64,000 nucleotides of DNA, taken from the sequence record NC_054925.1; one strand, 5' to 3'. The notes below the pieces were generated by a model. The model was given only the letters and a program-made list of their open reading frames with translations. It made no database searches and had not been told where the DNA came from. This stretch comes from Escherichia phage vB_EcoM_NBG2. This document shows positions 1-64,000 of the stretch, piece by piece. The translations under genes were made by a program, and so were the position numbers. Within the stretch, counting starts at the first letter, position 1. Every line of letters starts with the position of its first letter.

Positions 1-11
1 AATTTTCCTTA

Positions 12-2189
12 TTAGGCCGCAAGGGCCTTCATAGTTTTAGCGATTTGGGAAACTTCATCATCACTTAAAGAGTTGCGATAACCGATGAAGTCGGAAACAA
101 TACGGAATTTCTTGGTAAACTCAGCAACCATTTTATCACTGTTTTTTGAAGCATTATTTGATAATACATCAAAAAGATTAGTTACTGTCCAGATGTCATG
201 ACCAATGGTATCTTTTCCACCATTAAAATATACACCGCGCAATGAACTAACTATATTAGCGAGTCGTGTATATTCTTCAGAAACTTCATCTGTACTGAAG
301 TACTTCATCATAAAATCTAACTCAGGATACTTGATAATTTTATCAATATATCGTTGAGCTGAACTTGAATAACCTACGTACTTATCATAATCTACATCAT
401 CAAAAGCATCTACATATAAATCACGCAAAGCTTCAAAAATACATTGGCACTGACCGAGTTCTTTTACCTTTTTCTGTAAAAGCGGACGAATAACATAAAA
501 TTCATTAATGCCAATAAGATTAGCCATACGAATCAAAATATTCATAGATGGATGACAAAGAGATGTAGTACCATCCATAGAGAAAATATCAGAACGATGC
601 ATATACGCTACATAACCAGTAATTTCATCTGCTTCTGATGTGAGCGTAAATAATTCCTCTTTTTCCCAGCGCCCGTCTTTAATTTCAAACTTAAATGCTG
701 TAGCAGCTTTAGGACGAGGAGCTTTACTTTTAACTACCTTTGGAATATAGCTTTTAACTAAAGCTTCAATTTCTGACAAATAATGAATGTTAACTTCATC
801 GCTTTCAAACATCGCCATAATATCAGGAAGCAAATCAATCTGCGATTCTACTTCCGGATTAATAAACAGAAGACGCTCATTATGATGAATATTCAAAGTG
901 TTATTAAATTCACTATCATCTAACGCATGTGCTAATCCACGGACAATATTAACGCGATTTTTAATATTATCAATAACAATATTAATTTTTGTTGTATTAA
1001 TACCAAACAGACGATAACTTGATGCAACGGCTGAAGTTTCATGACTTTGCTTAATGTGTTTCAGTCGAGGGTCAAGATTTACTTCATACACAACTCCTGC
1101 ATTGCATAACTTACTATCAGGTTCAAACATGCTCTGCATTTTCTTATATGACAGATTTTTAGTCGTGAATTTGACTGAATTACTAATCATATAATCTCGA
1201 GCAGAATACCCCATCTTCATCAATTCACGATATGTGTGACGAGGAGATGTAGATTCTTTAAATCGTTTTACATCTTCATTAAATGCTTTCTCACTGAGTT
1301 CTTTAACTCGTTCAATAATATTTTTACGAGTACGATCATCCAGTGAAAGAGCCTCACGAGATGGAGCAATATCAAGTGAACCCATTGGAAACTTAATGTA
1401 ATTCACTTCATTGCGAATGCTTAGCCAGTTACGGTCTCTAATAACACCGTCGATAGGATAAACAATACCGCCATAGATAGCATATAATCCACCGCGATCA
1501 GGCCAGTATCTTTCTGGATTTACGCCATAATAATCATCAAAATCCGGAAAATAATCAATTTCGCGGTCAAGGCCATTAATGATAGCCAAATCTTTGAATG
1601 GTCGCATGATATAAGAAACTTCATAAGCAAAGTTTCTAAAGTCTTTTTCTTCAACTGGAACTACGATTTCAATACCAGTTTTATCATCTGGACCCATTTC
1701 TTTTACGAATGTAGGTTTAATCTGTGGGCCATCACCATCCATGTAAGCTACATAACCACGAATTTCACCTTTATGATACGAAGTAATACTAAACGTATCA
1801 GTATAACTAAACGGAGATTTAGAACCTAAACCAAATCCGCCAATGAAATCGTTAGATTCAGCCTTAGATGAACTGAAGTATGAATTATACAGACCAGGAG
1901 AATTATCATCACCCTGAATATCAAAATCACTCATACCCGGACCAAAATCTCGACAAACAAATCGTGGATCTAAACGTCCAGGAACTTGTATGATAAATTT
2001 TTCAGGATTTCCATTGAGAGCATGAGCATCAATCATGTTAGTAATTAATTCACGGACCACTGCGCGAATCTTGTTTGTATACAAATCAGATGATAGAATT
2101 TTAAATACTTTAGGATTTGCTGCGATGCTAAATGCTTTTGATTTAGAACCATTGCCAAGAATTGTTTCTTTTTCAGTGGTGATAATCAT
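12..2189 (-). CDS. rIIA: rIIA protein (membrane-associated rapid-lysis / exclusion-sensitivity protein)
   Basis: 725 aa ORF, same length as T4 rIIA as recalled; first gene of the T4-type map; SD-like sequence upstream. Confidence 0.85.
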
Positions 2190-2199
2190 AATTTCCTCA

Positions 2200-2403
2200 T
2201 TAATTCATATTACGCTTAATAACTTCAGCAACTTCTAGTAGTTCATCTTTAGTTGCGGTATCGGATTGAATTTTATCTCTAATATCCTTAAAGCGGTTTT
2301 TAAATTCTTCGGCTTCTCCCATATCGAAAAAGCGTTGAATGATTCTATATTCTCGATGAACTGCTTTATCAAAAAGTTCTAAATTTACTTTATATGATTT
2401 CAT
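2200..2403 (-). CDS. small hypothetical protein (rIIA.1 position)
   Basis: 67 aa ORF just upstream of rIIA; GAGGA SD; early promoter module immediately upstream. Confidence 0.55.
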
Positions 2404-2427
2404 TTCAATATCCTCATTTGCCCAATT

Positions 2428-2458
2428 AATTATACCACATCCTTGTGGTAAAGTAAAC
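2428..2458 (-). promoter_or_regulatory. early promoter (GTTTAC -35, 18-nt spacer, TGGTATAAT -10) for rIIA.1-rIIA
   Basis: minus strand reads GTTTACTTTACCACAAGGATGTGGTATAAT; identical 32-bp module at 46366-46397. Confidence 0.6.
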
Positions 2459-4278
2459 TACTGGCTCATCCATTCTTTACGAAGGTCAGCATTATCTCCC
2501 ATGAGCATTTCAAAAAGCTCTTTCCAATTCTCAGGAAGTTTAACAACATCATATACTGGATTTTGAATCATCTCACGATATTCAGATTTTTCCAAAGAGC
2601 CAAGTCCTTTAATATAACGGATGCTATGTTTAGGTAGAGCATCTTTAGCACTCTCATATTCAGCGACTGTAAAAAACCATTCTTGTTTTTTACCGACCTG
2701 AGCGATGATTACAGGAGTTTTGACAAAGCGAATTCTTCCTTGCTCAAACAATTCTGGCCAATTACTAAAAAACCCGAGCAGAGAAGGATAAATGCTTCCT
2801 AGACCATCATGGTCAGCATCAGTCATAATAGCAATATTATGATAATTCAAGTTTTCAGCTTTTTCACCGAGAACTAATCCAGTGATTGCGCAAATATCAA
2901 ATAGTTCTTTGTTTTTAAGCATATCAGCATATGACATACCCCAGCTATTAAGAACTTTACCGCGCAATGGATAACCACCATGAAGTTCTTTATCACGAAC
3001 ATCAATAAGATATCCGATAGCCGAATCACCCTCAGTCAAGAAAAGAGTAGTGTCAGCATCTTTACCACAAAGATTCGCTTTGATATGTTTATGAACCTTA
3101 GCTTTAGAAGCCTTTTTAGCTGCTTTAGTTTCTGCTGCTTTTTCTGCCGCCAATTTACGAGCCAAAGCAGCTTCAATAATCGGCATTAGAATTGCTTCAT
3201 TATTTAGAATAGCGCGTGAAATCTTTTTAGCATCAAGCTGAATATGACTACGAATTTCGCCAAATGGAGAAGTCAAACGCTCTTTAGTTTGAGAATCAAA
3301 TCGCATGTTTTTCATATCACGAACAAACATAACGATAGTCAAACATTCTTTAACGCGTGCTTTAGTTACATCAATTTTGAACTTGCGTTTGATTTGTGGA
3401 ATAAGGTCTTCACAAATATCATCCATAACACAGTCAATGTGATGGCCACCATTCTTAGTGTGAATGTTATTGACGTATGTTAATTGACGAAAACCATCCG
3501 GTGAACGACCAACCGCAATAGAACAATTTTCTTGTTCTTGAACGATAGCATGCTCATCATATTGGCGTGCATATTTCTTAAAATTGCCCTGAACCTTTTT
3601 ACCATTAAAGGTAAATTGAATATCAGGATAAACTACTGCAAGTGTCTGGAGACGATCTAGTGTAATGTCAAGATAAACTTGGGACAGCTCATTAGTTTCA
3701 AATGACATAAAATCAGGAATGAAAGTAACACGAGTTCCTTTCCATTTTCCAGGAATAGTTTCCCATGATTTATTTTCCATGCCATTTGAACAACGAACTA
3801 CAATATTATTTTGACCATCACCAGTTTCACCGACAAACATCACAGAAAAAATGTTTGTCAAACTAGAACCAACACCATTCATACCGCCAGTGACGCGTTC
3901 TTTATCATCACCGAAGTTACCACCTGCTTTTGGAATAGTCCATGCAGCAACAGGACCAGGAATTTCTTCACCGGTAGGTGTTTTAACCATCGCCTGCGGA
4001 ATACCACGACCGTTATCTTCAACTGTTACTTGATTGTTTTTAATAGTAACATTAATTTTATTTGCGAATTTAAACTTAGTACGAATACCTTCATCTACTG
4101 AGTTATCGATAATTTCATCAATAAGCTTAACAAGACCAGGTACATACTGAACACTTTCCCATTTACCAAACAGAAAGCGCTCATGCATTTCATTAGCAGA
4201 AGAGCCAATATACATGCCACTACGCTTTTTGATATGCTCAATATCGCTCAGAATTTTAATTTCATTCTTAATCATCAC
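2458..4278 (-). CDS. 39: DNA topoisomerase II large subunit, uninterrupted (GHKL ATPase + TOPRIM region)
   Basis: 606 aa continuous ORF; N-terminal ATPase-like region and C-terminal MTDADHDGLGS TOPRIM-like segment in one frame; start may be 4278 or 4275 (tandem ATG). Confidence 0.85.
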   Translation of the reverse strand: MMIKNEIKILSDIEHIKKRSGMYIGSSANEMHERFLFGKWESVQYVPGLVKLIDEIIDNSVDEGIRTKFKFANKINVTIKNNQVTVEDNGRGIPQAMVKTPTGEEIPGPVAAWTIPKAGGNFGDDKERVTGGMNGVGSSLTNIFSVMFVGETGDGQNNIVVRCSNGMENKSWETIPGKWKGTRVTFIPDFMSFETNELSQVYLDITLDRLQTLAVVYPDIQFTFNGKKVQGNFKKYARQYDEHAIVQEQENCSIAVGRSPDGFRQLTYVNNIHTKNGGHHIDCVMDDICEDLIPQIKRKFKIDVTKARVKECLTIVMFVRDMKNMRFDSQTKERLTSPFGEIRSHIQLDAKKISRAILNNEAILMPIIEAALARKLAAEKAAETKAAKKASKAKVHKHIKANLCGKDADTTLFLTEGDSAIGYLIDVRDKELHGGYPLRGKVLNSWGMSYADMLKNKELFDICAITGLVLGEKAENLNYHNIAIMTDADHDGLGSIYPSLLGFFSNWPELFEQGRIRFVKTPVIIAQVGKKQEWFFTVAEYESAKDALPKHSIRYIKGLGSLEKSEYREMIQNPVYDVVKLPENWKELFEMLMGDNADLRKEWMSQ

Positions 4279-4327
4279 TTATCCTCGTTTGGTTTCGGGA
4301 ATATTATACTCCGGTAATCATAAAGCT

Positions 4328-4346
4328 AAAGGCCCGAAGGCCTTTT
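4328..4346 (-). terminator. GC-stem hairpin with UUCG tetraloop in mRNA
   Basis: plus GGCC-CGAA-GGCC flanked by A/T runs, between 39.1-like gene and gene 39. Confidence 0.5.
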
Positions 4347-4614
4347 ATTTAAAACGAATAGTTGAATCCTTAAAGAACAGCCCAGAACATACTGTTCCTT
4401 CTACTTTCTGCCCGGTAGGTCCAATAGCACGAAATCCAGTATGCTGGAAATCATTTTCAGAGCAACCGAACCAGTTATATCCAGTGATTTCAATATTAGT
4501 AAACCCACTTGAAGACAAAACTTTGGTTGCATTATCAGCATCAGTACATCCTACTAAAGATACTGCTAATACTAATGCCGCGATAGAACGATTAACATAT
4601 TTCATAATTTTCAC
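4345..4614 (-). CDS. putative lipoprotein
   Basis: 89 aa; N-terminal hydrophobic segment ending LVGC (lipobox-like). Confidence 0.5.
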   Translation of the reverse strand: MKIMKYVNRSIAALVLAVSLVGCTDADNATKVLSSSGFTNIEITGYNWFGCSENDFQHTGFRAIGPTGQKVEGTVCSGLFFKDSTIRFK

Positions 4615-4982
4615 TTAAATTTAATGGCTTGAAGAAGACTAATAACTCTCAAGCGACTTCTTTCATCTTTAACTGTAAAAGAAAGAGGGTCACCAGACTT
4701 CATAGTAATAGTGCATTCAAAATCAAAATCTTCGGAAACTTCTTTGAAGAAGTCAAATTCTTCATCATAAATTAAAACTTCACTCCGAAGACTGTGAAGA
4801 ATTTTTCCGTCATTTCCAGATGCTGTACTAATCATTGTAACATTATTACCTTTCATATCTTCAACGATAAATTCGCTTGTAGATATTACAGCATTAATAG
4901 AACCATTCCTATAAATAGCAGAAAATAGATATTTCTTTTCTTCACCTTCGCGAATGCGATATTTCTTACCGATTTTAAACAT
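4611..4982 (-). CDS. hypothetical protein
   Basis: 123 aa ORF, 4-nt overlap with downstream gene. Confidence 0.5.
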   Translation of the reverse strand: MFKIGKKYRIREGEEKKYLFSAIYRNGSINAVISTSEFIVEDMKGNNVTMISTASGNDGKILHSLRSEVLIYDEEFDFFKEVSEDFDFECTITMKSGDPLSFTVKDERSRLRVISLLQAIKFK

Positions 4983-4984
4983 AA

Positions 4985-5161
4985 TTACCCTTTAAGTAAG
5001 TCGTAAAATCCGCCATTCACATGCTTAGGGGCAGAGACTAACCGAATAGCAATCCGATGACAATCAGGACATACATCAGTATCTCTTTCAGAAATTTTCT
5101 TGATTTTTTCGTATTCTTTTGCGCAGTCTTTTGATTGACATTTATAATCATAAAGCGGCAT
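4985..5161 (-). CDS. small zinc-ribbon protein (CxxC...CxxC)
   Basis: 58 aa ORF below the track threshold, read by hand; two CxxC pairs; fills gap between flanking genes. Confidence 0.4.
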   Translation of the reverse strand: MPLYDYKCQSKDCAKEYEKIKKISERDTDVCPDCHRIAIRLVSAPKHVNGGFYDLLKG

Positions 5162-5163
5162 AA

Positions 5164-5577
5164 TTATTCCTTAAAGTGAGCTTTCAACATCTGATACAAG
5201 GACCATGCCTGTTCATCATTTTCAATAGTAACTTTCATTACAGGGAATTTAGATTGATCAGTTATCGGTGCAGATTCTTCCTGCTCTTCAGCTGCCTGGT
5301 ATGGATTTTCAACTTCATTAAAGAATTCAGCTTCATTCGATGAAAGCCAAATAAAATCTTCATCCAAAATATCTTTACCAGAAGATAGTACTAAATTTCC
5401 AGCAAATGACATAATTTTAATAGGACGCCCAAGAGCATCCACATCTAAAATTTTAAAAGGATGCATACCTAAACGGCGTGCATAGATTCCGTTATCAGTA
5501 TGGTCTTTAATAAAATTTTCTTGAGCTTGTTTATTTTTAAATTGATACCATTTATTAACTTCAAATCTAATAGCCAT
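5164..5577 (-). CDS. hypothetical early protein
   Basis: 137 aa ORF in early-gene tiling. Confidence 0.5.
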
Positions 5578-5795
5578 TAATAAATTTCCTTCCAGTAAGT
5601 TGTGCCATCTTCAGTGATTTCACGGAATACACCATAAATTGGTTGTTTATCACCGACTTTCTCATATACATAAACCGAAGTCAAGTGAGTAAACTTGATA
5701 GTGTGTTCCTTTTGAACTACTACCAAATCTGGATCGAATAATACATCTTCAAATTCATCATTAGTGCAATTCTGAACAATTTTACGTTTCATCAT
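5577..5795 (-). CDS. hypothetical protein
   Basis: 72 aa ORF, start overlaps stop of upstream gene. Confidence 0.45.
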
Positions 5796-5966
5796 AATTT
5801 CCTCATTAATTGAACATTGGAGCGATGCGTTTCAGAAGAGTATCAGCGCACCTTTAACGAATTATCCATTTTATTCTTCAAGTTGTTTTCTGTATCAGTA
5901 GTTGATATTGATATAGTACCATAATCAACTACTGATGTATATAGTTTTATGAAAAAATTTTAAACT

Positions 5967-6458
5967 TTATGCATAGCGAGCTTTGCTGTAGTGTTTAATC
6001 CAACTTTCAGGAATGACTTTGTATGTTCCTAAAAATACCGCGTTGTATAACTTAACGCCATCTTCAATCCACTGGTCAGTAATGTATGCACACATAGCGC
6101 GAGTACGCTGAGGAAGTGGTTGTCCACCTTCGGTAAATTCAAACTCATAAGGAGCAACGAACTTGATAGCTTGACCGAGTTTCCACTTAAAGTCTACACC
6201 TACATGCGAAGTATCAATCGTTTCAATTCCTTTAGCAGGAACAGCTTTCAAAAACGCAGGCTCAAGAAATTTCCATCGAACATAACCAAACTGGGGCTTA
6301 GACATTCCATCTTTAGCAATGATACGTACTTTTACTTCAGAATCTTCATCTTTAACACCGTGTTTAAGCTGAATGCTTACAACTTCGACCAATTTTCCTG
6401 CTGCTTTAGAACGGGATTTATCAGATACACGAGCAATTTCACCGATATTAATATTCAT
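5967..6458 (-). CDS. motB: MotB-like protein (named by position and size only)
   Basis: 163 aa; position between 39 region and dexA as in T4; early promoter upstream; C-terminal motif shared with next ORF. Confidence 0.45.
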   Translation of the reverse strand: MNINIGEIARVSDKSRSKAAGKLVEVVSIQLKHGVKDEDSEVKVRIIAKDGMSKPQFGYVRWKFLEPAFLKAVPAKGIETIDTSHVGVDFKWKLGQAIKFVAPYEFEFTEGGQPLPQRTRAMCAYITDQWIEDGVKLYNAVFLGTYKVIPESWIKHYSKARYA

Positions 6459-6502
6459 AATTATCTCTCACTTGTTAAAAAGATTTTATACTCCACAGGA
6501 CC

Positions 6503-6532
6503 ATTATACTCTGGTCCCAAGAGTTTGTAAAC
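6503..6532 (-). promoter_or_regulatory. early promoter upstream of motB-like gene
   Basis: GTTTAC, 18 nt, TATAAT on minus strand; spacer has GGACC/GGTCC inverted repeat. Confidence 0.5.
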
Positions 6533-7080
6533 TAGCTTACACGAACATTAATCACTGCGCTACGAGGAACTACAGAGTATTCTCCAGCATGAACTACGTT
6601 CAGAAGTTCAACGCCATCTTCAATCCACTGGTCTGTTACCCAACCACAGATAGGATTATCAAAAGGACGACGGATAGACACAGCAGCACACAACAGGTCT
6701 GTAGGGTCTTGTTCTTCAACTTCTTGGAACAGGATGAACTCATCTTCATAAACCAGGTTTTTCTTTATTTTGTTATTATCTAACCGGCGACCGTGGATGA
6801 CGTAAGATTTGTCAAACCACTCACTTTTGGCAAATTCTTCAACAATAAATTCGCCTTCGCCAAAAACATCAGTCAGAGTTTTATGACCAGAAATCAAGGC
6901 ATTAGTTTTAATTTCAGGTTCAACCAATTTGTAGGTTTTGCCGATTTCAATAGCGGTAGTCATAGTAGTTTCCTTAATTTCCAGTGGTTTAACAGGGCAT
7001 ACATAAGTGCTTACAACATCAAAATCAATCAGTTTAGTTACCGGATTTGGTATGTATTCAGGATTATAATTAAATTTCAT
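6532..7080 (-). CDS. hypothetical protein, paralog of 5967-6458
   Basis: 182 aa; C-terminal VTDQWIEDGVELLN matches ITDQWIEDGVKLYN of neighbour. Confidence 0.5.
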   Translation of the reverse strand: MKFNYNPEYIPNPVTKLIDFDVVSTYVCPVKPLEIKETTMTTAIEIGKTYKLVEPEIKTNALISGHKTLTDVFGEGEFIVEEFAKSEWFDKSYVIHGRRLDNNKIKKNLVYEDEFILFQEVEEQDPTDLLCAAVSIRRPFDNPICGWVTDQWIEDGVELLNVVHAGEYSVVPRSAVINVRVS

Positions 7081-7082
7081 AA

Positions 7083-7583
7083 TTATCTCATTTCAATAAA
7101 ATCTACAAGTTCAGCATGCGATTTGCGGAACATTACTTGGTGCCCGCCAATGATAACTTCATCTTCAGGAACTTCGTATACAGCGAGATAAAATCCTTTA
7201 GAAGATAGTTCTTCCCGCTCTTCTCGTGTGAACCATCTCATCATATCATACTCACTAGCGAAAGCAAAATGATAAAGAGCTATAAACCATCCTGGAATAT
7301 GATATTCTACTCCAACATAATCCTTCTTGAACTTAGTATTAATTACTATATTAGCGTTTTTAACTAATAATTTATCTTCGTGTGGTAAAGGAATTCTTTT
7401 ATTATTATCGCTATGATGCATAAAATTAGGTCTGTCATAACCTACGTGTAATAGCCACTCTTCGCTCCATGAATCTATTATACTCCTGTACGGCGTTATT
7501 TGAACACAAAGATTTCGACGTATTGTTATAGCATCTTCATAATCAAGAATACTAAACGATGATTCAACACGATAAATTTTCAT
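7083..7583 (-). CDS. hypothetical protein
   Basis: Track ORF 7083-7622 trimmed to internal ATG (M14) because the longer start lies inside the upstream promoter; GAGGA SD. Confidence 0.5.
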   Translation of the reverse strand: MKIYRVESSFSILDYEDAITIRRNLCVQITPYRSIIDSWSEEWLLHVGYDRPNFMHHSDNNKRIPLPHEDKLLVKNANIVINTKFKKDYVGVEYHIPGWFIALYHFAFASEYDMMRWFTREEREELSSKGFYLAVYEVPEDEVIIGGHQVMFRKSHAELVDFIEMR

Positions 7584-7610
7584 TTTATTATCCTCAGTAG
7601 CTATGGTGTT

Positions 7611-7640
7611 ATAATACCACAACTAACCGAGGAAGTAAAC
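7611..7640 (-). promoter_or_regulatory. early promoter
   Basis: GTTTAC, 18 nt, TATTAT. Confidence 0.5.
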
Positions 7641-7646
7641 AACTTT

Positions 7647-8330
7647 TTATCGTTTTGTTGGAAGAGACAGAGGATCGCACTCTTCCTCTGATGGGGCGTC
7701 TTCAAGACCCATAGCATACCGCAAAGCATACTTCATCATCAGGATGTCTTTCGCACAGTCATGAATAGAATCATGCGCAACGAATCCATCTAAAGTTCCT
7801 TTTGGAAGAGGACACGTGGTCATATCACGAACAAGGAGAAGTGCTTCAATTCTGGTACGAATATCACGCTGATTCCAGAATTTACATGGTTCTAACTTAA
7901 ATGTGTCAAGTTCATTCTCAGAAACACCATTAAGACGTTGAATATCACGAATTAGATCGACTAAAATTGGAAAATCAAACGACATTCCACGGCACCAGCC
8001 TTGAGATTTCCAAGGATCGATATTATGCGCATTGATGTAATCATTAAATTTTGCAATACCATCGATGGTGCTTACATCTTCATCTGATGGTGCAATATTT
8101 TTTCGAGCTTCAGGAGACTGATTTTTCCACCATTCGATAGTGCTTTTAGTAAAAAGACGATGTCCTTTTTGGCTTTTTAAATCAAATTTGATTTTAATGC
8201 CGCGTGAAACTAATTCATCAAATGTTTCAACTACTTCTGGGTTAGGGTCAAAAGCAATTACAGCTAAATCAATAACAGCTGCTTTTTCACCACTTCCCAT
8301 TGTTTCAAAATCTATAATAAAATCAAACAT
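7647..8330 (-). CDS. dexA: exonuclease A (DnaQ/DEDD-like 3'-5' exonuclease)
   Basis: 227 aa; N-terminal DFETMG acidic motif; size and position as T4 DexA. Confidence 0.75.
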   Translation of the reverse strand: MFDFIIDFETMGSGEKAAVIDLAVIAFDPNPEVVETFDELVSRGIKIKFDLKSQKGHRLFTKSTIEWWKNQSPEARKNIAPSDEDVSTIDGIAKFNDYINAHNIDPWKSQGWCRGMSFDFPILVDLIRDIQRLNGVSENELDTFKLEPCKFWNQRDIRTRIEALLLVRDMTTCPLPKGTLDGFVAHDSIHDCAKDILMMKYALRYAMGLEDAPSEEECDPLSLPTKR

Positions 8331-8440
8331 TAAATTTTCCTTGCTAAATCGCGAATTTGACCTACAGTATAGTCTTGAATATAAACTTTATTAATAGGTT
8401 CATCAATAAATTTTGCCATAGATTCAATATCTTTTTGCAT
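8330..8440 (-). CDS. small hypothetical ORF (36 aa)
   Basis: hand-translated; TAATG overlap with dexA start; tiles the gap. Confidence 0.3.
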   Translation of the reverse strand: MQKDIESMAKFIDEPINKVYIQDYTVGQIRDLARKI

Positions 8441-8463
8441 CTCTTCAAGACTGTATATTATCT

Positions 8464-8571
8464 TTAAAGCTTTTTCGCGAATAGTAATATTTTCAGGACC
8501 AGAATTTTCTCAATGACAGCTTTAACATTTGTCATAAGAGATTTAAACTGACACCAACTTAATTCAATCAT
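8464..8571 (-). CDS. small hypothetical ORF (35 aa)
   Basis: hand-translated; ATGATTGA overlap with upstream gene stop. Confidence 0.3.
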   Translation of the reverse strand: MIELSWCQFKSLMTNVKAVIEKILVLKILLFAKKL

Positions 8572-8824
8572 TAATAACCGCCTTATAAAGATGGCTAATT
8601 TCACCTAAAATGTAATCACTGATTGTAACAGTTTTTACTTCACCACAAAAGAATTCTAACGCAATCAAATCTCGTTCAATTTCTTCCAATTGAAGCATTA
8701 ACTTGCCTGATTCAGTTTTCACATTTTTGCGATTTTTACTATAAGCTATTTCATATATTTCGCTTACTTTATCTTGAAGAAGATAAAACTGATCTTTAGT
8801 TATTTCCACGAATAGCTTCCTCAA
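8564..8824 (-). CDS. hypothetical protein
   Basis: 86 aa ORF between dexA and dda. Confidence 0.5.
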   Translation of the reverse strand: MRKLFVEITKDQFYLLQDKVSEIYEIAYSKNRKNVKTESGKLMLQLEEIERDLIALEFFCGEVKTVTISDYILGEISHLYKAVIND

Positions 8825-8830
8825 ATTTAA

Positions 8831-10150
8831 TCATACATAAAATACATCATAACGACCACGGGTAACACCAACATAAAGAAGTTGTTGGGCCAATTCAGCA
8901 TCTGCATAATGAATACAAGGCGTATAGATGAAAGCACGGTCTACAGACATACCCTGAGCTTTATGGAATGTTGACGCAGGAAGTGCTTTCACTTTACTGA
9001 ACTGTGATTTAGCATCCCAAAAATCACTCCACGGAGCTTTTCCGCCTTTGTTCCAATTTTTATAAGTTTCTGCCGTTTTACCTAAAAATAAATTAAACTT
9101 ATATAGCTCTTCATCAGATGAAATTATTTTAATCTTTTCACGATAATATTCATCATCGCCGTAAGTTTCTACTGTTAAATCCCAATGACGAATTAGGTAT
9201 TCTCCAGAAACACCACGAGCTTTAACAAACGTCGATGTATATTCTGCTTCTATAATACGAACTAATTGTCCATTATTAAAAATAATTTCTGACACAGGCT
9301 TTCCATCAATTTTATATGTTTTAATTAATGGTTCCTGCATTACAATAATTTCACCGACAATAAAATCTTTATCAGTTTCAAAAATCTTTTTACGAATAAT
9401 GCTATTTAACTTATCAACAGATTTATTCGTAAATGCCATTACGCGATTTTCAAACAAATCATCTAGTGATTTGACGATTGAAAAATAATTTACCATAAAA
9501 TCGCGTAAAGCGGTATCACCAGTAAATCCACGTACTCCATGCCCGTCAACAACCTTATCATAAATCCACTTACCGTTACGAACATCAGTAGCTACATCAA
9601 TAATAGGAGCATTACTGCGTTTAACTTCAGTGAGTTCGCACTGATAAAAATCTTTATGCGTAAAGAATGGACTGATATAAGCAGTGTTTTCTCCTGGGTC
9701 AACAGGTCTAATTTGCTTATTATCCCCTATTCCAATTATAGTACACCAAGGTGGAATAGTTGAAAGCAGAATTTTAAATAGCTTTCTATCATACATTGAC
9801 ACTTCGTCGCAGATTAATACCCTGCATTTAGCTAAATCTGGTACTTCCTTCTGCTCAAAGAGGACATTTTCTTCATATGTTACTGGGTTAATTTTAAGAA
9901 TACTATGAATAGTACTCGCTTCTTTCCCTGATAGTTTTGAAAGAATCTTTTTAGCTGCATGAGTAGGAGCTGCTAAAATAATACCAGTTTCACCCGTAGA
10001 TATTAAAGCTTCAATGATGAACTTAGTAAGAGTAGTCTTACCAGTACCAGCAGGTCCATTAATAGTTACATGATGTTTCTTTTCTTTAATAGCCTTCATA
10101 ACAATGTTAAAGGCATTTTTCTGGCCTTCGGTCAAATCATCAAATGTCAT
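8831..10150 (-). CDS. dda: Dda DNA helicase (SF1B)
   Basis: 439 aa; Walker A GPAGTGKTT; size and position as T4 Dda. Confidence 0.9.
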   Translation of the reverse strand: MTFDDLTEGQKNAFNIVMKAIKEKKHHVTINGPAGTGKTTLTKFIIEALISTGETGIILAAPTHAAKKILSKLSGKEASTIHSILKINPVTYEENVLFEQKEVPDLAKCRVLICDEVSMYDRKLFKILLSTIPPWCTIIGIGDNKQIRPVDPGENTAYISPFFTHKDFYQCELTEVKRSNAPIIDVATDVRNGKWIYDKVVDGHGVRGFTGDTALRDFMVNYFSIVKSLDDLFENRVMAFTNKSVDKLNSIIRKKIFETDKDFIVGEIIVMQEPLIKTYKIDGKPVSEIIFNNGQLVRIIEAEYTSTFVKARGVSGEYLIRHWDLTVETYGDDEYYREKIKIISSDEELYKFNLFLGKTAETYKNWNKGGKAPWSDFWDAKSQFSKVKALPASTFHKAQGMSVDRAFIYTPCIHYADAELAQQLLYVGVTRGRYDVFYV

Positions 10151-10458
10151 CGTAAATTCCCTGCAATTGGTATACTAACAATACGCCCAGTATCTAAAAT
10201 TCGCTGATATAATCTTTGTGTGTCTACGTCAGGCTTAACATGTTTAACTTCTATTTTATTAAACCAAAACTTGCGTGGAGTCTCAACTAATCTTGGAATT
10301 CCCTTACCTAAAGCTAATCGATACTGCTCTTTAAGAGTAGTAAATACTTTATCAGCAATATTCCATTCAAAAAATACAGCAGGACGATGTTCATCAAGCG
10401 GAACTGGCGCCGTAAATCCGTCTTTGTCTCGGTAAACTATCGCATATACATAAACCAT
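10147..10458 (-). CDS. hypothetical protein (dda.1 position)
   Basis: 103 aa ORF, 4-nt overlap with dda. Confidence 0.5.
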   Translation of the reverse strand: MVYVYAIVYRDKDGFTAPVPLDEHRPAVFFEWNIADKVFTTLKEQYRLALGKGIPRLVETPRKFWFNKIEVKHVKPDVDTQRLYQRILDTGRIVSIPIAGNLR

Positions 10459-10459
10459 A

Positions 10460-11206
10460 TTATCCTCGGATAAGTTTAAAAATTGAACAATTTAGCGGAT
10501 ATCCTCTTTTCAGTTTAAGTTTATCAATAAAAGACAAATTTTGATACCGCTCTACACCTTGAATAATTTTATCACACATATCATATTGCATTTCTGCTTC
10601 TGACAGCTTTTTCACAATTTTCCAATCCGAACCTTTAAGAAGAACGTTCAGTTTAACAACTTCAGCGCCTTCTGCTATACGAGAACCATCAATACGAGCT
10701 TTAAGTGCTATAATCGTTAGCTTAACGTCAGAAGTTTGTTTTGATTTAGAAAGCTGAGAAATGTGTTCAATTCGGTTTTCACGTTTTTTCTGTATAGCTT
10801 TAATTTGATTATAGGTCTTTTTGATTTTAGCCCATTTCTTTTCATCTAAATTTAGTTTATGAACTTTTTTCGCAGATGAACGACCAATTCGCAAAGCAAA
10901 TAAATCACGCTTTTCAATCAACTCTTCTAAAGTATAATCAGAACGAAATGTATTATACTTTTTCTTTACTGCAATAACATTCCCTTTAATGTATCCAACG
11001 TTATTATCAAAACGTTCTAATGATAATTTCTCTCCTTCAATACGATTATCAAAAGGTTCTCCCGAGTAAGCACAAACTTTCTGATCTAAAATGTTCTTAA
11101 TGTAATTGAAGTCTAAGTTAAAATCTTTAGAACGTCTTTTTGCAGATGCCTGAGTATGCTCTAGACGACGTTTAATTTTACGAATTTGATTATTAGACAG
11201 CTTCAT
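10460..11206 (-). CDS. srd: Srd-like protein (named by position); contains degenerate HNH-like segment
   Basis: 248 aa, basic and K-rich; segment LSLERFDNNVGYIKGNVIAV resembles HNH-type motifs but lacks an obvious catalytic His. Confidence 0.45.
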   Translation of the reverse strand: MKLSNNQIRKIKRRLEHTQASAKRRSKDFNLDFNYIKNILDQKVCAYSGEPFDNRIEGEKLSLERFDNNVGYIKGNVIAVKKKYNTFRSDYTLEELIEKRDLFALRIGRSSAKKVHKLNLDEKKWAKIKKTYNQIKAIQKKRENRIEHISQLSKSKQTSDVKLTIIALKARIDGSRIAEGAEVVKLNVLLKGSDWKIVKKLSEAEMQYDMCDKIIQGVERYQNLSFIDKLKLKRGYPLNCSIFKLIRG

Positions 11207-11244
11207 ATTTTTCTCACATCTTACGGACGATTTAATACTTTATT

Positions 11245-11274
11245 ACTATAACATTTTTACCTTAACTTGTAAAC
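11245..11274 (-). promoter_or_regulatory. early promoter upstream of srd-like gene
   Basis: GTTTAC, 18 nt, TATAGT. Confidence 0.5.
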
Positions 11275-11331
11275 AACTTTATGTAAAAATGCTTTAAAAA
11301 TTTCATGGTATAATGAATCTAAGTCCTTCCA

Positions 11332-11934
11332 TTATAGATTAAATCCTTCAAAATCAAGAGTATAGATAGTATATGTTGAATACTTTTTATACTCATATCT
11401 ATCTGCAATTCTAAATACACTTCCAGCTGGTATCATTACTTCTTGTTCATCTGAAACTAATTCCATATTACGATAACGATGACTATCCGGAAACTTAAAG
11501 TTTGGATTGTATTCTTTACAACGTAAAGCTTTTATAGCATACTCCTGGAAATTAAACACCATAGGAGCTTTGAATTCAAAAATAACTTGTGTATTGTATT
11601 CTAATCCAGAAGCAAAATGTAGAGCTATATTTTTATCATATGAAGCTGATACGACTTTATCAAATGTAATAATATCAATTCCTTGATTTAATACTTGTTT
11701 AGTCTCAGCTGGAACACCTCTCCAAAGAGGTTTATCGTTTGGAACCAAACGAGATTTGATTATTTCATTTAACCAAGAATGATCGTCTGGTTTATTAGTA
11801 ATACAATGAATTAAAAGTTCAATTTCAGATAAATTAAACCCTTCAGAAAGTAATTCTTCACGAATAGAAGCACGCACCGATGCATCCATTGATTTTATTT
11901 TAAAATCTTTTAGTTGCATTATTGAGTATTTCAT
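11332..11934 (-). CDS. modA: ADP-ribosyltransferase ModA
   Basis: 200 aa; R (WRGV), S-x-S (VVSASYD) and E-x-E (EQEVMIP) ART motif triad. Confidence 0.7.
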   Translation of the reverse strand: MKYSIMQLKDFKIKSMDASVRASIREELLSEGFNLSEIELLIHCITNKPDDHSWLNEIIKSRLVPNDKPLWRGVPAETKQVLNQGIDIITFDKVVSASYDKNIALHFASGLEYNTQVIFEFKAPMVFNFQEYAIKALRCKEYNPNFKFPDSHRYRNMELVSDEQEVMIPAGSVFRIADRYEYKKYSTYTIYTLDFEGFNL

Positions 11935-12554
11935 TCAACTACCTCAATATCATAAACTTTAAATGTTCCAAATGAATCGTGTAATTTTTCTTTTGAAATA
12001 GAAGTTATTCTATACTTTCCAATTGGAATCATCCATTCTTGTTCACGCACAATCATCATTAAGTTATCAGTACGCTCTGAATCTAGCCCATCAGTATCTT
12101 CATACGTGTACTTAAACTCAGTATTAGGAGAAGAAAGTATAATATCGCTGATATGGTCAGAATAATTAAAAGCTTTATCAGTTTTTAAGCGAAATATTAT
12201 TTCAGTGAAATACTCAACATAAGAAAAACCACATGCTGTGTGCAAACTAGTAGTAAATGAATCTACCCTGTTCGTTGAAAACACTTCTCCAACTTGTAAA
12301 TCTTTAATAAGTTCTTCTGTTGATTTTGATATACCACGATATAACTGATAAGGTGATTTAGTTAAATGCTTTTTAATGATTTTATTCAACTGCCGATGAA
12401 GAGCTTCATTCTTTTTGGCTTCCATACATTGCCAAAGAATTGACTGCTCAAAGTCAGTAAATTTTTCACAGACTTTTTTATACATATCATATTGAAAATC
12501 AACGCTTTCAGCTTTTATAGATAACTGTTCAACATCTGCAAGATTAATAATCAT
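11931..12554 (-). CDS. modB: ADP-ribosyltransferase ModB
   Basis: 207 aa; R (LYRGI), STS-like (FSTNRVDSFTTS), EQEWMIP; 4-nt overlap with modA. Confidence 0.7.
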   Translation of the reverse strand: MIINLADVEQLSIKAESVDFQYDMYKKVCEKFTDFEQSILWQCMEAKKNEALHRQLNKIIKKHLTKSPYQLYRGISKSTEELIKDLQVGEVFSTNRVDSFTTSLHTACGFSYVEYFTEIIFRLKTDKAFNYSDHISDIILSSPNTEFKYTYEDTDGLDSERTDNLMMIVREQEWMIPIGKYRITSISKEKLHDSFGTFKVYDIEVVE

Positions 12555-12580
12555 GATAGCCTCCGTATACTTCAGAAGCT

Positions 12581-12610
12581 ATCATATCATCGTTAGAAAG
12601 GAAAGTAAAC
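12581..12610 (-). promoter_or_regulatory. early promoter upstream of modB
   Basis: GTTTAC, 18 nt, TATGAT. Confidence 0.5.
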
Positions 12611-12621
12611 AACTTTTTGAA

Positions 12622-12804
12622 TTATTTTGCCCAGGGAGCCCAAGGCGGAGGGTCAAGATGGTATGAAGCTAGTTCTTCTAGAAGAGCATCTGGGGCTTCA
12701 ATTCCATAATTCTGTAATACTATACGGTACTCTTTCTTATAATCACTAGAATCATTCTGGTTATTCGTAGAATGATTATCTTCTAACATCTCAAATAAAT
12801 CCAT
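12622..12804 (-). CDS. hypothetical protein
   Basis: 60 aa ORF. Confidence 0.45.
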   Translation of the reverse strand: MDLFEMLEDNHSTNNQNDSSDYKKEYRIVLQNYGIEAPDALLEELASYHLDPPPWAPWAK

Positions 12805-12812
12805 ATTAATTC

Positions 12813-13283
12813 CTAGCGATAAAAACCAAATTGACGATTAGCTTCAATAATCTTTCTTTCTTCTTCGGACATTCTCCAGCGTAGTCCAACGTCAAAATGA
12901 GCCCAGACCATCTTAACAAATGCATTTATATCTTTAATATCTTCAATAATGAATGTTTTACTTTTCGAAGGTTGACTCGCTAATTTAACTTTATCATCTT
13001 CAAACAGGTCAAAAAGACCATATTCATGAGCTCTTTTATAGCCTTTAATAGTTAAAGCTTCAGAAGAAGAAAACGGTGAATCAGTATTCTGCAAAATATC
13101 TTCAGTATGCTTTATAATTAGAATAATATTTTCTGGATATTTTCTTTCTTTTATATCTTTAATTAAAAAATCCGGATTTTCTGCTAAAGGAATAATTAAT
13201 GAGCATTTTTTATCAAGTGTATTTACTGATTTACCTTCTTTAGACATAAATTCTATTGAATAATGTTTTGCTACTTCAATCAT
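12813..13283 (-). CDS. hypothetical protein
   Basis: 156 aa ORF. Confidence 0.5.
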
Positions 13284-13428
13284 GTGATTTCCTTTTGCCT
13301 ACTAATGGACCATCGGGAATTTTGTTTTCCTGGATATATTTCTCATTTTCTTCCATCATTTTACTGCCAATTTTAAGAAGCAAATCCAGTGCTTCATTTG
13401 CTTTAGCTTTAGCCTCTTCCAGCGTCAT
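13276..13428 (-). CDS. small hypothetical ORF (50 aa)
   Basis: hand-translated; ATGATTGA overlap with downstream gene start. Confidence 0.35.
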
Positions 13429-13436
13429 ATCTTTGT

Positions 13437-13640
13437 TCACGATTTATCCCCATAGATGTCTCTCATCAATTTAAGCGCTGAGCGTTCTAATTTCTTTTCT
13501 TTCTCAGCACTAATCATTGATTTCATCCATTCTTCCGATTCGTTCTGCATTTCTTTATTTGCTTGTTCAACCCAGCCATCATCAATATACATTGAGTTTG
13601 GTCTATTGAACCATTCAAGAATCTTCTTGAGAGCTTTCAT
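13437..13640 (-). CDS. hypothetical protein
   Basis: 67 aa ORF. Confidence 0.45.
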
Positions 13641-14100
13641 TTATTTTACCTAAAACAATAGTAGGAGCATCGTCAAATTTATGAATTTTTAGTAAATTTG
13701 GATGTAAACTATTCCATACAGAAGAAATAAAGTATGATAAAGCATCTTCACTCGCAATTATAAATTTATTTCCTTTATCTATTTTCCAATTATATACTGA
13801 ATCGTACGAATAAAAAGATAAAGGTTTATCATTATATTGTTCTGCGCTAACATTAATGTATTCTGATTTAGTAAATGCTTCAATTGCTCTAAACGGAATA
13901 TTTGGTACAGTTTCAATAATACCAATCTTTTTAAGTTTTATTTCAGCATCTTCTGGAACTGGCATTGAAACGAAATTTTCTACGAGATACATTGGGTCAC
14001 AATAACCCTTATCAATCATTACTGCTACAGTAATTGGAACATCTTTAGCAAATGACAAACTATTACTGCTAATATACATTTCAAACAAAATCGCTTCCAT
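13615..14100 (-). CDS. hypothetical protein (possibly Mrh-like by size and position)
   Basis: Track ORF trimmed to M5 with GAGGA SD, giving 161 aa. Confidence 0.45.
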
Positions 14101-14108
14101 AATTTTCC

Positions 14109-14447
14109 TCAATCACAAGATGTAGATGAACAACTAGAATCACAAGAACTTCCACATGAATCGCCCGTCCACACATGAACAGGAACATTAGTATCATATG
14201 AATCAGAACTAGACTGTGTATTCTGCGTATTAGATGATGTAGGTGTTGACCAACGCCAAGGATTTTTATAATATTCCTGGGCTTCTTCATAAGTCATAGT
14301 AACTGCTTCTACTGTTCCATCTCCCATATAAACATATTCAACTACAGTTAAAGGAAGGTAGTCATTTGAAATAGGAACTACACCTTCTCCGGGAGTTGTA
14401 GAGAAAAAATCCGTAAAGAAACTTTTAAACCAATTAAAGATAAACAT
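14109..14447 (-). CDS. hypothetical protein with hydrophobic N-terminus and Cys/Ser-rich tail
   Basis: Trimmed to M16 (TAATG coupling with upstream stop); C-terminus [15 protein letters not shown]. Confidence 0.45.
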
Positions 14448-14659
14448 TACAAAAAGCCTCTTTGAAATTCGACTCTTTGAAATCCACCCCAATCAGTGTA
14501 TCGCATTTCAGCATTGAACTCGACTGAACCATCTGCATGCATCATGAATGAATGCGTGACGATATCACAATCCCAGCTTTTCATACCCCATTTATCAGAG
14601 ATAGCTTTATCAAGAACCTTCTGGAGGTCTTCATTTGGTTTAATCCAACGATTTAACAT
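14447..14659 (-). CDS. hypothetical protein
   Basis: 70 aa; GAGGAG SD; early promoter upstream. Confidence 0.5.
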   Translation of the reverse strand: MLNRWIKPNEDLQKVLDKAISDKWGMKSWDCDIVTHSFMMHADGSVEFNAEMRYTDWGGFQRVEFQRGFL

Positions 14660-14685
14660 AGTGTTCTCCTCTATAAGATATTTTT

Positions 14686-14715
14686 ATTATACCACACTCA
14701 TTTTGACATGTAAAC
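14686..14715 (-). promoter_or_regulatory. early promoter
   Basis: GTTTAC, 18 nt, TGGTATAAT. Confidence 0.55.
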
Positions 14716-14728
14716 CATAAAATGAAAA

Positions 14729-14750
14729 AAGGAATCCCGGAGGATTCCTT
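14729..14750 (-). terminator. intrinsic terminator downstream of soc
   Basis: 9-bp stem AAGGAATCC/GGATTCCTT, 4-nt loop, followed on minus strand by UUUUCAUUUUAU. Confidence 0.6.
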
Positions 14751-14757
14751 AAATTAT

Positions 14758-14994
14758 TTAACCATCTATTGATGTAGGCGTAAACATTGCAGCATTCTTA
14801 GTTTTCCAGTCAGCTGCATCAGAAACTACAGTAGAATATGCTGCCTTTTCAGAAGGAAAGGTCTGATAATGAGAATCTGCAATACGATGCTCGTTAGAAT
14901 AGATTTCAAACGGAACAGAAACTTCCATACCTTTAACTTCTTTGCCTTCACCTGCTGGATGAGTAAAGGTCTTTATATTAACGAAACCACCCAT
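14758..14994 (-). CDS. soc: small outer capsid protein Soc
   Basis: 78 aa; VNIKTF and HYQTFPSEKAAYSTV motifs as recalled for Soc; TATAAATA late promoter upstream, hairpin plus U-tract downstream. Confidence 0.75.
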   Translation of the reverse strand: MGGFVNIKTFTHPAGEGKEVKGMEVSVPFEIYSNEHRIADSHYQTFPSEKAAYSTVVSDAADWKTKNAAMFTPTSIDG

Positions 14995-15025
14995 AATAAA
15001 CTCCTTTATTGTTTAATTACAGGTG

Positions 15026-15033
15026 TATTTATA
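15026..15033 (-). promoter_or_regulatory. late promoter TATAAATA for soc
   Basis: exact TATAAATA on minus strand about 30 nt upstream of soc start. Confidence 0.55.
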
Positions 15034-15207
15034 TCAATCTTCAATGAAAACTTGTGCCAGGAATTCATGCTCATCTTGAATTTGTTTATATAAAGCCATT
15101 ACAGCATTTATGTTAGAGCTATCTACTTTAAGTTGATAAGCATACCACTCATGTAAATTAATTAAAGCTTTTTGACGTCTAATAAATTCTTCTTTGGATA
15201 TTTTCAT
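15034..15207 (-). CDS. small hypothetical ORF (57 aa)
   Basis: hand-translated; ATGA overlap with upstream stop. Confidence 0.35.
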   Translation of the reverse strand: MKISKEEFIRRQKALINLHEWYAYQLKVDSSNINAVMALYKQIQDEHEFLAQVFIED

Positions 15208-15413
15208 TTTGAATGCTCTATAATTAATTTTAAGGCTTCTTCACTGACAAAAATTTCGTCAGGACCTTTTTCTACAACCCAATCAACCCAATCAACCATA
15301 CGAAGCTGATTAGAAAAGAGCTCACATACGAGCTCCTTGTCATAATCTTTAAATAGCTGGTCAATACGCTTCTTGCGGGCTTTCTTGAGCTGGCGTTTAT
15401 TTAAACGAGCCAT
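15204..15413 (-). CDS. hypothetical protein
   Basis: 69 aa basic ORF. Confidence 0.45.
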   Translation of the reverse strand: MARLNKRQLKKARKKRIDQLFKDYDKELVCELFSNQLRMVDWVDWVVEKGPDEIFVSEEALKLIIEHSK

Positions 15414-15931
15414 TAATATCCTCTGTCTTGACGAGCGAAGTTTTCAGCATTTTTCAGATAATAAAGTTTAAAGATTTCCTCAGCTGACATTCCAAGAGCA
15501 ATGAATTTATTCATGAAAAAGTGAAATTGATCAATCAGTTCAAATTTAATTTCAAGCTGATCTTCGGGAGATAAATCTTGAATTTTCTTGGATTGCATTT
15601 CAGAATAACGTTTCTTCCAAGGTTTCCATACGGCAGAAGCTTCTTTTTCACCATTACTCATACCACCAAGAGAAGTATATAGCTCGCGAGTTTCATCTGC
15701 GATATAATCGTCTTGGTTTCGCAACCAAGCAAGAACTTCTCCTGCAGTTTCAAGTGAATCAGGATGACGATTTGTTTCTGGTTTATCATTAGCCAAACGA
15801 ATCTGTAAAGACCGCTGCATATCAAGCATAACCTGCAATGGGTCAATATTGTGCATAATATTCTCAGCATATGCACGAGTTGCTTTATCAACACCTTCGA
15901 TCAAATGAGCACATTCATTAAAGTGAGCCAT
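15413..15931 (-). CDS. 56: dCTP pyrophosphatase (gene 56, MazG-like)
   Basis: Track ORF trimmed to M32 (AAGGA SD), giving 172 aa, close to T4 gp56 size. Confidence 0.75.
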   Translation of the reverse strand: MAHFNECAHLIEGVDKATRAYAENIMHNIDPLQVMLDMQRSLQIRLANDKPETNRHPDSLETAGEVLAWLRNQDDYIADETRELYTSLGGMSNGEKEASAVWKPWKKRYSEMQSKKIQDLSPEDQLEIKFELIDQFHFFMNKFIALGMSAEEIFKLYYLKNAENFARQDRGY

Positions 15932-15961
15932 TATTTTTCCTTTCAATTCATGGATTAATAG

Positions 15962-15990
15962 ATTAATTATACAATAAATATATAAAGCAA
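15962..15990 (-). promoter_or_regulatory. MotA-dependent middle promoter candidate for gene 56
   Basis: TTGCTTTAT box and TATAAT-like -10 on minus strand. Confidence 0.35.
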
Positions 15991-16002
15991 TAAGGAGGAC
16001 AT

Positions 16003-16203
16003 ATGGTACAAAAATTAATGGCACTTGTTAATGCCATAAAAGGTAATAAGAAACGTATAGCTTTTACTATTTCTGCTATGATAGGAATTTTACTTTGGAA
16101 TTTTGTTCTATCACCTGTTGCAATTGCACATGGTATTAATATTCCAGTAGTTACTCTTGATACATTCGTAGATTTAGCATTTGCTTTAGTTGGGTTAATT
16201 TAA
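16003..16203 (+). CDS. small hydrophobic protein (two predicted TM segments), plus strand
   Basis: 66 aa; strong AAGGAGG SD 7 nt upstream of ATG; stop overlaps primase stop (TTAA); only credible plus-strand ORF in the window. Confidence 0.35.
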   Translation: MVQKLMALVNAIKGNKKRIAFTISAMIGILLWNFVLSPVAIAHGINIPVVTLDTFVDLAFALVGLI

Positions 16204-17228
16204 ATCTTGGCATATTTAGATAACCGCATTTTAGCCATCAACCCCTGGGCAATATTATTTTTCATATATTCCATAATTTGTTCAGGGGTTGCACCTTCCT
16301 TTCTAATCATATCATTAACATCTTTTGATTTCCAGGGAGATTTATCCCAAAACATAACCCTTTCTCCTGCATCAACTAATTTAGTCATTCGCTTAATAGT
16401 GTCAGGATGACGAGGTTCATTATCTAAAACCCACACACGTCTATCTTTAAATGGAACAACTTCTAGGTCTAATTGACCACCTGTAATAGCTATACCATTT
16501 TCAATAAAAAGTGAATCTATAGGTCCTTCTAGAACATATACATCACCATCTTTAACTCGTTCGACTCCATAGATTTTTGTTGCCTCAGGATAAGCTTTGA
16601 TGGTGATATATTTTTGAGGAGCATCTTTCTTTAATGCACGTCCTTGAAAAGACTCAGCTTTTCCATTAGCATTATAAATTGGAATAACAAGACGAGGCTC
16701 AGGTATTTCCTTTTTATATGTTCCTGGTGCTATACTATTAACTAATTTAGGCCATTCAGTTGTAAACCAAAGATATTTCCATTTATCCTTTGGAATACAA
16801 CGAGCTTTTACGTATTTTATAATTGGATGGTCTTCCGCCAATTTATCTAGTCTAATGCATGACGGAAGAGATTTAATTATTTTCTTCTCAGGTTGTTTAG
16901 GAAGTTCTTTAGGTTTTTCTACTGGACGACTTTTACCTTTTTCTTTTCTTATTTCAAAGATATACTCACGATATAAATCAGGTTCAAACTCCTTTAAATA
17001 TATTCCGATTGGTGCATGATAGTTACAGTTATAACAATGAATATTTCCTTCATTATTATCACCATAATACCATCCACGAGCTTTATTCTGGTCGGTTTTT
17101 GAATCTCCACAAACAGGGCATCTAAACCGCAATTTAAAAGTTGAACTATTATTTACTTGTGTGAATTTAGGTAAATGAGCTAATGCACGATACGCAAACT
17201 CATTATCAATCCAAGGTATTGATGACAT
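16200..17228 (-). CDS. 61: DNA primase (gene 61)
   Basis: 342 aa; zinc-ribbon CPVCGD...CYNC then TOPRIM-like core; size as T4 gp61. Confidence 0.85.
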   Translation of the reverse strand: MSSIPWIDNEFAYRALAHLPKFTQVNNSSTFKLRFRCPVCGDSKTDQNKARGWYYGDNNEGNIHCYNCNYHAPIGIYLKEFEPDLYREYIFEIRKEKGKSRPVEKPKELPKQPEKKIIKSLPSCIRLDKLAEDHPIIKYVKARCIPKDKWKYLWFTTEWPKLVNSIAPGTYKKEIPEPRLVIPIYNANGKAESFQGRALKKDAPQKYITIKAYPEATKIYGVERVKDGDVYVLEGPIDSLFIENGIAITGGQLDLEVVPFKDRRVWVLDNEPRHPDTIKRMTKLVDAGERVMFWDKSPWKSKDVNDMIRKEGATPEQIMEYMKNNIAQGLMAKMRLSKYAKI

Positions 17229-17230
17229 TT

Positions 17231-17395
17231 TTACTCTTCTTTTTCTTTAGATTCCTCTTTTTTCTTTTTAGGAATCTGCTCAGGACCTTTATTTACTACA
17301 GAGCCTGACGTTGTTCCAGTAGAGATATTTTCAGGATTACCACCTGAATCTCCAGCGACCATATCTTCTTTGATAAATTCTTTATATGTTTTCAT
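17231..17395 (-). CDS. small protein with capsid-targeting-sequence-like N-terminus
   Basis: 54 aa hand-translated ORF; starts MKTYKEFIKE, similar to the MKTYQEFI start of the internal-protein ORF at 60763-61236; coupled to flanking genes. Confidence 0.4.
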   Translation of the reverse strand: MKTYKEFIKEDMVAGDSGGNPENISTGTTSGSVVNKGPEQIPKKKKEESKEKEE

Positions 17396-17396
17396 A

Positions 17397-17753
17397 TTAA
17401 CCTCTATTCATAAAAGCATTAAAAATTTGGTCATCAATAGATGGTGCAGTAATATTTTCTGCATCATTTAGCAAATCATTAATTTCATCAGATAGCATAA
17501 CACATGTACCTTTATTTCCTGTAATTGTTACTGCGCAATTACGAACGTTTTCTTTATTAAATTTTAGGTTAATATTTTCGTAATGAAAATCCTTTAATGC
17601 TGAATATATTTTTAAAATAAAATTGTCTTTTACTACAATAAACCCAACCTCACTATTAAAACGTGGTTCATGGAAACTGTAATAAACCTTTTCATCTATA
17701 AAATCGTATGAAATTTTTTCCATTTTTAAATATGAAAATTCAGAACTATACAT
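17397..17753 (-). CDS. hypothetical protein
   Basis: 118 aa ORF. Confidence 0.5.
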   Translation of the reverse strand: MYSSEFSYLKMEKISYDFIDEKVYYSFHEPRFNSEVGFIVVKDNFILKIYSALKDFHYENINLKFNKENVRNCAVTITGNKGTCVMLSDEINDLLNDAENITAPSIDDQIFNAFMNRG

Positions 17754-17765
17754 ACTAACCTCTAA

Positions 17766-18059
17766 TTACTCACCTACCACTTCAGCGATGATATTTTTGT
17801 TATTAAAGTTTTTATCGCAATACAGAACATAATTATACTGCATTACACCACCAGACTTAAGCTGTTTTTGCACTTCGGCTTTCATTTCAGGACGATCGCG
17901 CTCAACGATATTCATAATATCTGCTTCAATTTGAGTTTCAACCTCAGTCTGATCAGCAGTCATAGACCATTCGCACAAATCTTTATCATAACCTGCCATA
18001 GCAGGCTGAGCAGCACAAGAAGATAAAGCAAAAATTGTAGCAAAGATAAATTTTTTCAT
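17766..18059 (-). CDS. sp: periplasmic protein, Spackle-like
   Basis: 97 aa; cleavable signal peptide (…AAQPAMA); size and position as T4 sp. Confidence 0.6.
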   Translation of the reverse strand: MKKFIFATIFALSSCAAQPAMAGYDKDLCEWSMTADQTEVETQIEADIMNIVERDRPEMKAEVQKQLKSGGVMQYNYVLYCDKNFNNKNIIAEVVGE

Positions 18060-18119
18060 GATAATCTCCTCAGCAGTTTATGTTTATATAGTATCTCAAT
18101 TTCCAACAAAAGTAAACAG

Positions 18120-18377
18120 TTATTTTAAAACTTCTGCGTAATCACATGTTACAAACTGTTTCTCTAGCTTAACGATCTTACGAAAATACCTTTTACACTG
18201 ACGAATCTGTCGCTTCGTAGGACGTACAGCAAACTTAATAAATTCAACTCGACCAAATGGAGGACTTTCTTCTGCTGGAATATCTAACACCAATTCCCAC
18301 GTATCTGAAATAAGTGCTTTGAATTGCGTATTTTTCCTGACGTTATACGGAGTAGGTTTAAATAAAACAATATGCAT
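18120..18377 (-). CDS. hypothetical protein
   Basis: Trimmed to M15 immediately after dmd stop; 85 aa. Confidence 0.45.
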   Translation of the reverse strand: MHIVLFKPTPYNVRKNTQFKALISDTWELVLDIPAEESPPFGRVEFIKFAVRPTKRQIRQCKRYFRKIVKLEKQFVTCDYAEVLK

Positions 18378-18378
18378 A

Positions 18379-18561
18379 TTATCCTCGGCAATCCACTTCA
18401 CACACTTTCTTGTCATCAATGAAAGCTTTAACTAATGCTTTATTAACTTCGGCATATTGAGTAGTAGCCCATTGAACGTCATCTTTCATCATTGTAGTTT
18501 CTTTAGTAAACATGCTTTCATTCTTAAACCACCCCATAAAAACTACCTTTACCAATTCCAT
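18379..18561 (-). CDS. dmd: Dmd-like small protein (anti-RnlA/LsoA antitoxin analog)
   Basis: 60 aa; position immediately downstream of gene 41 as in T4; GAGGAG SD. Confidence 0.55.
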   Translation of the reverse strand: MELVKVVFMGWFKNESMFTKETTMMKDDVQWATTQYAEVNKALVKAFIDDKKVCEVDCRG

Positions 18562-18590
18562 AACAATCTCCTCATTTAACCAACAAGACT

Positions 18591-18620
18591 ACTATACCAT
18601 AGTCTTGTCAGCTTGTAAAC
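18591..18620 (-). promoter_or_regulatory. early promoter upstream of dmd
   Basis: GTTTAC, 18 nt, TGGTATAGT. Confidence 0.55.
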
Positions 18621-20047
18621 TAAAATTTTAATTCATTTGCCAAAGCATCTAACTGAGCTCGAGTGGATTCATTTCTTTGATAGCGATTCTGCTCAGCCTG
18701 AATCTGTTGTGAACCTGCTACTTCGTTCACTTCAGTTGGAGTAGAATCTTGTTCAATTTCTACCCATTTTTGATTTCCTTTTTGAACACCCATCAAAAAC
18801 TTATTCCATTTGTTCTTATCACCATATCGTGATTTGATTTGCTTAATGAGTTGTTGTTCAGCAGCTGCTAGCTCCTCGGTTTCAATGACCGCAAGCATAA
18901 AATCGGCTGTTGCTGGAAGACCAGCAGATTCTGCAATATCGCTCATGTTAACATCAGAAGAATCCCAAGCCTGTTTACCAACCTGTGCTGCAGTCCAAAG
19001 AACAGTTTCGGTTTCAACAGCAAGAGCACGCAATTCCTCTGCAATAGCTTTAACAGTTGTGTAACTATTTTCTGAATAAACTCTAATGCGGCAAGATTTA
19101 CAAATACCTAGATAGTCGACAATAATGATTGTTGGAACAAAATTCTTCTTGAGCTTTAATTCGTTTAAAAGCGATCGAAATGTATTAGCATCTGCTCCAC
19201 CAGTAGGATACTGTTTAACGATTAAACGACCGAGAGTAGATTTCTCACGCCATTTTTCCATTTTTCCTTTATACTCAGCGTAAGAAATATGCCCATCATC
19301 AATGTCATCAAGAGAAACATCAAGCATATTAGCATCAATACGTTTAGCACAGACTTCTTCTGCCATTTCCATGGAAATGTAAAGAACATTGTGTCCGAGC
19401 TGCAAATAATCTGCTGCCAATGAACACAATCCTAATGACTTACCGACGTTAACGCCAGCCATTAAAACGTTCAGTGTTCCAGTCTCAGCTCCGCCTTTAG
19501 TAATTTTGTTTAGAATTCTGAGTTTAAATGGAACCTTACGAGCTTTATTCATATAAGATAGCCAACGTGCTTCGTAGTCATCCATCCAATCATGACCAAC
19601 GTAACTATCAAATGAAATAGATAATGCCTGGCGCATGATGTCAGGAATAGCACCAACATCTGGCATTTTCTTATTTCGTTTTTCCGGAGGAAGCTCAGCA
19701 TTAGTTTGAATTTCGATTATTTTAGACGTAGCATTAAACATCGCCCTTTGCTGAACATATTTTTCTGTTTCTTTTATTAACCAACTGTGGTCTTCCGGAG
19801 AATCAGCCAGTTTTGAAATAAGTGTTTTTACACCAGAATATTCTGTTTCAGTAAATGAACTATTTTCTAATGCAACATTTAACGCATTAATAGATGGAAC
19901 GCTATGATACTCATTAACATGAGATTTAATTAATTTGAATGTATTTTTAGCTGGACCACTTTCAAAATATTCTGAATCCATATATGGCCAAACTTTTGAA
20001 AAATAAGCTTGATCAAATATGAGATGAGAAAGAATAATTTCTACCAC
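18620..20047 (-). CDS. 41: replicative DNA helicase (gene 41, DnaB-like)
   Basis: 475 aa; Walker A GVNVGKS; size as T4 gp41. Confidence 0.9.
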   Translation of the reverse strand: MVEIILSHLIFDQAYFSKVWPYMDSEYFESGPAKNTFKLIKSHVNEYHSVPSINALNVALENSSFTETEYSGVKTLISKLADSPEDHSWLIKETEKYVQQRAMFNATSKIIEIQTNAELPPEKRNKKMPDVGAIPDIMRQALSISFDSYVGHDWMDDYEARWLSYMNKARKVPFKLRILNKITKGGAETGTLNVLMAGVNVGKSLGLCSLAADYLQLGHNVLYISMEMAEEVCAKRIDANMLDVSLDDIDDGHISYAEYKGKMEKWREKSTLGRLIVKQYPTGGADANTFRSLLNELKLKKNFVPTIIIVDYLGICKSCRIRVYSENSYTTVKAIAEELRALAVETETVLWTAAQVGKQAWDSSDVNMSDIAESAGLPATADFMLAVIETEELAAAEQQLIKQIKSRYGDKNKWNKFLMGVQKGNQKWVEIEQDSTPTEVNEVAGSQQIQAEQNRYQRNESTRAQLDALANELKF

Positions 20048-20056
20048 ACTTACTCC

Positions 20057-20401
20057 TTAAAAGAATTTAAATTTTTTCTTTGACCTTTTATTAAATGCAT
20101 CTTGCAGTTGCATTGTAATACATTTTTCTACATGAGGAGCTAACTCAGCTTTTCTTTCTTGGTCAAGAACAGCAAAGTCCATTACAACCTTTCCATCAAC
20201 CCAATCCAGTTTAGTTACATACACTATATGTGTAGAACCATCTTCTAGTTTAATGACAATCTCCTGGATAACATTTTCCATAGCGGATTTAATTATCTTA
20301 AGAGACTCATTAAAAAGACGTTCTTTTCTTTCTTCTTCCCCCTCCGAAGAGGGGGATTCATCGATAATTTCTAGATCTAAATCTAAATCATCTTTATTCA
20401 T
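20057..20401 (-). CDS. 40: gene 40-like protein (named by position)
   Basis: Track ORF starts on GTG at 20419; internal ATG at 20401 overlaps uvsX stop (ATGAATAA); start uncertain. Confidence 0.45.
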   Translation of the reverse strand: MNKDDLDLDLEIIDESPSSEGEEERKERLFNESLKIIKSAMENVIQEIVIKLEDGSTHIVYVTKLDWVDGKVVMDFAVLDQERKAELAPHVEKCITMQLQDAFNKRSKKKFKFF

Positions 20402-21575
20402 TAAATTCTTCCATATCACTTAACTGTTCGAGGTCAGTTTCTAAATCAGCAGCTGATTTACTTTTACTTTCTGGAGATTTAAATTTTTCAACCTTTGAGT
20501 TAATCAATTCATCAACTTCAGCTTCAACAATTTCATTACTATCAATAGCACCTAACTGATAAGCACGTTTAATAGCATCTCGGAATGGTTGATGCTTAAA
20601 TAAAGGGCCCCAGAATGTAGTGCAGTTAGTATCTTTTGCACGCCAAGATTTTTCTTCGCGAATCATCTCGCCGGTTTCTTCATCAAGAAATTCACGAGCA
20701 TACCAGCCATTTTTAGGTTTTACTACAAATCCTAATTCTAGAGCCATATCTAACAATCCAGAATAAGGATCGATACCACCGTCAAATTTAACATCAATAA
20801 AGAATTTACTTTTTTCTTTAACGGTACGAGATTTTTCTACATTTAGAACAAATTGATATCCCTGAAGATCAGAACCATCTTTAATCTGACGCTTACCGAT
20901 AATGAATACAGTATCAGCTGAATACATTACGCCTGTACCACCTGTCATCACGGTTTTACTAAACATTTCAATGGTTTCAATTGTATGGTTAACCGCAACA
21001 CATGGAATATTTTTAATGCTAAAATAAGGAGTAACAATACGGAATAATGACTTCAGTGATTTAGCACGAGTCATATCTGCCACAGATTTTTCATTCAAGG
21101 CATCTTCCGTTTCTTTCTTAGAAGCCATATTACCAATTGAGTCGATGAATACAATAACCTTTTCACCACGCTCAATAGCTTCAAGCTGATTCACCATATC
21201 AATTTTCAGCTGTTCAACTGACTGGATTGGTGTATGAATTACTCGTTCCGGGTCAACTCCCATGGATCGCAAATAAGCTGGAGTAATACCAAATTCGCTA
21301 TCATAGAATAGACAAACTGCATCAGGATATTTGTTCAAATACGCTGCAACCATAGTCAAAGACATATTTGATTTAAAGTGTTTAGAAGGCCCTGCGAAAA
21401 TAGTTAAACCAGACTGCATACCGCCATCAATCGCACCAGAAATAGCAATATTAAGCATTGGGATTTTTGTACGGATTACATCCTTTTCATTAAAGAATTT
21501 AGATGTAGTCAGTTCAGCAGTCATTTTAGAAGTGGAAGCTTTAATCAAACGGGATTTTAAATCTGCAATAGACAT
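20394..21575 (-). CDS. uvsX: UvsX recombinase (RecA-like)
   Basis: 393 aa; RecA-fold P-loop region (AGPSKHFKS); acidic C-terminus. Confidence 0.9.
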   Translation of the reverse strand: MSIADLKSRLIKASTSKMTAELTTSKFFNEKDVIRTKIPMLNIAISGAIDGGMQSGLTIFAGPSKHFKSNMSLTMVAAYLNKYPDAVCLFYDSEFGITPAYLRSMGVDPERVIHTPIQSVEQLKIDMVNQLEAIERGEKVIVFIDSIGNMASKKETEDALNEKSVADMTRAKSLKSLFRIVTPYFSIKNIPCVAVNHTIETIEMFSKTVMTGGTGVMYSADTVFIIGKRQIKDGSDLQGYQFVLNVEKSRTVKEKSKFFIDVKFDGGIDPYSGLLDMALELGFVVKPKNGWYAREFLDEETGEMIREEKSWRAKDTNCTTFWGPLFKHQPFRDAIKRAYQLGAIDSNEIVEAEVDELINSKVEKFKSPESKSKSAADLETDLEQLSDMEEFNE

Positions 21576-21652
21576 TCATTTTTTCCATAGGCATCATTAT
21601 ATTTTCCTCACTGGTTAAAGATAGAGTAATTATAACACAATAAATTTAGGCA

Positions 21653-22501
21653 TTAATCAACTGCTATTGGATGAATAGCATTAAACTTATGAAATGCTTC
21701 TGATTTTTCTTTACGCGAAACACACATGCGAAGAACCTTTAATGGATCGTCTTCTTCACCCAACGATTTTCGTTTTTCAATATTCGATGTTTTCCAACGA
21801 GCTTGCTCTGGAAACTCTCTATTGATTTGCTCAAGCGCTCTATTATGTTTAGAATTACTACGAATTGAACTGCACCCGCCAGGAGCTTGTGCTTTTCCAG
21901 ATACAACCAGATATTTGAACAAGGCCAAATGCGGATAACCTTGATTAATTAAATTGAGAAATGCATACATATCTTCGCATAAATCAATTTTTCCATACCC
22001 AATTTGTTCTGTCGTAAGTTTTCCAAGGTCATACCATGTATTCGTGAATCCATATGAATTTTCACGATAATTACCCCAAGATGAAGTAATTTTAAAAATT
22101 GGTAGACGAGCATGGCCATGATAATATCCGCAATCCATGGCATCCTCAACATATTGAATCAATTCATAGAACTGTTCACGAGTTAATTGATTAATTTTAT
22201 CTACGCAGCGACGATCATCTTTCTTTCGCATTGAACTCATACGAATAGTAGTATCATCATCGATCATCCAAATTCGCTGACCTGCATACATATCAGTAAT
22301 TGCTTTACGAGTTCCAGCAATTCCATTAACATCATCAGGAATAGTTATAATTTTAGCTCTAGACCCATAAGCGTCATAATAAGCTTTTTCTTCGTGTTTA
22401 CGTACTACAATATGAGGTTCATAATCAGATGGAAACATATCAAGGGCAGAAACTGCCCCTACGCGTTGATAGCTTGGAATTACGAATTGAATCATTTCCA
22501 C
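21653..22501 (-). CDS. putative GT-A fold (GT2-like) glycosyltransferase at the beta-gt locus
   Basis: 282 aa; N-terminal FVIPSYQR and DxD-like WMIDDDT; between uvsX and gene 42. Confidence 0.55.
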   Translation of the reverse strand: MEMIQFVIPSYQRVGAVSALDMFPSDYEPHIVVRKHEEKAYYDAYGSRAKIITIPDDVNGIAGTRKAITDMYAGQRIWMIDDDTTIRMSSMRKKDDRRCVDKINQLTREQFYELIQYVEDAMDCGYYHGHARLPIFKITSSWGNYRENSYGFTNTWYDLGKLTTEQIGYGKIDLCEDMYAFLNLINQGYPHLALFKYLVVSGKAQAPGGCSSIRSNSKHNRALEQINREFPEQARWKTSNIEKRKSLGEEDDPLKVLRMCVSRKEKSEAFHKFNAIHPIAVD

Positions 22502-23232
22502 TCACCGTTATAATCTTTTTTCGCAATATGAGTTTCGCCAGTTTTCCACCAATGGTCAACCAAGTAAAAATGACGGGAATACACATGAAGACTTCCGACA
22601 TTCCATATAATGGAACCCGCTTTATACTGGCGAGTTGAATCACCTGCATTCAAATCAGATACTAATTTATCTAGTACGTATTTTTGCCACGCATAATCAT
22701 TGCGGAATCCGAAGACCACGTCATTTGAGCGCATGTTAACTACTGCATTGACTTTCTTATCACGAATCAGATACTGTACTGTATTCGTACACATGAAATC
22801 TGACATACCATCTTTATTGTAGTCAAACTGCATGGATGGACGAGTATAAATCATGATACCACGTCGAGAATCAGGATTTTGACCAAGTTCAGCTAAACAC
22901 ATATCATACTGGGCATAGTTATCTTCTGACCAGATAGCCCAGCCATAATTCGAGTTAATTTCACCTTTAGAAGATGCTACCTGTTGCCAAATCTTTGGCG
23001 TTTCGCCTGGAATATCTTTAACAAACAGACTTTGAGACTTATACCATTCAAGTTCACGTTGAATGTATTCATCATTAAGAGCACCAAAAATAAAAGGTTC
23101 ATCTGCTACAAATGATGCGCCAATAATTTCAATAGTTTTAACACCAGTTTTATCAACTACGAAATCTTTTTCCTTTAATGCAATTCCCAAATGAAGACGG
23201 GTTTCTTCAACTGTCATAGAGTCATTAATCAT
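22492..23232 (-). CDS. 42: dCMP hydroxymethylase (gene 42)
   Basis: 246 aa; thymidylate-synthase-like family; size as T4 gp42. Confidence 0.9.
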   Translation of the reverse strand: MINDSMTVEETRLHLGIALKEKDFVVDKTGVKTIEIIGASFVADEPFIFGALNDEYIQRELEWYKSQSLFVKDIPGETPKIWQQVASSKGEINSNYGWAIWSEDNYAQYDMCLAELGQNPDSRRGIMIYTRPSMQFDYNKDGMSDFMCTNTVQYLIRDKKVNAVVNMRSNDVVFGFRNDYAWQKYVLDKLVSDLNAGDSTRQYKAGSIIWNVGSLHVYSRHFYLVDHWWKTGETHIAKKDYNGEWK

Positions 23233-23385
23233 TTAAACCTCAATTGATACATTCATATTTAACTTGTAACAGTAATAAGCTCCAGCCTAAAATAATAGTT
23301 GGAATCATACAAGGAACTGCTACGCTATAGTATATACTTATTATAATCATCAAGATTAAAAGCAACACTGCTAAAATTTTGCTTT

Positions 23386-23637
23386 TCATTCCTTCTCTCT
23401 GATGATAATTACTTGATTTTGCTGTACAGATTTTTTAGTTTCACCCGCAATTGACCAAATAAATGTAATAAACCAACCAATGATTGACCAGTTAAACAGT
23501 AAAGATGTGAAAAAGATTCCTACTGTCGATTTTGACCCACGCATCAAGGCGATGAACCACGGAAGCATGTATATAATAATAGCCAACACACCTGAAACTA
23601 AAACCATAAAAATTGAACCTGCTACTAAAGTTTCCAT
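23386..23637 (-). CDS. imm: immunity (superinfection exclusion) membrane protein
   Basis: 83 aa, two hydrophobic helices; position upstream of gene 42. Confidence 0.7.
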   Translation of the reverse strand: METLVAGSIFMVLVSGVLAIIIYMLPWFIALMRGSKSTVGIFFTSLLFNWSIIGWFITFIWSIAGETKKSVQQNQVIIIREKE

Positions 23638-23644
23638 GTTTTCC

Positions 23645-24025
23645 TCACTTAGTCAAATTTTTTACACATGAATTATAAGAATTTACTACATACTCCATCG
23701 GAGCATTTTTACCAGTACGCCATTGATAATTATTAGCCCAATTAGCCCAAAGTTCGGCACAGTAACTTTCAATTTTTTCTTCACGCGTAATCACATCTGA
23801 ATTACGATATGCTTGTGCAGATTCATCTGGACGAATAGCTTCGTCAAAATTCGCCTGCATTTGTTCTACTGTCTGTTTTGGAGCTTCTTTATAACACTTA
23901 ACATTAGGATTATAAAATTTGCTTGAACAGTTTACAATTTTTCCTACATCAGATTGATTTACTACCGGTCCTTGAGCTACACAACCAGTAAGACCCAATG
24001 CAATAACCAAAATAGCGATTTTCAT
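23645..24025 (-). CDS. putative lipoprotein (imm.1 position)
   Basis: Track ORF starts on TTG inside promoter; trimmed to ATG (M5) with GGAGAAT SD; signal peptide with LTGC lipobox. Confidence 0.5.
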   Translation of the reverse strand: MKIAILVIALGLTGCVAQGPVVNQSDVGKIVNCSSKFYNPNVKCYKEAPKQTVEQMQANFDEAIRPDESAQAYRNSDVITREEKIESYCAELWANWANNYQWRTGKNAPMEYVVNSYNSCVKNLTK

Positions 24026-24059
24026 TTCATTCTCCAAATCCGCATCAGTTGATAGTTGT

Positions 24060-24089
24060 ATAGTACCATGGAAGAACAGGGATGTAAAC
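24060..24089 (-). promoter_or_regulatory. early promoter upstream of imm.1-like gene
   Basis: GTTTAC, 18 nt, TGGTACTAT; part of a ~60-bp module repeated at 50748-50811. Confidence 0.55.
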
Positions 24090-24176
24090 AGTTTTGTGAA
24101 AAATTTTTAATGAATTCCAGAGGTCCAGAATCATCTATTTTTCCTAAGTATAGATTTATATTACTTGTATGAAAAA

Positions 24177-24192
24177 GGGACCCGGAGGTCCC
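24177..24192 (-). terminator. hairpin downstream of gene 43
   Basis: GGGACC-CGGA-GGTCCC. Confidence 0.5.
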
Positions 24193-24205
24193 TAGATTTA
24201 TTCTA

Positions 24206-26902
24206 TCAGCCAAACAGGAAGTCTAACGAAGCTTTTTCCTCATAGTCCATACCTGCCGATTCACACATACCCGCAAGCGGTTTAACAAACGATTTTTGGA
24301 ACAAAGTTGAGTAGTCAATCCAAGACAGTACATCAGAACGAATTTCTTTTGGAAGTTCCGTACCCGATGGCCAAGCAATGCACTTGTCACCAAATGGATT
24401 TCCCTCACGTAATGGAAGAACCATTACCTTATTTCCATCCAAAATTGGAGCTACACCTAAACCACTAACAGCTCGACGATAAGTTAGCACCCCACGAATG
24501 TGGAACGGGCATTTAAATCCTGGCCAACCTTTATCATCATATTTCGCTATATCGTTCGCAGTTTTTACTTCAGCAATAACTTTATAGTCAAGTTGACGAT
24601 ATTCTTTCTCAAAGTTCTTGTAGTATTCTTGGACAGACTCTTCGCCTTCCTGAAGAATGCGACGAATACTTTCTTCGAGAGCTTCTTGTACTGCTTTTGG
24701 TGTTGAACTCTGCTGAGTTTCCATACCCATGATTTTTAGATGCGGTTCAGCAAATCGCTTATCTTCCATATCATAAACGTTTAGAGCATAACGTTTTTTC
24801 GCTTTCCAAAATCCACCAACACCCTTTGAACCAAGCGGAGGGCAAGAAATAGCTTCACGGTCCATATGCATCAGATGCTCGCGGTTATTCATATAATCAC
24901 ATAACTCACGATATGCAACATCAATCATAGGTTCCATCTTTTTCTTACCAAACTGATTCATGAATTCAACTAAATCATTTTGTTCTTTAAAGCGGTCAAG
25001 ACCTACTTTTTCAATTACTTTATCTACACAAACATATACCGAATCAGTATCACCTGCTGCGATGAAATCTTCACCATTAGTTCCACATACTTTATTCAGA
25101 TATTCATTAATTTTGCGAGCAATCCACTGAATACCGACTTGACCGAAAATTGTGATAGCAGTAGCATTTCGCAAATCATAGTAACGGAAATGAATATTAC
25201 CAAGAGCACCATAAAGACTGTTAATAAGAATTTTACGGTTCAGCTGATTTGTGTTAGCAAGTGTAGCTGCTTTTTCACATTCTTCGATCAGACTATTAAG
25301 AACAGATTCGGTGTAATTTGATAGTTCATTTAAGAAATCATCACTGAACTTAACATATCGTTCAACTTCCGGTTTAGTTGAACAAGACCCTGCGCCTTTC
25401 ATAATAATCTTTTTAATAGCTTCGGCATTCATTTCTTCAGCGAACATTTTCTTTTTCCAATCTTTACGCTGGAAAAATACTTTAGCGATTTCCTTTGGAA
25501 TGATACCTTCTTGATGTTTATCATACATCCATCCATTCGGAGAGCAAGAATATTCATCACTTGGCTTAGGAGCTGTTCCTGCGATATATTCATGAATTGG
25601 ATGAACTTTAAACTGCCCACGAATAGTTTCAGGACTAATGTTAACCTGACGAATAATGCTAGGATACAGAGACGTCAAGTCAAAACTCATAATGTATCGA
25701 CGAGCAATCGGTTTAGGTTCAAATACAAATGCACCTGGAAAACTCTGCTTAACGTGCGAACCTTGTTGAGGAATAACCTTATGTTCACCTTTCAATGAGT
25801 TAAAAATAATAGCATCCCAAGTTTTAATAGGACTCATTACACCAGAAAAAGGCATTTTAGCGTAATAAGACATACTTAAAACTAGATCGATAAACCCACG
25901 AATTTTATCAATTGCTTGAACTGATTCTACGTCAATGATGTTATAACTAATGTATCGTTGATGATTAGTCTCACGAAGTTTATTAATAGGACCATCGTAC
26001 GGCAATTTACCTTTTTTGGTTTCGTGCTGAGCAACTGATTCCAAAGAGAATGATGGCAAATTAGTAAATGCGAATTTTTTGTACAAATCTAAATAATCAA
26101 GAATAGATACGCCATCAATCGAATAAATTTCTTTGCTACCGTACATATTTTGAATTAGTTTAGATTTTACTCGACCGATTGGAGAGAAGCGTTTCATACT
26201 ACGTTCACCAAGAACCATTTTAACACGATTCATGATATACGGAACGTCAAATCCCTCAATATTCCAACCAGTAAAAATAGCAGGTCGTTTCTGTTCCCAG
26301 AGATTAATATATTCCATGAGCATATCACGCTCATTATCAAATGGCATATAAATTACTCGGTCAAGAATTTCTTGAGGAACTTCATCACCACCTTCACAGT
26401 CAAGTTTAGCAGCTAACTTTGCATCCCATTTTGATACTGAACCGTACATTGAATTCAACAAATCAAAGACGTAAAAACGATCGTCAATTGAATCATAATG
26501 AGTGATAGCATCAATTTCATATTCCGCTTTCATTGGGTCAGGAAATTTATCGCCAGTAACCTCAATGTCACAGTTAGCTACACGAACAAATTTTCGGTCA
26601 TAAACAATTTCTGAACCATATGTATCACTGATATAAGCGAGTTTAAAATCGTTCATACCAAGAGCTTCGAGACCGATGTCTTCCATTCGTTTCATCCAAT
26701 CTCGGGCATCTTTCATTGATGGAAATTTTTGAGGAGCGCAATTTTTACCATAAATGTCTTTGTATTTTGATTCTTCCTTACAGTGTCTAAACATAGTCGG
26801 AAGATATTCTACTTCACGAGTACGTTCCTTTCCGTTTTCATCAATATAACGTTCAACGATGTTATTTCCGACTGTTTCAATAGAGATATAAAATTCTTTC
26901 AT
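24206..26902 (-). CDS. 43: DNA polymerase (gene 43, family B)
   Basis: 898 aa; exo motif CDIEV, pol motifs SLYPS, NSLYGALG, GDTDS. Confidence 0.95.
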   Translation of the reverse strand: MKEFYISIETVGNNIVERYIDENGKERTREVEYLPTMFRHCKEESKYKDIYGKNCAPQKFPSMKDARDWMKRMEDIGLEALGMNDFKLAYISDTYGSEIVYDRKFVRVANCDIEVTGDKFPDPMKAEYEIDAITHYDSIDDRFYVFDLLNSMYGSVSKWDAKLAAKLDCEGGDEVPQEILDRVIYMPFDNERDMLMEYINLWEQKRPAIFTGWNIEGFDVPYIMNRVKMVLGERSMKRFSPIGRVKSKLIQNMYGSKEIYSIDGVSILDYLDLYKKFAFTNLPSFSLESVAQHETKKGKLPYDGPINKLRETNHQRYISYNIIDVESVQAIDKIRGFIDLVLSMSYYAKMPFSGVMSPIKTWDAIIFNSLKGEHKVIPQQGSHVKQSFPGAFVFEPKPIARRYIMSFDLTSLYPSIIRQVNISPETIRGQFKVHPIHEYIAGTAPKPSDEYSCSPNGWMYDKHQEGIIPKEIAKVFFQRKDWKKKMFAEEMNAEAIKKIIMKGAGSCSTKPEVERYVKFSDDFLNELSNYTESVLNSLIEECEKAATLANTNQLNRKILINSLYGALGNIHFRYYDLRNATAITIFGQVGIQWIARKINEYLNKVCGTNGEDFIAAGDTDSVYVCVDKVIEKVGLDRFKEQNDLVEFMNQFGKKKMEPMIDVAYRELCDYMNNREHLMHMDREAISCPPLGSKGVGGFWKAKKRYALNVYDMEDKRFAEPHLKIMGMETQQSSTPKAVQEALEESIRRILQEGEESVQEYYKNFEKEYRQLDYKVIAEVKTANDIAKYDDKGWPGFKCPFHIRGVLTYRRAVSGLGVAPILDGNKVMVLPLREGNPFGDKCIAWPSGTELPKEIRSDVLSWIDYSTLFQKSFVKPLAGMCESAGMDYEEKASLDFLFG

Positions 26903-26903
26903 A

Positions 26904-26941
26904 GATATTCCTTAGTTTATAGCCCGAGTTATTAGGCTCTT
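26904..26941 (-). promoter_or_regulatory. gene 43 translational operator (hairpin 5' of the gene 43 SD)
   Basis: mRNA reads GAGCC-UAAUAACUC-GGGCU then AAGGAAUAUCUAUG; matches the gp43 operator loop as recalled. Confidence 0.6.
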
Positions 26942-26960
26942 GATATATTATACTCCAAAT

Positions 26961-26978
26961 AAGGGGCCGAAGCCCCTT
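26961..26978 (-). terminator. hairpin (UUCG loop in mRNA) between regA and gene 43
   Basis: AAGGGGC-CGAA-GCCCCTT. Confidence 0.5.
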
Positions 26979-26980
26979 GC

Positions 26981-27349
26981 TTAATTACCAATCGTATATT
27001 TGGGAACGAGTTTCCATTCATGTTTTTGTTTAAAAGAAATAACTCGGAAGTTATTAGTTAAATCTTTCATAAAAGTTCTTTGACCCGGGGCAATTTCAAT
27101 CAGTCCCCAATCTTCTAACAGCCATGCAATCGAATCACGACGAACTTCATCTTCTTCTGTCATTTCAACCTGGCGACCATCCATACGAAGCATTTCTTTA
27201 AAATGAACGATATAGTATAGTCCTTTTTTCTGGAGAATATGACAGGATTGATACAGAACTTTATCTTTATTATTAGCAATTCCCATACGAGTCAGAGTTT
27301 CTTTAACTTTCAAAAAATCTTCAGGTTTTTTAAGAGTAATTTCAATCAT
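26981..27349 (-). CDS. regA: translational repressor RegA
   Basis: 122 aa; size and position between 62 and 43. Confidence 0.8.
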   Translation of the reverse strand: MIEITLKKPEDFLKVKETLTRMGIANNKDKVLYQSCHILQKKGLYYIVHFKEMLRMDGRQVEMTEEDEVRRDSIAWLLEDWGLIEIAPGQRTFMKDLTNNFRVISFKQKHEWKLVPKYTIGN

Positions 27350-27350
27350 T

Positions 27351-27914
27351 TTACCATTCCAATGCTAGTTTTTTGAGTTGTTTCTGTTCTTTTACATTCT
27401 TAGTCACTTCTTTCAAAAAATCATCCGTGACTAAACCTTTTAGTTCTTTTAATACTAAAGGAAGTTTTCCATTTTTAGTAAGAATTGATTTATAGTTAAT
27501 TGCATCATTTGTATTAACTTGATACCGCTTAGCAAGTAACTTAATAATCAATACTTCGGTAGAATCTTCAACCAGTTTTGCCCATTTACCATATCTTTTA
27601 CCCCGAGGAACAGCAGCCATTAGATAATTAAAATGGGCTTCATCGCTTAAACCTGATCCAATTAAATTCATAGCATATACAGCTGGCATGCATTCAGGAA
27701 ATTGTGATAATGCATTCTCAACCATGTATTTTGAATAATCTTTTTGAGCAATAGAGCATTTAGTTTTATTATTGATAGCTCCAATTATTTCAAAAAATTC
27801 ATTTTCAGCTTTTTCCTTGAAAGAATCAGCAGCAGATTGGACAGCTGTCCAATCTTTTGAATACCAAGCAACTTGATGCTCGTTTAATTGAATATCATCT
27901 TCAAATAAGCTCAT
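27351..27914 (-). CDS. 62: clamp loader small subunit (gene 62)
   Basis: 187 aa; directly downstream of gene 44. Confidence 0.8.
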
Positions 27915-27915
27915 A

Positions 27916-28875
27916 TCACTTCCACTGCATTTCGCATGCCAATTGAATGAAAAGATATGCTAAATGTAATTCCGTATTAGCCGCAATTCCGTGATACTGG
28001 TTATTTTCACCAACAATTTCATACATACGAATAATACTTTGCGGAGTTACGCGTGTATAGATTTCTTCGGCAAGTTTACCTACGAACCACGAATAATCAG
28101 CTGCATATTTTGGTGCTAAAGCTCTGAGCTGTTTAACATCTTTATTTTTGAGAGACTCAAGAACATCATCAATAGCACCACGATCGTTAGTAACCAGTGA
28201 TAAAATACCAGCATCCAAAACACCTTTAGATGAATAACTATCGAGCTCGCCAATAGTTTTACGAAAATCAGGAAAATTCTTTTTAACCAAAGCTGCTACA
28301 ACTTTCATATCAGCTATAGCAATTCCTTCATGCTTACAGATTTCAGTCAATCGACGAATCATCTGCTTCATCATTTCAATTTTATCTTCATCGGTCGGTT
28401 GACCGAATGTAATAACTCGACAGCGTGACTGAAGTGGTTTAATAATACCATCAATATTGTTAGCAGTAATAATAATACTACAGTTTGAACTATAAGCTTC
28501 CATAAAGGAACGAAGATGTCGCTGAGACTCTGCTAATCCTGAACGGTCAAATTCATCAATGACGATTACTTTTTGACGACCATCAAATGAAGCTGCACTA
28601 GCAAAATTAGTCAAAGGACCACGAACGAAATCAATTTTACAATCTGACCCATTCACAAACATCATATCAGCATTTACGTCATGACACAATGCTTTTGCTA
28701 CGGTTGTTTTACCTGTTCCTGGAGAAGGAGAATGAAGAATAATATGTGGAATCTTACCTTTACTTGTAATAGATTTAAAGGTTTCTTTATCAAAGGCGGG
28801 AAGAATACATTCATCGATAGTAGATGGACGATATTTCTGTTCAAGAATGTGTTCTTTTTCATTTACAGTAATCAT
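27916..28875 (-). CDS. 44: clamp loader large subunit (gene 44, AAA+)
   Basis: Track ORF starts on TTG; trimmed to ATG (M6), 319 aa; Walker A GTGKTT, Walker B VIVIDEFD. Confidence 0.9.
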
Positions 28876-28905
28876 AATTTCCTCATTCAAGTTTTAATGT
28901 AAATT

Positions 28906-28927
28906 ATAGAGGGCCGAAGCCCTCTAT
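28906..28927 (-). terminator. hairpin (UUCG loop) between genes 45 and 44
   Basis: 9-bp stem ATAGAGGGC-CGAA-GCCCTCTAT. Confidence 0.5.
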
Positions 28928-29613
28928 TAAAAGTCGTGGGTAGAATCAGCTTCAAGAGCTACTACATAATTCGCGTGTTCACCTTCAAATTTAGCAGCAC
29001 CTTGTTTACCTTTTGCCCAGAGCAGAAGTTTATAATTTCCTGGTTGCATTTTCATATTTGCCATATTGATAATGAAATTAAATGTATTTTCACCATCATA
29101 ATCACCAAGAGTCAAAGAATATTTAACACGGGTCAAAGCAGAATCTTCTACTTTATTAAAACCGTTAATTACGATTTTACCTTCTTTTACTGTGATAGCG
29201 ATTGTATCAATCTGCAGACCACGAGATACACGCAACAGTTGTTGAAGGTCTTCAGCTTTAATTTCAGTAACAACAGATGCTACCGGGAATGGAATTGGTT
29301 TATTAGGAGCAACTACTGTACTCGGATCGGCTGCTGGCCAAAAAATTGTTGAGCGTGCATCAGCAATTTTAATATTTCCATCTTCTGACTGGGAAATTTC
29401 TGCATCATCATTAACTAGAGACAGAATACCGAGAAAACCGTTCAAATCGTAAATTGCTACATCAAAATCAATAGTGTCAGAAATATTTGCTTCCGCATAA
29501 GTGGTACCATTAACCGCGCGAGTCATAATAAATTGACCGGATTTAAGCATAATACCGGAGTTAATAGTAGCGAAATTTTTAAGCAGAGCAGTAGTATCTT
29601 TAGACAGTTTCAT
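28927..29613 (-). CDS. 45: sliding clamp (gene 45)
   Basis: 228 aa; size and position as T4 gp45; MotA-type middle promoter upstream. Confidence 0.85.
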   Translation of the reverse strand: MKLSKDTTALLKNFATINSGIMLKSGQFIMTRAVNGTTYAEANISDTIDFDVAIYDLNGFLGILSLVNDDAEISQSEDGNIKIADARSTIFWPAADPSTVVAPNKPIPFPVASVVTEIKAEDLQQLLRVSRGLQIDTIAITVKEGKIVINGFNKVEDSALTRVKYSLTLGDYDGENTFNFIINMANMKMQPGNYKLLLWAKGKQGAAKFEGEHANYVVALEADSTHDF

Positions 29614-29639
29614 GTAATTTCCTTCAATTCAAATGAGAT

Positions 29640-29670
29640 TTAATTTTATAACTAATTTAATAAAGCAATT
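29640..29670 (-). promoter_or_regulatory. MotA-dependent middle promoter candidate for gene 45
   Basis: minus strand has TTGCTTTA MotA-box-like element about 12 nt upstream of TATAAA. Confidence 0.4.
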
Positions 29671-30058
29671 AACGATTAAAATCAGCAGCAATTGTTTCCG
29701 CAACAATTTGAGCAGCAACAATTAGACGTTCATCTGCATTACCACAATAATCATCTTCAAGGCGTTCACCACATGAAGTCATAATAAATTTGGCGCCAGC
29801 GTTTAGAGATTCTGCCGTATGTTTGCGCATCAGTTCAATCCATTTATCACTCACTTCACGATCGATAGCTTCATAATACGCATGACGAGCAGGTGCAGAT
29901 TTAATTTTGTTCTGAATAACTTCCATTGCGTTATCAGAAAGAGACAAAACCCATGCTCGACGAATTTTATTTTGGTTTTGCGGATTTGATTCAGAACGCA
30001 CGTGTTTTGGCTGAATATCTTTTACATCAACAGTATAATTCACAGTAATTTTAGTCAT
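29669..30058 (-). CDS. rpbA: RNA polymerase-binding protein RpbA
   Basis: 129 aa; position upstream of gene 45. Confidence 0.6.
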
Positions 30059-30067
30059 AATACACCT

Positions 30068-30256
30068 TTAGTCATAATAATCAGTAACAGTCCAAGCTTC
30101 ATTTCTATTGGACATTATTTTCGTATATTCTGCTTTAAATGCATTTTTGAGCATAGATTCAGTAACTATATGCTCTTCATTAGAAAAATTATTTCTCAGA
30201 ATATATCGTTTTATTTCAGGAATAGTTAATAGATGCTGTCCAGTTGAATATTCCAT
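30068..30256 (-). CDS. hypothetical protein
   Basis: 62 aa ORF. Confidence 0.45.
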   Translation of the reverse strand: MEYSTGQHLLTIPEIKRYILRNNFSNEEHIVTESMLKNAFKAEYTKIMSNRNEAWTVTDYYD

Positions 30257-30311
30257 GTTTTTCCTCCATAGAGATTATACTCTAATAAATTAAAGCATAA
30301 TCTCTTATAAA

Positions 30312-31994
30312 TTAAACCATTACAGTAAATCGACCAACTTTCTTCATTTGAAGATGCTGACCATATTCTTGTGGGTCATGGTCTTTATGCGAAATTATAA
30401 AAACATTAGTGTTTTTCATTGAATTTATAATATTAGCTACACCTTTAATACCTTCGGCATCAAATGACCCATCAAACACTTCATCAAGAATTAATGTACT
30501 AATACTAACACCAGATACAATAGAAGCAATATCACGCCAAGTAAATAAAAGAGCAATATCGATTCGTGCCTTTTCGCCTTCACTAAATGAAGCATAACTA
30601 AAATCTTCACGACCACGGGATTTAATTGTCTCATTAAATTCTTCATCTAATGTAAACACATAATCCGCTTCCATTATTTTAAGATAATGGTTAATCTGCT
30701 TATTAAATAATGGAATGTACTTTTTAATAATAGCACCTTTAATACCAGAATCTTTGAGCATATCAGTCAAAATTCCTCTGTGGTATTTTTCCATTACTAA
30801 ATTAGTTTTTGTCTTAACAATTTTATCAAGTTCTTCTTGAAGCAGTGCTATTTCATCAGCATGGTCAATAAACTCAGATGATGCTTTTTCTATAGCCGCT
30901 TTAACTTTTTTAGCTTTATCTACCGTCGTGATTAAGGATTGCTTTTTATTGCGAATATCATTTGCCAGCGTCTGCTGGGTTTTAATATTATCTCGGTATT
31001 CATCAACAAGAACTTTTAAATTATCACGATGTGTTGAAAGCTGTTCAAAAGAATGCGTGCATTCAGAAATTTTATCTTTAATTTTAGAAACAACTTTATC
31101 ACCGGAACTTAATTGTGACAAACAGGTTGGACATAATCCACCTTCGTGATACATATTAATGACTTTATTATACGAGTCAATTTTTGATTTAATTAAAAAT
31201 GCTTCTTGACCGATTTTATTAAATGCATCAGTCGGGTCTTCATCCAAAACAATATTAACTAATCTTTCATTAGCTTCTTCTATTTCCGATTTTAGCGTTC
31301 TAGCTTCTTTTGCCAAATCATCGTACATATTCTGCAGACGAGTAAGGTTGTCACCAGACAATTTTTTCTGGCGTTCAACATTATCATTATATATTTTAAT
31401 TTGCTGGATAATACTATCTTTTTTAACATCAAGCACTTGGTTTTGTGAATTTAATTCACGTATTAGTGCTTTATTAAGCTTATCCATTTCAGCTAATGTT
31501 CCTACCTCGAGCAGGTCTTCGACGAGTTTTCTTCTTGCAGGAGTGGATAGGCCCATGAAAGGGGTATATCCAGCCGTGCCGAGTACGACGATCTGTTTGA
31601 AACTGGCGTATGACATTCCGATAAGCTGTTCAAATTCTGCTTGGAAATCTTTACTGCTGGCAGATTCATTAAGACGTGTACCGTTAACGGTGATTTCGAA
31701 AACATTTGGTTTTTGTCCTCTTTTGATATAGTACTTTTTCTCATCATATTCCATCCACAGTTCAACTAAAAGCTCTTTCTTATTTGTGCTGTTTATTAAT
31801 TGGCCTTTCTTTACATCACGAAATGGCTTGCCAAAAAGCCCAAATGTGATGGCTTCTAACATAGTAGACTTACCACCGCCATTTCGTCCAGTAATAAGAG
31901 TTTTTTGAACCTTATCTAATTGAATGTCAATAGGGTTTCCACCTACTGACATTATATTTTGATACCTAACTCGGTTTAGTTTAAAATTCTTCAC
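30312..31994 (-). CDS. 46: recombination nuclease ATPase subunit (gene 46, Rad50/SbcC-like)
   Basis: 560 aa; Walker A GRNGGGKST, central coiled coil with CPTC hook-like motif, C-terminal DEVFDGSFD. Confidence 0.85.
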   Translation of the reverse strand: MKNFKLNRVRYQNIMSVGGNPIDIQLDKVQKTLITGRNGGGKSTMLEAITFGLFGKPFRDVKKGQLINSTNKKELLVELWMEYDEKKYYIKRGQKPNVFEITVNGTRLNESASSKDFQAEFEQLIGMSYASFKQIVVLGTAGYTPFMGLSTPARRKLVEDLLEVGTLAEMDKLNKALIRELNSQNQVLDVKKDSIIQQIKIYNDNVERQKKLSGDNLTRLQNMYDDLAKEARTLKSEIEEANERLVNIVLDEDPTDAFNKIGQEAFLIKSKIDSYNKVINMYHEGGLCPTCLSQLSSGDKVVSKIKDKISECTHSFEQLSTHRDNLKVLVDEYRDNIKTQQTLANDIRNKKQSLITTVDKAKKVKAAIEKASSEFIDHADEIALLQEELDKIVKTKTNLVMEKYHRGILTDMLKDSGIKGAIIKKYIPLFNKQINHYLKIMEADYVFTLDEEFNETIKSRGREDFSYASFSEGEKARIDIALLFTWRDIASIVSGVSISTLILDEVFDGSFDAEGIKGVANIINSMKNTNVFIISHKDHDPQEYGQHLQMKKVGRFTVMV

Positions 31995-32254
31995 AAAAGA
32001 TTCCTTTTAATGTATCTTTTAGACCATTCTATCATATCATCATAATCTAAAAAGTATTCATCAAATTCAGCCATGCAAACAACGCCTTGTGCTGCTTTTG
32101 ATGTGATATAAATTATTCCAACATATCTAGAATCTTCTTCGGTGTAATCAATATTTGCTATGAATTCATCGTTAATGTCAAATGTCGAAAACTTCACAGT
32201 ATGCATCCTTAATACAAGATACAGCCATATCTTGTAATGATTTAGGTGTGTCAT
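31991..32254 (-). CDS. hypothetical protein
   Basis: 87 aa ORF; start uncertain (overlaps upstream ORF). Confidence 0.4.
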   Translation of the reverse strand: MTHLNHYKIWLYLVLRMHTVKFSTFDINDEFIANIDYTEEDSRYVGIIYITSKAAQGVVCMAEFDEYFLDYDDMIEWSKRYIKRNLL

Positions 32255-32441
32255 TATCTAAAATGTTGAAGTTAAAAGATACAGCCCAATCTGTACAGAC
32301 CGTAACCTTTTTAATACAATTATCTTCAACCTCTAGCGGTTCAAACCAGTATTCAATAGTTTCTTTATGCCCAATATCATCTTTTACTTCGCATTCAAAA
32401 TGCTGACTCATCATAACATTTTTAAATTCATCAAAAGTCAT
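32178..32441 (-). CDS. hypothetical protein
   Basis: 87 aa ORF, 4-nt overlap with gene 47. Confidence 0.45.
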   Translation of the reverse strand: MTFDEFKNVMMSQHFECEVKDDIGHKETIEYWFEPLEVEDNCIKKVTVCTDWAVSFNFNILDNDTPKSLQDMAVSCIKDAYCEVFDI

Positions 32442-33457
32442 TGTGTTGCCTCTACATATAACTGATTTGCATATTGAATAAGTGCTTCACGGTCAGAATC
32501 AGTGATGTCTGGAATTGCATTAATGTATTCTTCCATCAATGTCTGAAGCGATTGAACTTCAACTTCTTCACTGTCATCTGACTCGACAGAGTTATCAATC
32601 TTTGACACAACTCGTAATGAATGCACAACTTTTTCTAGTTCAGATTCGAACTTCGTTAGATTTTTGTCTACTTCAGTTACTATAACACGTACTGATAGAT
32701 TTGTAAAATCTTTATAGTCAATTTTTCCTTTAAATGGATAATGAATTCTACGATGCCAGGTAGTATTGTTTGGAATAAATTCCATTCGTTCTGTTTCTGT
32801 ATCAAACATCCAGAACCCACGAGGGTCATTCTCGTCACCTGCAGTTAGTGTCCATGGTGTCCCAATATATCTGACGTTTGCAGCCTCAGAAATAGTATGG
32901 AAGTGACCAGACCACACTTCTTTATAAGTCTTAAGGAAATCGGGTTCAAGACCGTGAGATTTCATTCCTTTATAAAAATAAAATCCATTCAGTTCCCAGT
33001 GACCAACACAAAAAGAAGCAGATGAAGTTTTGATGTGTTCAAGAATTTCACCAGTGTTTTCTTCACACATCCAAGGAATCAAATCAATCAAACACCCGTC
33101 AAACTCTACTGTAGTAGGCTTATCATATACTTTAACATTAGGATATTTAGCCAAAAGCTCAGTAGAGGCATTTGGATGCATTACATTTTTATAGTGGAGA
33201 TCGTGATTTCCTACAATAGTGTGTAATGTAATTCCAGCATCATCAAGCGTTTGAACTATTTCACGGGCAAACTCCATAGTTTTATGTGTGATCGCTTTTC
33301 TCACATCAAAAATATCACCATATTGAATCCAGGTAGTAATTCCATTTTTCTTAGAATATTCTATTGCTTGTTTAATTCCATCAATTTGAATACCGCGAAT
33401 CCACTCATCATCAGCTTTAACGCCTAAATGCCAATCACCCAAGTTTAGTATTTTCAT
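32438..33457 (-). CDS. 47: recombination nuclease subunit (gene 47, Mre11/SbcD-like)
   Basis: 339 aa; phosphoesterase motifs GDWHLG, GNHD, GHWE. Confidence 0.85.
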   Translation of the reverse strand: MKILNLGDWHLGVKADDEWIRGIQIDGIKQAIEYSKKNGITTWIQYGDIFDVRKAITHKTMEFAREIVQTLDDAGITLHTIVGNHDLHYKNVMHPNASTELLAKYPNVKVYDKPTTVEFDGCLIDLIPWMCEENTGEILEHIKTSSASFCVGHWELNGFYFYKGMKSHGLEPDFLKTYKEVWSGHFHTISEAANVRYIGTPWTLTAGDENDPRGFWMFDTETERMEFIPNNTTWHRRIHYPFKGKIDYKDFTNLSVRVIVTEVDKNLTKFESELEKVVHSLRVVSKIDNSVESDDSEEVEVQSLQTLMEEYINAIPDITDSDREALIQYANQLYVEATQ

Positions 33458-34058
33458 GGTGTCTTTTCCATCCTAATTTAGCTGCTTTTGAAACTAGTTC
33501 TTTAATTTTTCCTTTTGTCCATTCAGGACCAGGAGGTTCATGACATAACATTTGCTTAACTCCGTTATTATACCATTTTTTACCTTTATTATGTGATGAA
33601 GCTTTAAATTTATTTGACCTTCCTTTTACATAACCTTCTGGAATATAAGGCAAAAAGGCAGATTTTCCTGTTAATGGATCATGTGAATGTATATTTCCTT
33701 TACAATTATGAGAACCATATAATGGATGATTTTGTCCTTTATTATCTCTTCCAAATGAACCTTTTGGAGCAGCATATGACATATTAAAGAATAATGGATT
33801 TTTAACTGCATCATGCAATCGTTGATAATATAACTCGCATTTAATAGCTTCTTCACGCGTATCAAATTTAGCTAAAATGCATGAATCAAATAAGTGAGGA
33901 TTATCTGAAAGCTCTTTATTATAAATTTTCTTATACTTTTTAGATAAAACTGAACCATGATATCCAGCTAAATGCCTATCTAAAGACGTAGATCCAATAT
34001 AAAAAGGAGGAAGTTTATCTCCACTATATATTGTTAAATAAGTTATATATTTTTTCAT
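33435..34058 (-). CDS. GIY-YIG-like protein, possible homing-endonuclease relative
   Basis: 207 aa; N-terminal YITYLTIYSG...FYIGSTS...R motif and basic K/N-rich C-terminus; overlaps gene 47 start by 23 nt. Confidence 0.4.
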   Translation of the reverse strand: MKKYITYLTIYSGDKLPPFYIGSTSLDRHLAGYHGSVLSKKYKKIYNKELSDNPHLFDSCILAKFDTREEAIKCELYYQRLHDAVKNPLFFNMSYAAPKGSFGRDNKGQNHPLYGSHNCKGNIHSHDPLTGKSAFLPYIPEGYVKGRSNKFKASSHNKGKKWYNNGVKQMLCHEPPGPEWTKGKIKELVSKAAKLGWKRHHENTKLG

Positions 34059-34218
34059 ATATCAAGAACCGTCATTGAAATGCAAAATAAAATTATTGAA
34101 ATAAACCCATCTGGTGTGCTAAAGAACCCAATCCAACATGCTCTAGTGAATAGATAAAATGCAAGAAAAAGTATCACATATCCAAGAAATATCATTATAT
34201 CAAACTCCGCATAAAGCT

Positions 34219-34236
34219 AAAGGGCCGAAGCCCTTT
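34219..34236 (-). terminator. hairpin (UUCG loop) downstream of alpha-gt
   Basis: AAAGGGC-CGAA-GCCCTTT. Confidence 0.5.
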
Positions 34237-35437
34237 ATTTTGTAATAATGTCAAACTGTTCTTTAAAACAGAAGCTTGAATCTTGGTGCTGATACAAAAA
34301 TTCATATGCTTTTTCTCGCTCACGGTCATAAAGAGCTCGGTCAGATGACAGTTCTTTAATACGTTCAAACGTTGATTCCATATCATTTTCATCAAACCAA
34401 ATGATACCGCTATCATGCGAGGTCAAAGGAGTATTATCAACACGGAATTTTAAATTTTCGCCAGTAGATTTCCAAAATACCGGAATTGTTCCACATGCAC
34501 CAAGCTCGAGATGAGTATATTCTAAAGAACGTTGTAGATATTTTTTGTCCAACTTACTCAGCTGATAACCAAATCCGGATTTACTCATGCGTTCAAGCAT
34601 TTCGCTATTTACATAACGATCAAGAATTTGCGTTGGCAAATTAGGAGCAATTTTAATTTGGTCTACTTGATGAAGACGATAATACTCGTATGGAATTCCT
34701 TTTTCTTTAATAGGAATGAACGCTGGAGAACGTTCCAGACCTTCCATAATAGTACTTAGTCCTGCAGGTTTAAGATGTTTTTCATGAAAATCAAACATCT
34801 GATAAAAACCTTTCCATGTAGTCGTACGACCAATCCAACGGTTAACATTCATGTTAATTTCAGAAACATCTTTCCAGTAGGTTGACCGAACCTTCGCAAT
34901 ATCCATAGGAGGCTGAAAGTTATATACTGTCGGTGCTTCTTCAATATCATCAAACAGAGAAACAGTTTCTGGATACCATTCTTTCATCAGAACTTTATTA
35001 AAATCACCATTATCAGAATGACTAAAAATAACATCAGCTCGACGAACAGTTTCTTCTAATCCCAAATTTCGACGCAAAGAAAGAGAAGAATGGTCATGTT
35101 GATAAACTACAACACGAACAGAAGGTTTAATGTTATCAATAATTTTTTTATAGTTATTAATAGTGTCTTCTTCAACCGAAGTAGCAGGAACTGAATTGAT
35201 AATTAGAATATCACAATCATTTACCAGCTTAAGTGTTTTATCATATTCTTTTGCCAATAAAACCGGAATTGAAAATGATTTATAATCATGCGCGCAATTA
35301 CGAGTAAATGATTTATCTTTAGCATAAACCAAAGTTACTTCATGACCATTCTTAATAAACCAATCACGTTGCTCAAGAGAAAATTTAGTTACACCACAAC
35401 CTTCAAGACCTCGAGCCATAAAAATACATACTTTCAT
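34235..35437 (-). CDS. agt: DNA alpha-glucosyltransferase
   Basis: 400 aa; size and position as T4 alpha-gt; N-terminal glycine-rich GLEGCGVTKF. Confidence 0.8.
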   Translation of the reverse strand: MKVCIFMARGLEGCGVTKFSLEQRDWFIKNGHEVTLVYAKDKSFTRNCAHDYKSFSIPVLLAKEYDKTLKLVNDCDILIINSVPATSVEEDTINNYKKIIDNIKPSVRVVVYQHDHSSLSLRRNLGLEETVRRADVIFSHSDNGDFNKVLMKEWYPETVSLFDDIEEAPTVYNFQPPMDIAKVRSTYWKDVSEINMNVNRWIGRTTTWKGFYQMFDFHEKHLKPAGLSTIMEGLERSPAFIPIKEKGIPYEYYRLHQVDQIKIAPNLPTQILDRYVNSEMLERMSKSGFGYQLSKLDKKYLQRSLEYTHLELGACGTIPVFWKSTGENLKFRVDNTPLTSHDSGIIWFDENDMESTFERIKELSSDRALYDREREKAYEFLYQHQDSSFCFKEQFDIITK

Positions 35438-35464
35438 TTAATATCCTCTTTGTTTTGGTTTATT

Positions 35465-35490
35465 TTACCAAAAATTTATAAAGCAATATA
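35465..35490 (-). promoter_or_regulatory. MotA-dependent middle promoter candidate for alpha-gt
   Basis: TTGCTTTAT box followed by TATAAAT on minus strand. Confidence 0.4.
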
Positions 35491-35506
35491 GGAGCCGAAG
35501 CTCCTA
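35487..35506 (-). terminator. hairpin (UUCG loop) upstream of alpha-gt
   Basis: ATAGGAGC-CGAA-GCTCCTAT. Confidence 0.45.
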
Positions 35507-35680
35507 TCCACATAATACGCCATACAGAGGCTCGTTAGAACTTTTAAATTTTATGCGCTTATATTTTATAGTTCCTTCTGCTTTAGCTTTATCATGAGAC
35601 GCTTTAAAGAGTCTCATCATTTCCTCTTTAGAGGAACGAATTTTATTATAATCTATTTCAGAAGTCTGGGTGTTCATCTT

Positions 35681-35887
35681 TCATAACTGCCACCATTTTT
35701 TGACTTGATAAGAATCAACCCACACTTTCATATTAGGGTCTGCTCTTACAATAGGAGGATTAACTTCTTTAATTGAACTATCATGGTATTCTTTTTCAGA
35801 AATTTTCACACAAAGATGACCATTCAAAGATTCAGTAAATCCTGCATTAATTTTAAGACGCTTGAATTTTACGTGTGTAAGCATCAA
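35681..35887 (-). CDS. hypothetical protein
   Basis: 68 aa ORF. Confidence 0.4.
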   Translation of the reverse strand: MMLTHVKFKRLKINAGFTESLNGHLCVKISEKEYHDSSIKEVNPPIVRADPNMKVWVDSYQVKKWWQL

Positions 35888-36170
35888 TCATATCCTCAAT
35901 TTGCGATCTAGTAGTCTTCCAAAGAATACTGATGAGTTCATCGTTATATGGCTGTTTTAGAATATCCCGACTTTTCTTGATAGCATATTCGTATTGAGCA
36001 AAATTATTGTTTTCAGCTGCAATCTGAGCGTGCTTATAAAGACGATTCAGTTCGCGTTTGTTTTTAGACAATAACTTATTTGCTTTTCTTTCTGCTTCAA
36101 GACGGTTCTTTTCTTCAATAGAAGAAATAAGCTTTTCCACTTCATCATTAATTTCGGGTTTATCAGTCAT
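35853..36170 (-). CDS. hypothetical protein
   Basis: 105 aa ORF, coiled-coil-like. Confidence 0.45.
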   Translation of the reverse strand: MTDKPEINDEVEKLISSIEEKNRLEAERKANKLLSKNKRELNRLYKHAQIAAENNNFAQYEYAIKKSRDILKQPYNDELISILWKTTRSQIEDMIDAYTRKIQAS

Positions 36171-36171
36171 A

Positions 36172-36390
36172 TTATTTCTCTAATATAAAATAAAAATCAT
36201 CATCTGTTAAATGATACCTGTAATTTAATTCTACACCATTAGATTTAAAAGCGGTATCATACGGATTTTCTGGATCAATATCAATGTCAAGAGCTAAAAC
36301 TTCCCTGAGATACATTTTAAGTAAATAGGGAATAGCTTCAACTTCAGGTATTTCTTCCAAGAATCCGGAGAGGTTAATCGTTAGCCTCAT
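36172..36390 (-). CDS. hypothetical protein
   Basis: 72 aa ORF. Confidence 0.45.
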
Positions 36391-36931
36391 ATAAAAAATC
36401 CAAACTAGGAGAATCGTCTACAACACTTTTCTTTTCAGCCCCCGGTGTTCTATAGGTTGATTCTTCGTAATGCGTCATTTTATCGTAGATGTCTTGAATA
36501 AAAGTTTCATCTACTAACGCAACCATATCGTCGTCACGGCTGTCATAGACATTGTGAACGAAGTAACTGTATTTCTTTGCAACTTCCTTACGTTCTTTTT
36601 TAATACGTTGGACGAATGCATTAAAACAAGCTTGAGTTATATATGCATGCGGGTTTTTATATTTCGTTTCATCAAAATTGTGAAGCCCCTTAATAGAAGC
36701 TTCTATACCATCTGCAATCATTTCTTGTTTCCAAGACTGGGTGTATCCTGAAAAGTTGAAACGTTTAGATAAGCCTTCTGCAATAAGCATAATGGCTAAT
36801 CCGATAGTATCATTCTGACGAACTACTTTATTTGGGTCTTTATTATTTGCTAATTCTGTTTTCCAATCAATAATAGCTTGTAAAAGCTCTTTATTGTTTA
36901 CGTAATTATATTTAGGCTTAGTTTCTGACAT
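36374..36931 (-). CDS. 55: late-transcription sigma factor gp55
   Basis: Trimmed to M3, 185 aa; size and position as T4 gp55. Confidence 0.8.
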
Positions 36932-37009
36932 TTTCACCTCTTAGCTCAATTCATAGATCTATTATATCATAATATTTGAAGATCTATCTTAAAGCATAGA
37001 GGATATCAG

Positions 37010-37279
37010 TTATCTAAGTAAACAGTATGCTTGGAATACTTTCTCCATCATCTTTTTAAATTCATGAATATCTATGTAATGACTAGTTAAATCAGCATGA
37101 TATAAAAAGTCTAAAAACTTTTCATGTGTGCTAACATATTCGCTTTCATTTAATTCAGAAACATGGCTTTCCCAATATCCAACACCAGTCTTATTTGGGA
37201 AAAATGAAATTTTCATATATTGGTCAACATAGAAAATTCCATAATTTTCAATAGTAATAGAAATATTAATAAATTTCAT
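37010..37279 (-). CDS. hypothetical protein
   Basis: 89 aa ORF. Confidence 0.45.
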   Translation of the reverse strand: MKFINISITIENYGIFYVDQYMKISFFPNKTGVGYWESHVSELNESEYVSTHEKFLDFLYHADLTSHYIDIHEFKKMMEKVFQAYCLLR

Positions 37280-37491
37280 ACATTCATCAACTTAGCCGCT
37301 TCGAGAGCTGCATCTAGTGAATCAAATTGATCGACATATTCAATTAATTCGCCATAATTAGCATATAACCACCATTGGCTAAATTCATACTCAAGGATAA
37401 ATCCATTTCCTTCAATTTGAGTTAAACCAATACCGTTTGTATTTACTTCATATCCGGCAAGACGTAAATCGTTAATAAGAGCTTCATTCAT
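37276..37491 (-). CDS. hypothetical protein
   Basis: 71 aa ORF. Confidence 0.45.
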   Translation of the reverse strand: MNEALINDLRLAGYEVNTNGIGLTQIEGNGFILEYEFSQWWLYANYGELIEYVDQFDSLDAALEAAKLMNV

Positions 37492-37493
37492 AA

Positions 37494-37820
37494 TTATACC
37501 TTAGTAATTTTCAGGTCAGCAAATTTTTTCTTGCGTTGATTTTTCATACGACGAATAGTTTTATCAGAAATTTCATGCTTCTGATAAGCTTTAGATTCTA
37601 CACCAAAAGCTTTAACATCAAATTCTGACAAGATATATTGAACCAACAATTCACGGACAGTATTTCGTCCAATTTTCTGATCATTCTGTTTCATCATCTG
37701 ATGAAGCTCTTTTTCCCATTTATCCAAAATTTGAGGAGTTACAATATCGCCTTTTTCTAGCAAAGAAACTACTTTATCATATGCGTAAGAATTGATGGCG
37801 TTTTTAATTTGAATAGTCAT
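37494..37820 (-). CDS. hypothetical protein
   Basis: 108 aa ORF. Confidence 0.5.
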   Translation of the reverse strand: MTIQIKNAINSYAYDKVVSLLEKGDIVTPQILDKWEKELHQMMKQNDQKIGRNTVRELLVQYILSEFDVKAFGVESKAYQKHEISDKTIRRMKNQRKKKFADLKITKV

Positions 37821-37858
37821 ACATTATCCTCAATTACATTAAAATTTTATTATCCAAA

Positions 37859-37874
37859 AAGGGCCGAAGCCCTT
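37859..37874 (-). terminator. hairpin (UUCG loop)
   Basis: AAGGGC-CGAA-GCCCTT. Confidence 0.45.
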
Positions 37875-38073
37875 AGCTAAACTGTTTGGCACCCTTCCAG
37901 CCTTCGTACATCATTGCAGCTGATATTAATATTGCTCCTGCGCATTTTGAGTATTTGTGATTCCAAAACCAGTTCAGAAAAACTTCGTCATCAATACCTT
38001 GGGCTATCATATTTTCAAAGAACTGACGACGAGCTTCGGCAATTCGTTGCGATAATTTAGATTCAGGATTCAT
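37873..38073 (-). CDS. hypothetical protein
   Basis: 66 aa ORF. Confidence 0.45.
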   Translation of the reverse strand: MNPESKLSQRIAEARRQFFENMIAQGIDDEVFLNWFWNHKYSKCAGAILISAAMMYEGWKGAKQFS

Positions 38074-38205
38074 TTAAATTTTCCAGTTACCGTTTTCATC
38101 AATAAATTTAATCCAGTCATTTACTGACCACTTGGTCGTATCGCCTTTTGGAGCAACATTTAAAGTGTATAATCCTTGTTTAAAAAGCATGCGTTTGATA
38201 TTCAT
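38074..38205 (-). CDS. small hypothetical ORF
   Basis: Track ORF 38074-38289 trimmed to M29 with GAGGAAAAT SD; 43 aa. Confidence 0.3.
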   Translation of the reverse strand: MNIKRMLFKQGLYTLNVAPKGDTTKWSVNDWIKFIDENGNWKI

Positions 38206-38212
38206 ATTTTCC

Positions 38213-38506
38213 TCAGCTATAACGATAACACTCGTTTGATTTGCGCTTAGCAACTCGTTGAGAAGTATTGTAATCAAAATCATCGTCAATGTAAACTGAT
38301 TTTTTCAACTTTCTTACTTCACTACGTAATTGACGATTTAGCTCATCTTTAACTTCTGAATCAATGCCTTTCATTCTACGCCATTTATCAGAGCGAAAAA
38401 TGTTTTCAACCATATCTTTATGACTTACACCATCAGGAGCTTTACGCTTTCCGAAATAGTCATAATCACGTACTTTTAAATCTTTACGACGATACGTTTT
38501 ACCCAT
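38213..38506 (-). CDS. hypothetical basic protein
   Basis: Trimmed to M16 directly after upstream stop; 97 aa. Confidence 0.4.
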   Translation of the reverse strand: MGKTYRRKDLKVRDYDYFGKRKAPDGVSHKDMVENIFRSDKWRRMKGIDSEVKDELNRQLRSEVRKLKKSVYIDDDFDYNTSQRVAKRKSNECYRYS

Positions 38507-38681
38507 GGAGTTTAATTTCCTTAGCAACTGAACTAAATACAGCACGATCACAAATCATCTGTTTATGTAACTTGAGTATAAGATAATAAACTTCAAAACC
38601 GTTTACATAAGTAACACGAACAACATTACCATTAATAAAATAATATTGTCCCTTTTTAATCTCTTTATCAACCACAACCAT
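38499..38681 (-). CDS. hypothetical protein
   Basis: 60 aa; early promoter upstream. Confidence 0.45.
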   Translation of the reverse strand: MVVVDKEIKKGQYYFINGNVVRVTYVNGFEVYYLILKLHKQMICDRAVFSSVAKEIKLHG

Positions 38682-38711
38682 ATCAAATCCTCAAAGGCAA
38701 TTCATATGTTA

Positions 38712-38741
38712 ATAATACCACAGTTTGAACTTGTTGTAAAC
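38712..38741 (-). promoter_or_regulatory. early promoter
   Basis: GTTTAC, 18 nt, TGGTATTAT. Confidence 0.5.
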
Positions 38742-38821
38742 AACTTTGTGAAATTATTTTAGGGAATGATAAGAAGGGAACGATAGCTTAGAATGGTAAT
38801 ATACAGAATGTGAGAAAGAAA

Positions 38822-38834
38822 GGCCCAGAGGGCC
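38822..38834 (-). terminator. GC hairpin downstream of nrdH
   Basis: GGCCC-AGA-GGGCC. Confidence 0.4.
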
Positions 38835-38838
38835 CGTC

Positions 38839-39147
38839 TTAGTCTTCTATGATATCTCTATCATATCCAAGTGAAATGAGAGTTTCTTTGAAGTGTTTAA
38901 TGTTCTTTTGTCTAGAATCATTAATGAAAATGACTGGATAACGAATGTTAAGAGATGTGAATCCAGCGCGTTTAGCAAGAGATACAATCAGTGGACGATC
39001 ATACTCAATCTTACCATTATTTGTAAGAACTTTATAGAAAGTAAAAGGAGCATTGAGCTCCTTTAGAAGTTTTGTAACTGATTGACATCCAGGACAACGA
39101 CCTACTTCATCTGGAATTCCATAGACTTCAATCTTGTTTTGTTTCAC
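38839..39147 (-). CDS. nrdH: glutaredoxin-like protein NrdH
   Basis: 102 aa; CPGC redox motif near N-terminus. Confidence 0.7.
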   Translation of the reverse strand: MKQNKIEVYGIPDEVGRCPGCQSVTKLLKELNAPFTFYKVLTNNGKIEYDRPLIVSLAKRAGFTSLNIRYPVIFINDSRQKNIKHFKETLISLGYDRDIIED

Positions 39148-39149
39148 AA

Positions 39150-39362
39150 CTATTCCTTACTAAGAGCAGCATTCAGCTTGTTAGTAATTTTATCCAGACG
39201 CTCATTGAATTCGCTAGAAGATAAGCCTTTTTCTGGAGAAATCAAACTAATCACGAAAAATATAGCAATAAAAGGAATAAGGAAAATAGCTCCAACTGCC
39301 ATAAACAGAAAGAATGTTACAGTTGTAAGAAAATCAGCTAAACCTTTACGAAATTTATACAT
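39150..39362 (-). CDS. small membrane protein
   Basis: 70 aa; long hydrophobic segment. Confidence 0.45.
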   Translation of the reverse strand: MYKFRKGLADFLTTVTFFLFMAVGAIFLIPFIAIFFVISLISPEKGLSSSEFNERLDKITNKLNAALSKE

Positions 39363-39477
39363 ATTTTACCCTTAATTGATTAACCAAGCATTGATAAGCA
39401 CTAAACTATACTGCGAATAAAATTCTGGACCAAAATGAAAAATCATATCATTTATAGTATCCATAATGTAATTCAAT

Positions 39478-39948
39478 TTAATCATGTGTCCACACCCCAT
39501 CGGTATTTGACCAAAGTCGCTGATTATCTGATCCTCGCCACAGCTTTTTGGTCGGAAGATTTTTCTCATACTTCCCATCAATAATAACATCAACATATTT
39601 AAGCATTTCTAGTTGTTTAATATCTTCAAACTTATATCCTGTCCACAACCAAATGCTTTTATTCGGATAAAGATTTTTTACTGTTTGAACAATGCAATGA
39701 ACAACATCTCGGTTATCAGGATAAAGAGGGTCTCCTCCAGTTATAGTTAATCCTTCTATATAATCATTATTCAAACATTCAATTAATTGTTCTAGCGTTT
39801 CACCAGTGAATGGAACGCCATTTCTAGCATTCCATGTTGATTTATTATAACACCCTTCACATTTATGCAAACAACCTGTAACGAAAAGAACGACCCTGCA
39901 TCCAGGGCCATTCACAAAATCGCAGGGATAAAATCTATCGTAATTCAT
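39478..39948 (-). CDS. nrdG: anaerobic ribonucleotide reductase activating protein NrdG (radical SAM)
   Basis: 156 aa; CLHKCEGC cluster motif. Confidence 0.85.
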   Translation of the reverse strand: MNYDRFYPCDFVNGPGCRVVLFVTGCLHKCEGCYNKSTWNARNGVPFTGETLEQLIECLNNDYIEGLTITGGDPLYPDNRDVVHCIVQTVKNLYPNKSIWLWTGYKFEDIKQLEMLKYVDVIIDGKYEKNLPTKKLWRGSDNQRLWSNTDGVWTHD

Positions 39949-41762
39949 TGGTGTTTAACCCTATGCATGATTTCTTTATTTTTTCCAAGATTAAATCCGC
40001 GTTCATTCGGATTTCCCAAATAACCACAAGTTCTTCTTATGGTGTTCATCTTTTTAGGATCAGTTTCTCCACAAATAGAACAAACAAATCCGTTTTCAGT
40101 AGGAGTCATTTCATGGGTACTTCCGCATGTAAAACATTTATCTACTGGCATATTAACACCAAAATAATCTAAATGTTGTGCAGCATAATCCCATACAGCC
40201 TCAAGACCTTTTAGGTTATTTTTCATATCAGGAAGTTCAACATAAGAAATGTGACCACCTGTCGCAATGAAATGATACGGTGCTTCGCGAGAAATCTTTT
40301 CAAACGGAGTAATATTTTCTTCTACTGAAACGTGGAAACTGTTAGTGTACCAGCCTTTATCGGTAACATCTTTTACACTTCCATATTTTTCGGTATCAAG
40401 TTTACAGAAGCGATAGCACAGATTTTCAGCAGGAGTAGAATACAAACTAAAAGCAAAACCAGTTCTTTCAGTCCACTGCTTAAGATGAGTATTCATTTTA
40501 GTTAAAATTTCCTGTCCAATATCACGACCGACAAGAATATTCAATTCGTGAATACCAATGTATCCTAGGGATACTGAACTTCTACCGTTTTTAAATAACT
40601 CAATTATATCGTCATCAGGTTTAAGACGGACCCCGAATGCACCTTCTTGGTAAAGAATAGGAGCAACAGTAGCTTTAACTCCTTTTAAGGAACTAATTCT
40701 ACACAGCAAAGCTTCAAAACATAAATCCATTCGTTCATTGAACAATTCGGCAAATTTCTGTTCATTGAACTGTGTTCCAATATAAGAATCTAATGCAATA
40801 CGAGGAAGATTCAGTGTTACAACGCCAAGATTATTACGTCCATCAAGAATTTCACTACCAGTCGAATCTTTCCATACACCCAAGAAACTACGGCAACCCA
40901 TTGGAGAAACAGGAATAGATGAACCTGTGATAGCTTTATTGTTCTTAGCCGAAATGATGTCAGGATACATTCTTTTGCTTGCACACTCTAGAGCAAGCTG
41001 CTTAATATCATAGTTCGGGTCGTCTTTATAAAGATTAACACCTTCTTCAACGAACATAACAAGCTTAGGGAAAATAGGAGTTATCCCATCACGACCGAGA
41101 CCTTTAATACGATTTTTCAGAATTGCTTTCTGAATCATTCGTTCAGTCCAGTCAGTTCCCGTGCCAAATGTAATTGTTACAAAAGGCGTTTGTCCGTTTG
41201 AACTAAAGAGAGTATTTACTTCATATTCATAAGCTTGGAATGCATCGTATACATCTTTTTCTGTTTTAGATTGAGCATAATTTAACGCATCAGCGATTTG
41301 CCATTTTTCTGCATCCTCAATATGTTTTGCATAGGTGCGTTTAACATAAGGAGAAAGTACTTTATCTACATTAGCAAAAGTCGTTCCGCCATATTGATGG
41401 GAAGCAACTTGCGCAGTAATTTGTGCCATAATTGCAGTAGCAACGCCAATTGATTTAGGAGTTTCAATCTGCGCATTACCAAGCTTAAATCCGTTCTCAA
41501 GCATTCCTTTTAAATCTACTAAACAGCAATTAGTAAATGGAAGAGCAGGGGAATAATCAATATCATGAAAATGAATAATTCCGCTTTCATGCGCTTTCAT
41601 AATAAAAGACGGGACCATATTTTTGGCAATGTGTTTAGACACAATACCAGCCATAAGGTCCCGTTGAGTTGGAAAAACACGAGAATCTTTATTAGCATTC
41701 TCGTTTAAAAGGTCTTTATTAGTTTTATGAATCAATCCTTCAATTTCTTTTTCAATTGTCAT
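39945..41762 (-). CDS. nrdD: anaerobic ribonucleoside-triphosphate reductase NrdD, intronless
   Basis: 605 aa continuous ORF; glycyl-radical motif RRTCGYLG; C-terminal Zn ribbon. Confidence 0.9.
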   Translation of the reverse strand: MTIEKEIEGLIHKTNKDLLNENANKDSRVFPTQRDLMAGIVSKHIAKNMVPSFIMKAHESGIIHFHDIDYSPALPFTNCCLVDLKGMLENGFKLGNAQIETPKSIGVATAIMAQITAQVASHQYGGTTFANVDKVLSPYVKRTYAKHIEDAEKWQIADALNYAQSKTEKDVYDAFQAYEYEVNTLFSSNGQTPFVTITFGTGTDWTERMIQKAILKNRIKGLGRDGITPIFPKLVMFVEEGVNLYKDDPNYDIKQLALECASKRMYPDIISAKNNKAITGSSIPVSPMGCRSFLGVWKDSTGSEILDGRNNLGVVTLNLPRIALDSYIGTQFNEQKFAELFNERMDLCFEALLCRISSLKGVKATVAPILYQEGAFGVRLKPDDDIIELFKNGRSSVSLGYIGIHELNILVGRDIGQEILTKMNTHLKQWTERTGFAFSLYSTPAENLCYRFCKLDTEKYGSVKDVTDKGWYTNSFHVSVEENITPFEKISREAPYHFIATGGHISYVELPDMKNNLKGLEAVWDYAAQHLDYFGVNMPVDKCFTCGSTHEMTPTENGFVCSICGETDPKKMNTIRRTCGYLGNPNERGFNLGKNKEIMHRVKHQ

Positions 41763-42232
41763 TTTAAACTCTTTCTAAGCTGCTTCTTAAATGAAGCTAT
41801 TAATTGTGTTTTAGTGTCAGATTCATTATATTCAAATCCTCTTTGAAGCATCTCGGCCATCATTTCCTCTTTTCCTAAACGAGAAAATTCCTTTGATTTA
41901 TCTCCAACAAAGTTAGGGTGAATATTATTTTGGGTGTAATCGGATTTTAAATAAGTAAGTAAATTTTCTAACCATTCAAGATAATCAACACCTTGTCCCT
42001 TTAAGCCAGAACGATTAAATTTATGTTTCATTTGACCTTCTGCCGCATTACAGAGATTACAGAGCAATCCACGTACCTTTCCAGCTTTCGGTCCATTTAA
42101 TTCATGGTCATGGTCAAGATGATTAGCTTGAACATCAGGATTTAATTCTCGTTGGCAAATTAAGCATTTACCATTTTGTGCATTATAAAATTTTTGTTTT
42201 TCTTCTTTGTATAATTTGCCAGTCAATAACAT
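41759..42232 (-). CDS. 49: endonuclease VII (gene 49, Holliday junction resolvase)
   Basis: 157 aa; N-terminal CxxC...H-rich zinc site; size as T4 gp49. Confidence 0.85.
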   Translation of the reverse strand: MLLTGKLYKEEKQKFYNAQNGKCLICQRELNPDVQANHLDHDHELNGPKAGKVRGLLCNLCNAAEGQMKHKFNRSGLKGQGVDYLEWLENLLTYLKSDYTQNNIHPNFVGDKSKEFSRLGKEEMMAEMLQRGFEYNESDTKTQLIASFKKQLRKSLK

Positions 42233-42274
42233 AATAAAACCCTTACCTTAAATAGATAAGGGTATTTATTATTT

Positions 42275-42451
42275 TCAAGTATTGTAAAACATTCGATGCA
42301 ATCGCTTATATTGCCGAATCATCTTTTTAGTAGGACGAGAATAAGTTCCTACACAAGTGGTCATATTAGGGTCTGTAGAATTTCCTTTAATAAAAAGTTT
42401 CCAAACCTTACCACCATTTAACTTTTCAGTATAAATCAATTCAGTTTTCAT
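42275..42451 (-). CDS. small hypothetical ORF (58 aa)
   Basis: hand-translated; TAATG overlap with upstream stop. Confidence 0.35.
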   Translation of the reverse strand: MKTELIYTEKLNGGKVWKLFIKGNSTDPNMTTCVGTYSRPTKKMIRQYKRLHRMFYNT

Positions 42452-42915
42452 TAAAATGCTCGGTCAGAAAAAGAAATTTGAGTTTCAAGCCATTCAATAT
42501 ATTCTGCCGCAGCTTGCATCAAATTTCCTTCATAACCATCGTTATTTTCTTGCGCAGCCAATTTAGCTAATGCATATGAAATGCGTTCACCTTGAAAAGC
42601 GGCTTTAGGTTTATGAATAGCTTGATCAACTCGTTCTACAACTTCTTCAATTTCGCCATTTTCTACTGATTCAGTATTCCACAAGCACCAATACGTAATT
42701 GGCTTATCATAGATGTTAATAATCTTTCCGTCATAAAGTTCAATTTCAATAATTCCAGTATCAGGTTCTATATCATCTTCGCATTCTTTTGCAAGTTCAC
42801 GAACTTTAAAGACAGTACCTGCACTAAGTTCCGGCCAGTAATTACACAGCCCTTTATCAGCACGATTAATTCTAAACCACTTATCTACTGTAATCATGTC
42901 CCATCTCCATATCAA
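42451..42915 (-). CDS. hypothetical protein
   Basis: 154 aa ORF. Confidence 0.5.
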   Translation of the reverse strand: MIWRWDMITVDKWFRINRADKGLCNYWPELSAGTVFKVRELAKECEDDIEPDTGIIEIELYDGKIINIYDKPITYWCLWNTESVENGEIEEVVERVDQAIHKPKAAFQGERISYALAKLAAQENNDGYEGNLMQAAAEYIEWLETQISFSDRAF

Positions 42916-43020
42916 TTATGTCATTTATTGTAGGTTCATTATATACTGTTTCTTCATCAGTGTAAACCGGTTCTTCCGGCTCTGGCTCTACAGTTTCCCA
43001 TCTAGCCGCCCACCAGGGTT

Positions 43021-43329
43021 TTATAGCGTAATCCATTCTCGTATTGTCTGAGTTACTACACGTTCACGGGGTTCGACTAATTCAACAGTCGGAACTGCAT
43101 AATACCAGTCAGAATGATAAGAACCTGAACGGCATTCATTTACGGAAACATGTACATTATGTTTTGGGCTAAAATAAACACATTGCCGATATTGGCATTT
43201 GCCATCTTGTACCCAGTCTTCTATTTCGATAGGTTTAAGATAATCCGAAAAATCGAAATCATAATTTTCTGAAAATGCATCATGGTCTTCGATTATTTCG
43301 CTCAAAACTGCATCAACATCGTAAATCAT
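43021..43329 (-). CDS. hypothetical protein
   Basis: 102 aa ORF. Confidence 0.5.
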   Translation of the reverse strand: MIYDVDAVLSEIIEDHDAFSENYDFDFSDYLKPIEIEDWVQDGKCQYRQCVYFSPKHNVHVSVNECRSGSYHSDWYYAVPTVELVEPRERVVTQTIREWITL

Positions 43330-43331
43330 AT

Positions 43332-43547
43332 TTACCCCAATTTAACCATGCAATCGCCATATTTCCATTTAGAAATAGACTTTTCACCGTTAGAATAATA
43401 AACTTCGAGTTTAGCGCGGCCATTTTTAATTTGAATAACCTTTGCTGTCATCAAAGTTCCATACCCATAGTAAACTGCAACCTCATCACCCACATATACC
43501 GCGCTTCCGCGGTAGTCATGGATATAATCAGTTCCTTCAAGCATCAT
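43332..43547 (-). CDS. hypothetical protein
   Basis: 71 aa ORF. Confidence 0.5.
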   Translation of the reverse strand: MMLEGTDYIHDYRGSAVYVGDEVAVYYGYGTLMTAKVIQIKNGRAKLEVYYSNGEKSISKWKYGDCMVKLG

Positions 43548-43807
43548 TTAAAGTATTCCCGCAATTGGTCAAATCCACCAATATGACTTCCATCAGGAGC
43601 AAATACCTGAGGCATCGTCAATCCGATTTGAGTATCACGACCCAGTTTAGTCAGAAGCTCAGCGATTTTCTCATCATCAAAAACACCTTTTTCCGGCATA
43701 ATATTGATAAATTCAAACGGCTGTTTCTTCACAGTCAAGAGACGTTTTGCATTATCGCAATACACACATTTGTGGATGTTGCTATCATAACCATATACTT
43801 TAAACAT
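43544..43807 (-). CDS. nrdC: thioredoxin/glutaredoxin NrdC
   Basis: 87 aa; CVYC active-site motif. Confidence 0.8.
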   Translation of the reverse strand: MFKVYGYDSNIHKCVYCDNAKRLLTVKKQPFEFINIMPEKGVFDDEKIAELLTKLGRDTQIGLTMPQVFAPDGSHIGGFDQLREYFK

Positions 43808-43808
43808 A

Positions 43809-44099
43809 TTATTCCTTAATTCCTAGTACTTGTTTAAAAATCTCGTCATAATCAAGACTTTGGCCCGTTTGTTCTTTATGTTTGTATATAATATCACTTA
43901 CTTCTGATAGCATATTTTTATATGAACGAGTTAAAGCAGATTTAAGAACGCTATATCTATCAGGAAATTTACCATGTTCATTATAATAAGCTATTGCTAA
44001 TTCACGGACTGCTTTTTCAGCAATCTCCATATATTCTTTACGCTTGGTCATTTTCTTCTCTCTCAAATCGGTGTTTGCAATGACGACATTTATATTCAA
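43809..44099 (-). CDS. hypothetical protein
   Basis: 96 aa ORF. Confidence 0.5.
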
Positions 44100-44355
44100 G
44101 CTCTGGTTTACGCCAGTTAATCAATTGTACCTGTTCAGTACCACATTTTGGACAGTTCGGAACATTCTTAGAAGCTCTTTCGCGGCGTTCAACCATAACC
44201 ATAATGGCATCCCAAGCAGGAGGTTTAAAGTCTAGATCGTCACAGCCATGAATCTTTCCACGCATTTCCAGATCGTCTTCTTCGCCAGCCATAATAATTT
44301 TAATTAGACTAGAATTACTTGAAGCTGCAATATCTTCTAATAAGCGCTTTTTCAT
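44038..44355 (-). CDS. zinc-ribbon protein
   Basis: 105 aa (start probably internal); C-terminal CPKCG...CRHC. Confidence 0.45.
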
Positions 44356-45281
44356 TTCAATACCTCAATAGCATTACGTAAACCATTTGCTTTTGCATTA
44401 AGAGCTTTTAACAATTTAGTGTGTTCGGCAATCTGGGCTTCAACTTCAATCAAACGAGCATTGAGATATTCGCGTTCTTCGCTCAGGTTATCAACCTTTT
44501 CTACTTTAGGTTCTTTTACAACTGGCTTATATGTATTAGGGTTCTTCAGTTTAATTAGAATGCGTGAACTGTACAGCATTGAACCATTATCTTCGGTTTC
44601 GTCATACATTTCCACTACGTCCATCATCTCCACCATCGTGCAGAGTTTATAAGACAACGAACGAATAATTTTGTTGTGCTTATTAATTTCTCTAGCTGTC
44701 ATGGTGCCGAGATTACGTGAGTAATAATAAGGAACCTGGATATTAATTAATACTGATGAACCACCTGGCTTGTGTGTTACTTCATCAGCAATAACCCAAT
44801 CCTTAACATGAACTGTATTTGTACGGTCATCGCCCGCGGTAAATAGTTTACGAGCATGCTTAAAAAGCATATTCACTTGGTCATTGAATTGACAAGCGAA
44901 TTTATCAGCAAATTTAGTTTCGGGAATGGTAGATAACCAATCAGCCAAATGGGTCTTTTTAACATCGTTAACAATAGTAAATTCAACCAAATCGGTTATA
45001 GATGTCTCAGATTTAATGAAGCTCGGCTTCATAAAGTTTTTAATGTTATCACTAGCTACAGTAGAAGATAACAGACGAGAACGTTTAAACCATTGAAGCA
45101 AATTGCCTAACGAATGAGAATAAGCGTTTTGAGTATCTTTACAGATATGATTTTCCTGGCCAACATATTGAAGGAAATCACGAAGAATATTATTGATTAC
45201 TGCTCTGTGTCCGATCTGATAATTACGGTGTTTAGTAATAAGACTGTCAAAATAATCAATATAATGTTTACGAGTTTTCAT
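44352..45281 (-). CDS. hypothetical protein, member of tandem paralog array (coiled-coil C-terminus)
   Basis: 309 aa; central motif FNDQVNMLFKHARKLFTAGDD and C-terminal heptad region shared with the next three genes. Confidence 0.55.
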   Translation of the reverse strand: MKTRKHYIDYFDSLITKHRNYQIGHRAVINNILRDFLQYVGQENHICKDTQNAYSHSLGNLLQWFKRSRLLSSTVASDNIKNFMKPSFIKSETSITDLVEFTIVNDVKKTHLADWLSTIPETKFADKFACQFNDQVNMLFKHARKLFTAGDDRTNTVHVKDWVIADEVTHKPGGSSVLINIQVPYYYSRNLGTMTAREINKHNKIIRSLSYKLCTMVEMMDVVEMYDETEDNGSMLYSSRILIKLKNPNTYKPVVKEPKVEKVDNLSEEREYLNARLIEVEAQIAEHTKLLKALNAKANGLRNAIEVLK

Positions 45282-45335
45282 GTTCTTCTCACTTGGTTAA
45301 TGGTTTATACTCCGAGCCATCCTTGGCTTTAAATT

Positions 45336-46337
45336 TTACTTAATTAACTGTAAAGCTTGTTCAAGACGATCCAGGCGATTAACAGATTCTTCCCAAATCC
45401 TTTTAGCCTGCTCATATTCTTTCTGTGCTTTATTAGAAATTTCTAGAACTTCTTTATAAGCTTTTTCTAATGCAATAACTTCTGGACGAATTTCTATCGG
45501 TTCAGGTGAATCGTCAAGACATTCCATTAGTTCCTCAAGGGTAGTTTCTTCTTTAGGAGTATTCACAATTTCATCACATTTTTGCTGGTAAATTTCTTTA
45601 TCAGTCGGTGAGTACGCACACTTTACTTCACGAAGACTAACTACAATTTTATATCCTTCCCAGCCGCATATATTCTTAAAAGGATATGTATGAATATTTT
45701 CTACTGTTTCCATACAAAGTAATGCGGTCTCTAATTGACGAGTTATAGTACTAGCAATTGAGAAAAATTTATTAATGTTCTTTTGGTTAGCTTCTGGTGT
45801 AAAAAATCTGTAATTAATAAAAATAGCTACTTTGTTTTTATCAAGCTCATATTCTTCTGCTATAATCATATCATCAGCTAAGGGATGAATTGTACGATAA
45901 TCACCATAACATAATTTAGAAGCTGATTTTAGAATCTGTCCTTTGAAAAGTCTGAAATTACTAATCCAACGACGAGTAAAAATATTCTCGGTGTCTTCTT
46001 TGACATTAAGATGATAAGAATTAACATCACCGAACCAATTATATCCTACTACATCTTTGGTTCGTTTAATTTCTTTCCCAAAATTACCAAGAATATCCCG
46101 ATTAACCAAATATGAAAGAAGACGAGACTCTTTAAAGGCTTTCTTGATAACATCTTTATCTACACGGCTAGAAATTTTACGAATTTCATGAATAAATTTA
46201 ACAGAAGAAACAATACTTGCGTCAACACTATTGAGCCATTGATTGATAATGGAAATAACGCTATTTTGGCCAAACAACGGTATAGCTTTATCATCAATAA
46301 CGCTATTGAATGATTTGATATATTCGTTACGAGTCAT
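45336..46337 (-). CDS. hypothetical protein, member of tandem paralog array
   Basis: Trimmed to M11 (GAGGAG SD); 333 aa; motif FKGQILKSASKLCYGDY; coiled-coil tail. Confidence 0.55.
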   Translation of the reverse strand: MTRNEYIKSFNSVIDDKAIPLFGQNSVISIINQWLNSVDASIVSSVKFIHEIRKISSRVDKDVIKKAFKESRLLSYLVNRDILGNFGKEIKRTKDVVGYNWFGDVNSYHLNVKEDTENIFTRRWISNFRLFKGQILKSASKLCYGDYRTIHPLADDMIIAEEYELDKNKVAIFINYRFFTPEANQKNINKFFSIASTITRQLETALLCMETVENIHTYPFKNICGWEGYKIVVSLREVKCAYSPTDKEIYQQKCDEIVNTPKEETTLEELMECLDDSPEPIEIRPEVIALEKAYKEVLEISNKAQKEYEQAKRIWEESVNRLDRLEQALQLIK

Positions 46338-46365
46338 ATTAATCTCCTCAGTAGAAAGTAAGAAC

Positions 46366-46395
46366 ATTATACCACATCCTTGTGGTAAAGTAAAC
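46366..46395 (-). promoter_or_regulatory. early promoter (copy of 2428-2458 module)
   Basis: identical 32-bp sequence. Confidence 0.6.
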
Positions 46396-47423
46396 TAGTT
46401 CAGTGCATTTAGTGCATTGTTCAGTTTAGAACGTTGCTTCGTGAGATTTTTGACTTTTTCTTGAGCTTTTTCTAACATCTTTTCAGCTTCTAACACTTCA
46501 TTAGTTGCTTTAACGAGTTCATCATCTACTGCCTTGATAGACTTCTCAATCGCATCAGCATGCCATTTTTCAACAGGTTTAAGACTCGGATTTTCAACAG
46601 GAAGAAAATTCACTTTATTGAATTTCCATGCATCCTTATTACCTGAACTATACATCCAAAATTTAGGATCGTTTGATGAGTAATTGGATAAATTTAAATT
46701 TAAGTTATCTTGCACTTCCTGCTTTTTCTCTTGCGTGACTTCATCCTTTCTCAAAAAATCGTATTTAAATGAAACGATCATATCAAGTTCATATGTTGTT
46801 GTGTCTAATTTAAATCGTTCGAAATGCTTTGAAATCTTAGACTGAACAGCGGCAACAACATCCATATACTTAAATGCTTCTGTCAACTGCGATTTAAGGC
46901 ATTCACAAATTGAAAGAGAATTTTTTGTATTAGGTTTAAAGCTAATTCGTGCAGTTCTATTATTTTCTTTTAATGGTCTTACTTCCATCTGAAGAGTATA
47001 ACCATCAAATTTCAGATTCTTTAAGTTAATATCAGAACCTTTTAATCGACTCGCAGTTGATAAAATTTGCTTTAATTGTCTACGGAACAGAGCAATAAAT
47101 CTCCATTCAATACGATAATGATTTGGATTGAAAAATCCAGATGATAAATCAACCTTACTCTGACCAACGCCTTGAACAAATAGAGGATTTTTATAATCAA
47201 TAGTTTTACAGAAATCGGTGAGCTGCTCACGAGCAGTCATTTGCGTAATATACCCTGCTTTACTAAAATTACGCACCCATTCACTGCTATTCTTATACTT
47301 AAAGTGATGAATAGTACGATTAACTTTATCAAGGTCTAAATTATTTTCACACAAAAATGTCATAACATCACGAGTATCGCTGGCATTACGAACCATATCT
47401 TCAATTTGAGAACGAGTTTTCAT
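46395..47423 (-). CDS. hypothetical protein, member of tandem paralog array
   Basis: 342 aa; motif FRRQLKQILSTASRLKGSD; coiled-coil tail. Confidence 0.55.
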   Translation of the reverse strand: MKTRSQIEDMVRNASDTRDVMTFLCENNLDLDKVNRTIHHFKYKNSSEWVRNFSKAGYITQMTAREQLTDFCKTIDYKNPLFVQGVGQSKVDLSSGFFNPNHYRIEWRFIALFRRQLKQILSTASRLKGSDINLKNLKFDGYTLQMEVRPLKENNRTARISFKPNTKNSLSICECLKSQLTEAFKYMDVVAAVQSKISKHFERFKLDTTTYELDMIVSFKYDFLRKDEVTQEKKQEVQDNLNLNLSNYSSNDPKFWMYSSGNKDAWKFNKVNFLPVENPSLKPVEKWHADAIEKSIKAVDDELVKATNEVLEAEKMLEKAQEKVKNLTKQRSKLNNALNALN

Positions 47424-47431
47424 AGTGTTCC

Positions 47432-48337
47432 TTAAGATTTAAGTAAATCAACAATTTTAATTAACTTTTCACGCTCAGATTTAGCTTTACTACTCAATCC
47501 AGATAGTCTGAAAATTTCATCGTCATACTGTTGAATAGAAATATTCAGCTCTTCAATCTGTTTATTAAAATAATCAATTTGTTCAGAGTGTTTTTCGTTA
47601 CTACGAACTGGTACAGGTTTCGTAGGCAATTTAGTTGAACTGGATTCATCCGGGCGATAAATCAAAATGCAATTTGAACCAATCGGGCATTTAGCACCAG
47701 ACGTATATTCTAATGTTCCAGCTTCTTTTAAAACTTCAAAAGCTAAACAGAGATGATGCCCCATATTAGCATAATCTGTAGAGTAAGCTCTGATGTAATA
47801 ATCATCTCCACGAATACTAAATTTAAAGCATTTAAGGTCTTCTGTATTATTGGTCTTAAAAATCATTTGTTTATCTAGACCTTTAGCTAATCGAGCGCCT
47901 AATGCTAATAATCGTCTTTGATTTTCCCACAAATCCGCAATCATTTGATCGAATGATAATTTTGGCATTAGTCGACCATAAAGGTCATATCCTTTATTAT
48001 AATTACGAAGGATTTCACTCGCATTAATGCGAGACAACGCTCCAATTTTATTAAGGGCTTTCATAATACGATTAGATAAACTCATTCCAGACCCATTTGT
48101 TCGCTGTAGATGTTTTTCTAATCCAAATCCAATATCAACTTTAAACTTATCTAAAATTTCGGCATGAACATCTCTATCAATAACATTCAAATCCAAAGTT
48201 GGGTTAAATCTATGAAAAAATTTATCTGGCTCTCCACGACGAAATACAGTCCATTCATTCATCATTTTTTTATTAACTAAAGATTTAATTACTGCATTGA
48301 CATTATTAATTACTACTGACATATTTTCCTCACTCAA
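47432..48337 (-). CDS. hypothetical protein, member of tandem paralog array
   Basis: 301 aa; motif NQRRLLALGARLAKGLD; coiled-coil tail. Confidence 0.55.
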   Translation of the reverse strand: MSEENMSVVINNVNAVIKSLVNKKMMNEWTVFRRGEPDKFFHRFNPTLDLNVIDRDVHAEILDKFKVDIGFGLEKHLQRTNGSGMSLSNRIMKALNKIGALSRINASEILRNYNKGYDLYGRLMPKLSFDQMIADLWENQRRLLALGARLAKGLDKQMIFKTNNTEDLKCFKFSIRGDDYYIRAYSTDYANMGHHLCLAFEVLKEAGTLEYTSGAKCPIGSNCILIYRPDESSSTKLPTKPVPVRSNEKHSEQIDYFNKQIEELNISIQQYDDEIFRLSGLSSKAKSEREKLIKIVDLLKS

Positions 48338-48731
48338 TTTTACTAATTACGCGAAATAAGATTGAACAGACTACATAAGCACCGCACACAGATTGAACTA
48401 ATACCATTCCAAAGAACCAAATAATATTATCAAACCATGTCTGTTTTACGTCGAAAGGACGTAAACTTACAGTAATATTATCGCCTTTTTCTATTGAAGA
48501 ATACATCTCTGGTGAAATATATTCACTAAATCTATAACCGTCATTTAGTTCATATACAGCAATAAACGATAAACTAGACCCCTTTCCTTGAGTTCCTGTA
48601 AGGGTATTAACTACAGTAACATCATAATCTTTATAATGCATATAATCATTAATAGCATAATAACCATATGCAATTACTATACATAAACAACATATCAATA
48701 AATTCAATCTTTTAATTATCAACTGTTTCAT
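48330..48731 (-). CDS. membrane protein
   Basis: 133 aa; N- and C-terminal hydrophobic segments. Confidence 0.5.
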   Translation of the reverse strand: MKQLIIKRLNLLICCLCIVIAYGYYAINDYMHYKDYDVTVVNTLTGTQGKGSSLSFIAVYELNDGYRFSEYISPEMYSSIEKGDNITVSLRPFDVKQTWFDNIIWFFGMVLVQSVCGAYVVCSILFRVISKIE

Positions 48732-48786
48732 AATAATCTCAATTAAAAGGGCTTAGAACCATTATACCATCCTTGGTATAAAGCAG

Positions 48787-49314
48787 TTATGCGAGTACCG
48801 TCTTTAACCGTTCTTCAAACTTCCGAAGAGTATTTTGGCGTTCAGCTCTTTGCTTTTTGTAAGTTTCAATACGCTCTGAAATGAGAGTGTATCGTTCATT
48901 TACTGATTCTTTCATAAAATCAGGAATTTCACGAGAAGCTTTAATCTCATCAAATTTATCAATAACAGCTTGCTCTTCAGCAATTAAGTTATCATACATT
49001 AAAATATCTTTCTTGATGAACTCAATATCTTCTTGAGTTACACGAGATAATTTAGATACTTTATCCTTTTTGTACTGTTCGTTAGTATCACGAGACCAGT
49101 GCAATGTACGATTTTTATTCGTATTCTTGTAAATTTCTACAATACCAATCTCATCGATAATAACGATCCAATTCCAACGGGATTTGTAAATTTGTCCTCC
49201 ATCAACAGTGATTTCACCTCCGATTGAGATGTCATTAAAGAACTTACTTTGTGCTTCAGATTTAAATTTACCATCGTTGTAATTTACCAAGTTGAAAATA
49301 TCTTTAGCGTTCAT
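48787..49314 (-). CDS. hypothetical protein with coiled-coil C-terminus
   Basis: 175 aa; GGAGGAA SD; early promoter upstream. Confidence 0.5.
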   Translation of the reverse strand: MNAKDIFNLVNYNDGKFKSEAQSKFFNDISIGGEITVDGGQIYKSRWNWIVIIDEIGIVEIYKNTNKNRTLHWSRDTNEQYKKDKVSKLSRVTQEDIEFIKKDILMYDNLIAEEQAVIDKFDEIKASREIPDFMKESVNERYTLISERIETYKKQRAERQNTLRKFEERLKTVLA

Positions 49315-49342
49315 TTTGTGTTCCTCCGTAGTTGATAGTTGT

Positions 49343-49372
49343 ATAGTACCACAGAGGAACAGTCTTGTAAAC
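49343..49372 (-). promoter_or_regulatory. early promoter
   Basis: GTTTAC, 18 nt, TGGTACTAT. Confidence 0.5.
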
Positions 49373-49374
49373 CA

Positions 49375-49689
49375 CTAAAAGAAACTTCTTTCACAATTTT
49401 TTCCACTGAACCATGCGCTTACCGCTTTCTTAGTCTCAGGAGCAGTGTTATCCATAAACCATTCAAAGGCAGCCTTTTTATGATTCTGGAGGGCTTCTCG
49501 GGCTTTAATCTGCTCACGGTCTATTAACACTAACATATGAGCCTTTCTTGTCACCATGGGCTTCTTATGATTTTTTGAATACTCCCAGTCATTTGTCCAT
49601 CGCATTGTCGTTGCAAATTGAAATACAGCTTCTTTAATCTTAGTTTCGTAAATTTCACGAGCCTTTGAGTATAACATCACTACCTCCAT
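49375..49689 (-). CDS. hypothetical protein
   Basis: 104 aa ORF. Confidence 0.5.
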   Translation of the reverse strand: MEVVMLYSKAREIYETKIKEAVFQFATTMRWTNDWEYSKNHKKPMVTRKAHMLVLIDREQIKAREALQNHKKAAFEWFMDNTAPETKKAVSAWFSGKNCERSFF

Positions 49690-49778
49690 TTACCAGTTTA
49701 ATTCTAGTCATCTTTTTAATGGCAGTCCATATAATCTATTTCTGAACTGCCTTTTTGTCATAGAAGTCCTCTTATGAA

Positions 49779-50747
49779 TTATTTCAGAAGAGTAACCTCA
49801 GCAATTTCTTCCCAACCGTTTTTGTCGGTCATAATAAAGTCAGCAAGATAAAGAGCAGTACGCAGTGAAACATTGCGTAAACGATTAACATTGACTTTCA
49901 TCCATGATAATGCTTTATAAGTTTCTTCATCAGAAAGACCGCGCTTTTGCATCATGTCAGTTGAAAGAATAACATCTTCAACCCTGACCATAATTTCTTC
50001 ATTAGTGTGAACACCCAAATCTAAATAAACCGAGCGGGACACTAATGCTTGTAAATGTGGAGCAAGTTTAGTACCGCGGTCTAATTCGCGGTCAATGTCA
50101 ACGTTTGTGATAAAAACAATCGTTCCTTTAAATTCAAACTCACGGTCAATGCCTTTTTCTTCTAAGTAAGAAGATGCAGTGCTCCAGCAGACTTTACGGG
50201 TCTCTCCAGTGTCCAGAGCAGCTTTTAGAAGATTAAGAATGTCCATATCAGAGAAAACATCCACATCATCAATCAAAAGGACAGAGTTCTCTTCACGATT
50301 ATACCAAAGCTGCTCATAAAGACCAATACCAGAGATTTTACCATTAATGCTTTTATATTCAATGTATCCAATATCGTTTGCTTTATTTAAAGCTTTATCT
50401 AAAGAATACGTTTTACCAATACCTGCTGCGCCAGAGATAATTAATGAACGAATATTTCCATTAATAATACCATTCGTCATCATTCCCATAACATTAAATC
50501 TTTTATTAATGCGGGTTTTCATATCTTCATATGATTCTTTAACTTCTTCAACTTTTACACCATCATATGAAATATCTGATTTGTAAACCCAAACACCACG
50601 ACGTTTACCGTCAATTTCAACAAAAACTTTACCATCTCCTTGTGCATCTACCGGAGCATTATCTGGGAACCATTCGCCTAAGAGCTCAAAAGTTCCAGAG
50701 ATTTCTTTACCGAAGTAGATACCCTTATTGATAGTTACAGTTTTCAT
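49779..50747 (-). CDS. P-loop ATPase (AAA-like)
   Basis: Track ORF trimmed to M57 (longer start runs through promoter and hairpin); 322 aa; Walker A GAAGIGKT, Walker B LLIDDVD. Confidence 0.6.
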   Translation of the reverse strand: MKTVTINKGIYFGKEISGTFELLGEWFPDNAPVDAQGDGKVFVEIDGKRRGVWVYKSDISYDGVKVEEVKESYEDMKTRINKRFNVMGMMTNGIINGNIRSLIISGAAGIGKTYSLDKALNKANDIGYIEYKSINGKISGIGLYEQLWYNREENSVLLIDDVDVFSDMDILNLLKAALDTGETRKVCWSTASSYLEEKGIDREFEFKGTIVFITNVDIDRELDRGTKLAPHLQALVSRSVYLDLGVHTNEEIMVRVEDVILSTDMMQKRGLSDEETYKALSWMKVNVNRLRNVSLRTALYLADFIMTDKNGWEEIAEVTLLK

Positions 50748-50781
50748 TTTATTCTCCAAATCCGTATCAGTTGATAGTTGT

Positions 50782-50811
50782 ATAGTACCATAAAGCTTTA
50801 TGCTTGTAAAC
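50782..50811 (-). promoter_or_regulatory. early promoter upstream of P-loop ATPase gene
   Basis: GTTTAC, 18 nt, TGGTACTAT. Confidence 0.55.
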
Positions 50812-50841
50812 AGTTTTGTGAAAAATTTTTGAAATAAAAAA

Positions 50842-50859
50842 GGGAGCCCGAAGGCTCCC
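50842..50859 (-). terminator. hairpin (UUCG loop) preceding early promoter
   Basis: GGGAGCC-CGAA-GGCTCCC. Confidence 0.5.
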
Positions 50860-50862
50860 TTA

Positions 50863-51876
50863 TCATTTATAATAACTTCGGTGGTTTTCAAGATAAACCC
50901 TCTCAAGGAAGTCATCCCAGAAACCCATGTCTACTTTTTGCTGCATACCGTTCTTAGAAGCTTCAATGGATGCTGCTTCTACTTGATCGACCACATCTTC
51001 CAAAAACTCTTGGACAGTTTTAAATGGATGTTTACCCAACTTCACGTCGAGAATAAATGGAGCATCTTGGAGTGGATAAACCAAATCACCAGTTTTGTAA
51101 ATTTCCAATAGTTGGAGTCCACCACGGCAAGCATGACTAAGAGCTTTCCAGTCAATGCCCTCATTCGCTTCAGCCTTACGAGCACGTTCGCCGTATTCAG
51201 CATCTAATTTGTTCAGTGACTGCTTAAGCTCAATAAGAGAAAGCGTTGTCTGATATTTACGACCCAACACAGTATAGAACGTTTGCGGGCCTGTTTTCTC
51301 GTGATTATGGAACACCCATTCACAGAACTCGTTCTCTGGAAGACGATGCTTAATATCTTCAACTTTAGTGCGACGCTGCTTAATGGAACCGTCTTCTTGA
51401 TAATCAACCCACTGATCGGGGATTTGATTAACTACTTTCAATACATCACGCAATGCGGCCAAACGAGAACCCTTAACACCATATTTAGAAGCTTGCTTGC
51501 GAACATATCCTAAATAGGATTTCATGTTAGTTGTATAAAACCGTGAACGATTGTCTTGAATAAACTTCCATACATCAGGCAAATCTGATTTAACTACTAG
51601 TTCAGGTGGAGTGTGGAGCATATCCAATGCTACAGTTTCACCATCTGCTGCTAATTTAAAGAAATACTTAAGACTGTATAGTTCATGGTCAATATCATCT
51701 TTAGTGTTTTTAGATGATGTGTTGTTAGTGTTTTTACTCATATGCTCTTTAACATTTCCGATAAGAATATCGCGAGCAGGAGGAACAAAGATTTCTTTAA
51801 AATCTACATCAGATTCTGGAGTAGAAGTTCCATAAAGATGACTACCAAAATAGCTTTTCATTACTGTTTTCATCAT
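50863..51876 (-). CDS. putative nucleotidyltransferase (Pol-beta-like fold)
   Basis: 337 aa; N-terminal GSHLYGTSTPESDVDF and downstream DMLH acidic residue. Confidence 0.5.
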   Translation of the reverse strand: MMKTVMKSYFGSHLYGTSTPESDVDFKEIFVPPARDILIGNVKEHMSKNTNNTSSKNTKDDIDHELYSLKYFFKLAADGETVALDMLHTPPELVVKSDLPDVWKFIQDNRSRFYTTNMKSYLGYVRKQASKYGVKGSRLAALRDVLKVVNQIPDQWVDYQEDGSIKQRRTKVEDIKHRLPENEFCEWVFHNHEKTGPQTFYTVLGRKYQTTLSLIELKQSLNKLDAEYGERARKAEANEGIDWKALSHACRGGLQLLEIYKTGDLVYPLQDAPFILDVKLGKHPFKTVQEFLEDVVDQVEAASIEASKNGMQQKVDMGFWDDFLERVYLENHRSYYK

Positions 51877-52334
51877 TCAGCCTTATATTCAATAACAGGA
51901 CATACTTTAGCTTTACGAGCTTTTAAAAATTCGACGATAATAGATTTCTTGGGTTGAATAGGAGGTAAACCTTTATACGCCCTATCAATATTTTCTACAT
52001 GTAAAGCATAATCCTTTTTCCATTTATAATCTTTATATTTTTCATGCAGTTGTGCAGGAATAACACATGAACCGATAATAAGTAAAACAAGCAAAATAGC
52101 AAGTATAAATGCTGATGGAATAAGAGTCCATAAACTACCAAAAATAAGCCATTTCTGTATGATTTCTGCACAGATGATAGTTAGACCTGCGAGTATAGTA
52201 CATCCGAAAAAAGAAACGAAAAATGTAGGAATAACAATAGACCAAAAATACGCGCACAGTGTCTTAGGTCGTTTCCATTCATCATTAAACATTTTGAATA
52301 ATTTATAATGCCAAGAGTTTTCATTAATAATCAT
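51873..52334 (-). CDS. membrane protein
   Basis: 153 aa; 3-4 hydrophobic helices. Confidence 0.5.
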   Translation of the reverse strand: MIINENSWHYKLFKMFNDEWKRPKTLCAYFWSIVIPTFFVSFFGCTILAGLTIICAEIIQKWLIFGSLWTLIPSAFILAILLVLLIIGSCVIPAQLHEKYKDYKWKKDYALHVENIDRAYKGLPPIQPKKSIIVEFLKARKAKVCPVIEYKAE

Positions 52335-52336
52335 AA

Positions 52337-52858
52337 TTATCCTTTCATTGAAGGTGTAACAGTTGTTAAATACTTAATCATAGCTTCAGCTTCTGATTTT
52401 GATAATGAAATTTCTCCATTGTTTTGACGAATAGAAATAAAATCCGGATGACGGTCACCACCAGCTTTTAAAACACACATATAAGTATCAGTTTCATCTT
52501 CAATATTTGAAATGATTGAAGCAGTTCCACATGAATGTGGTTTTTGATAAATCAATACAGCTTTTCTTCCACCGTTTGACTGTTCATAAACTTTTAACAC
52601 ATCAAACAAATCACTTCTTTTATCAATAGCTAAGATGTTGTTTTCATCTTCAATGTTAAATCCTTCGGATACTTCATAAAGCGTTACCCATAAATCACCT
52701 ATATCGATAGTAGCATTTTCCTTTCCATGACTTTCAAGAGCATGACAAATTTTCTTGATTTCATCATAACTCATTTTAATAATATCATCTCCTTGAATAA
52801 GGAAGATGTCATTTTTAAATTCAACACGAATTAAACCGCTTCCACTTGAAATAAACAT
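52337..52858 (-). CDS. hypothetical protein, paralog of 52865-53431
   Basis: 173 aa; C-terminal SKSEAEAMIKYLTTVTPSM resembles TKDEAIALKTYLDSVIPTM of neighbour. Confidence 0.5.
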   Translation of the reverse strand: MFISSGSGLIRVEFKNDIFLIQGDDIIKMSYDEIKKICHALESHGKENATIDIGDLWVTLYEVSEGFNIEDENNILAIDKRSDLFDVLKVYEQSNGGRKAVLIYQKPHSCGTASIISNIEDETDTYMCVLKAGGDRHPDFISIRQNNGEISLSKSEAEAMIKYLTTVTPSMKG

Positions 52859-52864
52859 ATTTCC

Positions 52865-53431
52865 TCACTTTGAAATCATAGTTGGAATGACAGAATCAAG
52901 ATAAGTCTTTAGCGCAATAGCTTCGTCTTTTGTAAATGTAACAATATGTGCTCGAAAATCGTCAATTTGGCGAATAGTTAAGACATCTCCTTCTTCATAA
53001 CATTTTGATACATTTAAAACAGTTTCATCATTCTGATCGCACTGATCGCAAGCGTTAGTAATAATAGCATTGCAATTTTTGAGCCATTTTAAACTATGTT
53101 TTCTTTCATTAGAATAATAAAAATATTTAATCTTAGCTATAAAACTATCCCAATGGATAACTGATAAACACATTGACTCACTTTTAATATTAAATCCTGG
53201 GCATGAAGAATAAAAATGAATTTTGTGCTCATCATTGATGCTTACTATTTTATCAGTATAAGGATATTCAATTTGGATTAAATGAACGATTTCACTAGGC
53301 GTAAAATATAGCATATCGTCTTCTTGCGTCAAACGATACATGTTATTTACTTTTTCTATAGCCAATTCACCAAAAAGCGGACTAACTTCTAATACTAATC
53401 GTTTCATATTGATTCTCTTCGACTCACTCAC
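52865..53431 (-). CDS. hypothetical protein, paralog of 52337-52858
   Basis: 188 aa; shared C-terminal motif. Confidence 0.5.
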   Translation of the reverse strand: MSESKRINMKRLVLEVSPLFGELAIEKVNNMYRLTQEDDMLYFTPSEIVHLIQIEYPYTDKIVSINDEHKIHFYSSCPGFNIKSESMCLSVIHWDSFIAKIKYFYYSNERKHSLKWLKNCNAIITNACDQCDQNDETVLNVSKCYEEGDVLTIRQIDDFRAHIVTFTKDEAIALKTYLDSVIPTMISK

Positions 53432-53566
53432 AATTACATACTCCTTTGAATAATATCAATAATGTTGTTCACCAGATTATAAGTAAACATTGGGTAATTA
53501 TATTGAATCATCACATACACAACAAACAAAACTTTCATTCTCTTCTCCTTGACCGTTGACAAGATT

Positions 53567-53596
53567 ACTATACCATAACCTTGTCAACTTGTAAAC
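53567..53596 (-). promoter_or_regulatory. early promoter
   Basis: GTTTAC, 18 nt, TGGTATAGT. Confidence 0.5.
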
Positions 53597-53761
53597 CATT
53601 AAATGACGTTTTCAATAAAATTCTGAAGCTTTGTGTGAGCATCAACCATAATTTTCATTTCTTCCTTTGCGAAAGCTGTACCTCTTTCCCGAGCAGAATA
53701 CTCATAGTCAGAAACTGCATTAGCATATTCTTCAATTAGCTTCATTAAAAACATTTGCTTT

Positions 53762-53956
53762 TCAGTTTTCATTATTCCACCTAATCATTTCAAGATATTG
53801 AACTAACTTAGCTTTGGATTTATCCAAATCCTTTTTAGCTGCTTCTATACCGTCGTATGAATATCCTTCACAGTGCTCAACTGCCAATTGATATGAATCT
53901 ATTTCAATATCACGTGCTAATTTAATGATTTTTTCAAACTGTTCACGTGTTAGCAT
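53762..53956 (-). CDS. hypothetical protein
   Basis: 64 aa ORF. Confidence 0.4.
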   Translation of the reverse strand: MLTREQFEKIIKLARDIEIDSYQLAVEHCEGYSYDGIEAAKKDLDKSKAKLVQYLEMIRWNNEN

Positions 53957-53958
53957 AA

Positions 53959-54198
53959 TTAAACTCTCGTATTATGATCGATAATTTCATCAAGAAACAT
54001 ATCTAACGCTTCTAAAGCATTATCAACTTTAGCTTCAAATTTTTCAATACCTTTATTTGCAATGCCTGCCGAAAACCAAGCAAAGTCACTAAGTTCCTCA
54101 TCTGCTTTGCGAATTAAAGCTACCAATTCTTTAATTTTATCTGCTTGTTCAATTCTAGTCATTATTCCACCACATATGAAAGAGAGAATATTGCACAC
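53959..54198 (-). CDS. hypothetical protein
   Basis: 79 aa ORF. Confidence 0.4.
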
Positions 54199-54350
54199 GC
54201 CATATGAGTTGCAGCTTCATCACACATATCATAACGTTTCTTAAGAAGTTCTACAAGTTCTTCACTAGTAACTTCATCCATGTCGACGAAAAAATCACCA
54301 TTAATGATGACGTAGATATTTCCTTCTTGATTAAGTGCTTCAATTTTCAT
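54162..54350 (-). CDS. hypothetical protein
   Basis: Trimmed to M16 with GAGGAG SD; 62 aa. Confidence 0.4.
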
Positions 54351-54378
54351 GATGTTCTCCTCTTTATCCGATAGTTGT

Positions 54379-54408
54379 ATAGTATCACAGCTCAAATGGA
54401 AAGTAAAC
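54379..54408 (-). promoter_or_regulatory. early promoter
   Basis: GTTTAC, 18 nt, TGATACTAT. Confidence 0.5.
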
Positions 54409-54423
54409 CGGTAAAATGAAAAA

Positions 54424-54441
54424 AGTCTCCCGAAGGAGACT
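54424..54441 (-). terminator. hairpin (UUCG loop) preceding early promoter
   Basis: AGTCTCC-CGAA-GGAGACT. Confidence 0.5.
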
Positions 54442-54445
54442 AATG

Positions 54446-54832
54446 TTATTCGAGGGAAAGAAGATATTTACTCTGGTAAAACATCCCAGTAATATCATCT
54501 ATCGTGCTTTGAATGGCTGGAGGCATTTCTTTATAAATGCTGTTAGATTGGTCTAGTATGCGATCAATCATTTTAATTGTGTCAGTAGGAAGTTTACTGG
54601 CATCTGGAATAGAAGGCGTGTATTTTCTACCAGAATACCCCAAATATTGCTCACCAAATTTATCAATCAAATCTGGCAACTCAGAGAAAATAAAATCGTA
54701 TGCTTTGTGTCTAGCATAACTTTTAGTTTCAAAATGCGCAGAATGAAAATAAGCTTGTGTAGCCATTAATAAACCTAAGTATTCATCTGCCTTTGAAGGT
54801 TTTCCACTTTGTGAAAAGTCGCTGAATTTCAT
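54446..54832 (-). CDS. hypothetical protein
   Basis: 128 aa ORF upstream of rI. Confidence 0.5.
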
Positions 54833-55122
54833 TCAGTCTCCAATTTAATGTTCATAATTCTAGCGTATGATTGTGCCATCTCCGCGCCTCGCTCTATACA
54901 TTCAAAATCGGAAGAGCACGGGTCATTTTTATAAGTCGTTCGCATAAAACTATAGAACTGTTCAGATGATTCTACGCTTTTGTTTTCAAAAAGCATATAA
55001 ACGTGTCTAATACCAGATTCCATAAATTTATCAAAATGAGGATCGACATTCGCTTCAATTGGTGGAGATAAAGCAAACGCTAATCCTAGCATGGCAAATA
55101 GTGCCGTTGCTTTTAAGGCCAT
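54829..55122 (-). CDS. rI: lysis-inhibition regulator rI (periplasmic)
   Basis: 97 aa; N-terminal signal-anchor MALKATALFAMLGLAFALSPPIEA; size and position next to tk. Confidence 0.7.
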   Translation of the reverse strand: MALKATALFAMLGLAFALSPPIEANVDPHFDKFMESGIRHVYMLFENKSVESSEQFYSFMRTTYKNDPCSSDFECIERGAEMAQSYARIMNIKLETE

Positions 55123-55134
55123 AAAGGCCTCCTA

Positions 55135-55347
55135 TCATTTTTGTCCTGTATTTACTTTATGCCGATGCACGGCCTTAACTTTATCAAGGTATTTTTCAAA
55201 ATTTCGCAATCTAGTATAGTCTGCCGGAGATTGGTTGAGTGATACTTCTCGACGCAAAGCTGAAATGATATTTCCAACTTCCCTACGAATTTCATCTAAT
55301 TGAAGCACAGTAAGATTGCGAAGTTGCTTTTCAGTTAATTGTAGCAT
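55135..55347 (-). CDS. hypothetical protein
   Basis: 70 aa; TATAAATA-like late promoter upstream. Confidence 0.45.
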
Positions 55348-55372
55348 ATATACCCCTTTAGTTAGATAAACC

Positions 55373-55380
55373 TATTTATA
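55373..55380 (-). promoter_or_regulatory. late promoter TATAAATA upstream of rI-region genes
   Basis: exact TATAAATA on minus strand. Confidence 0.4.
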
Positions 55381-55389
55381 ACTTTTGCA

Positions 55390-55971
55390 CTAACCGAGCT
55401 TTTTAGTTAATTCATTCCAATGTTTTCTACACAAAGAAACATAAATTTCATCACCAATACAGATTTGATTACCTTCTTTAACTGGTGTTCCATCTTCCGT
55501 TAATCGAGCTGTCATAATCGCTTTTTTACCGCAATGACAAACCGCCTTTAGTTCAATAAGTTTATCTGCAATCGCTAAAAGTTCTTTAGAACCTTCAAAC
55601 AATTTTCCAGCGAAATCAGTCCTTAATCCATAAGCCATAACAGGAACATTATATGTATCAACAATTCGACTTAATTGATGCACCTGTTCAGTTTTTAAAA
55701 ACTGAGCTTCATCTACAAATACGCAATGAATATCTTTTTGTGCTTCAGCCCATTTATAGAACTCGAAAATATCCATATCATCTGTAATAATATTTGCTTC
55801 CTGCCTAATTCCAATGCGAGAAACGACTTCACAGACAGAATCGCGAGTATCAATAGCAGGCTTAAGAACTAATACACTCATTCCACGTTCTTTATAATTA
55901 TGTGCAGCAGTCAAAAGAGAAGCAGATTTTCCAGCATTCATTGCTGCATAAGTAAAAATTAAACTCGCCAT
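55390..55971 (-). CDS. tk: thymidine kinase
   Basis: 193 aa; P-loop AAMNAGKS; C-terminal Zn-binding Cys pairs. Confidence 0.85.
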   Translation of the reverse strand: MASLIFTYAAMNAGKSASLLTAAHNYKERGMSVLVLKPAIDTRDSVCEVVSRIGIRQEANIITDDMDIFEFYKWAEAQKDIHCVFVDEAQFLKTEQVHQLSRIVDTYNVPVMAYGLRTDFAGKLFEGSKELLAIADKLIELKAVCHCGKKAIMTARLTEDGTPVKEGNQICIGDEIYVSLCRKHWNELTKKLG

Positions 55972-55980
55972 ATCACCTTC

Positions 55981-56166
55981 TTAAAGCGTATTCACATAAG
56001 CTATTAATTCATTTTCTTTCTTATCAAACCGATCAGCAAATTCTTCCTGCTGTTCGGGAGATAACGGGCCGTATTCATCATAAAAGGTGTTTGCTTCTGT
56101 ATGCTCATCTAGAAGTTCATGGATAAGCTCAAATAATTTATCTTTTTGTTCTTTACTCAGACTCAT
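55981..56166 (-). CDS. hypothetical acidic protein
   Basis: 61 aa ORF. Confidence 0.45.
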   Translation of the reverse strand: MSLSKEQKDKLFELIHELLDEHTEANTFYDEYGPLSPEQQEEFADRFDKKENELIAYVNTL

Positions 56167-56336
56167 ATATTAATTTCCAAAAGTTTTAAAATAATTCGCT
56201 TTTGCTTAAATATTTCCACAGTTAAATGATCAGTATCTTTTTGACCGATTCCAATGGCAAAACCTTTATTAACAGCGAGTTCAATTAAATTATCAAGCTC
56301 ACGTAACACTTCGTATTGTAACTCAGAACTATTCAT
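56163..56336 (-). CDS. small hypothetical ORF (57 aa)
   Basis: hand-translated; ATGA overlaps at both ends; coordinates anchored to flanking track ORFs. Confidence 0.35.
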   Translation of the reverse strand: MNSSELQYEVLRELDNLIELAVNKGFAIGIGQKDTDHLTVEIFKQKRIILKLLEINI

Positions 56337-56539
56337 TTCGGTTTACCTTCTTTAACGAAATCTGAATAAGGATAAAATCCCGAATAAAATCCTTCACCTT
56401 TATGATTGATGCATCCTTTATTAGAACAATAGCACCAATAATCGAAATCACAAACCATTTCATCGTTGCATAAAGCAAAAACAACCGGCCACTTACACTT
56501 TTCACAATGGGCATTTTTAAGAATACTAGTTTGGCTCAT
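56333..56539 (-). CDS. Cys-rich small protein
   Basis: Trimmed to M8 (ATGA overlap with upstream stop); many Cys (CEKC, CNDEMVCDFDYWCYC). Confidence 0.4.
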   Translation of the reverse strand: MSQTSILKNAHCEKCKWPVVFALCNDEMVCDFDYWCYCSNKGCINHKGEGFYSGFYPYSDFVKEGKPK

Positions 56540-56763
56540 AACCATGTCACCTTCAAGCAATATTCTTCTACGTGCTGTTTGCGACCTTTCTTATCAATAA
56601 AGGTATATTCAACGAATGTTCCAATGTAGTCTTTATCTACATCATGTAGGCTATTAATTGGGCATTTAGTACGGCAAATGCGTTCCCATTGACGAATAAT
56701 TACTGCCTTATTCTTTGGGTCATATGGATGTGGATAATGTATATTCATAATAACGGTTCCCAA
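56536..56763 (-). CDS. hypothetical protein
   Basis: 75 aa ORF (TTG start in track). Confidence 0.4.
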   Translation of the reverse strand: MGTVIMNIHYPHPYDPKNKAVIIRQWERICRTKCPINSLHDVDKDYIGTFVEYTFIDKKGRKQHVEEYCLKVTWL

Positions 56764-57212
56764 TCAACAATCACAATTTCTAATTTAGAGGAATATGTAT
56801 CTAAAATCCCCTCAATAATATCCCAGTTCCCTTTACCTATGCCTGCACCAATCCTAGGCATATAGATTGTAGGTTTAATCAGTTTATTTTCACCAAACTC
56901 ATTTAATTCTAACATACAATTCATTAAAGCGGAATACTCAAAATTTGGCCCTGGTTGAAATTGAGTATAAAGATTAAAGCAGTAAGCTTTATGAGTCCTA
57001 AAGTATTTTTCATAAACTGAGTAAGAACCAAGTTTAGTTACATCACCCCATTCAGTCTGTAATTTATCAGCTTCCAAAATTTTAGGGAAAGCTTTAGTTA
57101 ATTGACCCGCTACGCCTGAACCCATAGTATGAAAACAATTGCATCCATGCGCAATATTTTTACCTTCAGCGAAAAGGGCGACAATATCGCCCTTGATATA
57201 TTTTACAATCAT
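56745..57212 (-). CDS. macro-domain protein (ADP-ribose binding/processing)
   Basis: 155 aa; N-terminal IKGDIV...AHGCNCFHTMGSGVAGQL resembles macro-domain glycine-rich site. Confidence 0.55.
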   Translation of the reverse strand: MIVKYIKGDIVALFAEGKNIAHGCNCFHTMGSGVAGQLTKAFPKILEADKLQTEWGDVTKLGSYSVYEKYFRTHKAYCFNLYTQFQPGPNFEYSALMNCMLELNEFGENKLIKPTIYMPRIGAGIGKGNWDIIEGILDTYSSKLEIVIVDWEPLL

Positions 57213-57550
57213 CTAGTACTCAATCCTCGATTATAAGAATCTACCAAACGGTCAACCATTGAATGACAAGCGGCTTTATCTTTCTCCTCCGCAACTGAAC
57301 ATTCTAAGGTATTCCACTTTTTAGCATATCGTTTTAATAATGTATCGTTTTTGTATCTGCTTGATTTATCTCTTTCTCCGTCTTTATATGCATATATTAA
57401 TTTCTGTGCAAATTCAGCTTGGCATGCTTTATTTTTCCCACAATAATCTGCCGCAGTGCGGTTTACATATTCTCTAATTTCAGTATATGATGTATCTGCT
57501 GACGCAGAAAATGAAATTAATCCTATACATAAAACCAAAATTTTAGTCAT
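57209..57550 (-). CDS. secreted hypothetical protein
   Basis: 113 aa; signal peptide MTKILVLCIGLISFSASA. Confidence 0.5.
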   Translation of the reverse strand: MTKILVLCIGLISFSASADTSYTEIREYVNRTAADYCGKNKACQAEFAQKLIYAYKDGERDKSSRYKNDTLLKRYAKKWNTLECSVAEEKDKAACHSMVDRLVDSYNRGLSTR

Positions 57551-58088
57551 TTACTATTTCCAAAAGTTTATTATTTTTAAGGTAATTAGCCTTTTCTAGG
57601 ACTTCAGAAGCATATTTAGAACCTGCTTTAACATTCCATCCCGAATTATAAGAGGATATTGCTTTTCTTATATCGCCCTTATGTATATTTAACCAATAAG
57701 AAAGTTCAATGTACGCCCAGGAAGCTGAATTGGACCGTTTATTCAACATTCTTTTTATTTCAGCATCGGTCATATTATAACCAAGTTCCTTAACTCTTGC
57801 TCGCATAGTAGGCAAATAATTTTGGAACATTCCATAAGCGTGATGCTTTGGTTTAGATTTTAAATTAACTCCGCCAGAGCTTTCTTGCCATAAAATAGCA
57901 GCCATTATATGACCTAATCCGCTCTTGTGGATATTTTTGTGTGTTTTATATTTTCCATCCTTAGAAAATTGTTCCCCGAATTGATACGCGTAACGCATGT
58001 TATCGAGTTGGACATTACTGAAAGTATGCTCGGAGCTATGTGCCATCATTGAAATGGCCAATAGACCAGCGAGTAGTGCTTTTCTCAT
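57543..58088 (-). CDS. SLT-domain lytic transglycosylase-like protein, secreted
   Basis: 181 aa; signal peptide; QESSGG...AYGMFQ resembles the ES-GLMQ motif. Confidence 0.55.
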   Translation of the reverse strand: MRKALLAGLLAISMMAHSSEHTFSNVQLDNMRYAYQFGEQFSKDGKYKTHKNIHKSGLGHIMAAILWQESSGGVNLKSKPKHHAYGMFQNYLPTMRARVKELGYNMTDAEIKRMLNKRSNSASWAYIELSYWLNIHKGDIRKAISSYNSGWNVKAGSKYASEVLEKANYLKNNKLLEIVND

Positions 58089-58095
58089 GCTTACC

Positions 58096-58557
58096 TCATT
58101 GAGTTTTAATTACTGCTTTAGAAGCCTTTCCTGGTAAACGACGACTATTGATAATTGCCATCCTGCATTGAAGCGACGGGTCTTTGAACTTCGCATTAGG
58201 TTTACAAACTGTAAATCCAAGCCAAAGATTTCCATCTGTGATTTCTAAACGTCCAGGACGGTATTCAACCCCATCAATAAAATCCTCATCAATGTCAGGA
58301 CGCGGAGGCATACTCAGGAATTCATTAACTTCTAAAACATGGTCTTTTATTTTGTGGAATAATTCAAAAACATATGTCTCATCAATCTCCCGTTGAATTG
58401 CACGATCAAGAAGATGCTGAGAATATTTTAGATGAAACGATGAGACCCCTGCTGCTTTTGATGCCTCACGAATCTCATTGTTAATTTGACGAAACTCCGA
58501 CTCAAAATGACGACGAAGCTTATTTCGACGGATAAAAACTTCTGTATTGATAGTCAT
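58096..58557 (-). CDS. regB: endoribonuclease RegB
   Basis: 153 aa; size and position as T4 RegB; early promoter upstream. Confidence 0.75.
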   Translation of the reverse strand: MTINTEVFIRRNKLRRHFESEFRQINNEIREASKAAGVSSFHLKYSQHLLDRAIQREIDETYVFELFHKIKDHVLEVNEFLSMPPRPDIDEDFIDGVEYRPGRLEITDGNLWLGFTVCKPNAKFKDPSLQCRMAIINSRRLPGKASKAVIKTQ

Positions 58558-58584
58558 GTTGTTCTCCTCTTAACTGATAGAAAA

Positions 58585-58614
58585 ATTATACCACAGTCAA
58601 GAGGAAAAGTAAAC
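58585..58614 (-). promoter_or_regulatory. early promoter upstream of regB
   Basis: GTTTAC, 18 nt, TGGTATAAT. Confidence 0.55.
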
Positions 58615-58616
58615 AG

Positions 58617-58895
58617 TTATTCTTTAAATCTAATCAATTTATTCATAGACTTTGAAACTTCTGCACGAACCTCATGTAGATTTTTGAGCTGTTCAAGACG
58701 CTGCGTATAGTAAGCAATTTCATCTTCTTCGAGACAGTCCTGTGAATCTTCTTTAAGATACCGTGCATAGTCCTGGAAAGCGTTACGGACTACTTCCTGG
58801 AAGTCATCAAGACTTTGAATTTTCTTAGGAGCAGCAGACACACGACGAGGGGCAGTATAATACTCATAACCAAACCCTGCGCTTAATTGAGCCAT
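58617..58895 (-). CDS. hypothetical protein
   Basis: Trimmed to M15 (TAATG coupling); 92 aa. Confidence 0.45.
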
Positions 58896-59161
58896 TAGTA
58901 TTTTTCCTCTGGTTGGAACACAGCACGACAAGCCCACATACTGGCTTCTTTGAGTTTCGTTTTAGCAATAGCTAACTGATCGAGGCTTTCAGCATAATTC
59001 TTCGCGAGTTCAAAGTCTTCGCAATTATCTAGTGCTTCCCAGAATTCATCATATAAAGCATCAAAGATAAGTCCTAAACGAACTTCAGCGTCTTTAATAG
59101 CATTTACTTTACCGATTTTTTCGTCGGTATGTGGCTTATAACCTTTAATATCTTCAATCAT
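58895..59161 (-). CDS. hypothetical protein
   Basis: Trimmed to M13; 88 aa. Confidence 0.4.
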
Positions 59162-59375
59162 ATTTGACTTCCTCACCAGTACATAAATCGTATTCAACTA
59201 AACGAATAGGTTCATGAATGCCATATCCTTGAACAGAAATTTCTGTCGTAGGATAAATTCCATTAATATCACCCATGTTCCATGCTTCGTTAAATTGCTG
59301 TTCGCCTGAATTACTAAACCACTCGGCGAAAGCATTTAGCACATCTTCAGAACCTTCAATAATTATCTTTGCCAT
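59154..59375 (-). CDS. hypothetical acidic protein
   Basis: 73 aa ORF. Confidence 0.45.
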   Translation of the reverse strand: MAKIIIEGSEDVLNAFAEWFSNSGEQQFNEAWNMGDINGIYPTTEISVQGYGIHEPIRLVEYDLCTGEEVKYD

Positions 59376-59737
59376 TACAAACTCTCGGTGAAGGTACGAG
59401 CGATAACGTCGCGCTGCTGTTCCGGAGTCAGAGAGTTAAAGCGAACTGCATAACCGGATACACGGATGGTCAGCTGCGGATATTTTTCCGGATGCTTAAC
59501 TGCATCTTCCAGAGTTTCACGACGCAGAACGTTAACGTTCAGGTGTTGACCACCTTCAATTTTAACTGTAGGCTGTTGCTCAATTTCAATTTCACGGGCA
59601 TGCAAACCATAGAAAATTTCTGGGTCTACAAAAGAGTCCTCTTTAAAGGTTTTAGAGACAATAATTCGTGCTTGAATACCATCTTCAAAATAAATAGTAC
59701 CTTTATGTGTGCCTTCAAGAATTTGATATGCTTTCAT
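59375..59737 (-). CDS. autonomous glycyl-radical cofactor (GrcA/YfiD-like)
   Basis: 120 aa; C-terminal [28 protein letters not shown] glycyl-radical motif; coding DNA visibly more GC-rich than neighbours. Confidence 0.7.
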
Positions 59738-59743
59738 ATAACC

Positions 59744-60073
59744 TCAATTAGAAAATAAATTTATCCAAGATTGTTCTTTAATTAAAAATGGCTCAGAATC
59801 ATATGCCATTAAACTCTGTGTGATTAGTCCTTTAAAAGGCCCATCAATAAATTCCATGGTAAAATATGGAATTTTATTCATTAGCCGTGCATTAGGAGCC
59901 GTGCACAAAACTCTGCATCCTTTGAATACGCCTTTTTGTAATTTGTATTGCTTGGGATAAAATTCGCTCAAAATGTTATTTTTTGCCAAAATTTCAAAAT
60001 GATTCACCAATTTATTTTTAATAGTTTTTGGCGAAAAATAAAGATATTCGAAAAGCTGAGTGTCTGTCATCAT
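59744..60073 (-). CDS. hypothetical protein
   Basis: Trimmed to M18 (ATGA coupling); 109 aa. Confidence 0.4.
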   Translation of the reverse strand: MMTDTQLFEYLYFSPKTIKNKLVNHFEILAKNNILSEFYPKQYKLQKGVFKGCRVLCTAPNARLMNKIPYFTMEFIDGPFKGLITQSLMAYDSEPFLIKEQSWINLFSN

Positions 60074-60657
60074 TGCATTCCGATTACGAAAAACTGTGGA
60101 CGAGTAATACCACCAATGCAACATTTAATATTACAGCAGCAGTGTACAGTGTCAATATGGACACTATAAATCTTATCCATATCAGGAGATTTGACAGGCT
60201 CATCAATTATATACAAAATTCGCGAAAGCGATAAACCTCTGAACTTACTTCCTTTATTACCGATAAAACTGCGCACAGAATCAGTAAATAAACGAAAACG
60301 TATATCATCATTAGAATAACGCGAAAATTCCTTTTTGATGTTATTTGCAGAAATTTTAGCGTAAGCTGAAGTATTAGAAAGAACAATAACTGTTCCACCG
60401 TCATACAACCAATTAGCGGCAAAATTAGTTACTGCAGTTGATTTACCAGATTGACGCCCACCATCTAGTCGAAGTGTACAATACTGCTTAAGTAAGTCTT
60501 CAAATGGTGGGATATAATCGTTTTTACAAATTTCTTCTACTCTAGCATCAGAATGGTGTGTAAAAGCATTCATCAGGGATAGATAAGGACCAGTTAAAAA
60601 TGTTCTCATTTTATTCTCTCTAAATTTGGGCCATTCCATGGCGCATGAATTGTCCAT
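60070..60657 (-). CDS. hypothetical protein with P-loop-like motif
   Basis: 195 aa; GGRQSGKST Walker-A-like and ILYIIDEP; start uncertain. Confidence 0.45.
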   Translation of the reverse strand: MDNSCAMEWPKFRENKMRTFLTGPYLSLMNAFTHHSDARVEEICKNDYIPPFEDLLKQYCTLRLDGGRQSGKSTAVTNFAANWLYDGGTVIVLSNTSAYAKISANNIKKEFSRYSNDDIRFRLFTDSVRSFIGNKGSKFRGLSLSRILYIIDEPVKSPDMDKIYSVHIDTVHCCCNIKCCIGGITRPQFFVIGMQ

Positions 60658-60762
60658 TTCTGTATTTACCCATTACCGCACTCAGGCTCGACCTTATTAC
60701 AGGTTGGCGGGAATCCCTCATAGAATCATGAGGTCCAGTTTGTTCCCATATTTCTTATTTGC

Positions 60763-61236
60763 TTATTTGAACGATTTAACGTACTGAATAGAACCTTTAC
60801 TATTTACAAAGGCAATTTTACCATTTTTATTATACATTGTAGCAGTACGTTGATAGCCATAAGTTTGTTTACCAGATTGATAACCAACTAATGCAAAATT
60901 ATCTTCACCCATTTTATTCTGTTTAGCGCGAATGCGTTCATGACCATGTGCCATAAGAACCTTAGCATCACCAGTTGCAATGGATCGACGAGTTTTTTCA
61001 TCTTCAACTGTATTAACAAAGTCGTCAAATGAATCAAATTTAGCATGAGATTTATTATACAGTTTTCCATCTACTGCATAATTATATCCCTGTACATCCA
61101 TCTCAACTTCTGTACCATCATCCAATACAGCAGTAATTTTTTGACCTTTTTTAAATTTCAAAAGATCAGTAAAAGATTCAGCGATAATTTGAGAATTAAT
61201 AGCTGCTTCAGTGATAAATTCTTGATATGTTTTCAT
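60763..61236 (-). CDS. internal protein with capsid targeting sequence
   Basis: 157 aa; N-terminal MKTYQEFITEA matches the T4 IP targeting sequence as recalled; immediately upstream of gene e. Confidence 0.65.
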   Translation of the reverse strand: MKTYQEFITEAAINSQIIAESFTDLLKFKKGQKITAVLDDGTEVEMDVQGYNYAVDGKLYNKSHAKFDSFDDFVNTVEDEKTRRSIATGDAKVLMAHGHERIRAKQNKMGEDNFALVGYQSGKQTYGYQRTATMYNKNGKIAFVNSKGSIQYVKSFK

Positions 61237-61290
61237 ATGTTTCCTTTAAATATTTTAATTAGTAATTTGTCTCTTCAAGCAACTGTGAAT

Positions 61291-61320
61291 ATACTATCAC
61301 AATTCTAGGAGAAAGTAAAC
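61291..61320 (-). promoter_or_regulatory. early promoter upstream of internal-protein gene
   Basis: GTTTAC, 18 nt, TGATAGTAT. Confidence 0.5.
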
Positions 61321-61324
61321 AACT

Positions 61325-62293
<969 letters not shown>

Positions 62294-62312
<19 letters not shown>

Positions 62313-62782
62313 TCAGTGATAAAGTTATTTAAATTTTGAGTATATTTCTTTTCATCAAAAATCTTTTGTTGTCTGCGTAAACGCCATGGCATTTCAATGA
62401 ACATACGCCATATTCCTGATAATACTGCTGCTGTAAAAATATTAACAAGTATAGTTAAAAGAACCCAATCTCCTATTCTGTCCATTGGATTTTTTATAAA
62501 AAAGTAAAATACGAACGATGATATAGGAAGACTAATGATATACCACAGAAGAACCTTCTTATCTGTGAACCAATCAGCATTCGTTAACTTAGCGCGACCG
62601 TTTTGAATACATACGAACTTATCATCTGTTACAGTAAATGGCTTAGCTGCTTGATATCCCATTCTAAACTCCCTAATTAATCGTTTCTTTGTATCTTCAG
62701 AACAACCATTCCAGTCAACTCTATCAACTGGAATGCCATCATCCCCATCATCTAAATCATACCAGCGAGTTTTTAAAATCAT
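62294..62782 (-). CDS. small membrane protein, paralog family (C-terminal CRK motif)
   Basis: 162 aa; TM helices; C-terminus FITECRKLK. Confidence 0.5.
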
Positions 62783-63141
62783 TTAATTTTCCTACAATCA
62801 CTCACAAACTCTTTCATTGACTCATTTTCAATATAAGACATGTAGCTATTATATTCCTTTAATTGTATTTTGTAATCCTTTTTTCTTTGCCAATTTATTT
62901 TAAAATTATCATAATGAAAATATAAAATGATACCAAAGAATGAAAACAATGAAATAATTTTAGTATAACAAAGCTCATTCCAAACTTCTGTTATATTTAC
63001 TGTGCCGTCGATGTTTAAAATAAGACAGTCAATTAACAATCCAAAAAGACTACCCGCAAGAGCTGCAGCCAACGCCACAGCAAAAATTAAAAATGACTCA
63101 GAAAACGAATATTTGACTTTATTTAGTTTTGGCTTTTGCAT
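62779..63141 (-). CDS. small membrane protein, paralog family
   Basis: 120 aa; C-terminus FVSDCRKIK. Confidence 0.5.
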   Translation of the reverse strand: MQKPKLNKVKYSFSESFLIFAVALAAALAGSLFGLLIDCLILNIDGTVNITEVWNELCYTKIISLFSFFGIILYFHYDNFKINWQRKKDYKIQLKEYNSYMSYIENESMKEFVSDCRKIK

Positions 63142-63536
63142 CGTGATTCCTTAACAAATTTCATAATTTCATTAAATTCATACTCAGCAAGTTTAAGCTG
63201 GTGTTCCTTTTTAATCTTTTTACACTGAGCTTTCCAATCGTGTACACGTTTACGATAATGTCTTCCTTGATACCAGTATCCTACCCAATTTACGGGTACT
63301 AATAAAAGTGGAACTACCAATGGAAGAATTAGCATTAACACAAGTATTTCGCCAGAATCAATATCAGTCATAACATCTAAAACACCTCCAATAATCAATA
63401 GAATTACAAATGATATAAGTATAACAGGACCTATTAATACATCAGTAGAAATTATCTGGTGCTTTGATTCATACTTCAAAGGTTTACTTGGAAGGTATAG
63501 TGATGGTTTTGACATATTCTCTACATTCCTTAACAA
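63123..63536 (-). CDS. small membrane protein, paralog family
   Basis: 137 aa; C-terminus FVKESRCKSQN. Confidence 0.5.
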   Translation of the reverse strand: MLRNVENMSKPSLYLPSKPLKYESKHQIISTDVLIGPVILISFVILLIIGGVLDVMTDIDSGEILVLMLILPLVVPLLLVPVNWVGYWYQGRHYRKRVHDWKAQCKKIKKEHQLKLAEYEFNEIMKFVKESRCKSQN

Positions 63537-63867
63537 ATTTTTCTAATAATAAATCGCTTTCAAAATTGGGATTTTCCACGAATTTATCAAAAAGATCATC
63601 AACAATAGTTAAGATATTCTTTTTACTAAGAATACGCTTATTTTCATGCTTCGTTTCAGAATCAACTATAAGAGTAAAGAAATATTTCTTGCCCTGAAAT
63701 TTTACAGTAGTATCAATATAGAATAAATTTGACTTTTGTAAATTACGTTTAAACCATGCGTCACTTAAACTATAAACACCGAGATAATCATAATCGTCGT
63801 TTAAATAACATACTGTCCATTCAGGAGAAATGAAATCAGTAAATTCAACATCAAAATCACGCGTCAA
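63484..63867 (-). CDS. hypothetical protein
   Basis: 127 aa; C-terminal KFVKECREYVK; start probably internal. Confidence 0.4.
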   Translation of the reverse strand: MTRDFDVEFTDFISPEWTVCYLNDDYDYLGVYSLSDAWFKRNLQKSNLFYIDTTVKFQGKKYFFTLIVDSETKHENKRILSKKNILTIVDDLFDKFVENPNFESDLLLEKFVKECREYVKTITIPSK

Positions 63868-64000
63868 TGAATGAATTGATTCAATACTGTTAATAAGTAT
63901 TCCAGGACGTATTAAAGACTTTTTACCTCTGGAAAATCTTCCAGAAAGACTTTCATCAGTTTCATATGAAGAACCCCAATAATAATTACGTCCTTCTGCC
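63867..64000 (-). CDS. partial ORF running off the window end (C-terminal part only)
   Basis: open minus-strand frame to the window edge; no track entry. Confidence 0.3.

Follow-up and report, generated by a model that had tools for sequence, protein, structure and literature searches.

Gene vs.6 of Escherichia phage vB_EcoM_NBG2 (NC_054925.1), a Tequatrovirus, is a mosaic in which a 5′ part of phage ancestry is joined to a domain-sized block that is E. coli grcA letter for letter. We analyzed a 64,000-nucleotide stretch of this genome (the window), and we favor, at a probability of roughly 0.8, the explanation that an ancient phage homologue of GrcA, which supplies a spare part for pyruvate formate-lyase (PFL), had its glycyl-radical domain overwritten by host grcA via homologous recombination. 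This overwriting by the host gene was probably repeated rather than a one-off.

The gene and its function are already known from T4 vs.6/Y06I. The minus-strand open reading frame runs from ATG to TAA, and encodes 120 residues at the coordinates reported earlier. Its product, a stand-alone glycyl-radical protein of 14 kDa that serves as a "spare part", is the orthologue in Tequatrovirus of T4 vs.6/Y06I. It matches ORF 63.1 of the T4 record X04567 at 118 of 120 residues (98.3% DNA identity), with the same length and the same locus between vs.7 and vs.5; Q54 and R73 here are P and H in T4. Over 58900-60700, identity is 99.2% to Tequatrovirus genomes in which the gene is named autonomous glycyl radical cofactor, and this name or the label vs.6 stands in hundreds of phage records. 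vs.6 lies in the vs-regB early region, in the gene order vs.8-vs.7-vs.6-vs.5-vs.4 that matches CM8, RB3, and T4, close to vs.4 (Acb2) and regB, and both the Acb2 hairpin domain and REGB_T4 were detected in neighboring genes of the window. The gene was present in six of six diverse T4-like genomes (Nolan et al., 2006, PMC1524935).

Table 1. Positions of vs.6, its segments, and related features in the window
Feature	Position	Strand	Description and basis
vs.6/Y06I coding sequence	59375..59737	-	120 aa; ORF list, Pfam, T4 identity
5′ part of vs.6	59560..59737	-	gene nt 1-178, aa 1-59/60; AT-rich, phage lineage
Host-identical block	59391..59559	-	gene nt 179-347, aa ~60-116; 169/169 nt = E. coli grcA
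3′ tail	59375..59390	-	third base of codon 116, codons 117-120 and stop; phage-specific again
Motif R92-V-S-G95-Y-A-V98	59444..59464	-	translation and HMMER alignments to 6OWR and PFL 697-759
vs.5, downstream gene	59154..59375	-	ORF list; synteny with RB3, CM8, T4
Candidate Shine-Dalgarno-like GAGG	59742..59745	-	4 nt upstream of the vs.6 ATG, read from the sequence
nrdD	39945..41762	-	anaerobic ribonucleotide reductase; Pfam NRDD E=1.8e-170 and Gly_radical
nrdG	39478..39948	-	NrdD activase; Fer4_12 and Radical_SAM

A preliminary description of this DNA had recognized a GrcA/YfiD-type glycyl-radical gene from its C-terminus, which reads as quoted there, and the family searches agree. The protein matches PF01228 (Gly_radical) at E=2.5e-18, scoring 67 bits where the Pfam cut-off is 22.2. 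Among solved structures, its best match is E. coli YfiD/GrcA (6OWR; E=9e-42, HMMER/phmmer), with PFL 697-759 next. Gly95 (59453-59455) is the counterpart of GrcA Gly102, numbered here from its place in the alignment with GrcA (127 aa), and of PFL Gly734, which is the radical and cleavage site (PMC8683613). Both the size (120 aa, no glycyl-radical-enzyme barrel) and the C-terminal domain with its RVSGYAV loop (residues 92-98) are those of the GrcA/YfiD family (TIGR04365/IPR011140), and residues 61-120 are the same as in GrcA. Like vs.6, E. coli GrcA (P68066) is a stand-alone protein of ~14 kDa, whereas the phage protein is 7 residues shorter, only ~28% identical in its N-terminal half, and encoded in the phage early region rather than at the host grcA locus. 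E. coli grcA is under host regulation at its own locus. The TIGR04365 equivalog cut-off of 170 bits is not reached by vs.6 (154.9 bits over residues 20-120, versus 233.9 for E. coli GrcA) because its N-terminal half has diverged. The homology of this half to the GrcA N-terminus is real but distant (25-28% overall): BLASTP of the N-terminal halves alone gives 36% identity over 39 residues (E=1e-5), and the phmmer alignment to 6OWR begins at residue 22.

The 120-residue protein is not a full-length PFL or other glycyl-radical enzyme (~750-850 aa, with the radical domain confined to the C-terminal end), and it aligns only with the last ~63 residues of PFL and of other such enzymes. With the C-terminal domain of PflB (~693-759), it shares a fold element and the RVSGYAV loop (phage residues 58-120, E=5e-26), but the barrel that forms the remainder of PFL, with its Cys418/419 pair, is missing, and alone the protein can therefore not act as an enzyme. 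Since the residues of the block match GrcA, its donor was grcA and not pflB. Some phage records label their 120-aa proteins "pyruvate formate-lyase", which is a misnomer.

Only Y06I and YfiD have been validated biochemically as spare parts for PFL (PMC8683613). Installation of the radical by the PFL activase and rescue of cleaved PFL would carry over to vs.6 from Y06I, given that only 2 of 120 residues differ. An improbable alternative is that vs.6 serves the phage NrdD or nucleotide metabolism instead of host PFL. A role in nucleotide metabolism was suggested from the shared Gly_radical domain (Nolan et al., 2006, PMC1524935), the NrdD and NrdG pair noted in the preliminary description is indeed in the window, and the jumbo phage fHe-Yen9-04 has its homologue two genes downstream of nrdD. 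However, the vs.6 domain is that of GrcA, with 50 of 63 residues as in PFL 697-759 by alignment count, and its scores on other glycyl-radical enzymes are much lower, far under the family cut-offs. Furthermore, nrdD and nrdG are 17.6 kb away and outside the vs.6 unit, and T4 Y06I reconstitutes cleaved PFL, rescuing the oxygen-damaged enzyme (Wagner et al., 2001, as cited in PMC8683613). In the literature searched, we found no experiment showing that vs.6 matters in infection.

The two halves of vs.6 differ in their relationships. In the 5′ part, no DNA match to E. coli was found, and the encoded protein is 25-28% identical to bacterial GrcA versus 70-90% to vs.6 of other T4-like genera. This phage-type N-terminal half (MKAYQILEG...ARIIVSKT...) is 98% identical to those of T4 and RB3, 88-90% to those of Mosigvirus and Carettavirus, and 70-72% to those of the Klebsiella and Karamvirus groups; in a neighbor-joining tree it nests deep among T4-like phages, with a branching that follows phage taxonomy. 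The block then follows as the longest exact match between vs.6 and E. coli grcA (169 nt), with diverged sequence at either side. It encodes the folded glycyl-radical domain, corresponding to GrcA residues ~67-122. YfiD has a disordered stretch at residues 1-60, which contributes to the binding of cleaved PFL, and a folded copy of PFL 693-759 at residues 61-127 (PMC8683613). Over 165 nt, the block is identical to grcA at every position (165/165), and identity is at least 99% in 5,156 E. coli records. At the third codon positions, it differs from E. coli at 0/55, from Citrobacter at 13/55, and from Salmonella at 26/55. Informative triplet sites change from 66:16 (phage:host) in the 5′ part to 0:23 in the block (Fisher p=4e-13), and the block tree places the phage inside Escherichia with a bootstrap of 0.98, incongruent with the tree of the N-terminal half. 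The nearest relative thus switches within the gene, with GC3 moving from 0.20 to 0.44, which is the pattern of intragenic host-phage recombination of the psbA/psbD type.

Beyond the block, the tail has five synonymous differences from E. coli grcA (59390, 59387, 59384, 59381, and 59380). The tails of 12 E. coli T-even sequences fall into at least 7 haplotypes, graded from phage-like in the window, where phage sequence resumes at codon 116, to host-like in T4, where host sequence continues through codon 118. The vs.6 stop and the vs.5 start share 1 nt (TAATG), and this overlap constrains the 3′ junction of the host block; the T4 record X04567 places a potential ribosome-binding site, serving the next ORF, inside the vs.6 tail. 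The block is also the sole megablast match of the 64-kb window against 5,426 E. coli genomes: positions 1-50000 yielded no host-identical DNA, and 50001-64000 yielded the vs.6 block alone. nrdD, nrdG, and tk thus do not show such host identity, and for nrdD and nrdG no megablast similarity to E. coli DNA was found.

The preliminary description had taken the gene as a whole to be host-like and GC-rich, consistent with capture from an enterobacterial host. A recent capture of an entire, unameliorated host grcA would agree with the identity of the C-terminal 60 residues to those of E. coli GrcA and with the GC content of 0.416 gene-wide versus 0.343 in the window (z=2.3; top 1.5% among 363-nt windows). 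The GC excess is, however, confined to the 3′ half. The 165-nt block has a GC of 0.51 and a GC3 of 0.44, against a mean ORF GC3 of 0.24, and the richest 186-nt window across the 64 kb is 59369-59554 (GC 0.50), whereas the 178-nt 5′ part (GC 0.33, GC3 0.20) is at phage background. Only the 3′ half is GC-rich because that half copies E. coli grcA letter for letter. In Karamvirus, the same protein segment without a host copy has a GC of 0.39-0.42 (GC3 0.18-0.25), so amino-acid composition accounts for part of the excess. Whole-gene capture is further contradicted by the phage affinities of the 5′ part described above and by the conservation of the gene in divergent T4-like phages (PMC1524935); already refuted by this partitioned analysis, it retains very little credence. 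What stands of the earlier proposal is nt 179-347 of 363, which are E. coli DNA, foreign in composition and inside Escherichia in the phylogeny; the claim does not hold for the gene as a whole. The description had named flanking-like composition and a position deep within phage lineages as observations against capture. The 5′ half has both properties and the 3′ block has neither, so that each half answers differently. For annotators, "host-like GC" in a phage gene may thus be a sub-genic patch.

It is barely conceivable that the identity arose without recombination, through extreme purifying selection or convergence. The 60 encoded residues are nearly invariant in bacteria and phages, which would fit such an explanation, but between orthologues whose peptides are identical or almost so, 13-28 of 55 third-codon positions differ, and Karamvirus encodes nearly the same peptide at its own low GC3 with 38-40 differences. 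At a per-site identity of 85%, 169 consecutive identities have a chance of ~1e-12. The synonymous-site data effectively refute this explanation. A transfer in the reverse direction, in which E. coli and Klebsiella took the 3′ half of grcA from phages, is highly improbable. Nothing specific speaks for it beyond the fact that identity alone carries no direction, while bacterial grcA follows bacterial taxonomy and the phage blocks nest in Escherichia and Klebsiella-type clades. Moreover, block GC3 tracks each donor (E. coli 0.44, Klebsiella 0.64) and not the phage, and the identity stops within the phage gene, the bacterial 5′ halves forming one tight clade.

The block is widespread among E. coli T-even phages, with about 640 records carrying it. 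In Tequatro-, Mosig-, and Caretta-type phages, 647 records match at ≥90% over the whole gene and 644 have a block at ≥90%; in all ~640 E. coli-type records, the block starts at one grcA position, nt 199-202. Blocks of E. coli phages are 0-6/165 from E. coli and at least 13 from other genera. A second donor is found in Klebsiella phages: the block of Lion_ER11 differs at 5/165, and that of the IMG/VR sequence L122 at 3/165, from bacterial, Klebsiella-type grcA on Ung-linked contigs (L177-L180). Both are 23/165 from E. coli, with the same 5′ junction as in the E. coli T-evens, and their informative sites change from 70:16 (phage:host) to 1:19 (p=1.5e-10; bootstrap 0.885). This closer Klebsiella-type donor came from a metagenome scan; grcA of a Klebsiella MAG (L039) gave 90-92% identity at best against the phage collection. 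Among 161 sampled bacterial sequences, no near-identical host block was found for Slopek-, Pseudoteven-, and Karamvirus, Cronobacter S13, Aeromonas and T5-like phages, jumbo phage Yen9-04, and several IMG/VR clades, the nearest sequence being 21-46/165 away. These lineages reflect either old events or unsampled donors, and blocks of intermediate GC3 (0.42-0.47) may be aged patches.

One replacement per lineage, in the E. coli T-even ancestor and in the Klebsiella group, with no exchange thereafter, would leave low block divergence to phage-phage recombination and purifying selection. We consider this rather unlikely, although the common start of the E. coli-type blocks and the presence of the block in nearly every Tequatro-, Mosig-, and Caretta-type vs.6 (644 versus 647 records) argue for it, as do 5-6 private differences in the Mosigvirus blocks, whose best E. 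coli allele is at 97.0%. Against it stands the comparison of the window with Carettavirus phiE142: the 5′ part has 18/180 differences and 12/54 synonymous codon changes, and the block has 0/165 and 0/55 (p=1e-4). The block is thus younger than the split between the phage genera, and with 10% divergence of the 5′ part right up to the junction, phage-phage exchange would have had to stop exactly at the block edges. Furthermore, the 3′ endpoints vary, as the tail haplotypes show, and a full 165/165 match to living E. coli persists in the window, in phiE142, and in several IMG/VR copies. The RB3 block is nearer to a different common allele: it matches one carried by 1,734 E. coli genomes at 164/165, compared with 163/165 for the allele to which the window is identical. 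We therefore lean, if only somewhat, toward ongoing host-templated conversion, and not selection on point mutations, as what keeps the vs.6 domain identical to the GrcA of the current host. The private differences in Mosigvirus indicate that conversion is not continuous in every lineage, and the 5′ junction shared by E. coli T-evens and Klebsiella phages would also fit few ancestral events or an edge of homology.

The recombination pathway that we infer behind the mosaic would begin with an ancient phage version of the GrcA N-terminus, inherited vertically, next to which the folded-domain segment was presumably swapped for host grcA by homologous recombination (gene conversion). Upstream, the tract would be limited at codon 60/61, where phage-host homology stops, and downstream within the last few codons, before the overlapping vs.5 start. 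The donor would be the local host, E. coli for Tequatro-, Mosig-, and Carettavirus and a Klebsiella-type bacterium for the Klebsiella T4-likes, and within the E. coli group replacement probably took place more than once. In the cell, the host radical-SAM activase PflA is predicted, from Y06I/YfiD and the 98% identity, to put the radical on Gly95, and the C-terminal domain would fit into host PFL whose C-terminal piece oxygen has cut at Gly734, restoring the production of acetyl-CoA and formate. The phage copy could in this way sustain PFL in a microaerobic or anaerobic host past the shut-off of host expression.

What the gene is and does biochemically is textbook knowledge to T4 specialists; its anatomy may be new, with a domain-sized block at 169/169 nt to living E. 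coli and a recurrence of Klebsiella type. Mosaic host/phage psbA and psbD genes of marine cyanophages were reportedly described by Zeidner in 2005. These auxiliary genes of T4-like phages have patchy %G+C and host-phage intragenic recombination (Sullivan et al., 2006, PMC1484495). In comparison with psbA/psbD, the vs.6 tract is a single sharp, domain-matched block at 100% to a living host allele, it is found at the same position for two host genera, and its direction is unambiguous. In the literature searched, we found no mosaic of the vs.6/grcA type for an enterobacterial T-even phage or a glycyl-radical protein, and an earlier notice is possible. To our knowledge, T-even phages are usually regarded as having no DNA homology to their hosts. 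These 64 kb contain no other host-identical DNA than the block, and the phage is one that destroys the DNA of its host. If conversion is ongoing, T-evens would permanently carry a hotspot for recombination with the host chromosome, and the block would be a datable record of recent host use (E. coli versus Klebsiella type). If recurrent, the replacement would offer an experimentally tractable case of gene conversion from a host to a virulent phage, in the phage whose genetics is most developed and for which marked alleles and uvsX or gene 46/47 mutants are usable. It would also be a natural experiment on the two halves of a spare-part protein, in which the catalytic domain must equal that of the host and the N-terminal binding half can freely turn phage-specific.

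A scan of 58500-61400 gave 12 promoter and 2 terminator candidates, against 10.3 and 1.7 in shuffled sequence; with counts at the shuffled level, we assign no transcription unit. A plus-strand ORF antisense to vs.6 (59369..59758, 129 aa) has no family or other support and was treated as a coding-strand artefact. A high-GC3 window elsewhere, at the plus-strand ORF 43275-43586, was likewise set aside; its minus-strand translation holds 6 stop codons.

The vs.6 product carries the C-terminus quoted in the preliminary description and matches the Pfam Gly_radical model (E=2.5e-18; score 67 bits, cut-off 22.2). Its best solved-structure match is E. coli YfiD/GrcA (6OWR, E=9e-42), followed by the C-terminal 63 residues of pyruvate formate-lyase (PFL). 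It differs from T4 ORF 63.1 (= vs.6 = Y06I) at 2 of 120 residues, and several Tequatrovirus (T4-like) genomes share 99.2% identity with window positions 58900-60700. Tequatrovirus records label the ORF "autonomous glycyl radical cofactor" or, erroneously, "pyruvate formate-lyase", which the product is not. The order vs.8, vs.7, vs.6, vs.5, vs.4, regB, vs.1, vs is common to the window, T4, RB3 and CM8, and the domains on the surrounding ORFs (Acb2/Tad1 hairpin on vs.4, REGB_T4, SLT and Macro) are as expected, those of tk.4 (Macro) and vs.1 (SLT) agreeing with earlier remarks (PMC1524935). Synteny, N-half type and 98% identity place vs.6 in the orthologous group of T4 vs.6/Y06I. PMC8683613 describes Y06I and E. 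coli YfiD as the two biochemically validated PFL "spare part" proteins; in the summary given there, PFL activase puts a glycyl radical on both, and both restore activity of PFL oxygen-cleaved at Gly734 (Wagner et al., 2001). The gene and its function are therefore already known, vs.6 being an ordinary, characterised T4 gene, and its 98-100% identity to Y06I/YfiD suggests that the window's copy works like GrcA. Like GrcA, it is stand-alone, with a radical domain and a homologous N-half; because the N-half has diverged, it scores 154.9 bits on the NCBIfam GrcA equivalog model, under the 170-bit cut-off; "phage subfamily of GrcA" suits it better than "equivalog".

Coordinates of the features discussed (window positions unless another sequence is named)
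Feature	Position	Strand	Remark
NrdG	39478..39948
NrdD	39945..41762
tk.4	56745..57212	-	Macro domain, E=3e-6
vs.1	57543..58088	-	SLT lytic transglycosylase domain, E=1e-5
vs.4	58895..59197	-	two genes 3' of vs.6; Pfam Acb2/Tad1 hairpin domain, E=2e-20
GC-richest 186-nt window in all 64 kb	59369-59554
vs.6	59375..59737	-	ATG to TAA, 120 aa
Run identical to E. coli grcA	59391-59559	-	169 nt
vs.7	59744..60124	-	126 aa
vs.8	60070..60657	-
DUF7412 gene	60763..61236	-	157 aa, E=6e-96; between vs.8 and lysozyme gene e
Segment noted for the vs.6-like gene, Yersinia jumbo phage fHe-Yen9-04 (L016, 354 kb)	1-828
Homologue, T5 (L015)	320-688

vs.6 had been described as more GC-rich than the sequence around it. 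Taken whole, it does exceed its surroundings (GC 0.416 vs 0.343; z=2.3, top 1.5% of 363-nt windows), but the 5' part (nt 1-180) lies at background, with GC 0.33 and GC3 0.20, like the ORFs of the window (mean GC3 0.24). The following 165 nt reach GC 0.51 and GC3 0.44 (top 1.3% of 55-codon windows). This rise is partly amino-acid composition, since Karamvirus phages code a near-identical peptide with GC 0.39-0.42 and GC3 0.18-0.25; the rest is codon choice. In a blastn comparison with 5,426 complete E. coli genomes, vs.6 matched grcA in each, over gene nt 179-363 only. Pairwise, 169 consecutive bases are identical; upstream of this run identity drops sharply, and downstream five synonymous differences fall within the last five codons (window TTC ACC GAG AGT TTG; E. 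coli TTT ACT GAA AGC CTG). The 165-nt core shows 100% identity to grcA, and at least 99% in 5,156 records, and it was the sole match when the entire 64-kb window was compared with the same genomes by megablast. Protein-level selection was ruled out as the cause of the identity, because bacterial orthologues whose peptide is identical or almost so differ at 13-26 of 55 third codon positions (Citrobacter 13, Salmonella 26), E. coli at 0. In a tree of the 165-nt block (trees here are NJ, from short alignments), the E. coli T-even phages fall within Escherichia (bootstrap 0.98). These data identify the GC-rich part of vs.6 as E. coli DNA, the 3' block having been taken from the host very recently.

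The 5' half has a different history. Homology of its 59 N-terminal residues to the N-terminus of GrcA is still detectable (36% identity along 39 aa, E=1e-5), and vs.6 is therefore a full-length GrcA homologue, not a fusion to unrelated sequence. Identity to 17 bacterial GrcA proteins is merely 25-28%; among phages it is 98% in T4 and RB3, 88-90% in Mosig- and Carettavirus, 72% in a Klebsiella T4-like phage, 70% in Karamvirus, 53-57% in Slopek- and Pseudotevenvirus, 45% in a jumbo phage and 33% in T5. In the N-half NJ tree, the branching of the T4-like genera follows this taxonomic order, with the bacterial sequences gathered in a single tight clade; vs.6 is also carried by 6/6 diverse T4-like genomes (PMC1524935). 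The 5' half is thus old, of phage lineage and vertically inherited. In a triplet test with Klebsiella phage Lion_ER11 as phage parent and E. coli as host parent of the window, informative sites (phage-like:host-like) shift from 66:16 in the 5' part to 0:23 in the block (Fisher p=4e-13), and from 57:8 to 0:38 with Karamvirus as phage parent (p=1e-20). Capture from an enterobacterial host, as the preliminary description proposed, therefore holds for the 3' block, with E. coli as donor, and not for the gene as a whole; the compositional anomaly and the deep phage phylogeny, there set against each other, are both true, the former of the block and the latter of the 5' half.

Within the phage collection, 637 records have a block with 95% or higher identity to E. 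coli grcA, always starting at grcA nt 199-202 and ending at nt 369-384; 647 have at least 90% whole-gene identity and 644 at least 90% block identity, comprising nearly all vs.6 of Tequatro-, Mosig- and Caretta-type. Klebsiella T4-like phages reach just ~87% here. A metagenome scan with Klebsiella-type GrcA found bacterial contigs (L177-L180; full-length GrcA, Ung upstream, GC 0.53) whose block differs at 5/165 sites from Lion_ER11 and 3/165 from an IMG/VR contig (L122), compared with 23/165 for E. coli. The 5' junction of the Klebsiella phages lies at the same codon as in the E. coli group and the 3' junction within the last ~6 codons; GC3 is 0.64 in the block, which is Klebsiella-like, and 0.25 in the adjacent 5' part, and informative sites move from 70:16 to 1:19 (p=1.5e-10; clade bootstrap 0.885). 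With a common, vertically inherited 5' half and different blocks, the two phage lineages thus carry copies from two different hosts. Among the 161 bacterial sequences sampled, there was no near-identical donor for the Slopek-, Karamvirus, T5-like, Aeromonas or jumbo blocks.

Between the window and Carettavirus phiE142, 18/180 sites and 12/54 codons (synonymous changes) differ in the 5' part and 0/165 sites and 0/55 codons in the block (p=1e-4); the block thus postdates the Tequatro-/Carettavirus split. We consider recurrent host-templated conversion of the block in E. coli phages the probable explanation (probability about 0.6). That each lineage underwent a single host-to-phage event, with the block then passed from phage to phage, seems unlikely: the shared 5' junction could be the legacy of one founding event, or just the edge of usable homology, but the identity of the block between the window and phiE142 despite differing 5' parts speaks against it, as do the 3' ends, which vary over at least seven tail haplotypes among 12 sequences and grade from phage-like (window) to host-like (T4, where the last two codons alone differ). 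Furthermore, RB3 is nearer another common E. coli allele, carried by 1,734 genomes (164/165), than the window's perfect-match allele (163/165), and both its variant sites are polymorphisms in E. coli-like metagenome alleles (L206, L196). Continuous exchange is disfavoured in turn, because Mosigvirus blocks, with 5-6 changes of their own, reach at most 97.0% identity to any E. coli allele.

The direction in which recombination ran, and its pathway, are inferences from phylogeny and composition. T-even phages are recombination-proficient, and T4 degrades host DNA. Because the peptide is near-invariant, phage and host DNA stay at least ~73% identical over the segment even in diverged pairs, which would offer these phages a substrate for recombination with host chromosome fragments; an identical block, once present, would make later conversion easier. 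Conversion tracts would be bounded upstream at codon 60/61, because homology stops there, and must stop ahead of the stop codon, because it overlaps the vs.5 start (TAATG). The downstream end would also fall in the vs.6 tail that T4 record X04567 annotates as a potential ribosome-binding site of the following ORF, a stretch that holds the window's GAA-to-GAG change. In YfiD, a disordered segment (residues 1-60) promotes both attachment to cleaved PFL and installation of the radical, and residues 61-127 are a folded copy of PFL 693-759 (PMC8683613). In GrcA numbering the copied block spans residues ~67-122, the folded radical domain, and the phage-specific part corresponds to the binding half.

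Host PflA presumably makes the radical on Gly95, as known for Y06I/YfiD, and the C-terminal domain would stand in for the oxygen-severed C-terminus of host PflB. The phage may keep vs.6 so that PFL-dependent fermentation continues in microaerobic gut hosts once host expression is shut off, where NrdD and NrdG, recovered by domain search as the preliminary description had reported, would act alongside. vs.6 and nrdD lie 17.6 kb apart, unlike in fHe-Yen9-04, whose vs.6-like gene is two genes 3' of the anaerobic ribonucleotide reductase large subunit, a link that could bear on an NrdD-related rival hypothesis.

The pattern resembles cyanophage psbA and psbD, with intragenic host-phage recombination and %G+C patchiness (PMC1484495), but is sharper: a single block, 100% identical to a living host allele, domain-coincident and with two host-specific donors. 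No earlier account of the mosaic was found in the literature searched, which did not extend to Wagner et al. (2001) or the T4 genome review, and the identity may have been noticed before. A sub-genic, host-specific conversion block is a testable addition to a known gene, of moderate interest.

Homologues were also found in T5, Karamvirus (L009, L010), Cronobacter phage S13 (L013) and Aeromonas phage Riv-10 (L014). Several non-T-even homologues end in RTFTQAM, RTFTKEM, RTFTEAM or RTFTQSL, nearer PflB (RTFTQSM) than GrcA (RTFTESL), and NALTREQQ is also present in T5-like homologues; their radical domains may come from pflB-type rather than grcA-type donors. IMG/VR contigs classed viral (L166-L170, L172-L176) hold ORFs resembling the final ~125-185 residues of full PFL (125-185 aa, much longer than GrcA, containing TPDGRRAGAPFGPGANPMHGRD…EGGQHLN…), which may be either pieces of bacterial pflB on wrongly classed contigs or a larger type of spare part; in the L170 block, 101 consecutive nt are identical to a bacterial sequence of grcA type (L209). 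Another contig classed viral (L125, IMG/VR_UViG_2706794630_000006, 19 kb) encodes full-length bacterial-type GrcA, 15/165 from Yersinia grcA, which means either viral binning of host DNA or whole-gene capture of the kind first envisaged for vs.6. A 275-kb replicon of Klebsiella sp. WOUb02 ('plasmid unnamed4', L037) carries chromosomal-type grcA and may be a chromid or point to a fault in assembly or labelling.

Near vs.6, the vs.4 counterpart in one related phage record is annotated 'anti-CBASS protein 2', which together with the Acb2 domain places an anti-defence gene beside a metabolic one. The vs.7 and vs.8 ORFs as listed overlap by 55 nt; T4 and RB3 annotations start vs.7 further downstream (109 aa), and choosing the first ATG probably made the listed form too long. 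Where the window has the DUF7412 gene, CM8, with 99% identity as far as ~60700, has endonuclease V (denV), which looks like gene replacement in a variable region.

Follow-up and report, generated by a model that had tools for sequence, protein, structure and literature searches.

The proteins encoded by the tandem genes e.2, e.3, e.4 and e.5 of a Tequatrovirus (T4-like) genome are shown here to bear one C-terminal module, and comparison with homologous tails shows that selection on the motif acts at the protein level. In e.2, e.3 and e.5 the tails share the pattern F-[IV]-x-[ED]-C-R-[KE], and e.4 ends in the variant FVKESRCK. The residues behind C-R are K-L-K-stop, K-I-K-stop or E-Y-V, and the general form of the module is hydrophobic-x-x-F-[IV]-x-x-C-[RK], mostly followed by K and the stop codon.

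Organization of the e.2-e.5 array

The window is the whole analysed stretch of 64,000 nucleotides from Escherichia phage vB_EcoM_NBG2 (NC_054925.1). The four genes lie on its minus strand, upstream of nudE and the lysozyme gene e, with the following features (TM, transmembrane):

62294..62782, minus strand: e.2, 162 aa (PHROG phrog_2203, E = 5e-77), with an N-terminal soluble part of about 77 aa, predicted TM helices at 62495-62551 and 62411-62467 and a basic, predicted cytoplasmic tail of 38 aa
62303..62323, minus strand: e.2 tail motif FITECRK
62779..63141, minus strand: e.3, 120 aa (PHROG phrog_2330, E = 3e-58), with predicted TM helices at 63013-63093 and 62917-62973, then a predicted cytoplasmic tail of 45 aa
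62788..62808, minus strand: e.3 tail motif FVSDCRK
63123..63515, minus strand: e.4, 130 aa, beginning with MSKPSLYL (PHROG phrog_2604, E = 4e-69), with predicted TM1 at 63372-63446 and TM2 at 63276-63356, the latter running on as a single long cytoplasmic helix up to the C-terminus
63135..63158, minus strand: e.4 tail variant FVKESRCK
63484..64000, minus strand: e.5, 3' 172 codons only (PHROG phrog_2607, E = 3e-65)
63517..63537, minus strand: e.5 tail motif FVKECRE
61857..62297, minus strand: nudE (Nudix hydrolase), context gene without the motif, with which the translational coupling of the array ends

The C-termini read ...EFVSDCRKIK-stop in e.3, ...KFVKESRCKSQN-stop in e.4 and, for the gene from 63484, ...KFVKECREYVKTITIPSK-stop in e.5. 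The match of e.5 to phrog_2607 spans profile positions 78-203 and is partial because the window ends within the gene; the start lies about 92 nt past the window end and the full length is 202 aa in the nearest relative. The preliminary description had counted four small proteins, with membrane proteins encoded by three consecutive genes; the fourth, e.5, is not small, has no predicted TM segment and is a soluble protein of 202 aa. Some gene borders also had to be redrawn: the fourth reading frame does not end at EYVK but has seven further residues that overlap the start of e.4, its supposed start at 63867 is an internal TTG, and e.4 starts at the ATG at 63515 and not at the TTG at 63536.

Significance of the shared tail

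The C-terminal similarity of e.2-e.5 is non-random. Over the last 20 residues of each protein, the four tails reached a score of 143 (best ungapped 7-mer block, BLOSUM62 sum of pairs), while the means of three types of shuffles were 32-55 and their highest score was 121, so that 0 of 20,000 reached the observed score (z = 8.8-10.9). The shared motif claimed in the preliminary description, for which a comparison with shuffled controls had been suggested, is thus real. When 20,000 sets of four genuine C-termini were drawn at random from this window, their scores averaged 34 and peaked at 92. Translated in six frames, the 64 kb contain F[IVL]x[ED]CR three times, each time at the end of one of the array genes e.2, e.3 and e.5; the strict pattern was absent from approximately 335 other ORFs (0 matches), and the motif had no match across T4 coordinates 69000-168899.

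Conservation among T4-type phages

The motif reaches far past phage NBG2, to which the preliminary description had been confined. We found F-[IV]-x-x-C-[RK] in 27 tails from nine genera, in genes just after the conserved gene e.6. Proteins were counted as members when the motif lay within approximately 30 residues of the C-terminus and was kept in orthologues, with e.4 belonging in the relaxed form only. A motif gene directly follows e.6 in Tequatro-, Mosig-, Gapriver-, Jiaoda-, Moon-, Winkler- and Tulanevirus and in one Enterobacter phage, and in RB43 one small ORF lies between e.6 and the motif-bearing gene. e.6 itself is commoner than the tail carriers (1105 phage records vs 642 for e.5 and 532 for e.2). 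In the e.5 orthologues of eight genera, which share 13-46% identity, only M1, one Asn and the F, C and R of the motif are invariant, and the codons at +2 and +3 vary freely. Cys is invariant across genera in the e.5, e.3 and e.2 lineages. In the e.4 lineage it has moved or is replaced by S, I, V or M, and the displaced Cys of e.4 is gone in the e.4-like proteins of Gaprivervirus, Jiaodavirus, the Enterobacter phage and Moonvirus.

An HMM search of 1.84 billion representatives with a hairpin-plus-tail profile returned 12 hits, all of them T-even relatives of e.2, e.3 or e.4 or fragments thereof. A search of 5.8 billion proteins with a tail-containing profile covers the best 120 of 208 hits, with weak tail-only hits lying outside these, and IMG/VR contained six related loci. 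In other genera, a neighbouring tandem family ends in a C-terminal Cys (W-V-S-S-x-x-C-stop).

Predicted structure and topology

Hydropathy and the positive-inside rule predict all tails to be cytoplasmic, since each tail contains 10-14 K+R while the loops between the TM helices are short and have few K+R. The topology check suggested in the preliminary description gave two TM helices in each of e.2, e.3 and e.4, and the same N-in/C-in arrangement is predicted for RB69 ORF133c and the KP182 98-aa protein. In the AlphaFold2 model of e.4 (monomer, moderate confidence, overall pLDDT 74), helices span residues 24-48 and 54-129, the latter with pLDDT 79-86 over residues 81-120. According to these predictions, a long amphipathic α-helix in the cytoplasm has the tail as its tip; in the membrane carriers this helix would continue the second TM helix of an N-in/C-in hairpin, and in e.5 it appears to close the soluble domain. 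The residues F-3, F, F+1 and F+4 (Cys) fall on one helix face, and the substitutes for Cys are V, I, M or S. A Foldseek search with the e.4 model gave no match in the PDB, and its matches in BFVD were uncharacterised proteins of T4-type phages only. A single-sequence model of the e.5 fragment had a pLDDT of 37.6 and was kept out of the fold search.

Relationships among the carriers and to known families

To judge from their sequences, the membrane carriers e.2, e.3 and e.4 are probably diverged tandem paralogues. They have a common architecture of two TM helices, a basic juxtamembrane region and the tail, and both e.3 and e.4 begin with M-[QS]-K-P-x-L; the tail is all that e.5 has in common with them. 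Profile-profile comparison with hhalign aligned e.3 with e.4 (P = 1e-4) and e.2 with e.3 (P = 2e-4) over the tails only, and e.2 with e.4 not significantly. Because hhalign aligns nothing but the tails, paralogy of the bodies is a tentative reading. The bodies that carry the shared tail are diverged, as had been noticed initially. Weak but recurring cross-family hits covered hairpin and tail, for example from e.3 to phrog_2604 (E = 0.0018) and to phrog_2203 from RB69 133c (E = 8e-4) and the e.3-like protein of MN01 (E = 0.0016).

Searches of Pfam, NCBIfam and PDB with the sequences of e.2-e.6 and of related proteins returned nothing above noise. Precomputed hits to PF26873 (Phage_T4_Y06O) exist for homologues up to 97% identical to e.4 of the window, and PF26896 was found on e.2 homologues. 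The window proteins match these two families and PHROGs 2203, 2330, 2604 and 2607 or are nearly identical to their members, but the families are uncharacterised, named after T4 ORFs and filed singly, and neither the shared tail nor the link to e.5 is recorded. A literature search with gene names, UniProt names and Pfam accessions yielded nothing useful.

Many e.3 and e.4 homologues carry the NCBI label rhodanese-type sulfurtransferase, which looks like annotation noise. The resemblance is confined to the tripeptide C-R-K, which also begins the rhodanese active-site loop CRKG. The proteins are helical hairpins with two TM helices, have no matching Pfam or NCBIfam domain and lack the C-R-x-G-x-[RT] loop. 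An assignment of e.6 as a PspA-like protein was likewise dropped, as no Pfam match was obtained.

A proposed docking helix and its alternatives

The best explanation overall combines a common docking or assembly tail with coupled translation and repeats at indel junctions; we regard it as tentative, with a likelihood somewhat below even. The tail would be a helix for docking or assembly that all carriers have in common: through it, one soluble protein and variable inner-membrane anchors could bind the same partner, or bundle together, on the cytoplasmic side of the inner membrane, with Cys located on the buried hydrophobic face of the helix. Since the tip is conserved over many T4-type genera, it is probably a common docking handle. 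The shared partner proposed in the preliminary description would fit the anatomy best, given an amphipathic helix tip on membrane and soluble proteins that are encoded together and coupled in translation. The most economical candidate would be the conserved neighbour e.6, which precedes the motif gene in all nine genera examined and to which the gene neighbourhood points. An obligate complex of four parts is unlikely because many isolates lack one or another array member or carry it in broken form. When e.2-e.6 were knocked down in T4, fitness was unaffected (PMC11879866), and the array genes are accessory and non-essential.

What speaks against simple docking is that the rare Cys is conserved more strictly than helix packing would need. 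Thiol chemistry of the tail Cys, in which several tails brought together would share a metal ion (Zn, Fe or Cu), a reversible disulfide or some other covalent bond, is an alternative that we consider unlikely. The invariance of this Cys across genera in the e.5, e.3 and e.2 lineages would be accounted for, parallel helices would layer the thiols on their hydrophobic faces, and the adjoining tandem family of other genera also ends in Cys. However, the predicted cytoplasmic location of the tails places them in a reducing compartment, each tail has a single Cys with no conserved His or Cys partner nearby, and searches of Pfam and NCBIfam matched no metal-binding or redox family. Where a structural zinc or metal motif has several Cys/His ligands in one chain, the tails have one conserved Cys each. 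The conserved disulfide suggested in the preliminary description is therefore unlikely. A metal contact is possible, but the e.4 lineage moves or replaces the Cys, which makes any universal metal or redox site doubtful.

It is improbable that the tail is a membrane-targeting amphipathic helix on the inner leaflet, which would recruit e.5 and pin the ends of the proteins with two TM helices. The tails are amphipathic (hydrophobic moment at 100 degrees 0.41-0.76) with a basic end, and the motif occurs on soluble proteins that are encoded next to membrane proteins. Yet the tail 11-mers have a mean hydrophobicity below zero (-0.07 to -0.53), contain no more than three or four apolar residues and frequently carry an acidic one at their centre; integral membrane proteins need no targeting helix, and the invariance of Cys and Arg would be left unexplained. 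The C-terminal helices of MinD and FtsA resemble the tail of e.5 as short, amphipathic, basic C-terminal helices on an otherwise soluble protein; the phage tails differ in being far less hydrophobic, in the central acidic residue and the invariant Cys-Arg, and in their presence on integral membrane proteins as well.

Less probable still is a C-terminal tag that limits the lifetime of early proteins through a host protease or chaperone such as ClpXP or FtsH: in most carriers the motif lies at most three residues from a C-terminus that ends in basic residues, presumably similar to basic C-terminal ClpX signals, but in e.5 this distance is 8-18 residues, in RB43 even about 27, and a degron does not need an invariant Cys.

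Two processing signals were rejected. A gp21 prohead-protease site (I/L-x-E) does not fit, since variants with V and D exist and the carriers are early membrane proteins, and neither does a CaaX-like lipidation box, since the Cys lies anywhere from 1 to about 27 residues before the end.

Lysis timing had been one of the phenotypes suggested for a check in the preliminary description, and no finding connects the array with lysis. The late promoters annotated for lysozyme e are its own, searches of Pfam and PHROG matched no family of holins, antiholins or spanins, the holin gene t is approximately 90 kb away in T4, and t, rIII and the spanin genes pseT.2 and pseT.3 of T4 are all annotated elsewhere, outside the array. 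T4 Imm, RI, the RIII partner system, the holin T and Ac are small non-essential proteins at the host envelope. e.2-e.4 resemble them as small accessory inner-membrane proteins, but share no sequence or family match with them, and t and rIII lie elsewhere in T4. To our knowledge, none of these proteins bears the tail.

Motif codons, translational coupling and gain or loss of e.2

The codons of the motif double as the ribosome-binding site of the next gene, an aspect that goes beyond the preliminary description. In the window, every downstream Shine-Dalgarno site sits within the motif. The R-K codons AGGAAA of e.2 (62303-62308) serve as the Shine-Dalgarno site for nudE, with the nudE ATG (62295-62297) overlapping the stop codon of e.2 (ATGA), and those of e.3 (AGGAAA, 62788-62793) form that of e.2, with the ATG at 62780-62782 (again an ATGA overlap). 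The K-E codons AAGGAA of e.4 (63147-63152) provide the site for e.3, whose ATG (63139-63141) falls within the R-C codons of e.4, and the K-E codons AAGGAA of e.5 (63526-63531) are the likely site for e.4, whose ATG (63513-63515) falls within the Y-V codons of e.5 after the motif. The four overlaps measure 4, 4, 19 (e.4/e.3) and 32 nt (e.5/e.4). As the Shine-Dalgarno site of the following gene, and in some cases its start codon too, is part of the motif codons, translation along the array is coupled. A scan for sigma-70 promoters gave 24 in the array, close to the 18.5 expected from shuffling. A programmed frameshift yielding an e.5-e.4 fusion was dismissed, as the fusion appears in one record only (L017) and is more likely a mutation or sequencing error. 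We also dropped a RegA-operator-like function of the junctions, which we take to resemble ordinary T4 early translation-initiation regions.

This double use raises the alternative, to which we give the lowest probability, that the gene ends are alike only because each must accommodate a Shine-Dalgarno site and spacer together with the start of the overlapping gene downstream, with gene conversion or unequal crossover between junctions maintaining the likeness of a peptide that is itself functionless. Besides the location of all downstream Shine-Dalgarno sites of the window in the motif, several observations agree with such a by-product. The tails of e.4 and e.5 share 16 identical nucleotides (AAATTTGTTAAGGAAT), and those of e.2 and e.3 both contain TGY AGG AAA WTW AAA TGA. 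Among 11 T4-like arrays, nucleotide diversity has its minima at the junctions (0.015, 0-0.006 and 0.016-0.037, with 0-0.006 in the e.4 tail, vs 0.2-0.27 in the TM regions). Recombination does happen within the motif, and one KP182 tail with R-S (AGG AGC) instead of K-E still spells a Shine-Dalgarno site. Against it, F, C and R are retained in the 27 tails of nine genera despite synonymous change, with TTT and TTC for Phe, TGT and TGC for Cys and all six codons for Arg, and in the e.5 orthologues these three residues are invariant while the +2 and +3 codons are free. The Shine-Dalgarno site lies at differing motif positions, in the x-E codons (AAGGAA, GAGGAA or AAGGAG) or the R-K codons (AGGAAA), or outside the motif; in other phages it is shifted relative to the motif or missing, and in the e.5-like gene of MN01/L011 it is AAAGGGG downstream of the motif. 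The KP182 102-aa protein retains LFIAKCRAK-stop although the next gene begins 30 nt later, without overlap, and real gene ends with similar ribosome-binding sites from the same genome never came near the observed score. The nucleotide constraint is a probable reason why two positions favour K-E or R-K.

e.2 has been gained or lost precisely and in frame, at a junction that is likewise marked by the repeated tail DNA. In 41 among the first 60 records listed, e.3 is joined directly to nudE, and the crossover point in the arrays that lack e.2 lies inside GAT TG|C AGG AAA, within the motif codons on the R-K side of e.3. Modular shuffling and PeSL cassettes have been described in hyperplastic regions of T4-type genomes (PMC2839356, PMC4122927). 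As with PeSLs, where border repeats flank indels of accessory genes, two tail repeats bound the e.2 indel here; PeSLs, however, are intergenic elements with promoter and stem-loop, whereas the repeats described here are coding, made up of tail codons plus a ribosome-binding site, and the indel preserves the reading frame.

Implications

As a speculative and rather unlikely reading, the tail may be the signature of an unrecognised membrane assembly, widespread among T4-type phages, with the conserved pair of e.6 and e.5 as its core and exchangeable anchors with two TM helices that would attach by identical Cys-bearing tips, possibly linked by metal or thiols. If this were true, cassette-like gain and loss of anchors would tune an envelope-directed function in either process. 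In public records, the sulfurtransferase label on e.3 and e.4 homologues can be flagged as unsupported. Three constraints act on the same DNA, which encodes a peptide motif, provides the downstream gene with its ribosome-binding site and is where recombination adds or removes a gene. T4 is the reference phage, and approximately half of its genes are without a known role. One short, strictly conserved Cys-Arg helix tip next to e.6 links four of these genes with one another and with relatives from nine or more genera, and four seemingly unrelated hypothetical proteins thereby become a single testable unit.

Gene layout and significance of the shared tail

The window is matched by more than 490 Tequatrovirus genomes with query coverage of 80% or more and, in nearly all of them, 90-99% identity. 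On the minus strand, both T4 and the nearest relative have the gene order e (lysozyme), nudE, e.2, e.3, e.4, e.5 and e.6 (former names msp8 to msp3), and the window contains the following part of it:

61857-62297, minus strand, nudE
62294-62782, minus strand, e.2
62779-63141, minus strand, e.3
63123-63515, minus strand, e.4
from 63484 past the window end, minus strand, e.5 (complete gene, 202 aa)

Because the genes overlap by 4, 4, 19 and 32 nt, the e.2-e.5 array and nudE form a single translationally coupled string. Just past the window end, e.6 and e.5 are separated by a stem-loop that is GC-rich and perfectly palindromic, AGGGGCCGAAGCCCCT (6814-6829 of L001, the nearest relative); since it is annotated as a terminator, e.5 to nudE would be expressed by transcription that reads through it from promoters ahead of e.6, e.7 and e.8.

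A preliminary description had reported four tandem small proteins with a common C-terminal motif, F-V-x-[ED]-C-R-[KE], at 62294-63867. Its quoted C-termini of e.2, e.3 and e.4 were exact, and the letters given for e.5 were right, but e.5 has seven more residues beyond EYVK, position 63867 is merely an internal TTG of this gene, and its 202-aa product is neither small nor predicted to contain a membrane segment. The similarity itself withstood comparison with shuffled controls. Scored as the best 7-mer block in the final 20 residues of e.2, e.3, e.4 and e.5, the tails (NFITECR, EFVSDCR, KFVKESR and KFVKECR) reached 143, whereas three kinds of shuffle, 20,000 of each, never went above 121 (z = 8.8-10.9 for the observed score). 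Many T4 gene ends also hold the ribosome-binding site of the next gene, which makes real gene ends an important control; 20,000 random quadruples of them from the same window gave a mean of 34 and a maximum of 92. Translating the 64 kb in all six frames yields F[IVL]x[ED]CR three times, always at these gene ends, and the pattern was not found within T4 coordinates 69000-168899. Of the 338 six-frame ORFs with 60 aa or more, a count that omits e.5 because it runs off the window, only e.2 and e.3 have the strict form close to their C-termini.

With a score of 80, second among the adjacent quadruples of the window, comes the neighbourhood of two adjacent ORFs of 173 and 188 aa (52337-53431 and 53599-54198, minus strand) with similar C-termini, EAEAMIKYLTTVTPSMKG and EAIALKTYLDSVIPTMISK, beside which three small ORFs have KLQNFIE, KLVQYLE and ALDMFLDE towards their ends. 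At about 18340-18393 (minus strand), an ORF of 66 aa or more ends in AFIDDKKVCEVDCRG before the stop codon, a loose look-alike (D-C-R-G) that probably arose by chance.

Peptide motif or ribosome-binding site

In the window, the Shine-Dalgarno site of every downstream gene falls within the motif, as AGGAAA over the R-K codons of e.2 and e.3 and as AAGGAA over the K-E codons of e.4 and e.5, and the e.3 start codon sits within the R-C codons of e.4. Nucleotide diversity across 11 T4-like arrays reaches its minimum at three junctions (0-0.037), is about 0.06-0.08 at the fourth (e.3/e.2) and peaks in the TM regions. These sites and the low junction diversity demonstrate a real RNA-level constraint, which probably explains the preference for K-E or R-K. 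However, it does not explain the motif itself, and a purely nucleotide-level origin of the similarity is scarcely probable, because 27 tails from nine genera use both Cys codons, both Phe codons and all six Arg codons, the Shine-Dalgarno site moves among motif positions or falls outside the motif across phages, and positions +2 and +3 vary freely in other genera. Moreover, a 102-aa protein of Klebsiella phage KP182 keeps the motif (ending in LFIAKCRAK) although the next gene starts 30 nt further on.

Architecture and possible kinship of the carriers

The e.2, e.3 and e.4 proteins each have two hydrophobic segments separated by a short loop with few basic residues, and tails of 38-55 residues containing 10-14 Lys and Arg; e.2 has an additional N-terminal part of about 77 aa. 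By the positive-inside rule, both termini are predicted to be cytoplasmic. In an AlphaFold2 model of e.4 (21 sequences, pLDDT 74), TM1 spans residues 24-48 and one unbroken helix residues 54-129, which suggests that TM2 extends into the cytoplasm for about 50 residues as a helix tipped by the motif. When the tails are aligned on Phe, F-3, F, F+1 and F+4 (Cys) form one hydrophobic helical face (hydrophobic moment 0.41-0.76).

In profile-profile comparisons only the tails align, over 35 columns for e.3 and e.4 (P = 1e-4) and 15 columns for e.2 and e.3 (P = 2e-4), and e.2 and e.4 gave no significant alignment. The common architecture, the M-[QS]-K-P-x-L N-terminus of e.3 and e.4 and weak cross-hits to PHROG families that recur across hairpin and tail indicate that the membrane carriers are likely tandem paralogues. 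For e.5 and the other soluble carriers, the tail is the sole part in common with them. Searching 1.84 billion representative proteins with a profile returned just 12 matches, all from T-even relatives. Pfam, NCBIfam, PDB and fold searches gave no informative match to a function, and PF26873, the family of e.4, bears only the name "Phage_T4_Y06O". The label "sulfurtransferase" in NCBI records was unsupported by family searches, and no family match supported the product names 'DNA primase', 'portal vertex protein', 'host specificity protein' or 'phosphoserine phosphatase' on these ORFs in public records.

Distribution across genera

RB69 carries the motif on e.5 (FIMECRE), e.3 (FIKECRK before the stop), e.4 (FVKEIRCK) and a fourth two-TM protein, ORF133c (FIKECRGK before the stop). 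In Gaprivervirus and Dhakavirus phages it is found on e.5-, e.3- and e.2-like proteins, with FIKEVRN on the e.4-like protein, and KP182 (Jiaodavirus) has five carriers. In phages of Enterobacter, Citrobacter (Moonvirus), Serratia (Winklervirus) and Aeromonas (Tulanevirus), the gene immediately after e.6 bears the motif; RB43 has one small ORF in between. Across e.5 orthologues of eight genera (13-46% identity), only the initiator Met, one Asn and the F, C and R of the motif are invariant. Generalised, the motif reads F-[IV]-x-x-C-[RK], and the e.4 lineage is exceptional in having S, I, V or M at the Cys position. The shared tail is real, and both its spread and its conservation exceed what could be seen in the preliminary description.

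The adjoining e.6 (L001 6835-7428), present in 1105 phage records, is much more conserved than its neighbours. Its identity is about 88% with RB69-type phages, 61-65% with those of Klebsiella and Enterobacter and 51-53% with those of Aeromonas; no family or structure is assigned to it.

In other genera, a second tandem family directly follows the e.3-like gene; it is absent from the window. Its members (phrog_899) are small, acidic and soluble, and their last residues before the stop codon are W-[VIQ]-[SP]-S-S-x-x-C, for example GAWVSSSEVC, GGWVSSSSEC and KIWYPSSC.

Loci of the second tandem family
L002 (RB69) 4995-5585, ORF138c-136c
L021 (MN01) 2400-3650, five copies
L023 4832-5391
L024 5066-5835
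L026 4711-6334

Rearrangements and natural variants

The e.2 gene is missing in Yersinia phage ZN18 (L006 3120-3340), and in 41 of the first 60 records listed (PP01, PST, UFV-AREG1, Ozark and others) it is missing with e.3 joined straight to nudE. At this junction, e.3 sequence runs to GAT TG and continues as the e.2 tail, C AGG AAA TTA AAA TGA, into nudE. Since the switch falls inside the motif codons, the e.3 and e.2 tail repeats mark the two ends of a precise in-frame cassette indel. Between the e.5/e.4 and e.4/e.3 junctions, 16 nucleotides are identical and the downstream starts are similar, a likeness that unequal crossover between tails would yield. In the T4 reference (L010 1970-2470; NC_000866 ~67470-67970), e.2 is annotated with 102 aa and contains two frameshifts, compared with 162 aa in intact relatives; its TM2 part lies in a different frame and the tail is back in the original one. 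Some of the further variants listed next may be sequencing errors.

Further variants of the array
P0143 (phage UFV05), e.4(N)-e.2(C) fusion with e.3 deleted
L017 186-1160, e.5-e.4 fusion ORF
L016 1129-1500, frameshifted e.3
L008 2890-2995, internal e.3 deletion with the tail alone kept
L006 1917-2532, split e.5

These rearrangements resemble the shuffling at border repeats that has been described in hyperplastic regions of T4-type genomes (PMC2839356, PMC4122927), but the repeats in the e.2-e.5 array are coding.

Possible function of the tail

The preliminary description had proposed a shared partner or a redox or metal contact. The common tail was borne out, and its best reading, which we hold tentatively, is a shared docking or assembly helix on the cytoplasmic face of the inner membrane. 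This reading is suggested by the amphipathic helix tip on both membrane anchors and a soluble protein, by the coupled synthesis of the carriers and by the Cys position, where the sole replacements are S or apolar residues. That the Cys forms a thiol or metal site is doubtful, and a conserved disulfide is unlikely because the tails are predicted to be cytoplasmic. A membrane-binding helix seems quite improbable and a degradation tag very improbable. For the docking helix, gene neighbourhood makes e.6 the most economical candidate partner. In the supplement of a T4 CRISPRi-ART screen (PMC11879866), e.2-e.6 are entered with function and essentiality unknown, and those of their guides that were examined are scored "Not Fit" there; the natural loss variants agree with this scoring, which points to the array genes being accessory.
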